Below are positions 1 to 64,000 of a DNA stretch of 64,000 nt, one piece after another. The position numbers and the translations under genes are program-made. The notes under the pieces are model-generated. The model had not been told where the DNA came from, made no database searches, and saw only the letters and a list, made by a program, of their open reading frames with translations. This DNA comes from an uncultured Verrucomicrobiota bacterium (GTDB lineage Bacteria > Verrucomicrobiota > Verrucomicrobiia > Limisphaerales > UBA1319), in the NCBI GenBank assembly GCA_964409245.1, contig CAYPCQ010000005.1, forward strand, positions 30,879 through 94,878. The letters are read 5' to 3'. The stretch's first letter is position 1, and the number at the start of each line of letters is the position of its first letter.

Positions 1-1
1 C

Positions 2-88
2 CAGGCCCAATACGGGGTGGTGGTCCCCCTGGATGTCTTCCTGGATAGCCCAACGGTGCAGGCTATTGCCGCGTATGTGCAGCGGAGT
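2..88 (+). other. C-terminal helices of a carrier protein (PCP/ACP) whose start lies upstream of the window
   Basis: ..VPLDVFLDSPTVQAIAAYVQRS resembles the last helices of thiolation domains (compare ..LFEHQTIRSLAGYFL in the ACPs of this cluster). The Ser attachment site is not in the window. Confidence 0.45.
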
Positions 89-3000
89 ACCGGCCAACCG
101 GCGATCGGTCTGCCCCAGGATGCTGCCTCCGATGGTGGAGGCGGCGCCTTGCGGGGTGATCAATCAGCCCAGTTGTCCACGATTTCCCTGGCAGCGGCCG
201 GATTCAAGGATGAGGCCTATATCCAAGGCGCGGCGATCCGCCAGTTTTCGGGCCAGCCAGTGCCGGGGGAGGCGCTCGGGCGATTGCTGACTTTGCTGGG
301 GTGCGATGCGCGCCGCAGCGGCCCCCAATACCTTTACTCCTCCGCCGGTGGATTGAGAGCGGTCCAGACTTGCCTCTTCATCCGGGAGAATCGGGTCGAA
401 GGGATGCCGGAAGGATATTACTATTATCACCCCGAGGAACACCGTCTTTATGCCCTTGAGCCGGGGCCGCGGATTGGGGCTTCCGTGTTTGAACCCTCTG
501 ACCGCGAGGCGTTTTCCAAGGCGGGTTTCGTCCTTTTCCTCATCGCGCAGATGGATGCCATCCAATCCATGTATGGCAATGCAAGCCCGGTGCTGGCGGT
601 GGTTGAGGCGGGGTATATGGCGCAAGCGCTGATGGAACATCAGGTGAGCTTTGGATTGGGCCTGCGCCCGGTTGGCTGGATTGAGTTCGAAGCGATTCGC
701 GGAGGTTTCCAGCTCGAGCCAGCGCATCAATTCATCCACTGTTTGCTGGGGGGAGCGGACGCCGGCCAAAATCAGGAGAACGAATCCGGTGGGGCGGTGG
801 ATTGGGCGGGCAGGAATGCTCCGGAAGCTCGCGCAAATGTTTTCCCAGGCCCGGAAGCAGGGGCCTTCACCCAATTCCTGCAGGCCGAAGGCATGGGCGA
901 TGGCCTGCCAACCCCGGAGCAGAAAGAGGAGCTGCATCGGCAGAAGCTCCATTTGCGGCGTTTCCCGCCCGGCACGAAGACCATTGCTCTGAAAACATGG
1001 GAGGCCGATGCGGGTTATTATCGGTTGCGATCGGCGAAGCGCGTTTACCGCGATGCGCCAGTCGCCTTTGAACGCTTCAGCCGGTTCATGGCCCTGCTGG
1101 CAGCGGACAGCCGGCGGGGATTTGCGCGGTATTTGTATCCCTCCGTGGCCGGCCCGCATGCGCTGAAGGTGTTTGCCTATATCAAGACCGGCGGTGTGGA
1201 GGGCATTCCCGGGGGTTTGTATCGTTACGATGGCTCCCGGCACCAGCTGGAGCGGGTGGCGCCTGCCCTGTCAGCGGACTTGAAGTCCTGCTATACTCCC
1301 TTCAACCGGAAGCATTATCAGTCCTCGAAATTCTGCCTGTTCCTGGCCGGCCCCACCGCCAGCCTGAAGCCATTATTGGGCGGGGACAGCACCTATTTCT
1401 CACTGCTGGAATCCGGTTACATCGGGCAGTTGTTGCTGGACCGGCAGGCGGAGTTTGCCGTGGGGGTATGCCCGATCGGAGGGATGAGATACGAGAAGAT
1501 CCGGGAAGATTTCAAACTGGATCCCGAAGATGTGTTCCTGCACAGCTTCGTCGGTGGCGAAGTCGCTCCGGAATGTCCGATACCGTGGGATCCGCTGGCG
1601 ATTGGGCAGGATGCGCCGCAGCCGGTAGCGAAGCCCGCAACCGGGGAATTGCCCCGGCCACCGGCGCCTGTGCGCGAGGCCATCGCTGTGGTGGGCATCA
1701 GCGGGCGGTATCCCGGGGCGGAGGATGGGCCGGCGCTGGCCAGGAATCTGAAAGCGGGCAAGAGCAGCTTTAAAGAGCTGCTTTTCGATCCATCAGGCAC
1801 TTACCGGACTGGCCAGGGGGCCAACGGACACCCACCGGCGTTGCGCCATTGGGGCGGATTCCTGGAGGAGGTGGATTGTTTTGATTCTTTGTTGTTCCAG
1901 ATCACGCCGGCCGAAGCCCGCACGATGGATCCGCAGGAGCGGTTGCTGCTGGAGGCGGCTTGGGGATGCCTTGAAAATAGCGGTTACACCGGCGCGGAGT
2001 TGAATCGCACCGCCGGCCGGGTCGGGGTGTTTGTGGGCGCCATGTGGGATGACTACCAGCATTTCCGCCCCGCGGTTTGGCCGCCCGTCCAGCCGGGAGA
2101 AGCCGTATCCGCGCATCATTCCTCGATCGCCAACCGGGTTTCGTTTTTCTTCAATTTCAAGGGGCCGAGCGTGGCGGTGAACACCTCCTGCTCCTCGGCC
2201 TTGACCGCGCTCCATTTTGGCTGCCAAAGCCTTGCCACGGGCGAATGCAAAGCCGCCCTCGTGGGGGGGGTGAACCTCATGGCGCATCCCTATCACCAAT
2301 GGGTGCTATCGGCCTCCGGGCTGCTCAGCGCGGATGAGGAATGCCATCCCTTTGGCCTGCAAGCCAATGGCTGGGTGGCCGGGGAAGGGGTTGGCGTGGT
2401 CCTCCTTAAGCCTTTAAGCGATGCCGTGCGGGACGGGGATGCGATTCGGGGCGTGATCCTGGGGACCGCGATCAGCCACAGCGGCCGCACCAGCCGTTAT
2501 GGCCTGCCGGGCGCGCAGCGCCAGGCGGAATCGATGAGGGAGGCGCTGGAAAAAGCGGGTCTGTCCGCCAGTGACATCAGCTACATTGAGGCGGCCGCGC
2601 CGGGCGCGGGGATGGCGGACGCCGCGGAGGCCGCCGCGATCAAGGAAGTTTTCGGCGCCGGGGGCGCGCGCCAATCAACCATCCATGTGGGGAGCCTCAA
2701 GGCGAACCTCGGCCATTTGGAATCCGCCTCGGCGATGTCGCAACTGGCCAAGGTTCTCCTGCAATTCCAGCACCGGGAGATTTTCCCCACCCTCCAATTC
2801 CAGCCCGCCAATCCCTTGGTGCAGTGGCAGCATACGGTGTTGAAAATCCCCGGCGCGGTGGTTCCGTGGACCGTGAACGAGGAGGGCGGCCAGGTTCGCC
2901 GGCGCGCCCTGATCAACGCCTTTGGCGCCACGGGTTCCGGCGGGCACCTGGTGGTTGAAGAATACCAGGCCCCTGGGCCGCCAGACTGCACGGCGGAGAC

Positions 3001-6000
3001 TTTGATTGTGCTATCCGCCGCCACCCAGGGCCAGTTGGCGGCCTCCGCCCGGAGATTGTGTGATTTCCTGGCGCAACCCGATTCCGACTCGGCCCCGATT
3101 GCGGATATTGGCTATACCTTGCGCGTGGGGCGGGAGCCGATGAAGATGCGCCTCGCCTTGGTGGCGCACTCACGAACGGAGCTGCGGGAAGGATTGGAGG
3201 CATTCCTGGCCGGTACTCCAGCGTTGCCGGGTGTTTGCAGCGGAGAAGCCGGCAGCCATCCCGGCGGAACCATCCTGCCGCCGGATGGGCATCCCCTGGA
3301 GGTTGCTGCGAAATGGGTTGCCGGAGCTTGCGCCCTGGGGCCGGGGAAGGCAGACCCCAGCCATCGGCGGATTCCGCTTCCGGGCTACTCATTTGCCAGG
3401 GAGCGCCATTGGATCGGTGCGCACGCCGCCGGCGGTGGCCAGCCTGATGCAGCCCCCGCTGCGCTTCGGCCAGGAATCGAGACCTATCTCAAGGAGTTGT
3501 TCTCGCAGGTCACGGAAATTCCCCGCGCCCGGATTGAACCGCAAGCCATGTTCGATTCGTATGGCATGACTTCGCTCATGGTGCGACGGCTGAACGGCCT
3601 TTTGGAGCAGGATTTTGGCAAGCTTTCCGCCGCTCTGTTATTCGAACGGCAGACAATCGGTGACTTGGCCGATTATTTTCTGACGCAACATGCCCGGACC
3701 GTAAAGTCGCTTTTCCCGGAGGCGGCCGCGCCGTGCCCTCTGCCCGTGGGCAAGCCCGAAATGAGGCGGGAGACGGTTCCGGCTGGCCCGCCTGCCCCCA
3801 GCCAGCGGGCAAGGCAGGAACCGGAAATCGCAATAGTCGGGGTCAGCGGGAAATATCCCAAGGCGGCGAATGTATCCGCATTTTGGGAAAACCTCCGGAA
3901 CGGGATCGACTGCATTTCGGAAATCCCCGGTGAGCGCTGGGACGACGCGCGGCTCCAGGCGGAGGCCGGCCGGCATTCTCGGTGGGGTGGATTCATTGAC
4001 GGGGTTGACGAGTTCGATCCATTGTTCTTCAGGATTTCCCCCCGGGAGGCCCAGGAAATGGATCCCCAGGAGCGTCTTTTCCTACAGGCTGTCTGGCATG
4101 TGTTTGAGGACGCCGGTTATGCCCCCTCTGCCTTGAGCCGCCAAACCCGGAGCCGGATGGGTGTTTTTGTGGGGGTGATGTATGGCGAATACCAGATGCA
4201 CAGTGGCTGGAACGGGAAGGAGGGCGATGGCTTGGTGGTGAGCGCGCTCTATGGCTCCATTGCCAACCGGGTCTCCTATGTGCTTGATTTCCACGGCCCG
4301 AGCATGGCGGTGGACACGCTCTGTTCCTCGTCGCTGACCGCGTTGCACCTGGCTGTGCAAAGCATTCGTGCCGGGGAGTGCGAGGCGGCAGTGGTGGGCG
4401 GGGTCAATGTTTCGATCCATCCCAACAAATACCTGCTCCATGCCCGCATGGCGATGTCCTCCTCGGACGGGCGGTGCCGCAGTTTTGGGAATGGGGGAGA
4501 CGGATTTGTTCCCGGGGAAGGGGTGGGCGCCATCCTGATCAAACCGCTGGCAGATGCCGTGCGGGATGGGGACCAGGTGTATGCCGTCATCAAAGCCACC
4601 GTGATCAACCAGGACGGGAAAACCCATGGGTTCACCGTGCCGAATCCCAATGCCCAGGCAGCCATGGTTTCCGAGGCCATCCGGCAAGCGGGGGTGGATT
4701 CGCGGCGGATCAGCTGCGTGGAAGCGCATGGCACGGGCACCGCCTTGGGGGATCCCATTGAGATCACCGGATTGACCAAAGCCTTCCGCGAATTCACCTC
4801 CGACAAACAGTTTTGTGCGATTGGCTCGGTCAAGTCGAACATCGGCCACCTGGAGTCGGCGGCGGGAATGGCCGGCCTCACCAAAATCCTCCTGCAAATG
4901 CGCCATCGGAAGCTGGCGCCTTCCTTGCACTCCAGGGATTTGAATCCGGAAATAGAGTTCCAAGAAACGCCCTTTTTTGTGCCGCAGACCCTGGCGGATT
5001 GGGAGCCGCCACGCGTTGAAAAAGAAGGCGCCGTCCAATCCGGACTGAGGCTGGCCTGCATCTCCTCCTTTGGGGCGGGCGGTTCGAATGCGCATGTCAT
5101 CCTGGAAGAATTCGCCGGCGGGGATCACGCGGCCGATGCCGGTGGGGCTGGGAGGCCACAATTAATCGTGCTTTCCGCCCGGGACAAAGACCGGCTTCGT
5201 GAAGTGGTGGCACAACTGCACGAGTTCATCAGCAGCAATCCGGAATATCGGCTGGCAGATCTGGCGGGCACGCTGCAGGTGGGCCGTGAAACCATGGAGG
5301 AGCGTCTGGCTTTCGCCGTCAGCTCGCGGGCGGAGCTGGCGGAGAGGCTCCAGGCGATTTTGGACGGACGGGAAGATCCGTCGATCCATCGCGGCAGCGC
5401 GGAGCAGAGGCATGCCTCCCTGCATTGGCTCATGGAGGATGAGGATCTCCAGGCGGCGATCAGTTCCTGGATTGACAAAGGCAAGTATGACCAACTGCTC
5501 AAGGCGTGGGCGGCGGGGGTGAAAGTGGATTGGCGGGGCTTGCCCGGCCATCGCCCACGGCGCCGAATGAGCCTGCCCGGTTACCCTTTTGCGCGCGAAA
5601 AATATTGGGTGCCCAAGCGCCCCGCCGGGCTTGGATCACCCAGCCTTCAGGCGCCCTGGCTGCACCCGCTGCTGCACCGGAACACGTCGGATCTATGGGA
5701 GCAGCGATTCAGCTCCGCGTTCGATGGCCGCGAGTTTTTCCTGGACGAACACCGCTTGCGGGGGGAGCGCGTGCTGCCCGCAGCCGCCTGTCTGGAATTG
5801 GCCCACGCCGCGGTCGGATTGGCGGCCGGCGGGCAGGCGGGCCAGATACACCTGAGTAATATTGTTTGGGTCCAGCCATTTGTGGTTTCCCCCCAAGGCC
5901 GTGCCATTCACGCCGGCTTGCAGCCTGAGGGGCAGGGCGGACTGCGGTTTGAGATTTATGCTGAAGGGCCATCCTCCCCCCGGTTGGTCATCAGCCAGGG

Positions 6001-9000
6001 CCAGGCCAGCTTCGGCAACTCCGGCCATCCGCCCGAGCTGGATTTACCGGCTTTGCGGGATCGCCTGCCGCAGGCTGATCTTTCGCCTGCGCAATGCTAT
6101 GAAGCATTCCGATCCTTCGGGCTGGAGCATGGGCCAGCCTTCCAATGCCTCCGGGAAATCCGCCGGGATGCCGAAGTCGTGCTGGCCAAAATGGTCCTTC
6201 CGTCTTCGGTGGCGGCCACCCGCGCCGCTTATGTGATGCATCCGATCCTCCTGGATGGATTATTCCAGGCGACGCTCGCGCTGGGCGAGGCCGGATTATC
6301 CGGCAATGCGGCCCTTCCCTACGCGCTGGATGAGCTGGTTTGTTACCGCCCCTGCGCCGAGGAGATGTGGGCCTGCGTGCGCCGCAGCGTTCCGAACGGA
6401 TCCAAGCTGGACTTGGATCTTTGCGACGCGTCCGGGAAGGTCTGTGTTCGCATCAAAGGTTTCTCAACCCGCACCTTCGAGCCGGCGCCCGCGCCCCGGG
6501 CCACCTTGTATCGTCCCGTCATGCGGGAAAAGGCTCATGCAAAGAACGGTTCCGAGCCTTCCTGGAGCCGTTATTTCCTGGTCACATGCGGCCTTGACGC
6601 AGAGGCCACCTCCGGCCTGGCGGCAGGGTTGAGCGGAACCGCCCACGTGATGCTGGAACCGGGCATTGGGGATTGCGCCTCCCGCTATGAGGCGGCCGCG
6701 GAGCAGCTTTTTGAGCTGACCCAGCGGATCTTGTCGGGAAAAATGGCCGGTGGGGTGCTGGTTCAGTTGCTCATTCCAAGCGCCGCCGAAACCATGGTTT
6801 ATCGCGGCCTCAGCGGATTGCTGCAATCAGCGCATCATGAAAATCCGGATTTCACCGGACAAACCATTGAGCTGGATGCGGGCCAGGGCGCCGCAGAGGC
6901 CGTCAGGATCGTGGTGGAGAACCGGTTGCATCCGGAGGATGCGCAAATCGCCTGCCAGGCGGGCCGGCGGAGTGTGTTTTCGTGGGAACGGCTTTCAGCC
7001 GCTGAACCTCCGTTCAGGATCCCCTGGAAAAAGCAGGGGGTTTACTGGATCACCGGCGGCGCCGGCGCACTGGGATTGTTGTTCGCCCGGGAGATTGCCT
7101 CCCAGACCGGATCGTGTGTCCTGGTGCTCACAGGACGTTCCGTTTTAATCCCGGAAAAAATGCAGGTGCTCCGCGCCTTGGAGCGTCCGGGAGTGGTGGT
7201 TCAATACCGGACGGCGGATGTCGCGGTTGCCACCCAAGTGCAGGCCTTGGTGCAGGACATTGTCAGGGAGCATGGTTCACTGGATGGGATTTTGCACGCG
7301 GCCGGCCTGGTGCAGGACAACTTCATCCGCAAAAAAACGGCTGGCGAATTTGGCAGCGTCCTGGCGCCGAAGGTGCGGGGAACGATTTGCCTGGATGAGG
7401 CGACCCGCGGAATTGCCTTGGATTTCCTGGTCCTCTTTTCATCCACGGGGGGCGCCATGGGGAACGCCGGCCAGGCCGATTACGCGGCGGCAAACGGCTT
7501 TCTCGATGCCTTCGCTGAGCTGCGGAACACTCTGGTCCGGGCGGGGCAGCGCCAGGGATATACCCTCTCGGTCAACTGGCCGCTTTGGAAGGACGGGGGG
7601 ATGAAAGTGGCCGCCGGGATGCTGAAGATGCTCACTGCCCAAAGCGGCCTTGAGCCGTTGGAATCCGCCTCCGGCCTGCGGGCTTTTGCGGAGGCGTTCA
7701 ACTCCGGCTTGAGCCAGGTAATGGTGTTGCCGGCGCACCGGGAAGCGCTGGCCGTCCCACCGTGTGCGCCCTCCTGCCAGGGCGCTCCGCAGCCGGCCCC
7801 GCCCGCCCGTGCCGGATTCGATTCCGCCGGGCCATTGCCCGAAAAGGCCCTGCGCTTTTTCCGGACGCTCCTGGCTTCCACCATTTTATGCCCGGTGGAG
7901 CGCATCCAGGTGGACGAATCCTTTGACTCGTATGGCATCGATTCGGTGATGGTCATGCAGATGACCAACGAATTGGAGAAATCATTCGGATCGCTGTCCA
8001 AAACACTTTTCTTTGAGCATCAAACCATCCGGTCGCTGGCCGGGTATTTTCTTGAGAACCGCAGGGAGGCCCTGCTCCAGCTGTTCGATGAGAAACCAAC
8101 GGCCGCGGTGGCGCCGCCGGCTCCGAAGGTTCCGGGCTGGCGTTTGGGCCTGGCCGCCAGCCTTCCGGCTGGGATTTCCGGCGGCCAACCGGCGGCGCCA
8201 GCGGAGGCCTTGGACATTGCGGTCATTGGCCTGGCTGGCCGTTACCCGCAGGCCAGGGATCTGGATGCATTCTGGGAAAACCTCAGCCAGGGCCGGGATT
8301 CCATAACGGAGATTCCCGCGGGCCGGCGGGACTCGAAGCGGTTTTTTGATCCGATTTGGGACAGCCCCGGCACCCATTTTGGCAAACGGGGCGGTTTCAT
8401 CGATGAGGTCGATGCCTTTGATCCGTTGTTCTTCAACATCGCCCCCCGGGATGCCCGGCACATCGATCCGCAGGAGCGGCTTTTCCTCGAAACAGCCTGG
8501 GCCGCCCTGGAGGATGCGGGATATCGCCCCCGGGATGCCAGGGGCGGTCCCGGCCCCAGGCTGCCTTCCCAAGTCGGCGTTTACGCCGGGGTCATGTATT
8601 CTGAATACCAGCTATTTGCGCACGAGCAGACGCTCGGGGGCGAGCCAACGGTCGCTGGCAATATTTACGCCAGCATTGCGAACCGGGTCTCCTATTTCCT
8701 GGACCTGCATGGGCCGAGCATCACGATCGATACGATGTGTTCCAGCTCGCTCGCCGGTCTCCATTTGGCCTGCCAGGATCTGAAGCACAAACTGACCGAT
8801 ATGGCGCTCGCGGGGGGCGTTAACGTGACGATTCATCCCAACAAGTATCTCCTGTTGAGCGAGGGGCACTTCATTTCCGGCCAGGGGCGTTGCGCGAGTT
8901 TCGGTGCGGGGGGGGATGGGTATGTGCCGGGTGAGGGGGTGGGCGTGGTGGTGCTGAAGCGGCTGGCGGAGGCCATTCGGGATGGCGACCATATTTATGG

Positions 9001-11986
9001 TGTGATCAAAGGCACGGCCATAAACCATGGCGGGAAAACCCACGGCTTCACGGTGCCCAATCCGGATGCGCAGCACGCGGTGATCGCCGGCGCTTTGGAG
9101 GCTGCGGGGATCAATCCCTCGCGGGTGACCTACGTCGAAGCGCACAGCACGGGCACTCCATTGGGGGATCCGATAGAAATCGCGGGCCTGGCCAAGGTCT
9201 TCAAGGCCAGCCGGGAGCCCGGCGGCCGCTGCCACCTCGGATCGGTGAAGTCAAACATTGGCCATTGTGAGGCCGCCGCGGGAATTGCCGGGCTGACCAA
9301 AGTCCTGCTGCAGATGAAGCACAGCCAGCTGGCGCCATCCCTCCACTCCCAGGTTCTGAACCCGCACCTTAACCTGGAAGCCACACCCTTCACCGTCAAC
9401 CAGACGCTCAGGGATTGGGAACGGCGGATCGTGGATGGCCGGCCCCTGCCGCATGTGGCGGGGGTTTCCGGCTTCGGCGCGGGTGGGTCCAACGCCCATA
9501 TCGTGGTGGAAGAATTCATCGAATCGCCCCGGCCCGGCAGCGGGCGATCAGAGCTTCAGGAGCCGTGCGTGATTATTCTGTCGGCGCGGAATGAGAAGCG
9601 CCTGTTGGAAAGGGTGGGGCAACTCCACCGGTTCCTCGAGGGGCACCCCGCCCTATCCCTGGCGGATCTGGCCTATACCCTCCAGGTGGGCCGGCAAGCG
9701 ATGGAGGAGCGACTGGGATTCATCGCCAGCTCCATCGGCAACGTGTCAGAACTCCTTGAAAAGGTGTTGAAGGGGAAAAACGCTGCAGGGATTCGCCGGG
9801 GGCGGGTGCTGGACGGCGCCGCCGATACGCTGCGGGTTTTGGCGGAAGACGACGATCTGGATCTGGGGGCCGCCGTGGCCCGGTGGATCAGCAAAGGGAA
9901 ACTGGAAAAGGTGATCGATCTTTGGGTCAGTGGAATGGATATCGACTGGACCCTGCTTTACGGCCCGGTCCGGCCGCGGCGCATCAGCCTGCCCACCTAT
10001 CCCTTTGCCCGGGATCGTTATTGGCTGCCTGGGAATGGCCCGGGCCTTTCCGCTTCAACCAGCGGGAATAATCACGGGGCAGCCGCGGAGGCGCCAGAGA
10101 TTAATGAATGGCTGGTGGTCAAGGAAGAGTGGATGGCCGAGCCGTGGCCGGAGCCGATGGATTGGGAAAGCCGTTGGCGGGCCCAGGCCGGCCGGCGAAT
10201 CACCTTGCTGGCGGCCGATGATGCCGAGGTCAAAGCATTGATGAGCGCGGTCCGGCAAGGGGCGCAGGATGCCGGATTGGCCATGGGAATGCGCCTGGAA
10301 TCAGTTTTATTGGATGACCTCGACACCTGGCAGCTGGACCCGCCGCCGGAGGTAATCCTCTTGGTGGCGCCGGTTGCTGGAAGTCCCGAAGGCGACAAAC
10401 GTCATGTTTCAGCGCTTTTTCGTTTGAGCCAAAAACTGATGCGCGAGGCGTGGGATGCTCCCATCCGGATCTTCCATCTGCACGAGACCTCCAAGGAATG
10501 CCCCCGGCTTCGCCTGGAAGCGGTCGGCGGATTGGTGCGGTCCGCGATGCTCGAAAATGAACGCCATGGGTGGACCTGCATCAGTGTGCGCGATGCCGCC
10601 GACGCCGGAGCCCGCCACCAGGTGCTGTTGAAGGAATGGCTGGCCGGCGACGGTGCCGGGGCCTTTGCATCGATTCAGCATCAAGGCGGGCAGCGCTGGC
10701 GCCACCGCTTGACCGAGTGCCAGGCCGGTCCCGGGGCTGCCTCCATCTTTCGCCCGCAAGGAACTTATGTGGTCGCGGGCGGCCTTGGCCCGATCGGGGA
10801 ACAGCTTTGCAGCGAGTTGGCCCGGCGTTATGGCGCGCGGCTGGTTCTCCTTTCTCAAGGCGGTTTGGATGAGCAAAAGCGGCAAAAGTGCCGCCAGCTT
10901 GAAGCCTTGGGGGCCAGCGTATCCTACCACCAGGTTGATATAGCTGAGCGGGCCGCCATGGAGGCGATCTGGAAAAAAGTGAAGGCCGAGGTGGGCGCCA
11001 TCCATGGTGTGATCCACCTGGCCCGCTGGGTCGAAGATGGGCTTCTGCTGTCGAAGTCCTGGGCTGCTTTCGAGCGGGTCATCCGTGCCAAAGTGGACGG
11101 CACGCTGAATCTCGACGAGCTTTCAGCGGCCGAGCCGCTGGACTTCTTTTTCCTGTTTTCCTCGATGGCGGCTTTCGGCATCCGCGGATCCGCGGATTAT
11201 GGCTATTCAGCGGCCTTTCAAAACGCCTTTGCCGGCCACCGGGCGCAACGGGTTGCGGCGGGTGAGAGGTTCGGGAAAACCCTGGCTTGCGGCTGGGGTT
11301 CCTGGGCCATCGACAAATATCACTCTGAGGAGCGCAATGCCCGGCTGCGGGAGGCAGGATTCAGCTTGATCACCATGGAACAAGCGTTTCCGTGGATTGA
11401 AAGCCGCGGCTGGCAGAACGATCCCTTCCTGGGCCTGATGCTTGCCCACGACCGGGCTGGCGCGCGAACGGCTTTGGGCCTGGGTGGCCAGCCAGGCCCT
11501 GCCAATTCCGTCTTGAAGGAGGCCGAGGAGCGGATTCAGGAATGGGAGCGGCGTCAGCGGGTGGGTGAAAAAATCACCGCTGCTGAAGTCGGCGGCATTC
11601 TCCGTTCGGACCACGTGATACACCTCAGCGCCGCGTTAACTGATCGCTTGCATGCCATTTTGACCGGTTCGGGCAATGGAAGCCATCGCGAAGGTTTGCC
11701 GGTGGAGGAGGCGGAAGGGGAGACTTCCCAGGATATGCTCCCGATCATCAAACGCTGCCTGGCTGACCTGCTGGACCTCAACGAGGTGGAGGATGCCAAG
11801 TCGTTCCACGATTACGGAATGAATTCGATTGCCGGCGTGCGGCTGGCCATGCTCCTGGAAAAGAAACTCAAACTCCCGGTGCTGCCGCAGTGGCTGATGG
11901 AATTCCCCACTGCGCGCACGCTGGCCACGCACCTGGCCGGGGTGAGGCAAACCGGGGGCGAAATAAATGTTGGAGGCGCCGTTTGA
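2..11986 (+). CDS. Hybrid NRPS/trans-AT PKS subunit, 5'-truncated by the window edge: carrier-protein tail, Ox, Ox, KS0-ACP, KS-DH-KR-ACP, KS-KR-ACP
   Basis: The frame is open from base 2 (QAQYGVVVPLDVFLDSPTVQAIAAYV...), so the track's GTG at 17 is internal. Stop is TGA 11984-11986. Ordered KS, ACP, DH and KR motifs are listed in the module features. No AT follows any KS. Each KS is followed by the trans-AT style flanking linker (..LSAR...RL...L..F......LADLAYTLQVGRE.MEERLA..) ending in an LPxYPF motif. Confidence 0.95.
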   Translation, partial: QAQYGVVVPLDVFLDSPTVQAIAAYVQRSTGQPAIGLPQDAASDGGGGALRGDQSAQLSTISLAAAGFKDEAYIQGAAIRQFSGQPVPGEALGRLLTLLGCDARRSGPQYLYSSAGGLRAVQTCLFIRENRVEGMPEGYYYYHPEEHRLYALEPGPRIGASVFEPSDREAFSKAGFVLFLIAQMDAIQSMYGNASPVLAVVEAGYMAQALMEHQVSFGLGLRPVGWIEFEAIRGGFQLEPAHQFIHCLLGGADAGQNQENESGGAVDWAGRNAPEARANVFPGPEAGAFTQFLQAEGMGDGLPTPEQKEELHRQKLHLRRFPPGTKTIALKTWEADAGYYRLRSAKRVYRDAPVAFERFSRFMALLAADSRRGFARYLYPSVAGPHALKVFAYIKTGGVEGIPGGLYRYDGSRHQLERVAPALSADLKSCYTPFNRKHYQSSKFCLFLAGPTASLKPLLGGDSTYFSLLESGYIGQLLLDRQAEFAVGVCPIGGMRYEKIREDFKLDPEDVFLHSFVGGEVAPECPIPWDPLAIGQDAPQPVAKPATGELPRPPAPVREAIAVVGISGRYPGAEDGPALARNLKAGKSSFKELLFDPSGTYRTGQGANGHPPALRHWGGFLEEVDCFDSLLFQITPAEARTMDPQERLLLEAAWGCLENSGYTGAELNRTAGRVGVFVGAMWDDYQHFRPAVWPPVQPGEAVSAHHSSIANRVSFFFNFKGPSVAVNTSCSSALTALHFGCQSLATGECKAALVGGVNLMAHPYHQWVLSASGLLSADEECHPFGLQANGWVAGEGVGVVLLKPLSDAVRDGDAIRGVILGTAISHSGRTSRYGLPGAQRQAESMREALEKAGLSASDISYIEAAAPGAGMADAAEAAAIKEVFGAGGARQSTIHVGSLKANLGHLESASAMSQLAKVLLQFQHREIFPTLQFQPANPLVQWQHTVLKIPGAVVPWTVNEEGGQVRRRALINAFGATGSGGHLVVEEYQAPGPPDCTAETLIVLSAATQGQLAASARRLCDFLAQPDSDSAPIADIGYTLRVGREPMKMRLALVAHSRTELREGLEAFLAGTPALPGVCSGEAGSHPGGTILPPDGHPLEVAAKWVAGACALGPGKADPSHRRIPLPGYSFARERHWIGAHAAGGGQPDAAPAALRPGIETYLKELFSQVTEIPRARIEPQAMFDSYGMTSLMVRRLNGLLEQDFGKLSAALLFERQTIGDLADYFLTQHARTVKSLFPEAAAPCPLPVGKPEMRRETVPAGPPAPSQRARQEPEIAIVGVSGKYPKAANVSAFWENLRNGIDCISEIPGERWDDARLQAEAGRHSRWGGFIDGVDEFDPLFFRISPREAQEMDPQERLFLQAVWHVFEDAGYAPSALSRQTRSRMGVFVGVMYGEYQMHSGWNGKEGDGLVVSALYGSIANRVSYVLDFHGPSMAVDTLCSSSLTALHLAVQSIRAGECEAAVVGGVNVSIHPNKYLLHARMAMSSSDGRCRSFGNGGDGFVPGEGVGAILIKPLADAVRDGDQVYAVIKATVINQDGKTHGFTVPNPNAQAAMVSEAIRQAGVDSRRISCVEAHGTGTALGDPIEITGLTKAFREFTSDKQFCAIGSVKSNIGHLESAAGMAGLTKILLQMRHRKLAPSLHSRDLNPEIEFQETPFFVPQTLADWEPPRVEKEGAVQSGLRLACISSFGAGGSNAHVILEEFAGGDHAADAGGAGRPQLIVLSARDKDRLREVVAQLHEFISSNPEYRLADLAGTLQVGRETMEERLAFAVSSRAELAERLQAILDGREDPSIHRGSAEQRHASLHWLMEDEDLQAAISSWIDKGKYDQLLKAWAAGVKVDWRGLPGHRPRRRMSLPGYPFAREKYWVPKRPAGLGSPSLQAPWLHPLLHRNTSDLWEQRFSSAFDGREFFLDEHRLRGERVLPAAACLELAHAAVGLAAGGQAGQIHLSNIVWVQPFVVSPQGRAIHAGLQPEGQGGLRFEIYAEGPSSPRLVISQGQASFGNSGHPPELDLPALRDRLPQADLSPAQCYEAFRSFGLEHGPAFQCLREIRRDAEVVLAKMVLPSSVAATRAAYVMHPILLDGLFQATLALGEAGLSGNAALPYALDELVCYRPCAEEMWACVRRSVPNGSKLDLDLCDASGKVCVRIKGFSTRTFEPAPAPRATLYRPVMREKAHAKNGSEPSWSRYFLVTCGLDAEATSGLAAGLSGTAHVMLEPGIGDCASRYEAAAEQLFELTQRILSGKMAGGVLVQLLIPSAAETMVYRGLSGLLQSAHHENPDFTGQTIELDAGQGAAEAVRIVVENRLHPEDAQIACQAGRRSVFSWERLSAAEPPFRIPWKKQGVYWITGGAGALGLLFAREIASQTGSCVLVLTGRSVLIPEKMQVLRALERPGVVVQYRTADVAVATQVQALVQDIVREHGSLDGILHAAGLVQDNFIRKKTAGEFGSVLAPKVRGTICLDEATRGIALDFLVLFSSTGGAMGNAGQADYAAANGFLDAFAELRNTLVRAGQRQGYTLSVNWPLWKDGGMKVAAGMLKMLTAQSGLEPLESASGLRAFAEAFNSGLSQVMVLPAHREALAVPPCAPSCQGAPQPAPPARAGFDSAGPLPEKALRFFRTLLASTILCPVERIQVDESFDSYGIDSVMVMQMTNELEKSFGSLSKTLFFEHQTIRSLAGYFLENRREALLQLFDEKPTAAVAPPAPKVPGWRLGLAASLPAGISGGQPAAPAEALDIAVIGLAGRYPQARDLDAFWENLSQGRDSITEIPAGRRDSKRFFDPIWDSPGTHFGKRGGFIDEVDAFDPLFFNIAPRDARHIDPQERLFLETAWAALEDAGYRPRDARGGPGPRLPSQVGVYAGVMYSEYQLFAHEQTLGGEPTVAGNIYASIANRVSYFLDLHGPSITIDTMCSSSLAGLHLACQDLKHKLTDMALAGGVNVTIHPNKYLLLSEGHFISGQGRCASFGAGGDGYVPGEGVGVVVLKRLAEAIRDGDHIYGVIKGTAINHGGKTHGFTVPNPDAQHAVIAGALEAAGINPSRVTYVEAHSTGTPLGDPIEIAGLAKVFKASREPGGRCHLGSVKSNIGHCEAAAGIAGLTKVLLQMKHSQLAPSLHSQVLNPHLNLEATPFTVNQTLRDWERRIVDGRPLPHVAGVSGFGAGGSNAHIVVEEFIESPRPGSGRSELQEPCVIILSARNEKRLLERVGQLHRFLEGHPALSLADLAYTLQVGRQAMEERLGFIASSIGNVSELLEKVLKGKNAAGIRRGRVLDGAADTLRVLAEDDDLDLGAAVARWISKGKLEKVIDLWVSGMDIDWTLLYGPVRPRRISLPTYPFARDRYWLPGNGPGLSASTSGNNHGAAAEAPEINEWLVVKEEWMAEPWPEPMDWESRWRAQAGRRITLLAADDAEVKALMSAVRQGAQDAGLAMGMRLESVLLDDLDTWQLDPPPEVILLVAPVAGSPEGDKRHVSALFRLSQKLMREAWDAPIRIFHLHETSKECPRLRLEAVGGLVRSAMLENERHGWTCISVRDAADAGARHQVLLKEWLAGDGAGAFASIQHQGGQRWRHRLTECQAGPGAASIFRPQGTYVVAGGLGPIGEQLCSELARRYGARLVLLSQGGLDEQKRQKCRQLEALGASVSYHQVDIAERAAMEAIWKKVKAEVGAIHGVIHLARWVEDGLLLSKSWAAFERVIRAKVDGTLNLDELSAAEPLDFFFLFSSMAAFGIRGSADYGYSAAFQNAFAGHRAQRVAAGERFGKTLACGWGSWAIDKYHSEERNARLREAGFSLITMEQAFPWIESRGWQNDPFLGLMLAHDRAGARTALGLGGQPGPANSVLKEAEERIQEWERRQRVGEKITAAEVGGILRSDHVIHLSAALTDRLHAILTGSGNGSHREGLPVEEAEGETSQDMLPIIKRCLADLLDLNEVEDAKSFHDYGMNSIAGVRLAMLLEKKLKLPVLPQWLMEFPTARTLATHLAGVRQTGGEINVGGAV
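160..754 (+). other. Ox domain 1 (SagB/McbC-type, nitroreductase-fold FMN-dependent azoline dehydrogenase)
   Basis: Motifs seen: GAAIRQFSGQPV, PQYLYSSAGGLRAVQ, EGYYYYHPEEHRLYAL, AVVEAGYMAQALMEH, ending FIHCLLGG (728-754). Confidence 0.7.
940..1562 (+). other. Ox domain 2 (second SagB/nitroreductase-type repeat)
   Basis: The same block order as Ox 1: RSAKRVYRDAPVAFERF, ARYLYPSVAGPHALKV, GGLYRYDGSRHQLERV, SLLESGYIGQLLLDR, ending FLHSFVGGE. Confidence 0.7.
1676..3680 (+). other. PKS module 1 (non-elongating): KS0-ACP
   Basis: KS spans about 1676-2966, starting EAIAVVGISGRYPG, with Cys in VNTSCSS (2189-2191). The EAHGTGT block reads IEAAAPGAG (2585-2611), so that His is lost. ANLGH is retained. 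ACP spans about 3478-3680, with FDSYGMTSL (Ser 3572-3574) where Thr replaces the usual Asp. Confidence 0.85.
3824..8055 (+). other. PKS module 2: KS-DH-KR-ACP
   Basis: KS spans about 3824-5113 (DTLCSSS, EAHGTGT, SNIGH). DH spans about 5660-6480 (LHPLLHRNTS; HRLRGERVLP with His 5750-5752; LLDGLFQ). KR spans about 6560-7740 (GVYWITGGAGALG, FSSTGG, ADYAAANGF). ACP spans about 7843-8055 (FDSYGIDSV, Ser 7943-7945). Confidence 0.88.
8209..11935 (+). other. PKS module 3: KS-KR-ACP (first half of a split dehydrating bimodule)
   Basis: KS spans about 8209-9516 (DTMCSSS, EAHSTGT, SNIGH). KR spans about 10090-11330 (GTYVVAGGLGPIG, FSSMAAF, ADYGYSAAFQNAF). ACP spans about 11735-11935 (FHDYGMNSIAG, Ser 11825-11827). 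Confidence 0.85.
11972..11976 (+). promoter_or_regulatory. Candidate Shine-Dalgarno (GGAGG) inside the 3' end of gene 1, serving gene 2
   Basis: GGAGG lies 6 nt upstream of the in-frame TTG 11983, which overlaps the gene 1 stop as TTGA. It is 18 nt upstream of ATG 11995, which is too far for that ATG. Confidence 0.35.
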
Positions 11987-11994
11987 TCGGCGGC

Positions 11995-14900
11995 ATGGGA
12001 AATATGCCGAACCTGGCTGAAAAACGGACCCAGATCGAGGCTCTCCTGCGTGACGCGGAACGGTCGAAGCCGGCCGTTGCGCCTCCGCAGCCTTCCGTTG
12101 TGCCCGAATCCCGTCCGCTGGCGCCGGCGCCGATGGCCATCGTCGGCCTGGCCGGGAAGTATCCCGGGGCGGAGACGATCGATGATTTCTGGGCCAGCTT
12201 GATCGGCCGCCGGAATTGCATCCAGGAGATGCGGGGGGAGCGGGCTGAAGAATTCGCCATCCTGGGTGGAGGACGCAACGGGCAGGAAGATCTCCGCATC
12301 AAGCATTTCGGGCTGCTCAAGGAGATTCACCGGTTCGACGCTCCATTCTTCAACATCTCCCGCCGCGAGGCGGAGGTCATGGATCCGCACATGCGCCTGT
12401 TGCTCGAAACGGTGTGGACCTGCATTGAGAATGCCGGCTACCGCCCCCGGTCGCTGGATCGCCAGACCGGTGTGTTCACCTCGTTTTACAATTATGAGTT
12501 CGCGGACCTGCTGCGGGAGCTGGAGGTTGAAGCCGCGAGCGAAGCGTATCTTGCCGCGGGCACGACCGGGGCGATTTTCGCCAACCGCATCTCGTTTCTG
12601 CTGGGATTGAACGGGCCCAGTGAGGTTTACAATACCGCCTGTTCCACGGCCCTGGTGGCCCTCCATCGCAGCATCCAGGCGATTTGCGCCGGGGATTGCC
12701 GCCAGGCGATCATCGCGGGAGTGAGCCTGCTGCTCACCCCGGGCCGGGTGGTGGCGTTGTCGGGGATGGGCATCCTGAATACAACCGGCGTCTGCAATCC
12801 CTACTCCTATCCCGCCCATGGGGAAGTCATTGGGGAAGGGGTGGGGGCGATCCTGATCAAACCGCTTGCACAGGCGGTCGCCGACCGGGACTATATTTAC
12901 GCGGTGGTCAGGGGAACCGATGTCAATCATCATGGCGACCGATCCGGACGCCTGACCTTGCCATCGGCGGACGCCCTGGCTGATTTGCTGGCGGCAACCT
13001 ACCGCAAGCTCGGGATCCGGCCCGGGAACCTCCGGTATGTCGAGGGGCATGGCGCGGGGGCGGAGGCCGATGTCATTGAGTTGCGCGCCCTGCAGCGCTT
13101 CCTGGAAAAGGCCGGGTTCAAGGGGGGCAAAGTGCCGGTCGGATCGGTGAAAGGGAATATCGGTTTTGGGGAGGCTTCGGGAGGAATGGCGCAACTGGCC
13201 AAGTGCGCGCTGGCGTTTCATCATGGCCAGCTGCCCGGGACGCTCCACTTCGATCAGGCCGATCCCGTTTTCGACCTCAGCCATTCGTTGCTGGAAATCC
13301 AAACGGCCAATGCCACCCTGGACCACGGTGGGGCCGAGGATTGCATGAGCATCCTGGCCTACGGCCTGGGGGGGACCAATGCCCATGTGGTGGTGAGCGG
13401 TTATACGCCAATGCCGGCTGGATTTGATGCGCCCGCCAAGCCGTATCCGATGTTGTTTTCCGCGGGATCAGAGGGAGCCTTGGCGGAATACCTCCGCCAA
13501 TTGGGGGAACATCTCCGGGTGGCCACCAACTGGTCACGCTATCGTGCCATCTGCGGTTCAGATCCCGCCGTATTGTGGTGCGTGGCTCGAACCCTGGCGG
13601 GCCGGGAAAGGCACGCGCAATGCCGGGTTGCCTTCCTGGTGGACAACTTGGCGGTGTTCCAGCAGTGCTTGGTTGATTATCTTGCGGGAACGCCCAACGG
13701 GAGGATCATTCGTTCCGGTGAGCCTGCCATCGCGGCTGGCTCGGAGCCGGGCTTGGCGGCAGCCGTTCGCTGGGTGAATGGCGAAAATGCCGCCGGTGAG
13801 GATCATTTTGGCGGAGGCTCCCATCAAAAACTGCCGCTGCCGGGAATTCCTTTCGGCGGTGACGTTTATCGTTTGCCGCTGAGCAGAAGGCCCGCCCAAC
13901 CGGCCCGGCTGAAGATTGAGGATCGATGGGTGGTCACGCGGGATAACCACGGCACCGCAGTGGAGCTGGAGCTTTGCCTGGAGGATTACTTCATCGCTCA
14001 ACACCTGGTCGAGGGAGTGGCCATCATGCCCGCCGCCGGATATTTGGCCCTGCTATTCCGGATTGCCCGCCAGGTCTTGCGCCAGGAATCCGGCGCCATT
14101 GAGAATCTCGCCTGGATCATGCCTTTCGAAATCCAAGGCGGCCCGGCAACCATGCGGTTCGAGATTGCCGAATCGGGCGCTTTCCGTATTTACCATAAGG
14201 AGTTGGACCGGCTTTGCTGCAAAGGCCGTTGGCTGCACCTATCGGACACCCTGGCCACCGCTTGCCATCCCCACGTCAAAGCGGATCAGCTGGAGGGGTT
14301 TTTGCCGGTGGTGGATAAATCGCTTTACTGGGCCGCCGCGAACGCCCCGGAAACCCGGCAATTCCATGGGCCAGCGCTCAGGCGGCTGGCGGCCATTCAC
14401 CAGGTGGGTGACCAACTGGTTGGGATTATGGATCCGCTGGACGGCGAGGCATCGCTTCCGGAAATCGCTTTTATTGATTCCGCCTTGGGAACTTGCCGCG
14501 GATTTTCCCTTTCCGTTCCGGGCGGGGCGCAGGCGGTAGTGCCTTTCGCTGTGGAAAGGATTCATTGGTTGCGGCCGGTGGATACTTCCCGGAAGGGCTA
14601 TGCCGCAGTGAAGGAACGCCGGGATGCCCTCGGCCGTTACGATATTTCAATCGAAAACGGAGCCGGAGCGGTTTATGCCGTGCTGGAGGGGTATTATCCC
14701 AAACCGTTCACCCGGCTGGCACCCACCGGGGGAACCGCCCAGCCAAGCGCAGTGACTCCCGCTCCCCCGCCCAAAGCGGTCCAGCCGCTGATGGATTGCT
14801 TGCTGTCGGAGTTCCGGCAGCGGATAGCGGCGTTTCTAAAATGCCAGGTTGCGGAAGTGCCGCTGGATGAAAGCCTCGCCCCGCTGGGGTTGGATTCGAT

Positions 14901-17900
14901 TGGCATCAACACGCTCACGGATCAGATCAGCCAGCGCCTGGGTTTCGACCTGCCTGCCACGGTGTTTTTTGAATATGCCCATCTGCGGGATCTGGTGGAA
15001 TACCTGGTCCACGACTTCCAGGCTGAGCTGGAGGCATTCGCCGCCAAAAACGCCGGCACTTCCGGGATGGAAGGAGCAGCAATGGTTCAACCGGCGGAGA
15101 CTTCCTTGCCGCTGCCCACGCGGAACGATCAGAGCCGGGTGGGTGGGGCGGCCGATATCGCGGTGGTGGGAATGGGCGGCCTTTTCCCGGGAGCCCGCAA
15201 CGTCCACGAATTGTGGGAGAAAATAAGCAGTGGCCAGGATCTCATCATCGAAATGCCCGAACCCAGGCGCCAGTCTGTGTACCGGGTATATGCGGACGCG
15301 CTGCGGGATCTGAAAGGGATTTACGGAGGGTTTGTTGAGGACGCGGACAAGTTTGACGCCGCTTTCTTCGGTTTCACCGAAGCGGAGGTCATGGCCATGG
15401 ATCCGCAGCAGCGGCTTTTCCTGGAGGCGGCCTGGGCGGCCATCGAGGATGCCGGGTATTTTCCGCCCGCGCTCTCCGGGCGCAAGGTCGGGGTTTATGT
15501 TGGCGCGATTGTCAATGACTACAGCGCTTACCTGAACGACGTCGGGTATCCGGTGTCGATGTTCCACGAAGGGACGGGCAGCTCGCTGGCCGGCATTGCC
15601 AACCGGCTTTCCTATTTGCTTAACTGGACCGGCCCCAGCCAGGCGGTGGACACGGCGTGCTGCAGCTCGTTATACGCAATCGATCGGGCGGTCAATGATC
15701 TGTTGAAGGGAGATTGTGAGGCGGCCCTGGCGGGCGGAGTCAGTTTTGTCTGCACCGCCGCCGGTTATGAAATGTATGCGGCGATGGATTACCTGGCGAA
15801 AGATTGGCGCTGCAAGGCCTTCGCCGCGGGTGGCAATGGCTGGAGCAAGGCGGAGCTTTTTGGGGCGGTTTTCCTGAAGCGCTATGAGGACGCGATCCGC
15901 GACCGGGATCCCATCTATGCGGTGATCAAGGCCACCGGCACGAACCATGGGGGAAAGGGCTATTTCTATACGCAGCCCAATAGCGGGAGGCACGTGGAAC
16001 TGATGCGTGAGGTTTACCGGAAGGCGCAGGTTGATCCGAGGTCAATCATCCATATTGAAGCGCATGGTTCCGGGACGGAAATGGGAGACGCGCTGGAGTT
16101 CAACAGCATTTCCAGGGCATTGCGGGAGTTTGCCGCGGAGAAAGGCGTTCAGCTGCCCGCCAATCGTTGCGGCCTCGGTTCGATCAAATCCAACTTTGGC
16201 CATGCCGAGGCTGGCGCGGGAATTGCCGGATTCATCAAAACGGTCCTTCTGCTTCACGAGCGAAGCCTGCCGCCGACTTTGCACATTGAAAACGTCAATC
16301 CACACCTCCGATTAAGCCAGTCGCCCCTCTTCCTGGTCGACAAAGCCAGGACTTTTGCGGAACACGATGGAGCCACGCCCGGGGAGCCCCACAGCGCGGG
16401 CGTGCATTCCTTCAATTTTTCCGGCGCCGCAGCCCATGCGCTGGTGGCGGAGCACCTGGCTGGAGGCGAGAATGGATCACTCGGCTTATCGCGGTTTCCC
16501 GTATGCATTTCGGCCAAGACTCCGCGGGCCCTGGCTGCGTATTGCCGGGAGCTTGCACAATTCCTGAAAAAGGCTCCTGCCGCCCCGGGGTGGTTTGATC
16601 GCGCGGTGTTTACCATCAATCGCACGAAATCGTTCTTCCCCTGCCGCTGCGGTTTCATCGTTCATTCGGCCGGGGATTTGATTGCACAATTGGAGGCTGA
16701 AGCGTCCTCCGGAAATAATCGCACCCTGCCCGCAGGTTCAAAACCCGCGCGCAGTGGCAAGGCGGATTATCCATCCCTTGGCGACGGGAATGTGGAATTG
16801 CTGTTGGAGCGCTGGCTCGGCGAAGCAGATTTCGATTGGTCCCTGGTGCTGAAACCGTTCTCCCTGGTCTGCCTGCATTTGCCCACGTATCCTTTTGAAC
16901 ATGACCGTTCCTACTTCCCTCAGGCGGCGGCAGGTGCGGCACGGATCGCCACGAGGCCCGAATCGGTTGCTCCGATACCATCCGCGGTTTCCGCACCGGT
17001 GCCGGTCCAGCCGGCAGAGCCCGCGCTCTCCGGCACGGTGGAGGATCAGCTGGCCGGGATTCTTGGTGAAATCCTTGCGGTTTCACCATCGGCCATCGAT
17101 TTGGACCAGAGCGTCGGGGAATATGGCTTTGATTCGCTCAAGATTGTTGCTTTGTCCGAGGCGCTGAACAAACACTTCGGCCTGCAAACGGTGCCACCCG
17201 ATTTATTCGAGTTTTCCACCCCCCGCGAAATGCTGGCGCTGGTTGCCCCGGCGGACCAAACCCGGTCGAAAAGCCTCGCTGCTCCAGTGGGGCGGCCGGC
17301 TTCCGGACGGGACGATATTGCAATCATCGGCATGAGCGGCCAGTTCCCCGGCGCCTCGGATCTCGAACAGTTTTGGCAAAACCTCGTGGCCGGCCGGGAT
17401 TCGATCACCGAAATTCCCCCGGACCGCTGGGATTGGAAAAGCATTTTTGGGGATCCCCGCCGCGAAGCCGGCAAGACCAATGTCCGGTGGGGAGGATTCA
17501 TTGAGGATGTGCCGGTGTTCGATCCGTTGTTCTTCCACATTTCCCCGCTCGAGGCCCAAGCGATGGATCCCCAACAGCGCCTGCTCATGATGTATGTGTG
17601 GCGGGCGATCGAGGATGCCGGCCATCGACCGTCCAGCCTGGCGGGGAGCCATACCGGCCTGTTCATCGGGACGGGCAGCACAGCCTACAGCGCCTGGGTG
17701 GCGGCGGGCGAGGCCGCCAGGGAGGGATACAGCTCCACCGGTTCGATCCCCTCCATCGGGCCGAACCGGATGAGCCACTTCCTTGATTTGCACGGGCCAA
17801 GCGAGCCGGTGGAAACCTCCTGCTCCTCTTCGTTGGTGGCGATTCATCGCGCCGTCTCGGCCATCAAGGCTGGCGAATGCGGCCTGGCGATTGCCGGGGG

Positions 17901-20900
17901 CATCAACACCATCATCACACCCGATGACCACATCGGTTTCAGCAAGGCCGGGATGCTTTGCGAGGACGGGCGCTGCAAGACTTTTTCCGCCACTGCGAAC
18001 GGATACGTGCGCGGGGAAGGGGTTGGGATGCTCCTTTTGAAATCCCTTTCCGCAGCCGAGGCGGACGGGGATCATATTTACGGGGTGATCCGCAGCAGCG
18101 TGGTCAATCACGGAGGCCGGGCCACCTCGTTGACGGCGCCCAATCCGAAAGCGCAGGCGGAGCTGCTGCGGGCCGCCTATTCCAAGGCGGGGATCGATCC
18201 CCGGACCATTGGCTACATTGAGGCTCACGGGACGGGCACACCGCTGGGCGATCCCATAGAGATCAACGCCTTAACCCAGGCTTTCAAGGCGCTCTATGAA
18301 GCGGCCGGCGCACCCGGCGTGCGCGAAGCCCATTGCGCTTTGGCCTCGGTCAAAACTAACATTGGCCATCTCGAACTCGCGGCCGGGGTGGCGGGTGTCA
18401 TCAAGGTGCTGCTCCAGCTGCGGCATGGCCTCCTGGTCCAGGGACTCCATTGCGAGCGGATTAATCCCTATATCAAACTGGAGGGCACGCCATTCTATTT
18501 GCTGCAGGAGAATCGGCCGTGGCCGCAGGTGATGGGTGGGGATGGCCGGCCCTTGCCACGCCGCGCCGGGGTCAGCTCCTTTGGCTTTGGTGGAGTCAAT
18601 GCGCATCTGGTGCTCGAGGAATATGTGCCGCCAGCTGAGGCGCGGCCAGCCGCGGCCGGGCCGCTCCGTCCGCAGCTGGTGCTGCTATCCGCCCGGAACC
18701 CGGAGCGCCTCCAGGAGACCGTCAGGAATCTCCATGGTTTTCTCCTGCGCCACCCCGGCACGGCGGCCGGGGATCTGGCTTATACCCTGCAAATCGGCCG
18801 GGAGGAAATGGAAGCCCGCCTGGCCTTGAGCGCAGGGTCGATCGAAGAGCTGCAGGTGAAGCTGCAGCAGGTTATCAACGGCCAGAACGATGTTGAAGGC
18901 TGCCTCCGAGGTTTGGTGGCCGGCCCGGATGGCGGTTCCGGGCAGGCTTCCCTGACGCTCCCGCCGGATTCCCAAACCGATCCGGGACGCCTGGCGGCCC
19001 ACTGGGTCAACGGGGGCCGGGTGGATTGGGGCACCAGCCAGGCCGGTTTCCGGAGGATCAGTTTGCCGGCTTATCCTTTTGCGCGGGAGCGTTATTGGCG
19101 GGGTGAGGCTGCCCGCGCCGCCATCGGCCTTCCGGCGGCCGAGTCGGAGGCCACCGTATTTATCCCACAATGGGAGGACGCGGGATCCTGGGTGCAGCCA
19201 ACGGCCTTGCGTGCCCCAAGCACGCTGGTGATTGTACAATCCGGAACCGCCTTTGGTTTGCCGCAGGCGCTCACCGAACATTGCCGGCAACGGTTTCCCG
19301 GTGCCGCCATCCTCCGCATCCAGGTTGGCGATCAGACCGGCAGCGGGAGTGCTGGTGAATGGCTCTGTGGACGTGATGATGCTGGAGGATTCGAGGCCTG
19401 CCTGAGGGATTGTGCATCGATTGACAGCCTGTTCTTCATCGCCAACGAGGAGCCGCTGGACCCGGATTGGCCCGCTCAGGATGAGGTTCAATTGCTTCGT
19501 CTGGCAAAGGCGGTCAAGCGCCGGCTATCCGGCGCGGATCAGGCCGCCTGCTTCATATTGACGGTGGATAATTATCGGGTGGCAGATTCCGCGGTCCATC
19601 CCCGGGGGGGCGGTTTGACGGGATTGGTTTATGCCATTGCCCAGGGGGATCACCGCCTGCAGGTGCGGAATATCGATTTGTCCGCGGCCGATGCGGACCG
19701 CCGGGAATCGCTTCCGGCCTTGCTGGACGCCGTCCTGTCCGAGCCTCCTTCGCATCGGGGTGAAGTGATCAAATTTTGCGCGGGGCAGCGTTACCTCCAG
19801 ACACTCATCCCCTTGGCCTGGCCCGACGGATCGCCAAAAGGATTCCGCCACAACGAGGTTTACGTCATTCTTGGTGGCAGTGGGCTGGTGGGGGATATGG
19901 TAACCCGGATCCTGATACAACGTTGCCAGGCCAGGATCATTTGGCTGGGGCGGAGCCCGGAGGACCACCCGGGCATCCGCGCCCGGCTGGACTCCTATCA
20001 GGGACTGCCCGGGAAGCCCATTTACCGGCAAGCGGACGCCTTGGATTTGGCTTCCTTGCGGGGCGCGGTGGAGCGGATCAGGGCGGACTATGGGGAGATC
20101 CATGGGGCACTGTTCGCGGGCAATGTCTTTTCTTTTGACAATTCGGTGGCGGAGACGACGGAGCTGGATTTTACCCGCATTCTGGAGATCAAAACCAAGG
20201 GCAGCCTCAACTTCGTGGAGGCCTTCAAGGAGGTGCCCCTGGGCTTCATGTGCTTTTTCTCCTCCGCGCAGGCCTATTCGTTTTCGGGTGCGGCCTCTTT
20301 GTCGGCTTACGCGGCGGGAATCACTTTCACCGATTCCCTGGTGCGATCGCTTTGGGAAAGTGCGGCCTTTCCCGTCGGCACCGTCAACTGGGGCTTTTGG
20401 GAATCTTCAAGGGAAGGCCCATCCGCCGTGGGCAACGCCGGCTTCCTGGATGCGGCCACTGGGGTGGATGCCTTGGATCGCTTCATTGGTTTGCTGCGGG
20501 AACGGGTGCTCAACCAAATTTTGTGCCTGAAAACATCGCCGGCCGTCCGCGGCTTGATGCCGATCCATGGAGACCGGTTGACGCTGGCTTCCGGGACCGT
20601 TGTGGTGGAAAACCAAGCGGCGCTGGCTCGGGCCGGCTACGTCGGCTACGAGCGGCCGCCGCTGGCGGATATCCCGGGGGCGGACGAATTCGAGGCATGG
20701 ATGGTCAAACTGCTGGAGGCGCAGATTCGGGATATGGCACTTCCCGCCGGGGAGGAGGCAGCGGTGACGCCCGGATTGCGGCTGTGGCTGAGGCAAACCC
20801 GCCGCCTGCTGGAGGAGAAACGGGCGTTGGTCGATGCCTCCGCGGGCGCCGACAGCGTGTGGGCCGCCTGGGAGTTGCGGAAACCCGTCCTGCGGCAGGA

Positions 20901-23900
20901 ACGGCAGCTCCAGGCGCAAATCCTATTGGCGGAGGAATGTTTGCGGAAGCTGCCTGCCGCCCTGCGCGGAGAAATCAGGCCGACGGAGATATTGTTCCCG
21001 GCTGGCTCCATGGAAAAGGTGGAACCGGTTTATGCGGATAATAGCCAGTTCACCTATTTCAGCACCGTCGTGGCGGATGCAGTTCTGGCGTTCCTGGAGC
21101 AGCAGCGGGAGTTCGATCCCGGTTTCCGCGTCCGGATTCTCGAAATCGGGGCCGGGACCGGGGGCACCACCGCGGTGGTTTTAGCCAGCCTCCGGGGATG
21201 GGAACCTTTCATCGAGGAATATTGCTATACGGATGTGTCGCGCGCCTTTCTGGCCCACGGGGAGCGCCGTTTTGCTTCCGGACGGCCATTCCTCAAGTTC
21301 CAGTTGCTGGATATCGAACAGGCACCGGCGGCGAGTGAGGACGGCTGGGGAACCTGCGACCTGGTCCTGGCGGCTAATGTGCTGCATGCCACCAAGGATA
21401 TCCGGCGCACCATCCGGCACGCCAAGGCGGCATTGAAACGCCATGGGCAGCTCATTCTGGATGAGATCGCCGGACCCTCAATTTTTGCGCATCTCACTTT
21501 TGGCCTGCTGCCGGGCTGGTGGCGGTTTGAAGACTCTGCGCTCCGCATTCCGGGGAGTTCCGGCCTGTATCCAGAAACCTGGCAACGCGTGTTGCGGGAA
21601 GAGGGCTTTGAAACGATCGCGTTTCCCGCCCGGGAGGCACATCGCTTTGGGCAGCAGGTGATCGTGGCCGGCAGCGATGGTGTGATCCGGTTGGAAAAAC
21701 GCGCCGGCCGGGAAGCAGACGAAAAAACCGTGGAAAAACAGGAGGCGGCCAAACCCACGGGAGCCAATCCGGGCTTGGCCGGCGGCTCCGTTAAGCAACG
21801 GATCACGGGGATACTGTCGGAATTCTTAAGGATTCCCGAATCCCAGCTCTCGGCCGGCACACCTTTCTCCGATTATGGAGTGGATTCAATTCTGGGCATC
21901 AACTTTGTGGACCGGCTCAGCGCGGAACTCGGGCTTTCGTTGAACTCGGCGATTTTGTTTGAACACTCAACCATTGAACGATTGAGCGCCTTTCTTGCTG
22001 AAAATTACCCGGACCAGATCCCGGCGGGCAGGTCCCAGGCCGCGGTTTCCCCGGCGGCGTCTATGCCCGCCGCCACCGCGCCGAAAAAACCTGATTTCCA
22101 GGCCGGGATGGGAACCGGAGAAATCGCGGTGATCGGCATGGCGGGGCAGTTTCCGGGTGCCAAAGATGTGGAGGCCCTATGGCGGAACCTGGTCGATGGC
22201 CAGGCGGTGGTGCAGGATTTGCCGGCGCACTACCTGGATGCCGGGCAGGTATTCGACGGCTTCGATAAAGCCCGGGAATGGAGCTGCCGGCGGGGTGGGA
22301 TCCTGGAGGACCGGGCCTGTTTTGATCCGCTTTTTTTCAATATTTCACCCCGCGAGGCGGAGTCGATGAACCCCCACCAGCGTTTGATACTCCAGGAAAG
22401 CTGGAAGGCGCTGGAGGACGCCGGGATCAATCCCAGAAGCCTGGGCGGGGCGAAGGCCGGCCTGTTCATTGGCGCCGAACCGTGCGGTTACGAGCATGAG
22501 TCCTTCACTGGCGCCTCGGATGCGATCATCGCCTCCCGGCTCTCCTATTTTCTGGATCTGAAGGGGCCGGCGTTGGTGGTGAACACGGGGTGCTCATCCT
22601 CCGCGGCGGCGATTCACCTGGCGTGTGAAAGCCTGCGCCATGGCGAGTCTCAATTGGCGATCGCCGGAGGCGTGTTCGCGGTGCTGGGCCAGGAGTTGCT
22701 GGTCCGCCTGTCCGCCATGGACATGCTTTCGCCGACCAGCGCCTGCCATTCCTTCGATGCGGCGGCGGATGGGACGGTGTTTTCTGAGGGGGTGGGGGTG
22801 GTGGTGCTCAAACGGCTGGCTGACGCCATCGCCGATGGAGATCCGATTTATGGAGTGATCCAGGCCTCCGGCATGAACCAGGATGGCGCGAGCAACGGCA
22901 TCACGGCGCCGAATGGCAAGGCGCAGGAGTCCCTGCTGGCCGATGTTTACCGGCGTTTCCATATCGACCCCGAACGGTTCAGCTACGTGGAAGCCCACGG
23001 CACGGGGACCCGGCTGGGCGATCCGGTGGAGGCCAACGCCCTGGCGCGCGCGTTCAGGCAGTTTACGGCCAGGCGGCACTTTTGCGCCGTCGGCAGCGTG
23101 AAGGCTGCGCTGGGGCACGCCTCCGCCGCCGCGGGGGTGATCGGCCTGATCAAGGTGCTGCTCATGATGCGGCATGGGAAGCTGCCCGGGATGCCTCATT
23201 TCAAGCAGCTGAATCCGTTGATCGAGTTTGAAAACTCCGCCTTTTATGTGAATGAAACGGCCCAGGATTGGCCGGCCGCCAGCGGCCTGCCCCGGTTCGC
23301 CGCGGTGAATTCTTTCGGGCACAGCGGCACCAACGTCCACCTGGTGGTCCGTTCCCATGAGGCGCCGCTGCCGGTGGCCAGCGCTGGCGGTCCCCAGGTG
23401 ATTGTCCTGTCAGCCAAAGACGGGGATCGCCTGCAGGAAGCCGCTGGAAGGCTGGCCTCGTTTGTGGAGCAGAATCCCGCGTGCGATTTGCGGGCGCTGG
23501 CCTGCACCCTGCAAGTGGGCAGAGAGAGCATGCGGGAGCGGCTGGCCTTGATTGTTCACGAGGCTGCCGAATTGCCGGCCAAACTCAAGGCGTGGATCCG
23601 CGGGGAATGTCCGGTTGCAGCCTGCTGGCGGAGGACCGCTGATCCGCAGGACCGCGCCATGCACTTGCTGCAAGCCGATGAGGCCTCCCGCGACCTGCCG
23701 GCCCGGTGGATTGCCCAGGGCAAATTAGACCTGTTGGCCGAGCTGTGGACTCTCGGGGCCGATGTCGATTGGCAGCTTCTTTACCAGCATAACCGTCCGG
23801 TGCGGCTGCGGCTGCCCACCTATCCCTTTGCGAGGGAACATTACTGGGCGCCCAAGCCTGGCCCGGGGAGTGGGCCGGCAGCCCTCCTGCCCAGGCAACC

Positions 23901-26900
23901 GGCGGAGGAAGAACGGATTCTCTGTTTTGAAGAAAACTGGGAGCCATTCGCTGCAAACGCCAGCCCGCTGGACCCTCCGGCGAACCGGATCCAGACGCTG
24001 GTCTGCCTGCTTTCCGATCCGCATCACCAGGATGCCTTTAGCCGGGCCATGCATGCCCTTGCTCCGTCCGCCCGGGTGGTTTTCCTGGGTCAGGCGGACG
24101 TGGGACCGGGTAGGGACGCCGAGGCCTTCGGGAAGGCTTGGTCCAAGGTGGGGCCTTGCGATGCTTTCATTTATCTGTGGCCGGTGGAAGACCGCCGACT
24201 GATTACGGACATCCTGCCCCTGGCCGGCCTCCTGCAGGCGGTTTCCAAAGGCGGTAACAAGCCCGGCCGCGTGATTTTCGCCGGTGGTTATGCGGATGGT
24301 CTGGAGCGATGCCACCTGGAATCGTGGATCGGGATCGAACGATCCCTGGGGCTGGTTTTGCCGGAAGTCCAGGCTGCCGTGCTGTCAGTCCAGGCAGGCA
24401 TCAGCGCTCCCGTCAGCATGGCAACTTGGGCGGATCGGGTCTGGCGAATGCTCGCCCAGGATAAACTGGAGAGCGTGCGCTATGAAGACGGGATCGGCCA
24501 TGCCCTCCGGATTCGCGAGATGAAGCTGGCGGCCGCATCCGCTCCCCGGTTGGACGGCAAAACCATATTGATCACGGGTGGTTGTGGTGGCCTGGGCTTG
24601 AGAATGGCAAAATGGCTGGCGGCGAAATGGCGCGTTAATCTGGTGCTCACCGGGCGTTCACCATGGTCTTCCGGCCTGCAGGGCATGCTGGCCGGGATTC
24701 AGCCCGTGGGATGCCGGGTCCATTATGGCCAGGCTGATGTGTGTGACGCCCAGGCGATGGCGGCAGCTTTACAGGAGGCCAGGAATAAACTGGGGCCGAT
24801 CCATGGAGTCATTCACGCCGCCGGGATCAAGGATACCCGCACGGTTTTTGAAAAAAGCCCGGCGGAGCTGCAGGCGGTGATGGATCCCAAAGTAAAAGGC
24901 ACCCTGGTCCTGGATGAAGTGCTGGCGCAGGATCCCCTGGAGTTCGTATGCTACTGCTCTTCCAGCGCGGCCATCCTCGGGGATTTTGGGGCGTGTGATT
25001 ACGCCATGGCCAACCGTTTTCAAGTGGCCTACGCCGCCCACCGGAACTTATTAGCGGCCGAAGGCAGGCGCCAGGGCAAGACGCGCGTCATTTGCTGGAC
25101 GATGTGGAGCGGGACGGGCATGGGCAGCCGTGGGGGCGATGAAACCGCGGTTTGCCTCAAAGCCAGCGGGCAGCGGCCGTTGCGTCCTGAGGAAGGGCTC
25201 GAGTTGTTTGGGCAATTGCTGGCGCAGGATAAAGGGCAGTGCATCGTGCTCGCGGGCAAGGCCGCGCAGGTCCGGCGCGCCCTGCGTTGCGATTCCGGGC
25301 CGGCTGCCCCAGTGCGGAATGGCGCACAACCTGCCGGAGCCCCCGCTGCCATCCTGGCTCCTGGGATCCTGGAGGAAAAGCTCCTATCGGATTTGGGGGA
25401 ACAACTCAGCCAGCTATTCAAGATACCCACCGCCCGGCTTGGCAGTTCCCAGAACTTCGCCGATTTCGGAATCGACTCCATCGGCTTGGCCGAGCTGGCC
25501 CGCCTGCTTTCCAAGCGTTACGGGATTGCGCTCTCGCCATCGGTGTTTTTTGGCCATTCAACTCTCGCGGCGGTGACCCGCTACTTATGCGAGAAACACA
25601 CGGTGATTTTTAATCCCCAACCCTCCATTCCTGAAAACACGGCGGCTGAGCCTTCGCCATTACCTGTTCCAGAGCCATCCGGCCACCAGCCCTCAAAGGT
25701 TCCGGAACCGATCGCGATTATCGGGATGAGCGGACGATTTCCCGGTGCGCGTGGCGTCGATGAGATGTGGCAAATTCTTTTCGAGGGGCGGAATGCGGTC
25801 ACCGCGATGCCCGCAGACCGGTTTGAACAACCGGCGGGGAGCGGCGGCATGAAGGGGGATCAAGACCAGGCCAGCCGTCCCTGCTGCGGGTGTATTCCCG
25901 GGGTCAGGGAATTCGATCCGGTCTTTTTTGAAATATCTCCCGCGGAGGCTGAGGAGATGGATCCGCGCCAGCGGTTGCTGCTCCAGGAGGGGTGGAACGC
26001 CCTGGAGGACGCCGGATTCGGGCCGGAGCACCTGGCGCGGCAACGGATCGGGATGTTCGTTGGGGTGGAGGAAGGGGATTATCCGCGCCGGGCCGCCGAG
26101 GGGAGCATCACGGCCAATCACACCGGCATCCTGGCCGCCCGCCTCGCCTATTTCCTGAATTTGAAGGGGCCGGTCATGGCCATCAACACGAGCTGTTCCT
26201 CCTCGCTGGTGGCTGTGCATCAGGCTTGCCAAACCCTGCGCAGCGGGGAGTGTGAGGCCGTCCTGGCCGCCGGGGTCAACCTGATCCTCGACCCGGACAA
26301 TTTATTGGCCATGGCCCAGGCGGGGATGTTGTCGCCGGATGGAACCTGTTTTGCGTTCGACCGCCGGGCCAGCGGGATGGTGCCGGGAGAAGCGGTGGTG
26401 GCGATCGTCCTCAAACCCTTCCGCCGGGCGGTTGCCGATGGCGACCCCATTCATGCGGTGATCCTCGGCAGCGGGATCAACTACGATGGCAAAACCAATG
26501 GGATCACGGCGCCCAGCGGAGTGGCACAAGCGGAATTGTTGCGGAAGGTGTGGGAAAAGGCCGGCGTCCAACCGCAGCAGATCGGGTATATCGTGGCGCA
26601 CGGCACGGGCACGCGGCTGGGTGATCCGGTGGAAGTCAACGCCCTGGCCGAGGCGTTCAACGGCGCCCCCACTGCGCCAGCGCAATGTGCCTTGACCTCC
26701 TGCAAAACCAATTTCGGCCATACTTTTGCCGCCTCAGGCTTGGTGAACCTCGTGGCTTTGGTCCAGGCGATGCGGCACCAGACCATTCCCGCCAGCCTTC
26801 ACTGCCGGGAACTGAACGAGTTCATTCATTGGGACGGCTGCCCGTTTTATGTCAGCGTCGCGAACCAAGCCTGGCGGTCCAGTCCGGGCCGCGCAAGGAT

Positions 26901-29900
26901 CGGCGGTGTCAGCGCCTTTGGGATGAGCGGAACCAATGCCCATGTGGTTGTCCGTGACCACGCGGTGGTGGACGCTCCACAGCCGGATCTTCCTGGCCAT
27001 TATCTCCTGGCCTGGTCAGCCAAAACCGCGGAAGCCTTGCGTGAGAGGATTTTGCAGTTTGCGCACTGGATCGAAACGCGGCGTTTCACAAATCAGCAAT
27101 TGCCGGCCATCAGCCGCACTTTGCTGCTCGGAAGGCATCCCTTCGCCCATCGTTGTGCCGTCGTGGTGCGCCATCTGGAAGAGGCGGCTGAGCTGTTGGC
27201 GGCGATCGGGAAATCCCCTCGTCCCGGGGTTTTTGAGGGGACCGTGGAAAAAGCATTTCGATCCGGTGGAATGGCTCCGGAGCGGGATGGCCTGCCGCCC
27301 GCCAAGTTCCTCCCGGCCGATGGCCAATCGGTTGGTTTGGCGGACTCCCTGCGCCTCGCGGCGGAGCAATGGTGCCGGGGAGCAGAAATCGACTGGGCGC
27401 AGTTCTTCGATCAAAGCCATCCCCAGCGGCTGCATCTGCCAGGCTACCCGTTTTCAAGGCGGCAATACTGGCTGGAATCGGTTGCTGATTCCAAGGCCAT
27501 AAAGGAGGAGCCGATGGCGGCTCGGAAAGCACCGACTACAACCTGGTGGCAATTGTCCGCGGCGAACGCTGAATCGGTCCAGCAACTGCTCGCGGCCCAA
27601 GCGGGGGACATGGATCGCCACCTGGCGGGCTTGCTGGCGGCTGCGCTCCATAGTCTGGGGCTGCGGGAAGAGGATCAACGGCTGGTTCAATCAACGGCCA
27701 GGAAGAACCGACCCGCCTATCTGGAGCGCTGGCTTGAAGAAAGCCGCCGCTTGCTTGGGGAGTCGGGCGAATCCGGGGCCGGGGTGCGGCCGCTGGCGCC
27801 GGTGTGGGCCGAATGGGATGCCGCCAAGGCTCGCTGGATGGATGATGCCTGCTTGAAGGCCCAAGCCAGCCTGGTGGAACATTGTTTGCGGGCCCTGCCC
27901 GAAATCCTTCGGGGAGAGCGCCGGGCAACGGATGTGCTGTTCCCGGATTATTCCGTGGAATTGGTGGAAGCCGTTTACCGCGACAACCCGGTGGCCGATT
28001 TATTCAACAATGCCGTTGGCCAGGCCGCGGCCGCCTGGATTGAGCACCGGCTCGGGCGGGATCCGGGCGCCCGGATCCGGGTGCTGGAAATTGGGGCCGG
28101 CACCGGTGGGACCACCGCGGCCGTCCTGCCGCTGCTGGCGCCTTTCAAAGAGCATCTCGAGGAATACTGCTACACGGACATTTCCAAGGCCTTTCTCATC
28201 CCGGCCGGGTCGAAGTTCGTTCCCGCGCATCCGTTTGTGGTCCCGCGGCTCTTTGATGTCTCCCAGCCCGTGGCTGGACAAGCCATTGCCCCGTATTCCT
28301 ACGACCTGGTGATTGCGGCCAACGTGCTGCATGCCACGCCGGATATCCGGCGGGCGATCCGGAATGCGGGTTCGACCTTGCGTCCCGGTGGGGTATTGAT
28401 ACTCAACGAACTGAGCGCCAACGGATGGTTTACGCACCTGACCTTCGGCCTGCTCGAGGGGTGGTGGCTGCACCAGGACGCGGCGCTCCGGCTGCGCGGC
28501 TGCCCCGCTGTTGCATCCGATACGTGGCAGCGCCTGTTAACCGGGGAAGGTTTTGTCCAGGTTCACTTTCCCCTGGAGCAAGGGCACGGCCTCGGCCAGC
28601 AGGTCATTGTGGCGGAGAAGTGTGGAGCGCTCCCGGAATTGCCGGTGGGCGGCCTGGGTGATGCCCCCAAGCCAGCCAGCGCCAAGGTCGGCCCCGAAGC
28701 CCCGGCGGTGGCCGGTGGGAAAGCGTTGGGCAAACTGGCCATCGACTATTTCAAGAAGCTGGTTGGGGCCGCCTTGAAGATGGAGGCGAATGACATTGAT
28801 CCCGCGGCCCCCTTGGAGGGGTATGGCATGGATTCCTTGATGATCGGGAAGGTAATGGCGAGGCTCCGGGAGGCATTTGAGGATATCCCCAGCACGCTGC
28901 TGTTCGAGATCCAGACGGTGGCCGCTTTGGCGGAATACTTCCTATCCCACCGCAAGGCGGAAATGATGGACCGGCTGGGTTTCAAGCCCGCTGCCGCTGA
29001 AAGCCCCCGGCCGGCAGCCCCAGGAAACGGCCATGAACCGGGAGCGATCACCCGGGCCTGTCCGCCACGTGCCCAGGCCACACCGGCCGGCCCGCGGGAA
29101 GCCATCGCGATCATCGGCCTGAGCGGGCATTTCCCTTCCGCCCCCGACCTGGGAACCTATTGGGAGAACCTGAAGGCGGGCAAGGATTGCATCACGGAGA
29201 TTCCGCCTGAGCGCTGGTCCCTGGACGGTTTTTTCCACCCCGATATGGAAGAGGCGATCGATGCCGGGAAGAGCTACTGCAAATGGGGTGGCTTCCTGGA
29301 AGGGTTTTGGAACTTCGATCCGCTCTTCTTTAACCTCTCCCCGCGCCTGGCCCTCGAAATCGATCCCCAGGAGCGCCTGTTTGTGCAGGCCGCCTGGGAG
29401 GCTCTGGAGGATGCTGGCTGCACCCGGAATGCCCTGGCTGAACAATACGATAGCCGCGTGGGGGTTTTCACCGGCATTTCGCATACCGAGTTCAATGTGC
29501 TGGGTCCGGATTTGTGGCGGGCGGGCAAACAGATCTACCCGCGGACTTCGTTCGGGTCCGTGGCCAATCGCGTTTCGTTCCTGTTCAACCTGAAAGGGCC
29601 GAGCGTGCCCGTCGATACGATGTGCTCCTCCGCGCTCACCGCGATCCACGCGGCTTGCGAGTCCATCCTGCGGGGCGAGTGCGCCCTGGCCATCGCTGGC
29701 GCGGTGAACCTCTGCCTCCACCCCTCCACCTATGTGGCCCTGTGCGCTTCCCGGCTGCTTTCCAAGAGCGCCAAATGCTGCAGCTTTGGCTTGGGGGATG
29801 ATGGCTATGTCCCCGCCGAGGGCGTTGGGGTGCTGCTCCTCAAGAAGTTTTCGGAAGCGGTCCGGGACCGGGACCGCATCCATGCGATCATCCGCGGCAG

Positions 29901-32829
29901 CGCGGTGAACCATGGGGGGCGCACCAACGGATATACCGTTCCGAATCCCAACGCGCAGGCGGACGTCATCCGCCAGGCGCTCGATCAGGCCGGCGTGAAC
30001 GCGCGGATGGTGAGCTATGTGGAGACGCACGGCGCCGGAACCAAGCTGGGTGACCCGATCGAGGTCCTGGGATTGACGCGGGCCTTCCGGCAGGACACCC
30101 CGGAATCCGGTTTTTGCGCCATCGGTTCGGTCAAATCGAACGTGGGACACCTGGAGGCGGCGGCCGGCATGGCCGGAATAACCAAAGTGATCCTCCAGAT
30201 GCAGCACCAGCAGCTGGTGCCCAGCCTGCATTCCGCACAGTTGAATCCGGACATCAAGTTTGAGGAAACACCGTTCATCGTGCAGCAAAAGCTGGAGCCT
30301 TGGCAGCGGCCAGCCCTGGAGATTAACGGAGCGACCATGGCTCAACCGCGGCTGGCCGGCATTTCGGCCTTTGGAGCCGGCGGATCCAACGCTCATGTCA
30401 TCGTAGAAGAATATGAGGATGTGCGTCCGGGCGGCAGCCAGGGCGGGCCGTGCCTGATCGTGCTTTCGGCCCGGAACCAAAACCGGCTCAAGGAAATGGC
30501 CAGGGCTTTGCGCCAATTCGTTTCTGAAAGCCCGGACCTGGATTTGGCGGACCTCGCCTACACGCTCCAGATCGGACGTGAAGCGATGGAGGAGCGGGTT
30601 GGCTTCGTGGTGGAATCCATGCCCGATTTGCCAATCCGCCTCACCGCCTTCATGGAGGACCAGCCCGATGTTTTCACCCGCAGCCAATCGCGGGTGGACA
30701 AGGCTGCCGCGGAGCGGTTCCTGGATGAGGCGGACCTGGCTGGCCTGGTCTCAAAATGGGTCGAAACCGGGGATTATGTCAAAATCCTGGAAGTTTGGAT
30801 CCGCGGCTATGGCCTCGATTGGAACCAGCTTTACCCCGCCGGGGCGCCGCGGAGAATCGGGCTTCCAACCTATCCGTTTGCCAAAGAGAAATATTGGTTC
30901 CTGGATACGCCACCCCGGCTGAATCGCGACGAGCTGGCGGTCCAGCTTGAGTCGCCGGAGGCGCCAGCCGATTCATGGCTCGTGTTCCGCGAAGAATGGG
31001 ATACGCAGGAGCTGCCAGATCCGTTGGATTGGCGGGAACGCCTGGCTGGACATGCGGGCAAACACATCGCCATTGCCGCGGTGGATCTGGCGGAAGCCGA
31101 GGCCCTGGCATCGTTCCTGCGTCAACTGGAAGCAGAGTCGTTGTCTGCCCAGCCCTTGCGGATCTCCATCCTGGGAATGGATCCTGAATCCAAGATTGCC
31201 GAAACTCCCGAGGTGGTGTTGTTCCTGGGGCCGGGCATCAAGGACCGGGCAACCGTCGAGCCATCTGAAAAGGATCTTTCCGCCGTGTTCCACCTCAGCC
31301 GCAGGTTGATGAACTCTGGTTGGGATGAGCCTGTGGCCATCTACTATCTTTATGAAAGTGGTGGTGGCCAGCCACGCGTTGATTGCGAGGCCCTGGCCGG
31401 TTTCGTCCGCGCGGCGATGAAGGAAAATGAGCAGCACCTTTGGACGCTGATTGGAGATTATGGCCGTGATCCCAGCCGGTCCCGGCCGCAGTTGCTGGTC
31501 AGGGAATGGCTCCTGGGTTCATCTGGTGGTGGCGAGATCCGGTATGCCCCGGGCCAGCGCCTGGTCCGGAGGCTGGCCGAAACCAGACTCCCGCCGCAGG
31601 CCCGGCTGCCGTTCAAAGACCATGGGGTTTACCTGCTGGCGGGCGGCCTGGGTTATTTGGGGATGCAATTATCCCTCGAACTTGCCCGCCGATATAAAGC
31701 AACCCTGGTGCTTTTGACGCGGGGCGCCCTGGATGAATCGCGCACCGCTCATTGCCGCAAGCTGGAGGCGTTGGGAGCCAAAGTCATATTTGAATCGGTG
31801 GACATCACGGACCGGGATCGCCTGGCCGCAGTTTACGCGGATGTGGTCCGGCGGGCTGGCCCCCTTAATGGGGTGTTCCACCTCGCCCGCCACCATGAGG
31901 ATCAGCTGATCGCCCGCAAACCTTGGCCATCCTTTTTGCGGGTGATTCAGCCGAAAGCCCATGGGATGTTATACCTGGACGAATTGACGAAGGATCAGCC
32001 GCTGGACTTCTTTGCCGTGTTTTCATCCCTGGGGGCTTACGGGGTTCGCGGAGCGAGCGATTACTCCTATGCGACCGCTTTTCAGAATGCCTTTGCCACA
32101 CTGCGCAACCAGTGGGTGCGGGAAGGCCGGCGCTCAGGCACTACCACCGCCATGTGCTGGGGGCCGTGGTTGGAGGATCATTTATTCCCGGAGTCGCGCA
32201 GCCGGCTGGTCGATGCCGGATTTGCGCTGATCGAAATGGGGTCTGGATTCCAGGTGCTGGGGGAGGCCCTGGCGGGTGGGGTGACGCCGCTGGGATTGGT
32301 CAAAATCCGGGATGGAGCGAAGGTCAGGGGGATGTTCGGCTTGGCGGAAAGCCATCCGCCAGTGGTCGCAGGCGGGGACCTGGCTGGCCTCGATCAGTTA
32401 TTGGGGCATTGGGAGCAGCGCCGCTTGCAGGGGGAGGATGTTTCCGAAGCGGTGGCGGAGCGCATCACGCTGGATGAGCTGAACGTTTTGCCGGGGGCGC
32501 TGATCCAGCGGGTGGACCGATTGCTTTTCGGAACGAATGGCAAGGGTGGCGCCGCGCCTGCGGAGGCGGTGGTGGAGGAGGCCCAGCCGAAGCCCAGCAA
32601 CGGTGTCGATGCCAGGGAGGTTGCCAAGGTTATCCGAACCTTGCTGGCCGAGGTCTTGCATTTGACGGAGATCGATGATGAACGATCGTTTATGGATTAC
32701 GGGCTGGATTCCATCGCCGGCATGCAGTTGGCGGTGCGGTTGGAAAAGCGGCTCAAAAAGGAAGTTTCGCCGCAATCGTTGATCGGCTTCCCCACGGTGG
32801 CCGAGCTGTCAAAGCATTTGGTCCCCTGA
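11995..32829 (+). CDS. trans-AT PKS subunit, 6944 aa from this start: KS0-DH-ACP, KS-ACP, KS-KR-cMT-ACP, KS-KR-ACP, KS-cMT-ACP, KS-KR-ACP
   Basis: The track ORF 11890-32829 has a 5' extension that overlaps gene 1 and translates to Arg/Gly-rich junk. The first ATG after the gene 1 stop is 11995 (MGNMPNLAEKRTQIEALLRDAERS, a helical docking-like N-terminus). Alternative starts are TTG 11983 (6 nt after GGAGG 11972-11976, overlapping the TGA stop as TTGA) and ATG 12004. Stop is TGA 32827-32829. Confidence 0.93.
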   Translation: MGNMPNLAEKRTQIEALLRDAERSKPAVAPPQPSVVPESRPLAPAPMAIVGLAGKYPGAETIDDFWASLIGRRNCIQEMRGERAEEFAILGGGRNGQEDLRIKHFGLLKEIHRFDAPFFNISRREAEVMDPHMRLLLETVWTCIENAGYRPRSLDRQTGVFTSFYNYEFADLLRELEVEAASEAYLAAGTTGAIFANRISFLLGLNGPSEVYNTACSTALVALHRSIQAICAGDCRQAIIAGVSLLLTPGRVVALSGMGILNTTGVCNPYSYPAHGEVIGEGVGAILIKPLAQAVADRDYIYAVVRGTDVNHHGDRSGRLTLPSADALADLLAATYRKLGIRPGNLRYVEGHGAGAEADVIELRALQRFLEKAGFKGGKVPVGSVKGNIGFGEASGGMAQLAKCALAFHHGQLPGTLHFDQADPVFDLSHSLLEIQTANATLDHGGAEDCMSILAYGLGGTNAHVVVSGYTPMPAGFDAPAKPYPMLFSAGSEGALAEYLRQLGEHLRVATNWSRYRAICGSDPAVLWCVARTLAGRERHAQCRVAFLVDNLAVFQQCLVDYLAGTPNGRIIRSGEPAIAAGSEPGLAAAVRWVNGENAAGEDHFGGGSHQKLPLPGIPFGGDVYRLPLSRRPAQPARLKIEDRWVVTRDNHGTAVELELCLEDYFIAQHLVEGVAIMPAAGYLALLFRIARQVLRQESGAIENLAWIMPFEIQGGPATMRFEIAESGAFRIYHKELDRLCCKGRWLHLSDTLATACHPHVKADQLEGFLPVVDKSLYWAAANAPETRQFHGPALRRLAAIHQVGDQLVGIMDPLDGEASLPEIAFIDSALGTCRGFSLSVPGGAQAVVPFAVERIHWLRPVDTSRKGYAAVKERRDALGRYDISIENGAGAVYAVLEGYYPKPFTRLAPTGGTAQPSAVTPAPPPKAVQPLMDCLLSEFRQRIAAFLKCQVAEVPLDESLAPLGLDSIGINTLTDQISQRLGFDLPATVFFEYAHLRDLVEYLVHDFQAELEAFAAKNAGTSGMEGAAMVQPAETSLPLPTRNDQSRVGGAADIAVVGMGGLFPGARNVHELWEKISSGQDLIIEMPEPRRQSVYRVYADALRDLKGIYGGFVEDADKFDAAFFGFTEAEVMAMDPQQRLFLEAAWAAIEDAGYFPPALSGRKVGVYVGAIVNDYSAYLNDVGYPVSMFHEGTGSSLAGIANRLSYLLNWTGPSQAVDTACCSSLYAIDRAVNDLLKGDCEAALAGGVSFVCTAAGYEMYAAMDYLAKDWRCKAFAAGGNGWSKAELFGAVFLKRYEDAIRDRDPIYAVIKATGTNHGGKGYFYTQPNSGRHVELMREVYRKAQVDPRSIIHIEAHGSGTEMGDALEFNSISRALREFAAEKGVQLPANRCGLGSIKSNFGHAEAGAGIAGFIKTVLLLHERSLPPTLHIENVNPHLRLSQSPLFLVDKARTFAEHDGATPGEPHSAGVHSFNFSGAAAHALVAEHLAGGENGSLGLSRFPVCISAKTPRALAAYCRELAQFLKKAPAAPGWFDRAVFTINRTKSFFPCRCGFIVHSAGDLIAQLEAEASSGNNRTLPAGSKPARSGKADYPSLGDGNVELLLERWLGEADFDWSLVLKPFSLVCLHLPTYPFEHDRSYFPQAAAGAARIATRPESVAPIPSAVSAPVPVQPAEPALSGTVEDQLAGILGEILAVSPSAIDLDQSVGEYGFDSLKIVALSEALNKHFGLQTVPPDLFEFSTPREMLALVAPADQTRSKSLAAPVGRPASGRDDIAIIGMSGQFPGASDLEQFWQNLVAGRDSITEIPPDRWDWKSIFGDPRREAGKTNVRWGGFIEDVPVFDPLFFHISPLEAQAMDPQQRLLMMYVWRAIEDAGHRPSSLAGSHTGLFIGTGSTAYSAWVAAGEAAREGYSSTGSIPSIGPNRMSHFLDLHGPSEPVETSCSSSLVAIHRAVSAIKAGECGLAIAGGINTIITPDDHIGFSKAGMLCEDGRCKTFSATANGYVRGEGVGMLLLKSLSAAEADGDHIYGVIRSSVVNHGGRATSLTAPNPKAQAELLRAAYSKAGIDPRTIGYIEAHGTGTPLGDPIEINALTQAFKALYEAAGAPGVREAHCALASVKTNIGHLELAAGVAGVIKVLLQLRHGLLVQGLHCERINPYIKLEGTPFYLLQENRPWPQVMGGDGRPLPRRAGVSSFGFGGVNAHLVLEEYVPPAEARPAAAGPLRPQLVLLSARNPERLQETVRNLHGFLLRHPGTAAGDLAYTLQIGREEMEARLALSAGSIEELQVKLQQVINGQNDVEGCLRGLVAGPDGGSGQASLTLPPDSQTDPGRLAAHWVNGGRVDWGTSQAGFRRISLPAYPFARERYWRGEAARAAIGLPAAESEATVFIPQWEDAGSWVQPTALRAPSTLVIVQSGTAFGLPQALTEHCRQRFPGAAILRIQVGDQTGSGSAGEWLCGRDDAGGFEACLRDCASIDSLFFIANEEPLDPDWPAQDEVQLLRLAKAVKRRLSGADQAACFILTVDNYRVADSAVHPRGGGLTGLVYAIAQGDHRLQVRNIDLSAADADRRESLPALLDAVLSEPPSHRGEVIKFCAGQRYLQTLIPLAWPDGSPKGFRHNEVYVILGGSGLVGDMVTRILIQRCQARIIWLGRSPEDHPGIRARLDSYQGLPGKPIYRQADALDLASLRGAVERIRADYGEIHGALFAGNVFSFDNSVAETTELDFTRILEIKTKGSLNFVEAFKEVPLGFMCFFSSAQAYSFSGAASLSAYAAGITFTDSLVRSLWESAAFPVGTVNWGFWESSREGPSAVGNAGFLDAATGVDALDRFIGLLRERVLNQILCLKTSPAVRGLMPIHGDRLTLASGTVVVENQAALARAGYVGYERPPLADIPGADEFEAWMVKLLEAQIRDMALPAGEEAAVTPGLRLWLRQTRRLLEEKRALVDASAGADSVWAAWELRKPVLRQERQLQAQILLAEECLRKLPAALRGEIRPTEILFPAGSMEKVEPVYADNSQFTYFSTVVADAVLAFLEQQREFDPGFRVRILEIGAGTGGTTAVVLASLRGWEPFIEEYCYTDVSRAFLAHGERRFASGRPFLKFQLLDIEQAPAASEDGWGTCDLVLAANVLHATKDIRRTIRHAKAALKRHGQLILDEIAGPSIFAHLTFGLLPGWWRFEDSALRIPGSSGLYPETWQRVLREEGFETIAFPAREAHRFGQQVIVAGSDGVIRLEKRAGREADEKTVEKQEAAKPTGANPGLAGGSVKQRITGILSEFLRIPESQLSAGTPFSDYGVDSILGINFVDRLSAELGLSLNSAILFEHSTIERLSAFLAENYPDQIPAGRSQAAVSPAASMPAATAPKKPDFQAGMGTGEIAVIGMAGQFPGAKDVEALWRNLVDGQAVVQDLPAHYLDAGQVFDGFDKAREWSCRRGGILEDRACFDPLFFNISPREAESMNPHQRLILQESWKALEDAGINPRSLGGAKAGLFIGAEPCGYEHESFTGASDAIIASRLSYFLDLKGPALVVNTGCSSSAAAIHLACESLRHGESQLAIAGGVFAVLGQELLVRLSAMDMLSPTSACHSFDAAADGTVFSEGVGVVVLKRLADAIADGDPIYGVIQASGMNQDGASNGITAPNGKAQESLLADVYRRFHIDPERFSYVEAHGTGTRLGDPVEANALARAFRQFTARRHFCAVGSVKAALGHASAAAGVIGLIKVLLMMRHGKLPGMPHFKQLNPLIEFENSAFYVNETAQDWPAASGLPRFAAVNSFGHSGTNVHLVVRSHEAPLPVASAGGPQVIVLSAKDGDRLQEAAGRLASFVEQNPACDLRALACTLQVGRESMRERLALIVHEAAELPAKLKAWIRGECPVAACWRRTADPQDRAMHLLQADEASRDLPARWIAQGKLDLLAELWTLGADVDWQLLYQHNRPVRLRLPTYPFAREHYWAPKPGPGSGPAALLPRQPAEEERILCFEENWEPFAANASPLDPPANRIQTLVCLLSDPHHQDAFSRAMHALAPSARVVFLGQADVGPGRDAEAFGKAWSKVGPCDAFIYLWPVEDRRLITDILPLAGLLQAVSKGGNKPGRVIFAGGYADGLERCHLESWIGIERSLGLVLPEVQAAVLSVQAGISAPVSMATWADRVWRMLAQDKLESVRYEDGIGHALRIREMKLAAASAPRLDGKTILITGGCGGLGLRMAKWLAAKWRVNLVLTGRSPWSSGLQGMLAGIQPVGCRVHYGQADVCDAQAMAAALQEARNKLGPIHGVIHAAGIKDTRTVFEKSPAELQAVMDPKVKGTLVLDEVLAQDPLEFVCYCSSSAAILGDFGACDYAMANRFQVAYAAHRNLLAAEGRRQGKTRVICWTMWSGTGMGSRGGDETAVCLKASGQRPLRPEEGLELFGQLLAQDKGQCIVLAGKAAQVRRALRCDSGPAAPVRNGAQPAGAPAAILAPGILEEKLLSDLGEQLSQLFKIPTARLGSSQNFADFGIDSIGLAELARLLSKRYGIALSPSVFFGHSTLAAVTRYLCEKHTVIFNPQPSIPENTAAEPSPLPVPEPSGHQPSKVPEPIAIIGMSGRFPGARGVDEMWQILFEGRNAVTAMPADRFEQPAGSGGMKGDQDQASRPCCGCIPGVREFDPVFFEISPAEAEEMDPRQRLLLQEGWNALEDAGFGPEHLARQRIGMFVGVEEGDYPRRAAEGSITANHTGILAARLAYFLNLKGPVMAINTSCSSSLVAVHQACQTLRSGECEAVLAAGVNLILDPDNLLAMAQAGMLSPDGTCFAFDRRASGMVPGEAVVAIVLKPFRRAVADGDPIHAVILGSGINYDGKTNGITAPSGVAQAELLRKVWEKAGVQPQQIGYIVAHGTGTRLGDPVEVNALAEAFNGAPTAPAQCALTSCKTNFGHTFAASGLVNLVALVQAMRHQTIPASLHCRELNEFIHWDGCPFYVSVANQAWRSSPGRARIGGVSAFGMSGTNAHVVVRDHAVVDAPQPDLPGHYLLAWSAKTAEALRERILQFAHWIETRRFTNQQLPAISRTLLLGRHPFAHRCAVVVRHLEEAAELLAAIGKSPRPGVFEGTVEKAFRSGGMAPERDGLPPAKFLPADGQSVGLADSLRLAAEQWCRGAEIDWAQFFDQSHPQRLHLPGYPFSRRQYWLESVADSKAIKEEPMAARKAPTTTWWQLSAANAESVQQLLAAQAGDMDRHLAGLLAAALHSLGLREEDQRLVQSTARKNRPAYLERWLEESRRLLGESGESGAGVRPLAPVWAEWDAAKARWMDDACLKAQASLVEHCLRALPEILRGERRATDVLFPDYSVELVEAVYRDNPVADLFNNAVGQAAAAWIEHRLGRDPGARIRVLEIGAGTGGTTAAVLPLLAPFKEHLEEYCYTDISKAFLIPAGSKFVPAHPFVVPRLFDVSQPVAGQAIAPYSYDLVIAANVLHATPDIRRAIRNAGSTLRPGGVLILNELSANGWFTHLTFGLLEGWWLHQDAALRLRGCPAVASDTWQRLLTGEGFVQVHFPLEQGHGLGQQVIVAEKCGALPELPVGGLGDAPKPASAKVGPEAPAVAGGKALGKLAIDYFKKLVGAALKMEANDIDPAAPLEGYGMDSLMIGKVMARLREAFEDIPSTLLFEIQTVAALAEYFLSHRKAEMMDRLGFKPAAAESPRPAAPGNGHEPGAITRACPPRAQATPAGPREAIAIIGLSGHFPSAPDLGTYWENLKAGKDCITEIPPERWSLDGFFHPDMEEAIDAGKSYCKWGGFLEGFWNFDPLFFNLSPRLALEIDPQERLFVQAAWEALEDAGCTRNALAEQYDSRVGVFTGISHTEFNVLGPDLWRAGKQIYPRTSFGSVANRVSFLFNLKGPSVPVDTMCSSALTAIHAACESILRGECALAIAGAVNLCLHPSTYVALCASRLLSKSAKCCSFGLGDDGYVPAEGVGVLLLKKFSEAVRDRDRIHAIIRGSAVNHGGRTNGYTVPNPNAQADVIRQALDQAGVNARMVSYVETHGAGTKLGDPIEVLGLTRAFRQDTPESGFCAIGSVKSNVGHLEAAAGMAGITKVILQMQHQQLVPSLHSAQLNPDIKFEETPFIVQQKLEPWQRPALEINGATMAQPRLAGISAFGAGGSNAHVIVEEYEDVRPGGSQGGPCLIVLSARNQNRLKEMARALRQFVSESPDLDLADLAYTLQIGREAMEERVGFVVESMPDLPIRLTAFMEDQPDVFTRSQSRVDKAAAERFLDEADLAGLVSKWVETGDYVKILEVWIRGYGLDWNQLYPAGAPRRIGLPTYPFAKEKYWFLDTPPRLNRDELAVQLESPEAPADSWLVFREEWDTQELPDPLDWRERLAGHAGKHIAIAAVDLAEAEALASFLRQLEAESLSAQPLRISILGMDPESKIAETPEVVLFLGPGIKDRATVEPSEKDLSAVFHLSRRLMNSGWDEPVAIYYLYESGGGQPRVDCEALAGFVRAAMKENEQHLWTLIGDYGRDPSRSRPQLLVREWLLGSSGGGEIRYAPGQRLVRRLAETRLPPQARLPFKDHGVYLLAGGLGYLGMQLSLELARRYKATLVLLTRGALDESRTAHCRKLEALGAKVIFESVDITDRDRLAAVYADVVRRAGPLNGVFHLARHHEDQLIARKPWPSFLRVIQPKAHGMLYLDELTKDQPLDFFAVFSSLGAYGVRGASDYSYATAFQNAFATLRNQWVREGRRSGTTTAMCWGPWLEDHLFPESRSRLVDAGFALIEMGSGFQVLGEALAGGVTPLGLVKIRDGAKVRGMFGLAESHPPVVAGGDLAGLDQLLGHWEQRRLQGEDVSEAVAERITLDELNVLPGALIQRVDRLLFGTNGKGGAAPAEAVVEEAQPKPSNGVDAREVAKVIRTLLAEVLHLTEIDDERSFMDYGLDSIAGMQLAVRLEKRLKKEVSPQSLIGFPTVAELSKHLVP
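12133..15005 (+). other. PKS module 4 (non-elongating): KS0-DH-ACP
   Basis: KS spans about 12133-13405, with Cys in YNTACST (12640-12642) and EGHGAGA retaining its His. The xNIGH block reads GNIGF (Phe 13165-13167), so the second His is lost. DH spans about 13905-14710 (HLVEGVAIMP, His 14002-14004; FIDSALG). ACP spans about 14795-15005 (LGLDSIG, Ser 14896-14898). Confidence 0.85.
15151..17245 (+). other. PKS module 5: KS-ACP (no reductive domains)
   Basis: KS spans about 15151-16455 (VDTACCSS with Cys 15658-15660, EAHGSGT, SNFGH). It is divergent: GWSKAE replaces the usual (V/I)PGEG, and NFSGAAAH replaces GxGGxNAH. ACP spans about 17038-17245 (GEYGFDSL, Ser 17134-17136). Confidence 0.8.
17311..21995 (+). 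other. PKS module 6: KS-KR-cMT-ACP
   Basis: KS spans about 17311-18625 (ETSCSSS, EAHGTGT, TNIGH). KR spans about 19150-20530 (EVYVILGGSGLVG, FSSAQAY, SAYAAGITF). cMT spans about 20640-21690 (RILEIGAGTGGTT 21133-21171, ANVLHATKDIR). ACP spans about 21790-21995 (SDYGVDSIL, Ser 21886-21888). Confidence 0.85.
22117..25590 (+). other. PKS module 7: KS-KR-ACP
   Basis: KS spans about 22117-23360 (VNTGCSSSAAAIHLACESL, EAHGTGTRLGDPVE, KAALGH, FGHSGTNVHLVV). KR spans about 23900-25270 (KTILITGGCGGLG, CSSSAAI, CDYAMANRF). ACP spans about 25370-25590 (ADFGIDSIG, Ser 25477-25479). Confidence 0.85.
25705..28945 (+). other. PKS module 8: KS-cMT-ACP (no KR)
   Basis: KS spans about 25705-26961 (INTSCSSS, VAHGTGT, TNFGH). 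The KS linker ends at LHLPGYPFSRRQYW and runs directly into the cMT helical lid. cMT spans about 27530-28620 (VLEIGAGTGGTT 28081-28116, ANVLHATPDIR). ACP spans about 28738-28945 (EGYGMDSL, Ser 28834-28836). There is no Rossmann GxGxxG block between KS and cMT. Confidence 0.85.
29098..32820 (+). other. PKS module 9: KS-KR-ACP (paralogue of module 3)
   Basis: KS spans about 29098-30415 (DTMCSSA, ETHGAGT, SNVGH). KR spans about 30960-32200 (HGVYLLAGGLGYLG, FSSLGAY, SDYSYATAFQNAF). ACP spans about 32617-32820 (FMDYGLDSIAG, Ser 32710-32712). Confidence 0.85.
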
Positions 32830-32873
32830 AATCAAAACGGTGGCAATTACTATGAAAAGGATTTCTGCCCGGC

Positions 32874-32877
32874 AGGA
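32874..32877 (+). promoter_or_regulatory. Candidate Shine-Dalgarno (AGGA) for gene 3
   Basis: AGGA lies 6 nt upstream of ATG 32884, in the only intergenic gap longer than 20 nt. The other junctions lack a clear SD at proper spacing for their ATG. Confidence 0.4.
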
Positions 32878-32883
32878 TTGAAC

Positions 32884-35800
32884 ATGTTGAGCATCCAGGA
32901 ACAAAGACGGCGCATCGCGGAGGAGCTTGAGCGGCTTTCCCGGCTCAAGGCTGGCCGGAAGCCTTTGGCTGCCGCTCCCGCCGCGGGGCTTCCCGTGCCC
33001 GATGGCGAACCGGAACCGGTCGCCATTATCGGGCTGTCGGGTTGCCTGCCTGGTTGCCAGTCGGTGGACGCTTTCTGGCGGGCCTTGGACGAAGACCGGC
33101 GCCTGCTCGAGGCGCCGCCCCCTGAACGTCTTTCTTTGTGGAACCAGCTTCAACCGGGATGGTCAGGACTGGCGGGGCGTGGGATCCCTGGGGGTGGTTT
33201 CATCCCCGATATCCGGAGTTTCGCCCCCGAGTTCTTTGGCGTTCTGCCTGGGCAAGCGCATGGCTTGGATCCCCGCCAGCGATTGCTGCTGATGAGTGTT
33301 TACCACACCCTGGAGGATGCGGGATACGCCCCCGGATCCCTGAAGCAAAAACCGGTCGGCGTGTTCGTGGGGATTGAGGAGGATGAATACTTCCAGACCA
33401 TGCAGGACTTCGGCATCCCGACCATCGGAGGCGATGGGCTGGCTGCCAGCATGGTGGCGAACCGCATCTCGTGGTTCTTTGATTTCCGGGGCCCAAGCGA
33501 AGTGGTTAACACGATGTGTTCCGGCGCGGCGGTGGCGCTGCACCGGGCCGTCTGTTCGCTGCGCCTGGGGGAAAGCTCGATGGCGTTGGTGGGCGCCGCG
33601 AACCTGATGCTGCGCCCCGAACCCTTCCTGCAGTTGATCCAGACCGGGCAATTGAGTCCGGACCTTTCCATCCATTCGTTTGGCCGGGATGCGCAAGGCT
33701 TCTTGAGGGCGGATGGGGTGGCGAGCGTGCTCTTGAAACGCCTGTCCCAGGCGGAATCGGACGGCGACCCGATTTATGCCGTGATCCGCAATACGGCCAC
33801 TAACTATAACGGCAAGGGGGGGATGTCCATCGCGGCGCCCGATATTGCCGCCCATGCGGAACTGATTGAACGCTGTTATCGGCAGGCCGGGATCGATCCG
33901 CGGGAGGTCCGTTACATCGAAGCGCAGGGCATGGGGCAGCCAGTGGCGGACTTGGCGGAATGGCAGGCCTGCAACCGCGCCTTGTTGAAGCTGGCCGGCG
34001 AGCGGGGTGTTCAACTGGCTCCGGGCGCTTGCCGCATTGGCAGCATCAAACCGATGACCGGCCACATGCATTCCGCTTCGGCTTTGGGTGCGCTGTTCAA
34101 GGTCATCCACTGCCTGCGGACGGAGACTATCCATAAGATCCTGGGCTTTTCGGAACTCAATGCGGATCTTGAAAGCCCGGGGCAGCCATGCGCACCCGCC
34201 CGCCACACGGAGCCATGGCCCACCTCCGGGCGGCCCCGGTTGGCGGGGTTGCATGCCTACGGAGCGGGTGGCAATAATGCGCATATCCTCATCCAGGAAT
34301 ACCGCCAGGCGCTCCCCGCGGAGCGGGAACCTGCCCTGGTGATCCTGCCGATATCGGCGGAGTCGGTTGCGCAACGGCAGGAGGTCGTCAGGCGTTTGCT
34401 GGAGGCGGTCGGGCAACATCCTGAATACACGCTGGCGCCGGTGGCCCAAACGCTGCAGCAGGGGCGCGATGAAATGGCCTGCCGGCTGGCGTTTGTGGCG
34501 GCGGATAAAACGGCCTGGATGGCCCAGGCGCGGGCTTTTCTGGCCCACCAAAACTCTCCGGGGATTTTCCGGAGTGAGGCGGCCGCGAACGGCCAGTTCC
34601 CGGATCCCATGGCCCGTGCCGGGCAGTTGGCGCAAGCCTGGGTGCAGGGAGCCGCCGGCCAGGACTGGCCAGCCTCGTCGCAACATCGCCTGCACCTCCC
34701 CGGGTATCCTTTCGCCCTCAAGGATTGCTGGTTTGATCATATTCCCCGCGAAACGCCGGCGCCTGCCCGGCCGGCAACCGGCGAGGCCATGGCCAGTGCG
34801 GAAGCGGAGGCGATCGTGCGCTCGTTGCTTGGCCGCCATCTTGAAATGCCTTCCGCGCAGGTGGATTTGGATGCCGCCTTCGTGGATCAAGGTTTCAGTT
34901 CAACGATGGTTGCCGGGGTTGCCGCTGAATTGAATCGCCGGCATTCGATCCAGCTGGAGCCAGCCCGGTTTTTTGAATTCAAAAGCCCCCGGCAGTTGGT
35001 GGGCGCGCTGATGGAATACACCGGGAAAACCGCGCCAGCCCAGGAGGCCGGCTCCCCATGTCAACCGTGTCAACCGCACGAAGTTGCGGGCGGAACGAAT
35101 GCCGCCCCTCGCCACACTCCGTTTGTCTCCATCGCGATCATTGGCCTGGCCGGGAGGTATCCGGGTGCGTCCAACTTGGAGGAATTTTGGGATAATCTGC
35201 GGAAAGGCCGGGACTGCATTACGGAGATCCCGGAAGACCACTGGCGCCTGGCGGAACATTTTGATCCGAATCCAGAGACTGCCGCCAGGAGTGGGAAGAG
35301 TTACGGGAAATGGGGAGGCTTCATTTCCGGGCTGAATGAATTTGATCCGCTCTTCTTCAAGATCTCCCCCCTGGAGGCCGAGTCCATGAATCCCAAAGAG
35401 CGGCTGGTGCTGCAAACCGTCTGGCATGTCCTGGAGGATGCGGGGCATACGCTGGAGTCTCTGGCGGGTGACCGGGTGGGGGTCTTTTTCGGGGTGACCC
35501 GTGCGGGATGGGACGCCTACCCCGGAACGTTCAGTTCGGTTGCCAACCGCGTCTCTTATTTCTGTGGTTTTCACGGGCCCAGCGTGGCAATTGACACGAT
35601 GTGTTCCTCCTCGCTGGTGGCCATCCACGAGGCCTGCCAGCACCTGCAGACCGGGGGTTGTGATATGGCGGTGGCGGGAGGAGTCAACCTGTATTTACAC
35701 CCTTCCCATTTTGTAGTCCTGGCGCATGGCCGCTTTCTTTCCCCCGACGGCAAGTGCCGTGCCTTTGGGGCAGGGGCCAATGGCATGACACCCGGGGAAG

Positions 35801-38800
35801 GCGTGGGAGCGGTTTTGCTGAAGCCACTGGCCAGGGCCTTGCGTGATGGGGATCGGATTTATGGCGTGATTCGCGGATCCGCCAGCAATCATGGGGGCAA
35901 TGCGAATGGCTTCACGGTCCCCAATCCGGCGGCCCAGAGGGATTTGGTGTTGCAGGCGCTCCAGAACGCCAGCCTCCATCCGCGCCAGATCTCGTTCGTC
36001 GAGGCGCATGGCACCGGGACAACTTTGGGCGATCCGGTGGAAATCCGGGGTCTCGCCGAGGCTTATCGGCGCCACACCCCCGAGCGCGGTTTTTGCCGGA
36101 TCGGCTCGCTCAAGAGCAACCTGGGCCACCTGGAGGCGGCCGCCGGCATCGCCTCGCTCACCAAGGTTTTGCTGCAGATGCAACACCGCGAATTGGTGCC
36201 GTCCATCCACGCCGCGGAACTGAATCCGAACATCGATTTTCCCTCAACCCCGTTTGTGGTGCAGCAGGCCTGGGAACCGTGGCGTCCCACCGATGCGGAT
36301 GGCCGGTCCATGGCCCGCCGGGCGGCGGTATCCTCCTTCGGCGCCGGGGGCAGCAACGCCCACCTGATCGTGGAAGAACCATCGATTCGGGAGAAAATCA
36401 GCCAGGAAGAAGGCCCGCAACTGATCGTGCTTTCCGCGCGGAATGAGGACCGGCTGATGGAAGCGGCGCGCGGCCTTCACGATTTCATCCAACAGCATCC
36501 AGCCACCTCGCTCCGCGATATGGCTTGCACGCTGCAGTGTGGGCGGGAGGCCATGGAGGAGCGGTTGGCCATCCCTGCGTGTTCGCTGGAGCAGCTGAAA
36601 GAAAGGCTTTTTTCAGCGCTGAATGCGCCGGGCGCCAGCGAGGCGGTTTACCGCGGCCGGGTGGAAGTGCGCTGGCATAACCGGGTGCTGTCGAAACCGG
36701 AACCGGATCACGATATTCAGCCGGAGCAATGGCTGCGGCACCGGGACTTGGAAAGCCTCGCCAAAGCGTGGGTCAATGGAGAGCGCCTCAACTGGAGCCT
36801 GCTCCATCCAGGTGAAAAGCCCAGCCGGATCAGTTTGCCATTGTACCCATTTGCCCGGGTGGTGATCCCCACGCCCGAGCTGATGCCCGAACCCGAACCT
36901 GCCCGCCCGGACACGTTCCTGCATCCGCTGGCGCAGCGAAACACTTCGACTTTGAACGCGCAGCAGTTCACCTCCACGCTCCACGGCCGGGAGTTCTTCC
37001 TCGCCCACCATGTCGTTGAGGGGCGAAAAATGCTGCCCGCGGCGGCCTATCTGGAAATGGCGCGGGCGGCCATTGAGCGGTCGTTGCCGGAACGCCCCGC
37101 CCGCCAGGCCCCGGTGGATCATGCCGTGCCGGTGTGGCGGCTCAGCCAGGTGGTCTGGATGCGTCCGTTGTGTGTGGCGGAGGAACCGATCGAGGTCCAG
37201 ATCGCGCTGCAGGGGGATGCCTCCGGGCCGGTGCGTTTTGAAATCAAGACCAGCCCGGGCCTGGCCGCCGGCCCGGAACCAGCGCACGCCCAAGGCAGCG
37301 CCAATTTTGAATTTGCCGCCCAGCCGGAGGCGATCCACCTCGAGGCCATGCGGCCGGACAGCCCGCGGCAATTTTCGGCGGATCAATGTTACGCGGTGTT
37401 CACGGCGTTGGGGATCGACTACGGCCCGGGGCATCGAGGCATCGAAAGGTTATGGGCCGGCCCCCGCCAACTGCTTGCCAAATTGCGGCTGCCGGACGCC
37501 ATCGGAGAAACGGCCGGCCAGTATGTCCTGCACCCCAGCTTGCTGGATGCGGCATTCCAGGCAACCATCGGCTTTGGCCTGCTGGAGGCGGGGGTGAAGC
37601 CGGCCGGCGAAGCGGCAGCTCCGGCCGGTAATGGCAGCATTACAATGGACCAACTGGCCCGGCTCAAGCCTTCGCTGCCCTATGCCGTGGAACAGGTGGA
37701 AGTTTTCAACCCTGGCGCGGCCCTGATGTGGGCGGTGATCCGCCGCCAGACCGATCCCGCGCAGTCAGGCGCCCTGGAAAAATTCGACCTGGACCTTTGT
37801 GACGGGCAGGGGGGCGTCCAGGTGCGCATCAGAGGCTTTAGTGCGCGGATTTTGCGGGAGCCAGGTTCCGGATCGGAAAAGCCTTCGCTCCTGCTGCACT
37901 TCCCACATTGGGAAGCAAAGGAAGCGGCATATTTGGCGGGGGAGCCGCCGTCTTTCGAGCGGCGGGTGGTGGTTAGTTGCGGCACTGAGCCTTTGACGCC
38001 GGCTGCCTTGCAGGCTGCCGGTGCGCCGCCGAATATCGAATGGCTGCCGGCCGTGATCAAGGGCAGGAAATTGGCCAAGGAATTTTTCAATGCGGTGTCG
38101 CAGACGTTCTGCGCGATCCGGAATATTCTCGAGGCCAGGCCAACGGGCGACTCATTGGTTCAAGTGATCATGGGGAGCGGGGGCCAATGGCTGGCTCATT
38201 CCGGCCTGGTGGGGATGCTGCGGACAGTCCATCTCGAGTCCCCGCGGTTATTCGGGCAAATCATCCAGTTGGACGTGCCGCCAACAGGTGATCGGCTGGC
38301 CGGGATTCTGGCCGAGAACGCGGCTGCTCCGGGCGATGCCTGGATTCGCTATATCAAGAACCGGCGCGAGGTCATCGCCTGGCGGGAATATGCCCCTTCA
38401 ATCCAGGCGGTTCCCTGGAAGAACAACGGAGTGTATTTGATCACGGGCGGCTTGGGCGGCTTGGGCCGCATCTTCGCCCGGGAGATTGCCACGAGGGCCA
38501 CCGGGGCCAACATCATCCTGATCGGACGTTCCGAGCCGGGGGAAAATGGGAACCAATTCCTGCGATCCTTGAACGACCTTGGCGCCCAGGCCGCTTACTG
38601 GCGGGTGGATCTGCGGCATGGCGGCCAGGTCCGGGAATTCATTCGGGCCATCCTGAAGGAGCGGGGAGCCATCCATGGCATCCTGCATGCGGCCGGCGTC
38701 TTGAACGATCAGTATTTGCTCAGGAAATCAATTAAAGATATTGAGACGGTGCTCGGCCCCAAGGTTGCGGGCACGGTGAATCTGGATGAGGCCACGCGGG

Positions 38801-40794
38801 ATGTGGCCTTGGATTTCCTGATCCTGTTTTCCTCGGGAGCGACGCTGGGCAATCCCGGCCAGGGGGATTACGCTGCGGCCAACGCCTTCCTCGACGGATT
38901 TGCCCATTATCGGAATGGACTGGTTGAAACGGGTCAGCGCAAGGGCAAAACCATCTCCATTGCGTGGCCCTTCTGGAAAGCGGGTGGCATGCAGATGGAC
39001 GCCGCCGCGGAGCGATCGATGATTGAGAATTCGGGCCTGATCCCGATGGATACCCAAACCGGTTTGGACGCCTTTTACCGCTGCCTGGCGAGTGCGCACC
39101 CGCAAATCCTCGTGCTGCATGGGATGCCGGCCCGTCTGCAGGAAGTGCTGGCTTACCGGCCTGAGCTTCCGGGCAGCAGCCAGCGCGTTGAAAAGCCAAA
39201 TCCGCCGGAAAAACCTGGCGCTGGGGCAGGGGAGCACTCCACCCCCAACGACGAGCTGGGCGCAAAACTTGCCGGGCATCTCAAACGGCTGATCGGGGAG
39301 ACTCTCAAGATTCAGCCCGGGGATATGCGGGCGGACCAGGATCTCTACGGGTACGGCTTGGATTCGATCATCGCCTTGGAGGTGAATAATCGCTTGGAAA
39401 AGGATTTCCCCCGGCTGTCGAAAACTCTGTTCTTCGAATATTCCACCATTCAGGAATTGGCTGGCTACTTCCTCCAGGCGCAGCGCCAAAACGTTGAGCG
39501 GTTGTTTGCCGGGCAGGCAGCTTCCCCGCCGCCACCTGCGCTGCCCGCGGAAGCCCCTTGCCCGCCAGCAACACCCGTGCCTGAAAATCCCTTGCCGCTG
39601 TCCGGACCCGGTCCGGAGCAATTGCCAGCGCTGGCCACCGAAACGCCAGTCCCCACAAACAGCCATGCGCTTATGCCAGCGGGAGATGCGCATATGCCAG
39701 CGGGAGGCCAGCGGAGGCGTTTGGCCAGCATGGACGAGGTCATCCGGGTGCGCCAATTGGATATCGACCACCCGGCTCCCAGGCCGGCCGTCCGGCCAGC
39801 CAGGGTGGAGGGGTGGCCCAACTGGCATTCGGTGTTCCAGAGTTTTGCCATTTTTGACAAAATCCAACCGGGCTTCTCCTTTTCACGAATGTTGGCAGGT
39901 GGCGATGATGCCGTCCAGGATGCGGCTTTTTATCTGCTGGGACAGGTGGATCTGCGGCGGTTGCTATTCCACAAGGAAGACTTTCAAAAAGTGTCGCGGA
40001 TCCTCGACCTGGGATGTGGCCGGGCGGCGGATCTCATGGAACTCGCCTTGAGCCATCCCGGCCTCGCGGGGCATGGGTTGACGATTGATCCCGGGGAGGC
40101 GGCCTTCGCCAACCGGATGATCCGCCGCAAAGGCCTGGCGGAGCGGGTGCGGGTTATCCTGGCGGATGGGGCGGACCATGAGTATGAGCAAAATTACGAC
40201 CTCGCTTTCAGCATCCAGATGATGCACTTCATTCCGGACTTGGAGCACAAGCGGAAGCTGCTGCGAAAGGTCGCCGCCGCGCTGCGGGAAGGCGGGGTAT
40301 TGCTTATGGCCGAGTTTGTGTGCCTGCTGGCCAAGCCCATGCGGGATCCCGCTTTGAACGTAACGGTCCATACCGCCGGGGAGTGGGCTGGGATCCTGGG
40401 CGATAGTGGTTTGGTGCTGGAGGAAGTCGTGGATGCCAGTGTCGGGATCATCAATTTTCTCCACGATCCGGACCTCGACCGGCACATTGCCGGGCTGGAT
40501 CAACCGCGGCAGCTGGAAATCCGCAAATACAACCACCAGGTCAAAGGCCTGGAGAATCGCTGGGTCGGTTATTGCGTCATGCGGGCCGTGCGGGATGGCA
40601 GCAGCGCAACGGCTGCGCAACGAGCGCAGGCCAGCCGGGAACTATTGAGCCGCCGGACAACGCCCGGGCAGGCTCGCTCTGCCAAGGCCAATGGCCGATA
40701 TGGCGCACTTTACCGGGATCTCACCGGGCATTTTCAGGACTGTGTCCTGACGGCCCGGCCTCAATTGCCACTCATCCTCAACCAAAACCACTGA
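32884..40794 (+). CDS. trans-AT PKS subunit, 2636 aa: KS0-ACP, KS-DH-KR-ACP, C-terminal SAM methyltransferase
   Basis: The track starts at TTG 32878. I prefer ATG 32884, which sits 6 nt after AGGA (32874-32877). The N-terminus MLSIQEQRRRIAEELERLSRLKAG looks like a coiled docking element. Stop is TGA 40792-40794. Confidence 0.93.
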   Translation: MLSIQEQRRRIAEELERLSRLKAGRKPLAAAPAAGLPVPDGEPEPVAIIGLSGCLPGCQSVDAFWRALDEDRRLLEAPPPERLSLWNQLQPGWSGLAGRGIPGGGFIPDIRSFAPEFFGVLPGQAHGLDPRQRLLLMSVYHTLEDAGYAPGSLKQKPVGVFVGIEEDEYFQTMQDFGIPTIGGDGLAASMVANRISWFFDFRGPSEVVNTMCSGAAVALHRAVCSLRLGESSMALVGAANLMLRPEPFLQLIQTGQLSPDLSIHSFGRDAQGFLRADGVASVLLKRLSQAESDGDPIYAVIRNTATNYNGKGGMSIAAPDIAAHAELIERCYRQAGIDPREVRYIEAQGMGQPVADLAEWQACNRALLKLAGERGVQLAPGACRIGSIKPMTGHMHSASALGALFKVIHCLRTETIHKILGFSELNADLESPGQPCAPARHTEPWPTSGRPRLAGLHAYGAGGNNAHILIQEYRQALPAEREPALVILPISAESVAQRQEVVRRLLEAVGQHPEYTLAPVAQTLQQGRDEMACRLAFVAADKTAWMAQARAFLAHQNSPGIFRSEAAANGQFPDPMARAGQLAQAWVQGAAGQDWPASSQHRLHLPGYPFALKDCWFDHIPRETPAPARPATGEAMASAEAEAIVRSLLGRHLEMPSAQVDLDAAFVDQGFSSTMVAGVAAELNRRHSIQLEPARFFEFKSPRQLVGALMEYTGKTAPAQEAGSPCQPCQPHEVAGGTNAAPRHTPFVSIAIIGLAGRYPGASNLEEFWDNLRKGRDCITEIPEDHWRLAEHFDPNPETAARSGKSYGKWGGFISGLNEFDPLFFKISPLEAESMNPKERLVLQTVWHVLEDAGHTLESLAGDRVGVFFGVTRAGWDAYPGTFSSVANRVSYFCGFHGPSVAIDTMCSSSLVAIHEACQHLQTGGCDMAVAGGVNLYLHPSHFVVLAHGRFLSPDGKCRAFGAGANGMTPGEGVGAVLLKPLARALRDGDRIYGVIRGSASNHGGNANGFTVPNPAAQRDLVLQALQNASLHPRQISFVEAHGTGTTLGDPVEIRGLAEAYRRHTPERGFCRIGSLKSNLGHLEAAAGIASLTKVLLQMQHRELVPSIHAAELNPNIDFPSTPFVVQQAWEPWRPTDADGRSMARRAAVSSFGAGGSNAHLIVEEPSIREKISQEEGPQLIVLSARNEDRLMEAARGLHDFIQQHPATSLRDMACTLQCGREAMEERLAIPACSLEQLKERLFSALNAPGASEAVYRGRVEVRWHNRVLSKPEPDHDIQPEQWLRHRDLESLAKAWVNGERLNWSLLHPGEKPSRISLPLYPFARVVIPTPELMPEPEPARPDTFLHPLAQRNTSTLNAQQFTSTLHGREFFLAHHVVEGRKMLPAAAYLEMARAAIERSLPERPARQAPVDHAVPVWRLSQVVWMRPLCVAEEPIEVQIALQGDASGPVRFEIKTSPGLAAGPEPAHAQGSANFEFAAQPEAIHLEAMRPDSPRQFSADQCYAVFTALGIDYGPGHRGIERLWAGPRQLLAKLRLPDAIGETAGQYVLHPSLLDAAFQATIGFGLLEAGVKPAGEAAAPAGNGSITMDQLARLKPSLPYAVEQVEVFNPGAALMWAVIRRQTDPAQSGALEKFDLDLCDGQGGVQVRIRGFSARILREPGSGSEKPSLLLHFPHWEAKEAAYLAGEPPSFERRVVVSCGTEPLTPAALQAAGAPPNIEWLPAVIKGRKLAKEFFNAVSQTFCAIRNILEARPTGDSLVQVIMGSGGQWLAHSGLVGMLRTVHLESPRLFGQIIQLDVPPTGDRLAGILAENAAAPGDAWIRYIKNRREVIAWREYAPSIQAVPWKNNGVYLITGGLGGLGRIFAREIATRATGANIILIGRSEPGENGNQFLRSLNDLGAQAAYWRVDLRHGGQVREFIRAILKERGAIHGILHAAGVLNDQYLLRKSIKDIETVLGPKVAGTVNLDEATRDVALDFLILFSSGATLGNPGQGDYAAANAFLDGFAHYRNGLVETGQRKGKTISIAWPFWKAGGMQMDAAAERSMIENSGLIPMDTQTGLDAFYRCLASAHPQILVLHGMPARLQEVLAYRPELPGSSQRVEKPNPPEKPGAGAGEHSTPNDELGAKLAGHLKRLIGETLKIQPGDMRADQDLYGYGLDSIIALEVNNRLEKDFPRLSKTLFFEYSTIQELAGYFLQAQRQNVERLFAGQAASPPPPALPAEAPCPPATPVPENPLPLSGPGPEQLPALATETPVPTNSHALMPAGDAHMPAGGQRRRLASMDEVIRVRQLDIDHPAPRPAVRPARVEGWPNWHSVFQSFAIFDKIQPGFSFSRMLAGGDDAVQDAAFYLLGQVDLRRLLFHKEDFQKVSRILDLGCGRAADLMELALSHPGLAGHGLTIDPGEAAFANRMIRRKGLAERVRVILADGADHEYEQNYDLAFSIQMMHFIPDLEHKRKLLRKVAAALREGGVLLMAEFVCLLAKPMRDPALNVTVHTAGEWAGILGDSGLVLEEVVDASVGIINFLHDPDLDRHIAGLDQPRQLEIRKYNHQVKGLENRWVGYCVMRAVRDGSSATAAQRAQASRELLSRRTTPGQARSAKANGRYGALYRDLTGHFQDCVLTARPQLPLILNQNH
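33010..35010 (+). other. PKS module 10 (non-elongating): KS0-ACP
   Basis: KS spans about 33010-34300, with Cys in VNTMCSGA (33517-33519). The EAHGTGT block reads IEAQGMGQ (33916-33939; Gln 33925-33927 replaces His). PMTGH is retained. ACP spans about 34810-35010 with VDQGFSSTM (34897-34902), where Ser replaces the usual Asp. Confidence 0.85.
35125..39475 (+). other. PKS module 11: KS-DH-KR-ACP
   Basis: KS spans about 35125-36380 (DTMCSSS, EAHGTGT, SNLGH). DH spans about 36918-37860 (LHPLAQRNTS; HVVEGRKMLP with His 37009-37011; LLDAAFQ). KR spans about 37900-39140 (GVYLITGGLGGLG, FSSGAT, GDYAAANAF). ACP spans about 39250-39475 (YGYGLDSII, Ser 39364-39366). Confidence 0.88.
39790..40560 (+). 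other. C-terminal class-I SAM-dependent methyltransferase domain placed after ACP11; distinct from the five in-line cMTs
   Basis: Motif I is RILDLGCGRAAD (39997-40032). It is followed by VRVILADGADHEYEQNYDLAFSIQMMHFIPD and REGGVLLMAEF (post-I, II and III-like blocks). It lacks the LE(I/V)GAGTG(G/A)T(T/S) and NVLHAT signatures shared by the five cMTs. Confidence 0.7.
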
Positions 40795-40796
40795 CT

Positions 40797-41790
40797 ATGA
40801 ACCATCAGGTCATCCATGAGCATGAGTTGGGCAAGCATCCCGAGCTGGAGCAGTTGGTGCGGGAAATCGACGAAAGGCATCCGCCGGTGGGATATGAGCG
40901 TTTGCTTTACCCCTGGCTCCTGATCATGCCCGAAAGCCAGGCTTATGCGCGGCTAATTCTCAACCAGGCCAGCCAGCTCATCATTCCGCTCCTGCCGATC
41001 GACGAATCTGCCTATCAGCACCTGGACGCCTTCAGCCGGGCCTCCGGCTTGGGGATTCTCCTGGTTGATCGATTCCATCCCTGGCTGGCCCAAACCGGGC
41101 TGCGGCTCGTGCCGGTGGGGGTGCTTCAGAATATTGAGCTGGGCGCCTTCAGCTTGCAGGGAAACCGCATGCGCAAGCTGCGCTACATGGTGAACCGGTT
41201 CGCCAGCTCGGGGAGGGCAAGGACCGTGGAATATGCCCCCCAGGACCGGCCCCCGTTCCCGGCGATGATCGAATTGATGGAGGCCTGGGGAAAGGCCAAG
41301 AATAATGTCATCTGGCACACCGCCCTTTGCATGGAACATCTGCTGAAGGGGGAATTGCCCGCCGGGCACCGGGCTTTTCTGACCTTCCTGGATGACCGGC
41401 TATGTTCCATCATCGTGGTCGAGGCTTTTGGGCGGTTGGGCTGCTTGATGGATCAGGAGTTTTACGATCCGGAAAACGCGCCGCTGGGCCACATGGAATT
41501 TGCCATTGTGGAAATGATGGAGCGTTTGAGGACGGAAGGCCTGCAGGTGCTGTCGCTCGGAGCCACCTGGCATCCGTTTACCTTTGGGGACCATCCCCAT
41601 ACCGATCCTGAAGGCTGGGCCTGGCTTAAGAAAAACCACGAACGCCCGACGCTCCTCGGGAAAATCTTTGCGCAAGGGCAGTCCAACTACCAGTTCAAGA
41701 AAAAATTCGGGGTCGAAGGTGAGCCGTTATTCGCCTATCTGCCACCGGCTGCCCCCTGGTCCACGATCCTCAATTATTGGACCGTTTTTT
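40797..41790 (+). other. DUF2156 / LPG_synthase_C-like domain (fold of the MprF C-terminal aminoacyl-tRNA-dependent aminoacyl transferase)
   Basis: FSLQGNRMRKLRYMVNRF (GNRMRKLRYMVNRF = 41160-41201), ..NAPLGHMEFAIVEMMERLRTEGLQVLSLGATW.. and SNYQFKKKFG (41682-41711) match, in the same order, blocks I recall from MprF-type C-terminal domains (F(T/S)LSGKKMRGLRxxxNK; DAPxGIMDFL...GYxYFNLGMAPL; YNFQGLRRFKEKY). This is motif recall, not an HMM score. Confidence 0.6.
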
Positions 41791-44700
41791 ATGAGCATTC
41801 GCTGACCCCCGCCCAGCTCAGCGAGCAGTTGCGGAAACTGTGGCCGGCGGCCGCCCGGCCATCCCCATGCCTGGACCGCCCTGACCAGCGGCAGGCGGCG
41901 TGGGATCAAGCGAAGCGGTTCGAGGATCTGGCCTGCTCCGCCAGCCCGCTTGACCTGATGAGCGATACCTGGTTTGGGCGGGAGCTGGAGCCGGTTCGAA
42001 AGCGCACCGAATGGTTGAAGACGCAACCGGTATCGGATTCGCTTCCTTTTCTGAAGGAGCTTTTCCACTTCAAGCATTTGATCCTGACCCAGCGGGGGCG
42101 CGATGCGGAAGCCTTGTTTTATGGGCAGTATCCCAAGGCCAGGCGGATAATCCTCACCGCCATCCCCTGGACCTCGACGCTGATGCATCAGCTGGGCAAT
42201 GGTTTTACGGTGGTCGAGGTGCCGGTTCCTTCGGCGCTGGATCCGGGGCCGGATGAATTGTTCAAGGGAGAATGTGATCTGGCGGCCCTCAAGGACCATC
42301 TACAGCGGGACGCTTCCGGGGTGGGGATGGTGGGATTGGAATTGCTGAATAACGCAACCGGCGGCCATCCGGTGCGGCTTTCCCATGTGCATCAGCTAAG
42401 GGATCTGTTGCAGGGATGCGGAGTGCCGCTGGTCATGGATGCTTCCCGCATCGTTCGGAACGCCGTGCTGCTCCAGCGTTATGATCCGGCAAGCCAGGAA
42501 CGGGACGTCTGGTGGCTGGTGCGTGAATTGCTGGCCGGGGCGGATTACGTGGTGACCAGCCTCACCAAGGATTTTGGGGTGCCGGCGGGAGGGTTGATTG
42601 CCACTAACGATGACGCGCTGGCGGCGCGGATCCGGGAGTGCCAAAGCGCCCAAGGCTCGGTTGACATGGCCAAAGACCTGTTCATTGAGCAGTCGCTGGC
42701 CGGCAAAGAGGCGATCCGGCTGATGGTCGAGGAACAGCTGGCGCTCACCAAATCCCTGCAGGACCGCTTGTCGGATTGCGGAGTCCCCCTTTGCGGGCCC
42801 GCCTACGGGCATGCCATCGTCATTGATTGTGCGAAGTATCTGCCGGATCCGGAATCCAAGGCGGCCCGGGAAAAATTCCTGCGCGATCTTTTTATACAGA
42901 CCGGAGTTCGGGGCGGGATCCATCAAGCCGGACAGCAGCGGCAGGGCCGCCTGGCGCGGTGCATCAGGCTCGCCTTTCCATTGGGATTGGCGCGCACCCA
43001 TGAGGAATTGATTTTCGGGAAATTGCGGGAGTTTCTGGCTCCCCGAACTGCGGTGGAGGCGGCGTCTCCCTTGCGCGTCTCCCCCAGCGATGATTTTTCA
43101 GCATTTCTTCCGAACGCCGAAGGCGCGGCGGTGGATCCGGAGCCTTCCGGGATGGAAGCCATTGCCATTATTGGATTGAGCGGCCGCTTTCCCGGGGCGG
43201 ACAATCACTATGAATTTTGGGCGGGGATCCAAAGCGGGGCAAACTTTGTGCGGGAGGTGCCTGGGGAACGCTGGAATCACCAGGAGTATTTCGATCCGCA
43301 GCTGGGCAAAACTTTTGTGCCCCACAAAACGCGCTGCAAATTCGGAGCTTTCCTGAAGGGGCACGATCTTTTCGATGCCGCCTTTTTCAACCTGTCCAAC
43401 CAGGAAGTGGTCATGATGGATCCCCAGGAGCGCCTGGCCATGGAGGTGGTGTGGTCGTGCATTGAAGATGCGGGTTATATCCCCAGCCAGCTGGGCCACG
43501 AAGTGGGGCTCTTTGCGGGCGTCACTTACAATGAATACCAAAAGCTGATACCGCGAACGACCCATTCCTGCTTTCTGACCAGCCGGCTGGCCTACTTTTT
43601 CAATTTCAATGGGCCAGCCGCCGCCCTGGATACCGGGTGCGCCTCCTCCATGGCGGCGATTGACGCGGCCTGCCAGAGTTTGAGCAGCCGACGTTGCCGC
43701 GCCGCGTTCGTGATCGGTTCAAATGTCATTCTCCATCCTGACCATTATGCCAGTTTATCTCCTGAACTAAGTTCAGCCAGCCAGCCGGAGTCGATGCCGT
43801 TTGGCGATGCTGATGGTTGGATTCCGGCGGAAGGCGTGGCCGCCATCCTGCTCAAGCCTTTGAGCCAAGCCATGCGTGACCGGGATCATATCTATGCGGT
43901 GATCAAATCCAGCGCCCTGGGGCAGGAAGGCAAAACTTCGTGGTTCTCGGCTTTCAGCCCCAAACGCCAGGCGGATTTCCTCCAGCGGAGCTTCGAGCGA
44001 GCGGGTATTTCCCCCGCCACCATCAGCTACGTGGAAGCCGCCGCCAACGGTTCCCCGCTGGGCGATGCCATTGAATTAGAGGGGCTTGCCAAGGCCTTTC
44101 GGCAATGGACCCAGCGGGATGGTTGCTGCCCCATCGGCACCGTCAAGGCTAACGCCGGGCATGGCGAAAGTGTATCGACTTTGCTGCAATTGACCAAAGT
44201 CTTGCTCCAATTCAAAGCGGGGGAGATCTATCCCTTGCCGCACCCTGAAAGGCGGAATCCGAATATCCGCATCCAGGAGACGCCCTTCCGGTTTCCGGCT
44301 TTGACCGAGGCTTGGGACAGGCCCACGTTCCTGGTTGATGGGAAGCGTTTTTCCGTGCCTCGCCGCGCCTCCATTTCCTCTTTTGGGGGAGGTGGAAACA
44401 TGGGCCATTTGATTCTTGAGGAGGCTCCCCCGGGCCGGGATGGCCCCGATCCGCTGGCTTCCTACCTCATTCCGCTGTCGGCCCAAAACCCGGAACAGCT
44501 GCCTGGGAAAGCCGCCGACCTGCTGGCCTTTTTCGACCACCTGGAAACGCTGGATGCCCACTGGGCGGAGACGTATGGGCTGATCCACATCATGCACACG
44601 CTCTGGTTGGGACGCATGGCCCAGGCCCAGCGGGTGGCTTTCGTGGTGGCTGATCTGGAAGAGTTGAAGAACCAATGCCAGCGCTTCCTGCGCCAGGAGC

Positions 44701-45371
44701 CTCATCCCGGCATCATCGTTCAAGGCCAGGGCGTGGCTGGCAATCTGGATGTCCCCGGATTGATTGAATCGCAAAACTGGCCCGAGCTGGGGCGGCAATG
44801 GGTCAGCGGAAGGGAAATTCCCTGGGGGCACTTTTTCGAGTCCAAAAAGGCCAATCGAGTCCCCTTGCCGGGCTATCGGTTCGACCGGAAAAGGCATGAA
44901 ATCTCTCCAGAGGCATTCCGGCGAAAGGGCGGGAATCCCATCCCCGAAAAAACCGTGCCCCGGCCAGCGGGCGGCCTGCGTCCGCGCGCGGAGGAATCCA
45001 ATTTGATCCGGATCGTCAAAGCAGCGTTTGCCAAAGTGTTGCCGGCTGGCCGGGAGTCGCTGGACCTCGCCCGACCGCTGGATCAGTATGGCTTTGACTC
45101 GGCGATGGTGGTTGGGGTGGCGGCGGAATTGGAAAAGCATTTTACCCGAGTGCCGCCAACCCTGTTTTTTGAATGTGGCACCATTGGTGACGTGGTGGAG
45201 TGCCTGCGCCAGGCATCGCCCGGGAACGGTGGCCTTGCCAATGAAGCTTCCCGGGCCATTGCCAGCCCGGCTGAAGAATCGTCCGGGAAAGCCTTTAACA
45301 TCGACCAAGTGGTGGAAGACATCCTATCATACCGCCTGTCGGCTGAGCAGGTTTTGGAGCGGCTTGAATGA
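40797..45371 (+). CDS. Atypical PKS subunit, 1524 aa: DUF2156/MprF-C-like domain, tryptophanase/tyrosine phenol-lyase-like PLP domain, KS0, ACP, C-terminal docking-like tail
   Basis: The track ORF 40572-45371 has 75 N-terminal codons that overlap gene 3 and are Arg/Gly/Pro-rich junk. ATG 40797 lies 2 nt after the gene 3 stop (MNHQVIHEHELGKHPELEQLV...). Stop is TGA 45369-45371. Domain evidence is given in the separate features. Confidence 0.9.
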   Translation: MNHQVIHEHELGKHPELEQLVREIDERHPPVGYERLLYPWLLIMPESQAYARLILNQASQLIIPLLPIDESAYQHLDAFSRASGLGILLVDRFHPWLAQTGLRLVPVGVLQNIELGAFSLQGNRMRKLRYMVNRFASSGRARTVEYAPQDRPPFPAMIELMEAWGKAKNNVIWHTALCMEHLLKGELPAGHRAFLTFLDDRLCSIIVVEAFGRLGCLMDQEFYDPENAPLGHMEFAIVEMMERLRTEGLQVLSLGATWHPFTFGDHPHTDPEGWAWLKKNHERPTLLGKIFAQGQSNYQFKKKFGVEGEPLFAYLPPAAPWSTILNYWTVFYEHSLTPAQLSEQLRKLWPAAARPSPCLDRPDQRQAAWDQAKRFEDLACSASPLDLMSDTWFGRELEPVRKRTEWLKTQPVSDSLPFLKELFHFKHLILTQRGRDAEALFYGQYPKARRIILTAIPWTSTLMHQLGNGFTVVEVPVPSALDPGPDELFKGECDLAALKDHLQRDASGVGMVGLELLNNATGGHPVRLSHVHQLRDLLQGCGVPLVMDASRIVRNAVLLQRYDPASQERDVWWLVRELLAGADYVVTSLTKDFGVPAGGLIATNDDALAARIRECQSAQGSVDMAKDLFIEQSLAGKEAIRLMVEEQLALTKSLQDRLSDCGVPLCGPAYGHAIVIDCAKYLPDPESKAAREKFLRDLFIQTGVRGGIHQAGQQRQGRLARCIRLAFPLGLARTHEELIFGKLREFLAPRTAVEAASPLRVSPSDDFSAFLPNAEGAAVDPEPSGMEAIAIIGLSGRFPGADNHYEFWAGIQSGANFVREVPGERWNHQEYFDPQLGKTFVPHKTRCKFGAFLKGHDLFDAAFFNLSNQEVVMMDPQERLAMEVVWSCIEDAGYIPSQLGHEVGLFAGVTYNEYQKLIPRTTHSCFLTSRLAYFFNFNGPAAALDTGCASSMAAIDAACQSLSSRRCRAAFVIGSNVILHPDHYASLSPELSSASQPESMPFGDADGWIPAEGVAAILLKPLSQAMRDRDHIYAVIKSSALGQEGKTSWFSAFSPKRQADFLQRSFERAGISPATISYVEAAANGSPLGDAIELEGLAKAFRQWTQRDGCCPIGTVKANAGHGESVSTLLQLTKVLLQFKAGEIYPLPHPERRNPNIRIQETPFRFPALTEAWDRPTFLVDGKRFSVPRRASISSFGGGGNMGHLILEEAPPGRDGPDPLASYLIPLSAQNPEQLPGKAADLLAFFDHLETLDAHWAETYGLIHIMHTLWLGRMAQAQRVAFVVADLEELKNQCQRFLRQEPHPGIIVQGQGVAGNLDVPGLIESQNWPELGRQWVSGREIPWGHFFESKKANRVPLPGYRFDRKRHEISPEAFRRKGGNPIPEKTVPRPAGGLRPRAEESNLIRIVKAAFAKVLPAGRESLDLARPLDQYGFDSAMVVGVAAELEKHFTRVPPTLFFECGTIGDVVECLRQASPGNGGLANEASRAIASPAEESSGKAFNIDQVVEDILSYRLSAEQVLERLE
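41850..43060 (+). other. PLP-dependent beta-eliminating lyase domain (tryptophanase / tyrosine phenol-lyase family-like)
   Basis: Five blocks appear in family order: LDLMSDT; ELFHFKHLILTQRGRDAE (42057-42110; compare TPL ELFGFKHIVPTHQGRGAEN); LLNNATGGHPV (compare VNLAGGQPV); VMDASRIVRNA (Asp 42438-42440, Arg 42447-42449; compare DATRCVENA); and VTSLTKDFGVPAGGLIATND (Lys 42567-42569; compare MSGKKDxLVxIGGFLxMND). The domain is about 400-450 aa, the size of a full TPL/Tnase subunit. Confidence 0.7.
43152..45210 (+). other. PKS module 12 (non-elongating): KS0-ACP
   Basis: KS spans about 43152-44428 (MEAIAIIGLSGRFPG; Cys in LDTGCASS 43638-43640). The EAHGTGT block reads VEAAANGS (about 44031-44054), so that His is lost. 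ANAGH is retained, and GGGGNMGH replaces GxGGxNAH. ACP spans about 44998-45210 (DQYGFDSAM, Ser 45099-45101). Confidence 0.85.
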
Positions 45372-45387
45372 ACGCAAACAGCAAACC

Positions 45388-48300
45388 ATGAAAAAGAGCC
45401 TCATACGATCGATCCTCCGGCTAGTTCAGGATGGCTCCATCCCGAAGGAAGCGGGGGTGCGGCTCTGTTTTGAAGCTCGCCAACTGGAAGCCCAGTCCGC
45501 CCAGGACGGGGAGGCCACGGAGGTGGCCATCATTGGTTTGGCGGGGCGTTACCCGCAGGCGCGGAATATCGACGAACTGTGGGCCATCCTGAAGGAAGGG
45601 CGGGATGCGGTTACTGAAATCCCAGGCGATCGATGGGATTGGCGCGATTACTTTCATCCGGATGCGGGCCAGGCGGGAGGGCTGGGCAAAAGCTACTGTA
45701 AATGGGGCGGTTTCCTGGAGGGGCACGATGAATTTGATCCCTTCTTCTTCAACCTGTCCCCGCGGGAGGCGGATTATATGGATCTCCAGGAGCGTTTATT
45801 CCTGGAGGTGGCCTGGGAGGCCTTGGAAGACGCGGGTTACACCCGCCGTTACTTCGGGAAAATGAAGACCGACAATCCCCATTTCCGGGTGGGGGTTTTC
45901 GTGGGAGCGACGTGGCAGGAAGGCCAGCTATTCTCGGATTCGGACCAAAAGTGGCAGGGCCCCATCCTCTCCACCCACGCTTATAATATTGCCAACCGGA
46001 TCTCCTATTTTTGTGGCTTTGAAGGGCCCAGTCTGACCATCGATACGGCCTGTTCCTCGTCCTTGACGGCGCTGCACCTGGCTTGGGAAAGCCTCCGGCA
46101 GGGGACTGCGGACCTGGTTTTGGTGGGGGGGGTAAACCTGTCCATTCACCCGAACAAATACCAGGTTCTCTCCGGCGCCGGATTCGCCTCCAAGACGGGC
46201 CGCTGCCAGAGTTTCGGAAGCGGGGCGGATGGTTATGTGCCGGGCGAGGGGGTTGGGGCCTTGTTGTTAAAGGCCAAGGCCAAGGCGATCGCCGATGGGG
46301 ATCATATTTATGGGATCATCAAAGCGAGCGCGATCAACCACGGCGGCAAGACCAATGGCTACACCGTGCCGAATCCGGCGGCCCAGGCCCGCGTGGTGGG
46401 CGAGGCGCTGCGCCAAGCAAAAGCAGACCCGCGGACGGTCAGCTATATCGAGGCGCACGGCACGGGCACAGCCTTGGGGGATCCCATCGAAATTGCCGGA
46501 CTGGAAAAGGCTTTCGGGAGTGGCCTCGGCGCCAGACAATTTTGCGCCATCGGTTCCATAAAATCCAACATAGGCCATTGCGAAGCCGCGGCTGGGATTG
46601 CGGGAGTCACCAAAGTCCTGCTGCAACTGGCCCATGGCCAGCTGGCGCCTACGATCCACGCGGAAGTGCTGAATCCGCGGATTGACTTTGCCAGCTCCCC
46701 CTTCCGGGTTCAGCGCCAGTTGGAGGAATGGCCGCGTCCGGTCCTGGCGGCCGGCGGCGAGCTGCGGGAATACCCCCGGCTGGCGGGCGTTTCCTCCTTT
46801 GGCGCTGGGGGGGCTAACGCCCATGTGGTAATTGAAGAGGCTCCGCGGGAAGGTTTGCGCGAAACGAAATTCAATCCGAGCCGGCCTTTTGCGGTGGTCC
46901 TTTCCGCCCGGAACCAGGATCGGCTGGCCGCCCTGGCGGAACGCCTCCTGGCGCACGTCCAGGCGGCTGCCGACCGCAGCCAGGAATATCTGGCTAATCT
47001 TGCCTACACCCTTCAGGTGGGCCGGGATGCCTTGGAGGAGCGGCTGGCGTTTGCTGCGGTGTCCATGGACGAGGTCGAAGCCCGGTTGCGCCAGGCCTGC
47101 GGCCCGCCGGACCCTAACGAGGATCTTTTCCGTGGGCGGGCGCAAAGTGGAACGAAACCCCAGGCAGGGCAGGCTGAAGCCGATATGTCCGAGTCTCCTT
47201 CGGCAAAATCCGCAGTTGAGATCCTTTTAAAACGGTGGGTGCAGGGCGGGCTGGTCGATTGGGAAGCGCTGCACGCGGATGAGTCGCTGCGCCGAATCCG
47301 CCTGCCAGGTTATCCATTCGCCCGGGAGCGCCATCCCTTGAGCCGGGCTGTCCGCGAACAGCCCCAGGCAGTCCCGGCCTCCGTTCCGGCTGCACCCGGG
47401 GTGGCGGTGGCCGGTGCGTGGGATGGGCTGAGCTACCTTCCGCTGTGGATGGAAAAACCGGCCGCCGCGGCCAGGCCGGCCGAGGATACAGAACCTCATA
47501 ATATCCTGATTGTTCATGCCCCAGGCATGGCCGGCTTGGCGGAGGCGCTCGAACGATATTATGGCCAGCACCTGCCATCCGCCCGGTTGACCCGGTTGGG
47601 GATCGGCAGTGATTTGAAGCTCGATGATCCCGAGTGCGGGCGGGGCCGGTTGGGGGATGTGCACGCGATCGATCGAGTCTTTTTTTTGGCCGCCAGGGAT
47701 CTGCGGGCCATGGGCGCGGAGAATCTGCGGACCGCAAAGGCTTGTGAGCAGGAACTGCAGTTGCTGCGCCTGGCACGGGTATTTGGCCAGCATGAGGAAT
47801 TCCCTCTTTACGTGGTTTCTGCCCAGGCGCTTTGGACCGAGGATTGCGGCGATCTTCGCGGGGGTGGGGTGCCGGGCCTGGCTTGCGCCATTGCCCAGGG
47901 CAATCATCGCTTCCGGGTGAGGAACATTCAGGTGTCCGCGGGTGATTTGGCTTGTCCGGAGCGCAGGGAGTCCCTGGCGGCCCAAATTGCAGCGGAACCG
48001 CCCTCCGATCGGGCCTGCCCGGTCAGGCTGTCCGGAGGAGTTCGGTTTGAACCATCCTTTGCCAGGTGGGAATGGGGACAACCGGAGACGGGCCTGAGGC
48101 CCGGCGGAGTTTATGTGATCATTGGGGGGGGCGGCACCGTTGGCGGCGTGCTGACGCGGCACCTCATCCGGAATTATCAGGCTACGGTCGTTTGGATCGG
48201 CCGCCGGGCTGCGGCATCCTCGGAAATCGAGGCCGGGCTGGCTGCGCAGGACGTTAACGGCCGCCAACCCTTCTACCTCCAGGCTGATGCCACCGATCCC

Positions 48301-51300
48301 GACGCCATGAAGCGTGTGCTGGAAGTCGTCAAACAGCGGTGGAAGGCGGTTCACGGGGTGGTTTTCGCCGGCGTGGGGGCCTTCGGCAGCGGCGATTCAG
48401 TGGCTCAGGTGCCAGAGGCCGATTTTTGTCAACGGGTGGCCATCAAGACGGTTGGGGTGCGGAATGTGCTCGAGGCGTTCCGGCATGAGCCGCTGGACTT
48501 TTTCTGCCTCTTTTCCTCCATCCAGGCCTTTTCCTGGCTGTCCGCCCGGGATAGCGCGAGTTACGCCGCGGCGATCACCGGCGGGGATTCGGAAGCGGAA
48601 GCGTTTTCCCGCCAGGCCGGCTTTCCGGTCGGCCGCATTCATTGGGGATTTTGGAAGGCCTCGGTCGAAGGCTCCCCGCTGCAAGCCAGCCTGCAGGGGC
48701 GTTTTGGCGCCCTGGAGGACGGCGAGGCCTGTCAGTTCTTTGAACAATATACTGCGCTGTTGCGCCAGAGATGGGTGCGCCCGATGATTTGCATGCGGGC
48801 GACGGATGCTATTCGCCAGCTCATGGCTGGCGTTGATACCCAGGCCATGAAGGTTGCCAAAGGAACTGCCCATACCGTCATTTCCGCCCGCTCTCAGAAA
48901 AATCCTTCGGTGGCGATTCAGCCAATCCTCCAGGCGAATCAGGCGGCCTGGATTGAACTCGAAGAATGGCTGGCAAAACTCTTGCTGGTCCAGGTCCGGC
49001 AGATGGGAGCCTTCTCCCCGGAGGGGCGGGCGAATACCGCGGGGGGATGGCGCCAAGAGGCCCGCATCAGCGACAAGTATCAACGCTGGTGGGAGACTTG
49101 CTGCCTTCCCGCACTGGCCGAACGGGGTTTCTTGAAACAGCGCGGCGGCGAGCAGGCCTTGGACCAGGCCGGGCAAATCGATGCCGGGGATCTTTGGCAG
49201 CGGTGGGAGCGTCAGAGGGCAGCCTGGGAACAAAATGCCGACCTAAAGCCGGGCGTTCTCCTCGTTGACGCCTGCCTGCGGCGGCTGCCTGAGATATTGC
49301 GGGGCGGGCTGGCGGCCACCAGCATTCTCTTTCCCGAATCCTCGATGCAATCGGTGGGGGATGTTTACCAGGGGAATCCCATCGCCGACCTCTGCAATGC
49401 GGCGGTGGCGGAGTCGGTGGCGGATAACCTTAAGGAGCGGGTGCGTTTGGATCCCAAGGCGAAGCTGAGGATTATCGAGATCGGGGCTGGCACCGGTGCG
49501 ACCACCGCGGCGGTTCTGCCCCGGCTGGCACCCTGGCAGGCCCATATCGAACGGTACGATTACACCGACCTATCGAAGGCTTTCCTGCTGCATGCCGAGG
49601 ACCGTTTTCGGCCGGACTTCAGTTTTCTGAAGACCGCGATATGCAATATTGAGCGGCCCCCCGCCGAACAGGATTTCGAGAGCGGGAGCTACGATGTCGT
49701 GATTGCCAGCAATGTGCTGCACGCCACCGCCAATATCCGCCGCACCCTGCGCCATGCAAAATCGCTCCTGAAACGGCAGGGGCTCCTGGTGCTCAATGAG
49801 GCCACCCAAAAGACGCTGCTCGGCTGCCTGACCTTCGGCCTCCTGGATGGCTGGTGGCTTTTCGAGGATGAGGCGTGGCGTATTCCTGGCGCTCCTTTGC
49901 TCGATCTTCACCGCTGGCGGCGGGTGCTCGAACTGGAGGGATTCCAGAACGTAGCCGTGCCGCTGGAAGCCCCGGGATTGAGCGGCCAGCAGGTTCTGCT
50001 GGCGGAGAGTGATGGATTGATTGAATCCCGTGTTCCCCAGGCGCCGGTTGAAACGCGGCTGCCGCCGACGGTTGAAATTAAGAAAGCCCCGGCCAGCAAA
50101 CCGGAAAAGGCGCCTGGCGGAGATCTTTCCAACCGGGTGGCGGAGGTGGTCCTGGCCCATATGGCCGGCACGCTGAGAACCACCACGGACCAGATCGATC
50201 CGGATCTTCCGTTTTCCGACTATGGATTGGACTCCATTCTTGGCGTGGGCTTTATGGGAGCGGTCAACACGGAATTGGGCCTGGCCCTGAATGCCGCCGT
50301 TATTTTTGACCACACCAGCGTCAACCGGCTCACCAGCCATATCCTTAAAACCTGCCAGAAGGAACTGGCGGCCGCGACCGATCAAACGCCGCCGGCCCCC
50401 GCCGCCATTGCCGCGGAATCCCAAGCCAATCCGGCACCGGCCGTGGTTCCCAAGCCTGAACCGGGCCTCCCGCCCATTGCGGTCATTGGCCTGGCCGGCC
50501 AATTTCCTGGCGCTCGAAACGCCAGCCAGTTGTGGGAAAACCTCATGGCTGGCCAGGACGGGGTGGGGCGACTGCCGGCGGCCTATCTGAACGGGGAAGC
50601 CGGCGGCAAACCGCTCTACCCGTGGGGCGGAGTCCTCGCCGACCGGGATTGCTTTGATTCCCTATTCTTCAATATCTCCCCGCGGGAAGCCGAAGCGATG
50701 CACCCGCATCAGCGATTGGTTTTGCAGGAGTCCTGGAAAGCGCTCGAGGACGCCGGACTCAATCCGAAAGACTTGGAGGGTTTGCGGGTGGGGATCTATG
50801 TCGGCGCCGAGCCGGCCGGGTATGTGATGCCGTCCTTCACCGGGGCTTCCGAGGCGCTCATTGCTTCCCGGCTTTCCTATTTCCTGAACCTGAAAGGCCC
50901 GGCCTTGGTGGTCAACACCGGGTGTTCCTCCTCCGCGACCGCCATTCACCTGGCCTGTGAAAGCCTGCGCCATCGCGAATCAGACCTGGCCCTGGCCTGT
51001 GGTGTCTATGCCGGCATGCACCAGGGGGGCCTGAGCGTTTTGGCGGAAATCGGCATGCTTTCGCCCCGCGGCCAATGCCGCACCTTCGACGCAACCGCCG
51101 ACGGCACGGTCCTCTCGGAGGGGCTCGGTGTGGTGGTGCTGAAGCGGCTGGAAGATGCCCTGGCCGAGGGCGATCCCATCCATGGCATCATCGCCGCTTC
51201 CGGCTTGAACCAGGATGGAGCCAGCAATGGGATCACCGCTCCCAATGGGGCTTCCCAGGAGGCGTTGATCATCGATGTTTACCGCCGGTTCCAGATTAAT

Positions 51301-54300
51301 CCGGAACAGATCGGCTACTTCGAAGCGCATGGCACTGGGACACGCCTGGGGGATCCAGTGGAGGCGAACGCTCTCATACGGGCCTTTGGGGCCTTCACGC
51401 AGAAGCGTCATTTTTGCGCGATCGGCAGCACCAAAGCCCACCTCGGACATGCCTCCGCGGCGGCGGGAGTGATCGGCCTCATCCGGATCCTGCTTTCGAT
51501 GCGCGCCCGCCGCATTCCCGGCTTGCTGCATTTCCAATCGCTTAATCCGCTCATCGCCTTCGAAAATTCCGCGTTCCATATCAACCGGGAGCCGATGGAA
51601 TGGAAGGGAACCAACGGCCAGCCGTTGATGGCCGCGATGAATGCCTTCGGGCACAGCGGCACGAATGTGCACCTGGTCGTCCAGGAACATATCGCCGAAG
51701 GCCGGCCGGGCCTCCAGCCAGGCGGGCCGGGCCTGGTGGTCTTATCCGCCAGGAATCCGGAGCGGCTGGCGGAAACCGTCCGCCAATTCCTCGATTTTTC
51801 CCGGGGCTGCCTGGACGCGGAATTGGCTGAAGTTTGTTACACCCTGCAGGTGGGGCGGGAGGCGATGAATGAGCGCCTGGGTTTGGTGGTGCAATCATGG
51901 GCTGAATTGCGGGAGAAGCTGAACGCCTTTCTCGGGGGCGAACCGCGAGTGGAAGGCCTCGTGCGGGGTTCGGCCAGAACCCATCGGGAAGCCCTGGCTG
52001 CCTTTCTGCAGGATGAAGATGCCGGCCAGGCGATCGTGGCCTGGTTCGCCAAGCGCAAATACAACAAATTACTCGATGTTTGGGTGAAGGGATTCCCGGT
52101 GGATTGGCGGCGGCTTTATCCGGGGCCAATCCCGCAGCGCCGGCATTTGCCCCCATACCCCTTTGCCAACGACCGGTATCCCACACCGCCGATGCCGGGC
52201 TTGGTGAATCCAACGTTGCCTGCCGGGGAGGCGGCGCTGGAAACCGGCCGCCAGAGTGGCCCGCCTCGGGCGCCGGCCGCGAGTGGGGCGGCCGCTCCTG
52301 GTCAGGCTGCGGGATCGCCCGCGGGCGATGGCTGGGCTGGGGTTTCCTTCGTGCCCGTCTGGGAGCCGCGCGCCGCGCAGCCGGAGCCCCGCCTGGCTCC
52401 TCGCACCGTGCTGCTGGCCTATCATCCCTCGTTTTGCGGTTTCGAGCAGAGTATTATCAGCCATTACCGCCAGCTATCGCCGCCGGTTTCCCTGGTCGCG
52501 TGCGATCTTTCAAAGAATCCAGCCGAACTCACGGCGGCCCTGGCAAAGATGCCGCAGCCCGATTGCTTCTATTTCCTGTCGATTCCCAATCCGCTCCCGA
52601 ATGGGAATCCATGCCAGCACCTCGCCGAAGACCTGGAAAAACACGAACTGGCACTCCTGCGCCTCTTGAAGGCCTTGAAGCAGCAAGCGGCCAGAACTGC
52701 CGTCATGGACGTTTTTATTTTGACGGCCGGCCACTATCGGGTGGGCCTCGAGGAGGTCGTGCCCACCGGTGGCGGAGTCACGGGGCTGGCCTATTCCCTC
52801 GCCCAGGGGGACCATCGGTTCCGGGTCCGCAATATCGATTTGTCAAGGGAGGATCTGGCGGGTGCTGATCGGCACGCCGCGTTGCTCGAGCAGATTCATG
52901 CGGAAGGCGCTTCCGGCCGGGGTGAGGTGGTCAAGTTGTGCGATGGCCTGCGCTTTGAGCGGACCTTCCACCGGTGGCATTGGGAGGGCTGGCGAACCGG
53001 CTCGGGCCTGAGGCCGGGAGGGGTTTATGTCATTCTTGGCGGGAGCGGGGTGGTGGGCGGTGTCATCACCCGTGGCCTGATGCAGCATCACGGTGCGCGG
53101 GTGGCCTGGCTGGGGCGCAGATCCAGGGAGGATGCGGGCATCCAGGCGCAGCTTCGCGCCTGCACGCAGGGGGGGCAGGCGCCGGATTATTATGAGGCCG
53201 ATGCTCTCCAGCCCGAGTCGCTGGCGCGGGCGGTGGCCCAGATCAAGCAGCGCTATGGAAAGATCCATGGCGCCGTCTTTGCTGGATTGATTTTCGATCC
53301 GAAGAACGACCTGGAGCACACCACGGAGGAAACCTTCGCGCAAATCGTGGGCCTCAAGGCCCTGGGCGGTTTCAATTTTTACCAATGCCTGAGGGCGGAG
53401 GATCTGGATTTCCTATGCCATTTTTCATCCATCCAGGCCTTTCCGTTTCTGCCGGCCCGGGAAAGTTGCGGATACGCCGCGGGCATCACCTTTGCGGATA
53501 CGTTGGCGGCGTGTTTGGGGCCGGAAGCGCCTTTCCCGGTGGGGGTCATCAACTGGGGATACTGGGAACGGTCCGTTTCCGGGACTGAGCTGGAAGCGCG
53601 GCTGGCCGAGCGTTTTGGATTGATTTCGGACCTGGCAGGTTTCGGATTCTTTGAACGGTTCACCAATCTGCTCCGGAACCGTGCCGCCAGCCAGATGGTT
53701 TGCATGGGCACGGCGGAGCGCGTCCAAACCTTGATGGGCGGCCCCAAGGCGGATATCCTTTCGGCCCAGGAGGCCACTGCGGGCAGCCTGGCTCCCGGAT
53801 TATTCCAGGATAGCCCGCAGCGCCTGGCGGAGGTGCAGAACCTGGTTGAGGAAAATCCGCTCCCAGCTTTCGAGCCGTGGATGATCCGCCTGCTTGAGGC
53901 GCAGCTGCGGCGCATGGATGCCTATGGCCACGACGGCGCTTTGAAAAGCGCGCACGAAATGCAATCCGCCGGATTGCTGGCAGAACATTACCGGCCCTGG
54001 TGGGAGGAGTGCAGAGGCTTGGTGGAGCGGGGGGGCGGCAGGCCTGCTTCCATTCCAAACCCCGACGATGTATGGGAACTGTGGGATCGTGAAAAGCTGG
54101 CTTTCCTGGAGAATCCCAATCTCCGGTGGGCGGTGGAGCTGGTTGAAAACTGCCTGCGTAACCTGCCTGCGGTCCTCAAAGGTGAGGTCCAGGCGACCAA
54201 CATCCTTTTCCCGAAGGCCTCCCTGCAGCCAGTGGAGCATCTCCATCAAGGCAACGCACTGGCTGATTGCCTGAATGGCATCGTGGCCGATTCCCTGGCG

Positions 54301-57300
54301 CGCTATGTGCAGCATCGCCTCCAATCGGACCCGGGGGCGGCGATCCGGATCCTGGAGGTGGGCGCTGGAACGGGAGGAACCACCGGCGCCGTTTTGGCGG
54401 GCTTGGGGAATGGCGGGGGAAATATTGCCGAATACGCCTACAGCGACGTCTCCCAGGCGTTCCTGGCCCATGGGCAAAAACAGTTTGCCGCGAATCACCC
54501 ATGCCTGACCTTCTCCATATGGAATATTGAAACGCCGCCGCTGCGGGATTGGGTGGGGCGCTACGACGTGGTCATCGCCACGAACGTGCTGCATGCCACC
54601 CGCAACATCCGGGAGACGCTCCAACACCTGAAGGTGGTGCTCAAGCGCCACGGTTTGCTGATCCTGAATGAGGTCGTTGAAAAATCGCTTCTAGGAACCC
54701 TGACGTTTGGATTGCTGGATGGTTGGTGGCGTTTTCAAGATCGTGAAATCAGGATTCCTGGGACGCCGCTTTTGGCGCCCGGCCGGTGGCAATCGGTATT
54801 GCATCAGGAGGGTTTTGCAGCGGTGGTGTTTCCGGTGGCGGCAACCCGCAAATTGGGGCAGCAGGTGGTGATTGCGGAAAGCGATGGGATCTTTCATTTG
54901 CCGGTGGCGCCGCTCCCCGGGCCAGGCGCCACGGCTTGCCCCGCGGTGGAGGCCTCAGCACCCCAAGCCAGCCTGCGGGTGAGGAAAACCGAGGTGCGAA
55001 TGGCGGTGGCGGAGGTCATCGGGCAATCGCTCGCCGAATCATTGAATATCCCCTCCGCTAAAATTGATCGGGATTGCTCGTTTTCGGACTACGGCATCGA
55101 CTCCATTCTGGGCGTGGGTTTTATCGATTTGGTGAACGCCCGTTTGCACACCGATCTGGGCACCGCCATTATTTTTGATTACTCCACCGTGGATCAACTG
55201 GCCGGACATGTCCTGCAGGCGTTTCCGGCGGTTGCCGATGCTTTCAATAGCCGTGGCGAGACCGCCGGGCCGGATCTCCCGCAGGAAAAACCGCCCGGGC
55301 CGGAAATCAAGCCGGATTCCGCACCGGCTGGGGCCGGGCCTGATTTGGCAGCCGGGGCTTTGGTGGCCCCTGGCCAGGGGGATTCTCCGATCGCGGTGAT
55401 CGGCATGTCAGGGCAGTTTCCAGGAGCGGAAAACGTGGCGCGTTTTTGGGAAAACCTGATGGCGGGTGTCGATGGCATCAGCGTGCTGCCAGATCGCTAT
55501 CTGAAGGAGGAATTATTCCGCTTGCAGGGCGCTGGGGAAGGTTATCGGTGGGGCGGCATTCTGGAAGGGCGCGATCATTTTGATCCCTTGTTTTTCAGGA
55601 TTTCCCCGCGCGAGGCGGAGTCGATGAGCCCGCACCAGCGTTTGGTTTTGCAGGAAGGCTGGAAAAGCCTGGAGGATGCCGGCTACAATCCCCGCGGCCT
55701 GCAGAACCAGCGCGTCGGCGTTTTTATCGGGGCCGAGCCGGCGGGATACTTTCACGAATCCTTCACCGGTTCTTCGGATGCCATTGTGGCCTCGCGGCTT
55801 TCCTATCATCTCAACTTGCGGGGCCCCGCCCTGGCGGTGAACACCGGGTGCTCCTCTTCGGCGGCGGCCATTCACCTGGCCTGCGAAAGCCTGCGGAGAC
55901 ACGAAACGGACCTGGCCCTGGCGGGGGGTGTCTGCGCCACGGTCGGGCCCAGCGGATTGAATGTCCTCTCGGATGCCGGCATGCTTTCCCCGACCGGCCA
56001 GTGCCACAGCCTGGATGGGTCAGCCAATGGCACGGTATTGTCCGAGGGCGTGGGCGTGGTGGTGCTCAAACGGTTGGCGGATGCACTGGCCGCGGGGGAC
56101 GCCATCCACGGGGTGATCCAGGCTTCCGGCATGAACCAGGATGGCGCCAGCAATGGCATTTCGGCGCCCAACGGGATCGCCCAGGAGGCGCTGATCGCCG
56201 ATGTTTACCGGCGGTTTGGGATTGATCCTGAACAGATTGGTTATGTCGAAACGCATGGCACCGCGACGCGGCTCGGGGACCCGGTCGAGGTCAACGCGTT
56301 GATCCGGGCGTTCCGGCAATTCACGGCGAAGACGCACTTCTGCGCGTTGGGGAGCGCCAAGGCGCATATCGGCCACACCTCGGCTGCCTCCGGGGTGATC
56401 GGATTGATCAAGGTGCTCCTGACGCTCCAGCAACGAGTGATTCCGGGCTTGCTGCATTTTGAAGCGATCAATCCCCTGTGCCAAATCGAAGGCTCAGCCT
56501 TCCTGGTGAACCAGGCCCCGCGGGACTTGGCCGCAGACGGTGGCCACCCCAGGATGGCCGCCTTAAGCTCTTTTGGACACAGCGGCACCAATGTGCACCT
56601 GGTCGTGCGGGAGCCTGTGGAAAGCCTGGCCTGCCAGGCCCGGCCAGCCTCAGGGGGGCCGCAGTTGGTTGTTTTATCCGCCAAAAGCGGGGAACGGCTC
56701 AACGCGCTGGCCAGGAACCTGGGCGCTTTTCTCGAAAGCCATCCGGATACCGCGCTGGCCGAGCTGGCCTACACGCTGCAAGTGGGACGTGATGCCATGC
56801 CCGAGCGGGTGGCGTGGCTCGTCAAGGACAACTCCGATTTGGCGGAAAAGCTCCGCCTCTTCCTCAGTGGCGCGCCTTTGGGCGCCGATGGTTGGAGAGG
56901 GCACGTGGATGAGGAATCTTCAGCCATCCGGTGGCTGGCCGCGGATGAGGATGCGCGGGAGCTGGTGGGCAAGTGGATCAGTGCCGGCAAACTGGAGAAG
57001 CTCGGGGAGCTTTGGGCGCAAGGCTTTGAAATCGACTGGAAACAACTCCACGGCGGCGGCGGGGGGCGGCGCCGGATCCATCTGCCGACGTATCCTTTTG
57101 TTCGCGACTCCTATTGGATTCCAGCGGCCACCACGAGGATGGCGGAGGCGGTGGCAGGTTCAGCCGATCGGCACCCATTAGTGCACGAGAACCGCTCGAG
57201 CTTTTTGCGCCAGCGGTTTTCCTCGCGGTTCACCGGCGCCGAGTTTTTCTTCAATGACCACCGGGTGCGGGGCATCAAAGTGTTGCCGGGAGTGGCCCAC

Positions 57301-60300
57301 CTGGAAATGGCCCGCGCCGCTGTGGAAGAGGCCCTGGCCCTGGAATCGGAATCCCAAACCAAGGCCGCTGGGTTGCCCAAGCCCACCGTCCTGCGCCAGG
57401 TCACCTGGCTGCGGCCGCTGTGCCTCAAGAACCCCGGGCTGGAGGTTCAAATTGAATTGACGCGACATGATGCCGGGGCCATTGGCTTTGAAATCTGCAC
57501 GCACGACGTGACCGATGGGAAAACCGTGTATTCCCAGGGCACGGTTTCCTGGGAAGCAGTCGCGGAATCCCCGGTGATCGATCTCTCCGGACTGAGGGAG
57601 GCAATCCGCCAAGGCTGTTATACCCCCGGCCAGTGTTACGAAACTTTTCGGCAGCTGGGAATCGAGTATGGAAACGGCCATAGGGGGCTGGAGGAGCTTT
57701 ATGTTGGGGATGGCCAATTGCTGGCCAGGATCGGCCTGCCAGACGCGGTTGCCGATACCAAAGACCAATACACGCTTAATCCCTCCCTGCTCGATGCGGC
57801 GCTGCAAGGGTTTATTGGCTTCATGATGGGCCGGGCCGGGGAGGCTTCCCCCACCGCTCTCAAACCATCCCTTCCTTTCGCCTTGGAGCGGCTCGAAATA
57901 CTCGCCCCATGCCCCTCCTCGATGTGGGCCTGGATTCGGTCCTCAGCCGGCAGCGCCCCTGGGGACAAGGTTGCCAAATTCGACATTGATCTCTGTGACG
58001 GCCAGGGGCGGATCTGTGTGCGGATGCAGTGCTTCTCCACCCGCCTGCTCGATGATGGGCTGGCCGCGGACGCCGGAACACCCTCCCCGGAGGCCCATCT
58101 GCTGATCCAGAGCCCGGTGTGGAACGTGGTGCCATCATCTGCGCGGCGGGGGCCGAGGGAACCAAAGCCGGGCGCCCACCTGGTGGTCATCGGCGGATCT
58201 GGCCGGGACCAGCAAAGCCTCCAAGACCTGTATCCGGAAACGACGTTCCTGGCGGTTGAGCCGGACCAGCTCCGGACCCAACTGGCAGCGGTGGCGCGGG
58301 TGGATCATGTGCTCTGGATCGCCCCTTGGGAAACGGTGGAGTCCCTGACCGACGAAAGGCAGGTGTCCAACCAGGCGGAGGGGGTTTACCAAGTGTTCGG
58401 CATCGTCAAAGCATTATTGAGCCGGGGTTTCGGCGATCGGGATCTGGCTTGGACCTTCATTACCCGGCAAACGCACGCGGTTTGGCCGGGCGACACCGCC
58501 TATCCCCTGCATGCGAGCGTGCACGGATTCGTCGGATCGCTGGCGAAGGAATACCCCCATTGGAAGATTCGGCTGCTGGATCTGCCGGGAGCTGGGGATT
58601 TGCCCTGGCGATCGATGCTGGAAATGCCTTTCTCCCCGGCGGGGGACGCCTGGTTTTATCGCCATGGCGAATGGTTTGAGCGTTCGTTGATCGCGGTTGG
58701 CAGCCTTGCCTCCGAGGCGCCTCTTTATCGCCAGGATGGTGTCTATGTTGTGATTGGAGGGGCGGGAGGGATTGGGGAGGCCTGGACCCGCTTCATGATC
58801 GAGAACTACCGGGCCAAGGTGTATTGGATTGGCCGGCGCAGCCTCGATGCGGCTATTCAGGAGCGGTTGGATCGTTTCGCGGGCGCGGATCTGCGGCCCG
58901 AATACCTGTGTGCCAATGCGGCGGAGCTGGCTCCCCTCCAAGTGGCTTATTCCCGCATCAAGGAGCGGCATGGCGTGATTCATGGCGTCGTCCATTCCGC
59001 CATTGTGCTGCTCGACAAGAGCCTCGCCAACATGGACGAAGCCCGGTTCCGGGCGGGGCTGGAGGCCAAAGTGGAGGCCAGCGTGCGCATCGCCCAGGTG
59101 TTCGGTGGCGAGCCGCTCGATTTCCTGCTCTTTTTCTCCTCTCTGCAGTCGTTTTCCAAGGCTCCCGGACAAAGCAATTACGCCGCTGGCTGCACTTTCA
59201 AGGACGCCTTTGCCGGCGCGCTGGCCAGGGAGCGGGCTTATCCTGTGAAGGTGGTCAACTGGGGGTATTGGGGCAGTCTCGGCATCGTCAAGGACGCCGC
59301 CTGCCACCAGCGCATGGCGCTGGGAGGAATGGGATCCATCGAGCCTGAGGAAGGCCTGGCGGCGCTCCAGCAAGTCATGAGCGGATCGCTTGGCCAGGCC
59401 GCCATTTCCAAGCTCATCGCCACCCCGGCCGCCGGCAATCCCCGGCTTGAGCCGGAATGGATGCGGGTTTTATCCCGGCCCGGATGGCCGCCCGGTTGGG
59501 CTTTTCTGGAGCAGAAGGCGCCGTCGGAGGCTGAGCAATGGCTGCCGCGGATCACGGATTTGGAGCCGGTGGAAATGGAGCAAACGCTGGTTGGCTTGCT
59601 ATGGGCAGGCCTGAACACCGCGGGCGTGCTCGAAGGCGAAGCCATCAACCGGTCCGCGGTCCGCCCGGGCTATCAGGCCTGGCTGGATCAGAGCCTGGCC
59701 ATCCTGAAGGCCCATGGGTGGCTCGCGCGGCCGGGAGCCAGGGGGGGCGCACCGGAATCCGTCCCCAGCGCCGGAGCGCAATGGGAGGCCTGGGAAAAGG
59801 CCCGGAGCGGATGGCTCAAGGATGAAAGGGTGGCGGCGCAAATGACCTTGCTGGAGGCCTGCCTGCGCGCGCTTCCGGACCTGCTGCTGGGGCGCCGCAA
59901 AGCCACGGATGTGCTGTTCCCGGCCTCTTCCACACGCCTCGTAGAGGGGGTTTACCAGGGCAACCCAGTGGCGGATTTCTTCAACGAGCAACTGGCGGAT
60001 GTGCTGGTGGCCTATCTAAAGGCGCGGACCGCGCAGCCTGGCGCGCCACGGCTGCGGATTTTGGAGGTGGGCGCCGGAACCGGGGGGACCAGCGCGGGGT
60101 TGCTGGCAAAACTCAAGCCCTTCGAGGCCTGGATTGAGGAATACTGCTATACGGATATCTCCAAGGCGTTCCTGTTCCACGCCGAGAAGGTTTTCGCGCC
60201 CACCTATCCGTTTGTCACCACCAGGCTTTTTGATGTCAGCCGGCCTTTGGCTGAGCAGGAAGTTCCTTTGGGCGGCTTTGACGTTTGTGTGGCGACCAAT

Positions 60301-63300
60301 GTCCTGCACGCCACGGAGGACATCCGGTGGACACTCAGGAATGTGAAGGCCGCCCTGCAGCGGGGCGGGCTGCTCCTGATCAACGAACTGTGCCGGAGCA
60401 GCCTTTTTGCCCATCTGACTTTCGGCCTGCTCGATGGCTGGTGGCTTTACCAGGATGCTGAATTGAGGATTCCCGGCTGTCCCGGGCTGTACCCGGAAAC
60501 CTGGTTGAGGCTGCTGGGCCAGGAGGGCTTTGGCCGGGCCGTTTTTCCGGCGCGGCACCGGCATGATCTCGGGCAGCAACTCATTGTGGCTGAGAGCGAT
60601 GGCGTCATCCGGCAGCAGCAGGCCCGGCCCGCCGCTCCGCCGCCGGTGCAACCCGAGGCGAAACCCGGCCCGGTGGAACCGGTTGGTGAATCATTGAAAG
60701 CCCGCGCCAGCGCGTATCTCAAACGCTTGATTGCCGGTGAGCTGCGAATGAAGCCGGGCCAGTTGGATGCGGCCAAGCCGCTGGAGGCCTACGGGATGGA
60801 TTCGATCCTGGTGGTCCACCTGACAAATGCCCTGCGCAAACACTTTGAGAATATCACCAGCACCTTGTTTTTCGAAGTGCAGACGATCGACGCCTTGGTG
60901 GATCACTTGCTGAAACACCAAAAGGAGGCGGTGATCAGGAACGTGGGAATGGCGGCGCCGCCGGAATCCACTGCCCGGCAAGCCACCACCGGTCCCGTTG
61001 CGCCTGTGCCATCGGTTTCGCCTGCCCCTCCCGCCATGGAGCGGCCAGCGCGGCTGGCCGCCCCGGTTCCGCCGCCGCCGCCCGCCAGTGCGGAGATTGC
61101 CATCGTTGGCCTGAGCGTTCGTTTTCCGCAGGCGCGCGACGTCGATGAATTCTGGAGCAATTTGAAAGCGGGCCGGAACTGCATTACCGAGATCCCCAAA
61201 GAGCGCTGGGATTGGACGCTCCATTACCACGAGGAGGCTGGCCGCCGTGGCAGCTACTATTCCAAATGGGGCGGTTTTGTGGCGGACGCCGCCTGCTTCG
61301 ACCCCTTGTGCTTCCAGATTTCCCCCCGGGAAGCCCACCGCATGGATCCGCAGGAGCGGATTTTCCTGGAGACTGCTTACGCCTGCATCGAGGACGCGGG
61401 CTACACGCCGGGGACGCTCTGCCAGTCGCGGCGCGTGGGGGTGTTTGTGGGGGTGATGAACAGCGCCTATCATCCACTGCCCAACTACTCTTCGGTGGCC
61501 AACCGGGTCTCCTACCAGCTGGATTTGCAGGGCCCCAGCCTGGCGGTCGATACCGCCTGCTCAGCCTCGCTGACCGCCATCCATCTGGCCATCGAAAGCC
61601 TTGTTTCGGGGACGAGTGAATGCGCCCTTGCGGGCGGCGTGAATCTCAACTTGAGCCCGCTCCACTACCTGCGGTTGAGCGAGGCCCGGATGCTATCGCC
61701 GGGTCCGGAATGCAGGCCGTTTGGGAGCGGCGCCGATGGCATGGTGGATGGTGAGGGCGTTGGGGCCGTGCTCCTCAAGAAATTAAGCCAGGCGATCGCG
61801 GATGGGGATCACATTCACGGGGTGATCAAGGCCAGTGCGGTGAATGCCGGTGGCAAAACCAACGGATACACGGTGCCGAATCCGGTCGCCCAGGCCCGCC
61901 TGGTTGCCGATGCCCTCGACCGTGGGGGCATTCCTCCCCGAACCATATCCTATATTGAGGCCCATGGGACAGGCACGGTGTTGGGTGATCCCATTGAAAT
62001 CATCGGTCTTACCCGCGCGTTCCAGGAAGTATCCAAGCAGGCCACGCCGGATCTCCAATTCTGCGCCGTGGGTTCGATCAAGTCCAATATTGGCCATTGC
62101 GAGAGCGCGGCGGGAATCGCCGGCCTGGCCAAGATCCTGCTGCAGCTGAAGCACGGGCAGTTGGCGCCGTCGCTGCACGCCGAGTCCACCAATCCCAACA
62201 TCGATTTCGCTCGCACGCCTTTCTACGTTCAACAGAAGCTCCAGGAGTGGCAGCGCCCTGTGCTCCTTATCGATGGAGTGGAAACCACCTGCCCGCGCCG
62301 GGCGGGCCTCTCGTCCTTTGGAGCGGGCGGCGCCAACGCCCACTTGGTGGTGGAGGAATTCCTGCCGCCGGCCCGGTCATGGGCCAATGAGCCGGCAGGC
62401 TCGGAATCCGCCGCCATTGTATTATCCGCCCGAACCGCTGAAAGCCTGGCGGAGGTGGTGGGGCGGCTGTTGAAGTTCCTGGATGATCATCCGGGCGTTT
62501 GCCTGGGGGATCTGGCCTATACTTTGCAGGTTGGTCGCGAAGCGAAGGAGCAACGGCTGGGATTGGCGGTCCGGTCGGTGCCTGAACTCCGGGAGAAGCT
62601 CACCTTGTGGCAGCAAGGGGAAACGGGAATCGAAGGTTTATATGGTGGCGATCCCCAAGCGGCCCGCGAGACCATGTCGCTGTTCAGCGCCGATGAAGAG
62701 CTCGGGGAAGCGGTGGCCAAGTGGATTTCGCGGAGGAAAATCGACCGGCTGCTGGAGCTGTGGGTGAAGGGACTGGGAGTGGATTGGAGCGGGCTTCACC
62801 CAGCGGGCCGAAGGGCTCGCATCAGCCTGCCAACCTATCCTTTTGCCCGCGAGCGATACTGGCATGCCGAATCCAGTGCCCTTCCCAATGGAATACCCGG
62901 GCCGGCGATCGAACTGACACCCGCAGCCCATCCACCCTTGGCGGATCTTCCCGCGGGCAGCAAGGCTCCGCGCATCACGTTAACGCCGTTGTCCGCCGCC
63001 AGTTCCGCCGTCGCGGAAATGCCGGTTCCGAAGGCCAATGAAATGGCTGCCCTGGCGCAGGCAGTGGCCCGGGATGAGGATTTGGAGCAGCAGTTGGCTG
63101 CCAGCCTGGCGGAAGCCCTTTTGATGAAGCCCGGCGCCATCGATCCCGAGAAGTCGTTCGTCGAACTGGGCTTGGATTCCATCGTCGGTGTGGAGTGGAT
63201 TCAGACGCTCAATAAAGCATACGGATTGCGTTTATCCGTGACCAAGCTGTACGACCACCCCAACCTTCGCCAATGGGCGGCGTTTATCCGTGAACAACTG

Positions 63301-64000
63301 CGGGGCCGCCCGGCTGCGGAGGTTCCGCGGGCGTTGACGCCGGGTCCGGCCGCGCCCACAAAGCCGCTGGCTCCGCCTGCGCCTGCCGAACAACCCGGAT
63401 TATTGGCGGACTTGACCGGCAGCCTCGCGGCCACCTTGATGATGGCGCCGGCCGATGTTTCCGTGAGCAAATCCTTTGTCGATCTTGGCTTGGATTCGAT
63501 CCTGGGTGTGGAATGGATCAAGGGCCTCAACCAGCAGTATGGGCTGCGGCTTGCAGTTTCCGCGATCTATGACCATCCCAATCTTGAAGCATTCGCCGCT
63601 CTGTTGCGCCAGGAGGTCAAGCCGTTGGTTCATCCAGGTCCGGAGTCATTGCCTGAATCACCCAGGCCACTCGCACCCCCCGTGGCGGAACTTCGCGTGG
63701 CAGCGGACACCCGGTCTCGTCCCACACCAGCCACGCCTGGCCGGATTGCCATCGTCGGCATTTCCGGGCGGTATCCCCAGGCCGAAGACTTGAACCAATA
63801 CTGGAAGAATCTGGCTGCGGGGCGCCATTCGGTCCGCGAAATTCCCCCTTCCCGCTGGGATGTTTCCCGTTATTACCATCCGGACCCCAGCCAGCCGGGA
63901 ACCATCTACTGCAAATCCCTGGGCATGCTGGATGGCGTGGATTGCTTTGATCCGCTGTTCTTCATGATTTCACCAGACGAGGCGGAAGGGATGGATCCGC
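45388..64000 (+). CDS. trans-AT PKS subunit, 3'-truncated by the window edge (at least 6204 codons): KS-KR-cMT-ACP, KS-KR-cMT-ACP, KS-DH-KR-cMT-ACP, KS-ACP-ACP, KS(partial)
   Basis: This gene is not in the ORF track. ATG 45388-45390 lies 16 nt after the gene 4 stop (MKKSLIRSILRLVQDGSIPKEAGVRLCFEARQLEAQSAQDGEATEVAIIGLAGRYPQ...). No listed + strand ORF after 45388 is in this frame, which fits one frame staying open to base 64000. Hand translation gives in-frame PKS motifs throughout, down to the last codons FFMISPDEAEGMDP (63961-63999). Confidence 0.9.
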   Translation, partial: MKKSLIRSILRLVQDGSIPKEAGVRLCFEARQLEAQSAQDGEATEVAIIGLAGRYPQARNIDELWAILKEGRDAVTEIPGDRWDWRDYFHPDAGQAGGLGKSYCKWGGFLEGHDEFDPFFFNLSPREADYMDLQERLFLEVAWEALEDAGYTRRYFGKMKTDNPHFRVGVFVGATWQEGQLFSDSDQKWQGPILSTHAYNIANRISYFCGFEGPSLTIDTACSSSLTALHLAWESLRQGTADLVLVGGVNLSIHPNKYQVLSGAGFASKTGRCQSFGSGADGYVPGEGVGALLLKAKAKAIADGDHIYGIIKASAINHGGKTNGYTVPNPAAQARVVGEALRQAKADPRTVSYIEAHGTGTALGDPIEIAGLEKAFGSGLGARQFCAIGSIKSNIGHCEAAAGIAGVTKVLLQLAHGQLAPTIHAEVLNPRIDFASSPFRVQRQLEEWPRPVLAAGGELREYPRLAGVSSFGAGGANAHVVIEEAPREGLRETKFNPSRPFAVVLSARNQDRLAALAERLLAHVQAAADRSQEYLANLAYTLQVGRDALEERLAFAAVSMDEVEARLRQACGPPDPNEDLFRGRAQSGTKPQAGQAEADMSESPSAKSAVEILLKRWVQGGLVDWEALHADESLRRIRLPGYPFARERHPLSRAVREQPQAVPASVPAAPGVAVAGAWDGLSYLPLWMEKPAAAARPAEDTEPHNILIVHAPGMAGLAEALERYYGQHLPSARLTRLGIGSDLKLDDPECGRGRLGDVHAIDRVFFLAARDLRAMGAENLRTAKACEQELQLLRLARVFGQHEEFPLYVVSAQALWTEDCGDLRGGGVPGLACAIAQGNHRFRVRNIQVSAGDLACPERRESLAAQIAAEPPSDRACPVRLSGGVRFEPSFARWEWGQPETGLRPGGVYVIIGGGGTVGGVLTRHLIRNYQATVVWIGRRAAASSEIEAGLAAQDVNGRQPFYLQADATDPDAMKRVLEVVKQRWKAVHGVVFAGVGAFGSGDSVAQVPEADFCQRVAIKTVGVRNVLEAFRHEPLDFFCLFSSIQAFSWLSARDSASYAAAITGGDSEAEAFSRQAGFPVGRIHWGFWKASVEGSPLQASLQGRFGALEDGEACQFFEQYTALLRQRWVRPMICMRATDAIRQLMAGVDTQAMKVAKGTAHTVISARSQKNPSVAIQPILQANQAAWIELEEWLAKLLLVQVRQMGAFSPEGRANTAGGWRQEARISDKYQRWWETCCLPALAERGFLKQRGGEQALDQAGQIDAGDLWQRWERQRAAWEQNADLKPGVLLVDACLRRLPEILRGGLAATSILFPESSMQSVGDVYQGNPIADLCNAAVAESVADNLKERVRLDPKAKLRIIEIGAGTGATTAAVLPRLAPWQAHIERYDYTDLSKAFLLHAEDRFRPDFSFLKTAICNIERPPAEQDFESGSYDVVIASNVLHATANIRRTLRHAKSLLKRQGLLVLNEATQKTLLGCLTFGLLDGWWLFEDEAWRIPGAPLLDLHRWRRVLELEGFQNVAVPLEAPGLSGQQVLLAESDGLIESRVPQAPVETRLPPTVEIKKAPASKPEKAPGGDLSNRVAEVVLAHMAGTLRTTTDQIDPDLPFSDYGLDSILGVGFMGAVNTELGLALNAAVIFDHTSVNRLTSHILKTCQKELAAATDQTPPAPAAIAAESQANPAPAVVPKPEPGLPPIAVIGLAGQFPGARNASQLWENLMAGQDGVGRLPAAYLNGEAGGKPLYPWGGVLADRDCFDSLFFNISPREAEAMHPHQRLVLQESWKALEDAGLNPKDLEGLRVGIYVGAEPAGYVMPSFTGASEALIASRLSYFLNLKGPALVVNTGCSSSATAIHLACESLRHRESDLALACGVYAGMHQGGLSVLAEIGMLSPRGQCRTFDATADGTVLSEGLGVVVLKRLEDALAEGDPIHGIIAASGLNQDGASNGITAPNGASQEALIIDVYRRFQINPEQIGYFEAHGTGTRLGDPVEANALIRAFGAFTQKRHFCAIGSTKAHLGHASAAAGVIGLIRILLSMRARRIPGLLHFQSLNPLIAFENSAFHINREPMEWKGTNGQPLMAAMNAFGHSGTNVHLVVQEHIAEGRPGLQPGGPGLVVLSARNPERLAETVRQFLDFSRGCLDAELAEVCYTLQVGREAMNERLGLVVQSWAELREKLNAFLGGEPRVEGLVRGSARTHREALAAFLQDEDAGQAIVAWFAKRKYNKLLDVWVKGFPVDWRRLYPGPIPQRRHLPPYPFANDRYPTPPMPGLVNPTLPAGEAALETGRQSGPPRAPAASGAAAPGQAAGSPAGDGWAGVSFVPVWEPRAAQPEPRLAPRTVLLAYHPSFCGFEQSIISHYRQLSPPVSLVACDLSKNPAELTAALAKMPQPDCFYFLSIPNPLPNGNPCQHLAEDLEKHELALLRLLKALKQQAARTAVMDVFILTAGHYRVGLEEVVPTGGGVTGLAYSLAQGDHRFRVRNIDLSREDLAGADRHAALLEQIHAEGASGRGEVVKLCDGLRFERTFHRWHWEGWRTGSGLRPGGVYVILGGSGVVGGVITRGLMQHHGARVAWLGRRSREDAGIQAQLRACTQGGQAPDYYEADALQPESLARAVAQIKQRYGKIHGAVFAGLIFDPKNDLEHTTEETFAQIVGLKALGGFNFYQCLRAEDLDFLCHFSSIQAFPFLPARESCGYAAGITFADTLAACLGPEAPFPVGVINWGYWERSVSGTELEARLAERFGLISDLAGFGFFERFTNLLRNRAASQMVCMGTAERVQTLMGGPKADILSAQEATAGSLAPGLFQDSPQRLAEVQNLVEENPLPAFEPWMIRLLEAQLRRMDAYGHDGALKSAHEMQSAGLLAEHYRPWWEECRGLVERGGGRPASIPNPDDVWELWDREKLAFLENPNLRWAVELVENCLRNLPAVLKGEVQATNILFPKASLQPVEHLHQGNALADCLNGIVADSLARYVQHRLQSDPGAAIRILEVGAGTGGTTGAVLAGLGNGGGNIAEYAYSDVSQAFLAHGQKQFAANHPCLTFSIWNIETPPLRDWVGRYDVVIATNVLHATRNIRETLQHLKVVLKRHGLLILNEVVEKSLLGTLTFGLLDGWWRFQDREIRIPGTPLLAPGRWQSVLHQEGFAAVVFPVAATRKLGQQVVIAESDGIFHLPVAPLPGPGATACPAVEASAPQASLRVRKTEVRMAVAEVIGQSLAESLNIPSAKIDRDCSFSDYGIDSILGVGFIDLVNARLHTDLGTAIIFDYSTVDQLAGHVLQAFPAVADAFNSRGETAGPDLPQEKPPGPEIKPDSAPAGAGPDLAAGALVAPGQGDSPIAVIGMSGQFPGAENVARFWENLMAGVDGISVLPDRYLKEELFRLQGAGEGYRWGGILEGRDHFDPLFFRISPREAESMSPHQRLVLQEGWKSLEDAGYNPRGLQNQRVGVFIGAEPAGYFHESFTGSSDAIVASRLSYHLNLRGPALAVNTGCSSSAAAIHLACESLRRHETDLALAGGVCATVGPSGLNVLSDAGMLSPTGQCHSLDGSANGTVLSEGVGVVVLKRLADALAAGDAIHGVIQASGMNQDGASNGISAPNGIAQEALIADVYRRFGIDPEQIGYVETHGTATRLGDPVEVNALIRAFRQFTAKTHFCALGSAKAHIGHTSAASGVIGLIKVLLTLQQRVIPGLLHFEAINPLCQIEGSAFLVNQAPRDLAADGGHPRMAALSSFGHSGTNVHLVVREPVESLACQARPASGGPQLVVLSAKSGERLNALARNLGAFLESHPDTALAELAYTLQVGRDAMPERVAWLVKDNSDLAEKLRLFLSGAPLGADGWRGHVDEESSAIRWLAADEDARELVGKWISAGKLEKLGELWAQGFEIDWKQLHGGGGGRRRIHLPTYPFVRDSYWIPAATTRMAEAVAGSADRHPLVHENRSSFLRQRFSSRFTGAEFFFNDHRVRGIKVLPGVAHLEMARAAVEEALALESESQTKAAGLPKPTVLRQVTWLRPLCLKNPGLEVQIELTRHDAGAIGFEICTHDVTDGKTVYSQGTVSWEAVAESPVIDLSGLREAIRQGCYTPGQCYETFRQLGIEYGNGHRGLEELYVGDGQLLARIGLPDAVADTKDQYTLNPSLLDAALQGFIGFMMGRAGEASPTALKPSLPFALERLEILAPCPSSMWAWIRSSAGSAPGDKVAKFDIDLCDGQGRICVRMQCFSTRLLDDGLAADAGTPSPEAHLLIQSPVWNVVPSSARRGPREPKPGAHLVVIGGSGRDQQSLQDLYPETTFLAVEPDQLRTQLAAVARVDHVLWIAPWETVESLTDERQVSNQAEGVYQVFGIVKALLSRGFGDRDLAWTFITRQTHAVWPGDTAYPLHASVHGFVGSLAKEYPHWKIRLLDLPGAGDLPWRSMLEMPFSPAGDAWFYRHGEWFERSLIAVGSLASEAPLYRQDGVYVVIGGAGGIGEAWTRFMIENYRAKVYWIGRRSLDAAIQERLDRFAGADLRPEYLCANAAELAPLQVAYSRIKERHGVIHGVVHSAIVLLDKSLANMDEARFRAGLEAKVEASVRIAQVFGGEPLDFLLFFSSLQSFSKAPGQSNYAAGCTFKDAFAGALARERAYPVKVVNWGYWGSLGIVKDAACHQRMALGGMGSIEPEEGLAALQQVMSGSLGQAAISKLIATPAAGNPRLEPEWMRVLSRPGWPPGWAFLEQKAPSEAEQWLPRITDLEPVEMEQTLVGLLWAGLNTAGVLEGEAINRSAVRPGYQAWLDQSLAILKAHGWLARPGARGGAPESVPSAGAQWEAWEKARSGWLKDERVAAQMTLLEACLRALPDLLLGRRKATDVLFPASSTRLVEGVYQGNPVADFFNEQLADVLVAYLKARTAQPGAPRLRILEVGAGTGGTSAGLLAKLKPFEAWIEEYCYTDISKAFLFHAEKVFAPTYPFVTTRLFDVSRPLAEQEVPLGGFDVCVATNVLHATEDIRWTLRNVKAALQRGGLLLINELCRSSLFAHLTFGLLDGWWLYQDAELRIPGCPGLYPETWLRLLGQEGFGRAVFPARHRHDLGQQLIVAESDGVIRQQQARPAAPPPVQPEAKPGPVEPVGESLKARASAYLKRLIAGELRMKPGQLDAAKPLEAYGMDSILVVHLTNALRKHFENITSTLFFEVQTIDALVDHLLKHQKEAVIRNVGMAAPPESTARQATTGPVAPVPSVSPAPPAMERPARLAAPVPPPPPASAEIAIVGLSVRFPQARDVDEFWSNLKAGRNCITEIPKERWDWTLHYHEEAGRRGSYYSKWGGFVADAACFDPLCFQISPREAHRMDPQERIFLETAYACIEDAGYTPGTLCQSRRVGVFVGVMNSAYHPLPNYSSVANRVSYQLDLQGPSLAVDTACSASLTAIHLAIESLVSGTSECALAGGVNLNLSPLHYLRLSEARMLSPGPECRPFGSGADGMVDGEGVGAVLLKKLSQAIADGDHIHGVIKASAVNAGGKTNGYTVPNPVAQARLVADALDRGGIPPRTISYIEAHGTGTVLGDPIEIIGLTRAFQEVSKQATPDLQFCAVGSIKSNIGHCESAAGIAGLAKILLQLKHGQLAPSLHAESTNPNIDFARTPFYVQQKLQEWQRPVLLIDGVETTCPRRAGLSSFGAGGANAHLVVEEFLPPARSWANEPAGSESAAIVLSARTAESLAEVVGRLLKFLDDHPGVCLGDLAYTLQVGREAKEQRLGLAVRSVPELREKLTLWQQGETGIEGLYGGDPQAARETMSLFSADEELGEAVAKWISRRKIDRLLELWVKGLGVDWSGLHPAGRRARISLPTYPFARERYWHAESSALPNGIPGPAIELTPAAHPPLADLPAGSKAPRITLTPLSAASSAVAEMPVPKANEMAALAQAVARDEDLEQQLAASLAEALLMKPGAIDPEKSFVELGLDSIVGVEWIQTLNKAYGLRLSVTKLYDHPNLRQWAAFIREQLRGRPAAEVPRALTPGPAAPTKPLAPPAPAEQPGLLADLTGSLAATLMMAPADVSVSKSFVDLGLDSILGVEWIKGLNQQYGLRLAVSAIYDHPNLEAFAALLRQEVKPLVHPGPESLPESPRPLAPPVAELRVAADTRSRPTPATPGRIAIVGISGRYPQAEDLNQYWKNLAAGRHSVREIPPSRWDVSRYYHPDPSQPGTIYCKSLGMLDGVDCFDPLFFMISPDEAEGMDP
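45520..50345 (+). other. PKS module 13: KS-KR-cMT-ACP
   Basis: KS spans about 45520-46845 (IDTACSSS with Cys 46051-46053, EAHGTGT, SNIGHCEAAAG). KR spans about 47400-48700 (GGVYVIIGGGGTVGG 48103-48147, FSSIQAF, SYAAAI). cMT spans about 49000-50030 (RIIEIGAGTGATT 49468-49506, SNVLHATANIR). ACP spans about 50125-50345 (SDYGLDSIL, Ser 50233-50235). Confidence 0.85.
50470..55215 (+). other. PKS module 14: KS-KR-cMT-ACP
   Basis: KS spans about 50470-51690 (VNTGCSSSATAIHLACESL with Cys 50923-50925, EAHGTGTRLGDPVE, KAHLGH, FGHSGTNVHLVV). KR spans about 52320-53600 (GGVYVILGGSGVVGG from 53017, FSSIQAF, GYAAGITF). cMT spans about 53900-54890 (RILEVGAGTGGTT 54346-54384, TNVLHATRNIR). ACP spans about 54990-55215 (SDYGIDSIL, Ser 55102-55104). 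Confidence 0.85.
55385..60915 (+). other. PKS module 15: KS-DH-KR-cMT-ACP
   Basis: KS spans about 55385-56615 (VNTGCSSSAAAIHLACESL with Cys 55849-55851, ETHGTATRLGDPVE, KAHIGH, FGHSGTNVHLVV). DH spans about 57172-58050 (HPLVHENRSS; HRVRGIKVLP with His 57259-57261; LLDAALQ). KR spans about 58150-59400 (GVYVVIGGAGGIG, FSSLQSF, SNYAAGCTF). cMT spans about 59700-60600 (RILEVGAGTGGTS 60055-60093, TNVLHATEDIR). ACP spans about 60694-60915 (EAYGMDSIL, Ser 60802-60804). Confidence 0.85.
61090..63610 (+). other. PKS module 16: KS-ACP-ACP (tandem Trp-flagged ACPs)
   Basis: KS spans about 61090-62360 (VDTACSAS with Cys 61558-61560, EAHGTGT, SNIGHCESAAG). ACP-a spans about 63085-63300 (ELGLDSIVGVEW; Ser 63178-63180, Trp 63196-63198). 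ACP-b spans about 63400-63610 (DLGLDSILGVEW; Ser 63496-63498, Trp 63514-63516). Confidence 0.85.
63742..64000 (+). other. PKS module 17: KS, N-terminal part only (cut by the window edge)
   Basis: GRIAIVGISGRYPQAEDLNQYWKNLAAGRHSVREIPPSRWD....FDPLFFMISPDEAEGMDP are the canonical N-terminal KS blocks. The active-site Cys lies beyond the window. Confidence 0.8.

What the first reader, a model, noticed from the sequence alone, without database searches (positions are those of the whole stretch)
39790..43060. Contiguous block of three non-canonical domains across a 2-nt gene junction: ACP11, MT, stop, DUF2156-like, PLP lyase-like, KS0
Seen in sequence: gene 3 does not end at its ACP. It continues for ~440 codons through a Pro/Ala-rich linker into a class-I SAM methyltransferase (RILDLGCGRAAD 39997-40032, LLMAEF). 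This domain lacks the signatures shared by the five in-line cMTs (LE(I/V)GAGTGxT, NVLHAT). In every other MT-containing module here the MT precedes the ACP, so an MT after the ACP at a subunit C-terminus is atypical. The stop TGA 40792-40794 is followed 2 nt later by the start of gene 4 and its two unusual domains. Inference: MT, DUF2156-like and PLP domains may form one functional unit acting on the intermediate held on ACP11 or ACP12. One possibility is O- or N-methylation of a hydroxyl or of an installed aminoacyl group. The MT could equally be an O-MT for the module 11 beta-hydroxyl, which would conflict with the DH in that module.
Basis: partly seen in the sequence, partly recalled or inferred. 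Interest (0 to 1): 0.65.

Follow-up and report, generated by a model that had tools for sequence, protein, structure and literature searches.

The report
Sulfur-inserting, methyl-capping polyketide synthase module
The three odd domains are a known sulfur-inserting enzyme pair (the "DUF-SH" didomain of leinamycin-type antibiotics) plus a tightly coupled, altered methyltransferase that probably caps the new sulfur with a methyl group, built into a giant polyketide assembly line of an uncultured Verrucomicrobium.

Summary
Gene 3 (32878-40794) ends KS-DH-KR-ACP-linker-MT. After TGA and 2 nt, gene 4 (40797-45371) reads DUF2156-like, PLP lyase-like, KS0, ACP.

It is the DUF-SH didomain of leinamycin-family PKSs. 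In that family the SH domain is a PLP thiocysteine lyase that installs -SSH/-SH at a beta-carbon. This copy belongs to the non-leinamycin branch, where an in-module DH/KR makes the enoyl acceptor instead of a beta-branch.

The MT belongs to the StiD/StiE/6HP1 PKS O-MT family, not the cMTs. Its catalytic Glu is Gln (Q2447) in 16 of 16 DUF-SH-adjacent copies, against Glu in 8 of 8 ordinary O-MTs.

Every MT of this type whose neighbourhood could be read (about 14 clusters, at least four named phyla) sits directly before a DUF-SH. In one Acidobacteriota MAG, MT-DUF-SH is a single polypeptide. The MT-linked DUF-SH copies form one clade.

Best reading: (thio)cysteine adds to enoyl-ACP11, SH cleaves the C-S bond, and the MT S-methylates the product. 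This gives a mid-chain -SCH3 or -SSCH3. The sulfur step rests on homology and the S-methylation is inferred.

Verdict: a new variant of a known kind, of moderate interest.

The parts
35128..36213 (+). KS of module 11 (elongating: Cys909, EAHGTGT, SNLGH)
   Evidence: Pfam; motifs read
36922..37863 (+). DH of module 11 with catalytic motifs intact (H1378 in HVVEGRKMLP at 37009-37011; D1557 in DAAFQ). Predicted to make the 2-enoyl Michael acceptor.
   Evidence: Pfam; sequence
38428..38979 (+). KR of module 11 (Tyr1998 present)
   Evidence: Pfam
39280..39468 (+). ACP11 (phosphopantetheinyl Ser2163 at 39364-39366)
   Evidence: Pfam PP-binding, E 6e-13
39469..39804 (+). Pro/Ala-rich linker between ACP11 and the MT
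   Evidence: Translation
39805..40647 (+). MT domain of the StiD/StiE/6HP1 PKS O-MT family. Motif I is at 39997-40032. Gln2447 (40216-40218) replaces the catalytic Glu. His2450 is shifted by one position. Proposed in-line S-methyltransferase.
   Evidence: PDB phmmer: 6hp1 2e-41, StiD 8e-31, StiE 4e-28; alignments and signature; PMC10127204 for the role of the Glu
40648..40794 (+). C-terminal tail of gene 3 plus TGA stop. It is colinear with the MT-DUF linker of the fused L009 protein and is a possible docking element.
   Evidence: Junction comparison
40797..41846 (+). DUF domain (LPG_synthase_C/DUF2156, dupli-GNAT fold). Proposed to form the (thio)cysteine-polyketide C-S adduct.
   Evidence: Pfam; AlphaFold model pLDDT 87.8; Foldseek top hits are MprF/A-PGS/L-PGS, E 3e-14
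41946..43049 (+). SH domain (PLP beta-eliminating lyase fold). PLP Lys591 is at 42567-42569 and Asp548 is in MDASR.
   Evidence: Best PDB hit is the PKS chain 9cen, E 1e-35, ahead of tyrosine phenol-lyases at 1e-31; Pfam and NCBIfam
43152..44243 (+). KS0 (Cys948 kept; first His replaced, VEAAANG with Ala1082; His1122 kept). A non-elongating transfer KS.
   Evidence: The same VEAAANG motif follows DUF-SH in SAR324, L015, L009 and L011.
45015..45206 (+). ACP12 (Ser1435 at 45099-45101)
   Evidence: Pfam

Best explanation
This is one extended trans-AT PKS module, KS-DH-KR-ACP11-MT | DUF-SH-KS0-ACP12. It is split between two translationally adjacent proteins, and it puts a methyl-capped sulfur on the beta-carbon of the growing chain.

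Steps:
1. KS, KR and DH make a 2-enoyl thioester on ACP11. This is inferred from the intact motifs.
2. The dupli-GNAT DUF domain promotes conjugate addition of L-thiocysteine or L-cysteine to C-3. This step is only a proposal even in the leinamycin systems, and the domain's use of a tRNA-bound donor is an open question.
3. The PLP-dependent SH domain (Lys591) cleaves the cysteinyl C-S bond and leaves -SSH or -SH. This activity has been shown biochemically for LnmJ-, GnmT- and WsmR-SH. Here it is inferred by homology.
4. The C-terminal MT of gene 3 transfers a methyl group from SAM to the sulfur, giving a 3-(methyldisulfanyl)- or 3-(methylthio)-acyl chain. The MT is a beta-O-MT homologue whose general-base Glu has become Gln. 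This step is inferred.
5. KS0 passes the product to ACP12 and on to gene 5.
For: Identity of DUF-SH: Pfam finds LPG_synthase_C plus Beta_elim_lyase. The best solved relative of the PLP part is a PKS chain (9cen, E 1e-35), ahead of all tyrosine phenol-lyases, and the PLP Lys and Asp are kept. The DUF model (pLDDT 87.8) matches the MprF/A-PGS fold. The literature defines DUF-SH, its post-ACP position and the thiocysteine lyase activity (PMC8479088, PMC7618002).

Acceptor: DH-KR precede the ACP in every relative examined of this branch, with or without the MT. The DH motifs are intact.

MT family: 6hp1 2e-41, StiD 8e-31 and StiE 4e-28, with no cMT hit.

Catalytic switch: Gln in 16 of 16 DUF-SH-adjacent MTs against Glu in 8 of 8 other O-MTs. 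The neighbouring His is shifted, and SAM motif I is invariant. That Glu is the base for beta-OH deprotonation, and it is Gln in O-MTs whose nucleophile needs no deprotonation (PMC10127204).

Coupling: MT sits immediately before DUF-SH in Verrucomicrobiota, SAR324, Acetobacteraceae, Nisaea, Solibacteraceae and several metagenome lineages. The three are fused as DH-KR-ACP-MT-DUF-SH in L009. The MT-linked DUF-SH copies form one clade.

Precedent for methyl-capping the installed sulfur: GnmP (PMC8479088).
Against: There is no biochemical or metabolite evidence for this cluster or for any non-leinamycin DUF-SH cluster.

The MT's substrate is inferred only from context and one active-site substitution. 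The same Glu-to-Gln change marks enol (beta-keto) O-MTs, so it does not by itself point to sulfur.

Sister clusters lack the MT although their DUF-SH is also mid-line (L011). Capping is therefore not obligatory.

Support for the MT-linked clade is moderate (SH-aLRT 81-93).

The role of the DUF domain is unproven anywhere.

Which ACP (11 or 12) carries the chemistry is unknown.
Confidence: 0.6

Rival explanations
1. The MT is an ordinary beta-hydroxyl O-methyltransferase, as in StiD/StiE. It methylates the module-11 beta-OH (or another hydroxyl), and its adjacency to DUF-SH is incidental.
For: The closest solved relatives are beta-O-MTs. A KR is present in the module.
Against: The catalytic Glu base is Gln in all 16 copies. 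The DH is intact, so the hydroxyl should be removed. The MT sits after the ACP, unlike the Glu-type O-MTs in the same relatives. It was never seen without DUF-SH next to it.
Confidence: 0.1
2. The MT is an enol O-methyltransferase (LynB2/JamN/BarF/MtaF type). It converts 3-oxoacyl-ACP11 into a 3-methoxy-2-enoyl thioester, and DUF-SH then substitutes that product by addition-elimination with (thio)cysteine.
For: It shares the Glu-to-Gln signature of enol O-MTs. A beta-methoxyacrylate is a plausible acceptor on chemical grounds (inference).
Against: KR and DH are intact and conserved in every MT-containing lineage. MT-less sisters have the same KS-DH-KR-ACP, so the enoyl chain is the ancestral acceptor. 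The relationship to enol O-MTs was not tested here because no sequences were available.
Confidence: 0.1
3. The DUF2156-like domain acts as an aminoacyl-tRNA-dependent transferase that installs an aminoacyl group on the chain. The PLP domain remodels that group, and the MT N- or O-methylates it.
For: All the top structural neighbours of the DUF domain are aminoacyl-tRNA-dependent transferases: MprF, A-PGS, L-PGS, Sbb17 and FemX.
Against: Homologous SH domains are experimentally thiocysteine/cysteine C-S lyases (PMC8479088). N-methylation of the adduct would block the PLP aldimine chemistry (inference). After DH action the chain has no acyl-accepting hydroxyl.
Confidence: 0.1
4. One or more of the three domains are inactive relics carried along in the assembly line.
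For: None specific. KS0 domains show that degenerate domains persist in trans-AT PKSs.
Against: SAM motif I, the PLP Lys and Asp, and 41 invariant DUF columns are conserved across at least four named phyla at 31-94% identity, with no frame disruption.
Confidence: 0.03

Closest known systems
DUF-SH didomain of leinamycin-family hybrid NRPS-PKS (LnmJ, GnmT, WsmR; Meng et al. 2021, PMC8479088; Phillips et al. 2024, PMC7618002)
   Same: The same two domains occur in the same order directly after an ACP: a DUF2156-type dupli-GNAT and a PLP tyrosine-phenol-lyase-like SH with the PLP Lys. The best solved relative of the PLP part is a PKS chain (9cen). An actinobacterial leinamycin-type locus (L012) aligns at 32% identity.
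   Different: It is not a terminal module. It has no tandem ACPs, no TE and no beta-branching. The Michael acceptor comes from an in-module DH/KR. KS0-ACP follows. The unit is split over two genes. An MT is inserted between the ACP and DUF. It lies in a separate, 100%-supported DUF-SH branch.
Non-leinamycin DUF-SH PKS families found by genome mining (Meng et al. 2021, Fig. 1c and Suppl. Figs 4-5: Burkholderia, Lysobacter, Chromobacterium, Corallococcus, Alteromonadaceae)
   Same: DUF-SH is embedded in varied trans-AT modules with a single ACP and no TE. No products are known.
   Different: From the text available I could not tell whether an MT-DUF-SH architecture was drawn there, because the figures are not held. 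The strict MT coupling, the fusion and the Glu-to-Gln switch are not described in the searchable text.
GnmP, the stand-alone SAM-dependent hydropersulfide S-methyltransferase of guangnanmycin biosynthesis (PMC8479088)
   Same: It has the proposed function: methyl-capping the -SSH installed by an SH domain.
   Different: GnmP is a discrete post-assembly-line enzyme acting on the released product. Here the MT is an in-line domain of O-MT ancestry that presumably acts on the ACP-bound chain. Sequence relatedness was not tested.
PKS beta-O-methyltransferase domains StiD-MT and StiE-MT (6ECU-6ECX) and the trans-AT PKS MT 6HP1
   Same: Clear homologues (E 2e-41 to 4e-28) over the whole lid plus Rossmann core. 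SAM motif I is conserved.
   Different: The catalytic Glu is Gln. His is shifted by one residue. There is a 3-aa insertion. The domain lies after the ACP at a protein C-terminus, and no beta-hydroxyl is expected.
Enol O-MTs LynB2/BarF/JamN/MtaF/CtaF (PMC10127204)
   Same: Gln replaces the catalytic Glu, which is interpreted as a nucleophile that needs no deprotonation.
   Different: Those act in modules without KR or DH, on 3-oxoacyl-ACP. Here KR and DH are intact and DUF-SH is always adjacent.
MprF / aminoacyl-phosphatidylglycerol synthase catalytic domain (DUF2156; 6LV0, 5VRV, 4V34)
   Same: The DUF domain shares the dupli-GNAT fold (Foldseek E about 1e-14, TM 0.58-0.70).
   Different: Sequence identity is 14-19%. 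There is no membrane flippase domain. It is embedded in a PKS, its acceptor is a polyketide rather than a lipid, and tRNA dependence is unknown.

Membership tests
DUF-SH sulfur-incorporation didomain (leinamycin-family type, broad sense) | A DUF2156/LPG_synthase_C-type domain immediately N-terminal to the lyase domain | tested here: met
   Pfam PF09924, E 2e-14. AlphaFold model pLDDT 87.8 with Foldseek MprF/A-PGS hits at E 3e-14.
DUF-SH sulfur-incorporation didomain (leinamycin-family type, broad sense) | A PLP-dependent tryptophanase/TPL-fold SH domain with the Schiff-base Lys | tested here: met
   PF01212, E 4e-22. Best PDB hit is PKS chain 9cen, E 1e-35. SLTK591D aligns with the TPL SGKKD motif, and D548 is in MDASR.
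DUF-SH sulfur-incorporation didomain (leinamycin-family type, broad sense) | Placement directly downstream of a PKS ACP | tested here: met
   ACP11-(MT)-DUF-SH here. ACP-DUF-SH in L006, L011 and L012. KS-ACP-ACP-DUF-SH-TE is given in PMC7618002.
DUF-SH sulfur-incorporation didomain (leinamycin-family type, broad sense) | Thiocysteine/cysteine C-S lyase activity that installs -SSH/-SH | not testable with these tools
   Needs an enzyme assay. Shown only for LnmJ-, GnmT- and WsmR-SH (PMC8479088).
Leinamycin-type terminal module (strict sense) | A final module KS-ACP-ACP-DUF-SH-TE with a beta-branch as the acceptor | tested here: not met
   One ACP, no TE, DH-KR present, KS0-ACP and at least 5 further modules downstream. 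The DUF-SH tree places it in a different branch from L012.
PKS beta-hydroxyl O-methyltransferase (StiD/StiE type) | Homology to the StiD/StiE/6HP1 MT fold with SAM motif I | tested here: met
   E 2e-41, 8e-31 and 4e-28. D2377, G2379, C2380 and G2381 are invariant.
PKS beta-hydroxyl O-methyltransferase (StiD/StiE type) | A catalytic Glu acting as general base | tested here: not met
   Gln2447. It is Gln in 16 of 16 DUF-SH-adjacent MTs against Glu in 8 of 8 others. The role of the Glu is from PMC10127204.
PKS beta-hydroxyl O-methyltransferase (StiD/StiE type) | A beta-hydroxyl substrate is available (KR without an active DH) | tested here: not met
   The DH keeps HxxxGxxxxP, YGP and DxxxQ.
Enol (3-oxoacyl) O-methyltransferase (LynB2/JamN/BarF/MtaF) | Gln at the catalytic Glu position | tested here: met
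   Q2447; PMC10127204.
Enol (3-oxoacyl) O-methyltransferase (LynB2/JamN/BarF/MtaF) | The module lacks KR and DH, so the 3-oxo group persists | tested here: not met
   KR and DH are present and intact in all MT-bearing relatives.
Enol (3-oxoacyl) O-methyltransferase (LynB2/JamN/BarF/MtaF) | Phylogenetic grouping with LynB2/MtaF | not tested
   No sequences of that family could be fetched, and the published alignment is an image.
Trans-AT PKS C-methyltransferase | LE(I/V)GAGTG and NVLHAT motifs, with a position before the ACP | tested here: not met
   Motifs are absent. The five window cMTs form a separate 100/100 clade on a branch of length 2.2.
MprF-type aminoacyl-tRNA-dependent transferase | Dupli-GNAT catalytic fold | tested here: met
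   Foldseek hits 6lv0, 5vrv, 4v34 and 4v36, TM 0.58-0.70.
MprF-type aminoacyl-tRNA-dependent transferase | Use of an aminoacyl-tRNA donor | not testable with these tools
   Needs an assay with and without tRNA, CysRS and ATP.

The most novel reading that the evidence does not exclude
This would be the first polyketide-synthase-embedded S-methyltransferase domain. It evolved from a beta-O-methyltransferase by a Glu-to-Gln (and His-shift) active-site change. It is locked to a DUF-SH sulfur-insertion didomain as a portable three-domain cassette, and that cassette has spread across at least four named phyla. It writes a mid-chain methyl(di)sulfide into polyketides while they are still on the assembly line.

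A further possibility is that the dupli-GNAT DUF delivers cysteine from Cys-tRNA.
Probability: 0.5. Interest if true: 0.65.

Novelty: new variant of a known kind. Interest (0 to 1): 0.55.

Why it matters
Enzymatic sulfur insertion into a polyketide backbone is so far understood only for the terminal module of leinamycin-type pathways. No product is known for any non-leinamycin DUF-SH cluster.

This module gives a defined, widely conserved architecture in which sulfur would be inserted and methyl-capped in the middle of chain assembly. It offers three practical things:
- A structural prediction for the products: an S-methyl or methyldisulfide at a specific carbon.
- A one-residue signature (Q-x-x-H versus E-V-x-x-H) for annotating such MTs.
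- A cultured carrier, Nisaea nitritireducens DSM 19540, in which to test the idea.

If confirmed, the cassette would be a portable tool for putting thioethers or disulfides into engineered polyketides. The fused and split variants would also help to settle what the long-unexplained DUF domain does.

Tried and rejected
- Literature searches for the PDB codes 6HP1/6HP2 and 9CEN returned nothing relevant. I therefore cannot name the proteins from a paper. 9cen is only described as "Polyketide Synthase Protein". An earlier AI note calls it GnmT-SH, which I did not verify.
- A search for thiomethyl/methylthio trans-AT polyketides found no characterised MT-DUF-SH system. The verrucosin paper it turned up is unrelated chemistry.
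- The figures showing non-leinamycin DUF-SH architectures and the O-MT alignment are images that are not held. I could not check whether MT-DUF-SH was already drawn, and I could not extract enol O-MT sequences.
- Look-up of P0022 (a stand-alone DUF-SH) found no record. The P0175 locus gave a gene table but no DNA.
- Rooting the MT tree on the cMTs puts the root on a very long branch, so I draw no conclusion from the apparent paraphyly of the DUF-SH MTs. I use only the 100/100 split from the Glu-type O-MTs.
- I considered methyl-capping as a necessity for any mid-line thiol. I rejected it as a general rule, because the MT-less L011 DUF-SH is also mid-line.
- I considered a sequencing or assembly artefact for the stop between MT and DUF. 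I rejected it, because the split recurs in independent assemblies with different junction sequences.

Full report
**1. What is in the sequence**

Gene 3 runs 32878-40794 on the + strand. Its TGA stop (40792-40794) is followed by "CT" and then the ATG of gene 4 (40797-45371).

Pfam on gene 3 gives KS0-ACP and then KS (751-1112), DH (1349-1662), KR (1851-2034) and ACP (2135-2197). A Pro/Ala-rich linker follows, then a class-I methyltransferase at about 2310-2590 and a 48-residue tail.

Gene 4 gives LPG_synthase_C/DUF2156 (91-269), Beta_elim_lyase (420-675), KS (786-1149) and ACP (1407-1470). The KS keeps Cys948 and His1122 but reads VEAAANG where EAHGTG should be. It is therefore a non-elongating KS0.

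The five C-methyltransferases of the window carry LE(I/V)GAGTG and NVLHAT, and each lies about 250 residues before an ACP. The gene-3 MT has neither motif and lies after its ACP.

**2. What the gene-4 pair is**

The PLP domain's best solved relative is not a tryptophanase or a tyrosine phenol-lyase. It is a chain deposited as "Polyketide Synthase Protein" (9cen, E 1e-35). The tyrosine phenol-lyases follow at 1e-31. The Schiff-base lysine (K591, SLTKD against SGKKD) and the MDASR aspartate are kept.

The literature identifies this arrangement. A "DUF-SH" didomain sits after the ACPs of the last module of the leinamycin, guangnanmycin and weishanmycin synthases. SH is a PLP-dependent thiocysteine (and cysteine) lyase that leaves -SSH/-SH on C-3. 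DUF is proposed, but not shown, to make the (thio)cysteine adduct by conjugate addition (PMC8479088; PMC7618002).

Genome mining by those authors found 109 DUF-SH PKSs in four sequence clusters. Three of these lie outside the leinamycin family, and their products are unknown.

I modelled the DUF domain from a 12-sequence alignment (pLDDT 87.8, pTM 0.83). Its top structural neighbours are the catalytic domains of MprF, alanyl-PG synthase and lysyl-PG synthase (E 3e-14, TM 0.58-0.70). After these come the tRNA-dependent peptide synthase Sbb17 and FemX.

**3. What the MT is**

Against all PDB sequences the MT hits 6hp1 ("putative polyketide synthase", 2e-41), StiD (8e-31) and StiE (4e-28). The next hit is at 2e-11, and no PKS C-MT appears. 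In a tree, the window's five cMTs are separated from it by a branch of length 2.2 with 100/100 support. It belongs to the PKS O-methyltransferase family.

There is one consistent difference. StiD, StiE and 6hp1 read E-V-x-x-H, and so do five other PKS O-MTs. Three of those five lie in the very clusters that also carry a DUF-SH-adjacent MT. The gene-3 MT and all 15 other DUF-SH-adjacent MTs read Q-x-x-H instead, and they carry a three-residue insertion. That is Gln in 16 of 16 against Glu in 8 of 8.

SAM motif I (D2377, G2379, C2380, G2381) is invariant across both groups, so the domain is not a relic.

According to PMC10127204, this Glu is the base that deprotonates the beta-hydroxyl in StiD and StiE. 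It is Gln in LynB2/BarF/JamN/MtaF, whose enol-type nucleophile needs no deprotonation. The published numbering (Gln186, His190) fits the E-V-x-x-H column.

**4. Do the three domains belong together?**

I tested this in relatives.

The DUF-SH of the window has a 94%-identical counterpart in a Verrucomicrobia MAG. It has 63-70% counterparts in several metagenomes. It has 43-48% counterparts in SAR324, Acetobacteraceae, Nisaea nitritireducens, Solibacteraceae, Paenibacillus and a MAG labelled Veillonellaceae. A leinamycin-type locus in Actinosynnema matches at 32%.

A tblastn search with the MT finds it ending just before the DUF start in the following:
- the Verrucomicrobia MAG;
- all the 63-70% metagenome loci;
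- SAR324, Acetobacteraceae, Nisaea and Solibacteraceae;
- two further metagenome lineages (L015/L017 and L016).

Domain order is KS-DH-KR-ACP-MT | DUF-SH in each case.

In the Solibacteraceae MAG, DH-KR-ACP-MT-DUF-SH is one open reading frame that stops after SH. The tail plus head of the split versions is colinear with that fused linker. In L015/L017 a metallophosphatase gene lies between the two PKS genes, but the MT is still the last domain of the upstream PKS protein and DUF-SH still opens the next PKS gene.

I also ran the reverse search, starting from the MT. All 13 proteins with 41-98% identity end in this MT with a 38-55-residue tail and Gln. The next hits, from Burkholderia gladioli, are N-terminal Glu-type O-MTs. 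Where I could read the neighbourhood, the next PKS gene began with DUF-SH.

The converse does not hold:
- Paenibacillus and the "Veillonellaceae" MAG have KS-DH-KR-ACP-DUF-SH without an MT.
- Of the 150 best DUF-SH representatives listed (852 hits at E <= 1e-3), none has an O-MT-type MT in the same polypeptide, apart from one fragment.

On a DUF-SH tree, the nine MT-linked sequences form one clade (SH-aLRT 81, or 93 without the fused one). That clade lies inside a 100%-supported branch that is separate from the leinamycin-type branch.

The MT was therefore probably acquired once by a DH/KR-type DUF-SH module and has stayed with it while the cassette moved between phyla.

**5. Mechanism**

The DH of module 11 has HVVEGRKMLP, YGP and DAAFQ. 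The KR has its Tyr, and the KS is complete. ACP11 should therefore carry a 2-enoyl thioester.

The DH makes the Michael acceptor that beta-branching provides in leinamycin.

The most economical scheme is as follows. (Thio)cysteine adds at C-3, which is the proposed role of the DUF. SH then cleaves the C-S bond. This is demonstrated for homologues and inferred here. The MT then methylates the new -SH or -SSH, which is inferred.

A thiol or hydropersulfide is acidic enough not to need the Glu base, which fits the Gln substitution. Methyl-capping an SH-installed hydropersulfide has a precedent in the stand-alone enzyme GnmP (PMC8479088).

KS0-ACP12 then relays the chain. A VEAAANG-type KS0 follows DUF-SH in the window family, SAR324, L015, L009 and the MT-less L011, but Nisaea has an elongating KS.

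I cannot say whether the product is -SCH3 or -SSCH3, nor which ACP is served.

**6. Rivals**

- An ordinary beta-O-MT is contradicted by the lost base, the intact DH, the post-ACP position and the strict coupling to DUF-SH.
- An enol O-MT feeding an addition-elimination shares the Gln signature. It requires the conserved KR and DH to be bypassed. It also does not explain why MT-less sisters have the same reductive domains. I could not test phylogenetic affinity to LynB2/MtaF.
- An aminoacyl-tRNA-dependent aminoacylation route agrees with the DUF fold but not with the demonstrated chemistry of SH domains. tRNA-borne cysteine as the thiol donor remains an open and interesting possibility.
- Relic domains are unlikely, given the conservation of catalytic motifs across phyla.

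**7. Context**

The window is C5:30879-94878 of an 8.94-Mb, 260-contig assembly. Its RpoB is 86-89% identical to proteins labelled Verrucomicrobia, Pedosphaera and Limisphaerales.

The PKS genes run from C5:3853 to 120144, about 116 kb, and end in an NRPS A-PCP-TE. This MT and this DUF-SH each occur only once in the genome.

**8. Verdict**

The DUF-SH identification is secure by homology, at about 0.85. The S-methyltransferase role of the MT is an inference, at about 0.6.

Relative to what is known, this is a new variant of a known kind: a mid-line, DH/KR-fed DUF-SH module with a dedicated in-line MT of O-MT ancestry and an altered active site.

Noticed in passing
genome contig C5:3853-120144 (window = C5:30879-94878): The assembly line is about 116 kb of contiguous PKS genes and ends in an NRPS A-PCP-TE. 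No AT domain or HMGS cassette was seen in the flanks I read. A 240-aa P-loop protein follows the last gene.
   Followed up: partly
L015:3828-5792 and L017:5451-7415: In one metagenome lineage, a 654-aa metallophosphatase (purple-acid-phosphatase-like) gene is inserted between the MT-ending PKS gene and the DUF-SH-starting PKS gene.
   Followed up: no
L008:2392-3264, L007:3258-4127, L010:2856-3740: SAR324, Acetobacteraceae and Nisaea each carry a second, Glu-type O-MT in a KS-MT-ACP module without a detectable KR. It lies one module upstream of the DUF-SH module, which suggests a larger shared module block.
   Followed up: partly
window 44040-44042; also P0009, P0010, L009 and L011: The KS that follows DUF-SH has the same VEAAANG lesion (first His to Ala) in distant lineages, including the MT-less Paenibacillus. 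KS0-ACP may therefore be part of the conserved sulfur-insertion block. Nisaea is an exception, with an elongating KS.
   Followed up: partly
window 40792-40799 versus L005:9990-10003: The 94%-identical MAG has an overlapping stop/start (ATGA) where the window has TGA-CT-ATG. L007 and L010 use GTGA overlaps. The gene boundary is conserved in position but not in sequence.
   Followed up: yes
L006 (record titled uncultured Veillonellaceae MAG): A large trans-AT PKS with a C-terminal DUF-SH lies on a 2.1-Mb contig labelled Veillonellaceae. It is followed by a 4Fe-4S protein and an MFS transporter. The taxonomic label was not checked.
   Followed up: no
window 45028-45388: The ORF list starts gene 5 at TTG 45028, which overlaps gene 4. 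ATG 45388, 17 nt after the gene-4 stop, is the more likely start.
   Followed up: no
genome contig C5:7-3624 and C5:122362-126269 (-): The cluster is flanked by large repeat-rich secreted or surface proteins: a 1205-aa repeat protein upstream and two paralogous proteins of 566 and 736 aa downstream. They are probably unrelated to the PKS.
   Followed up: no
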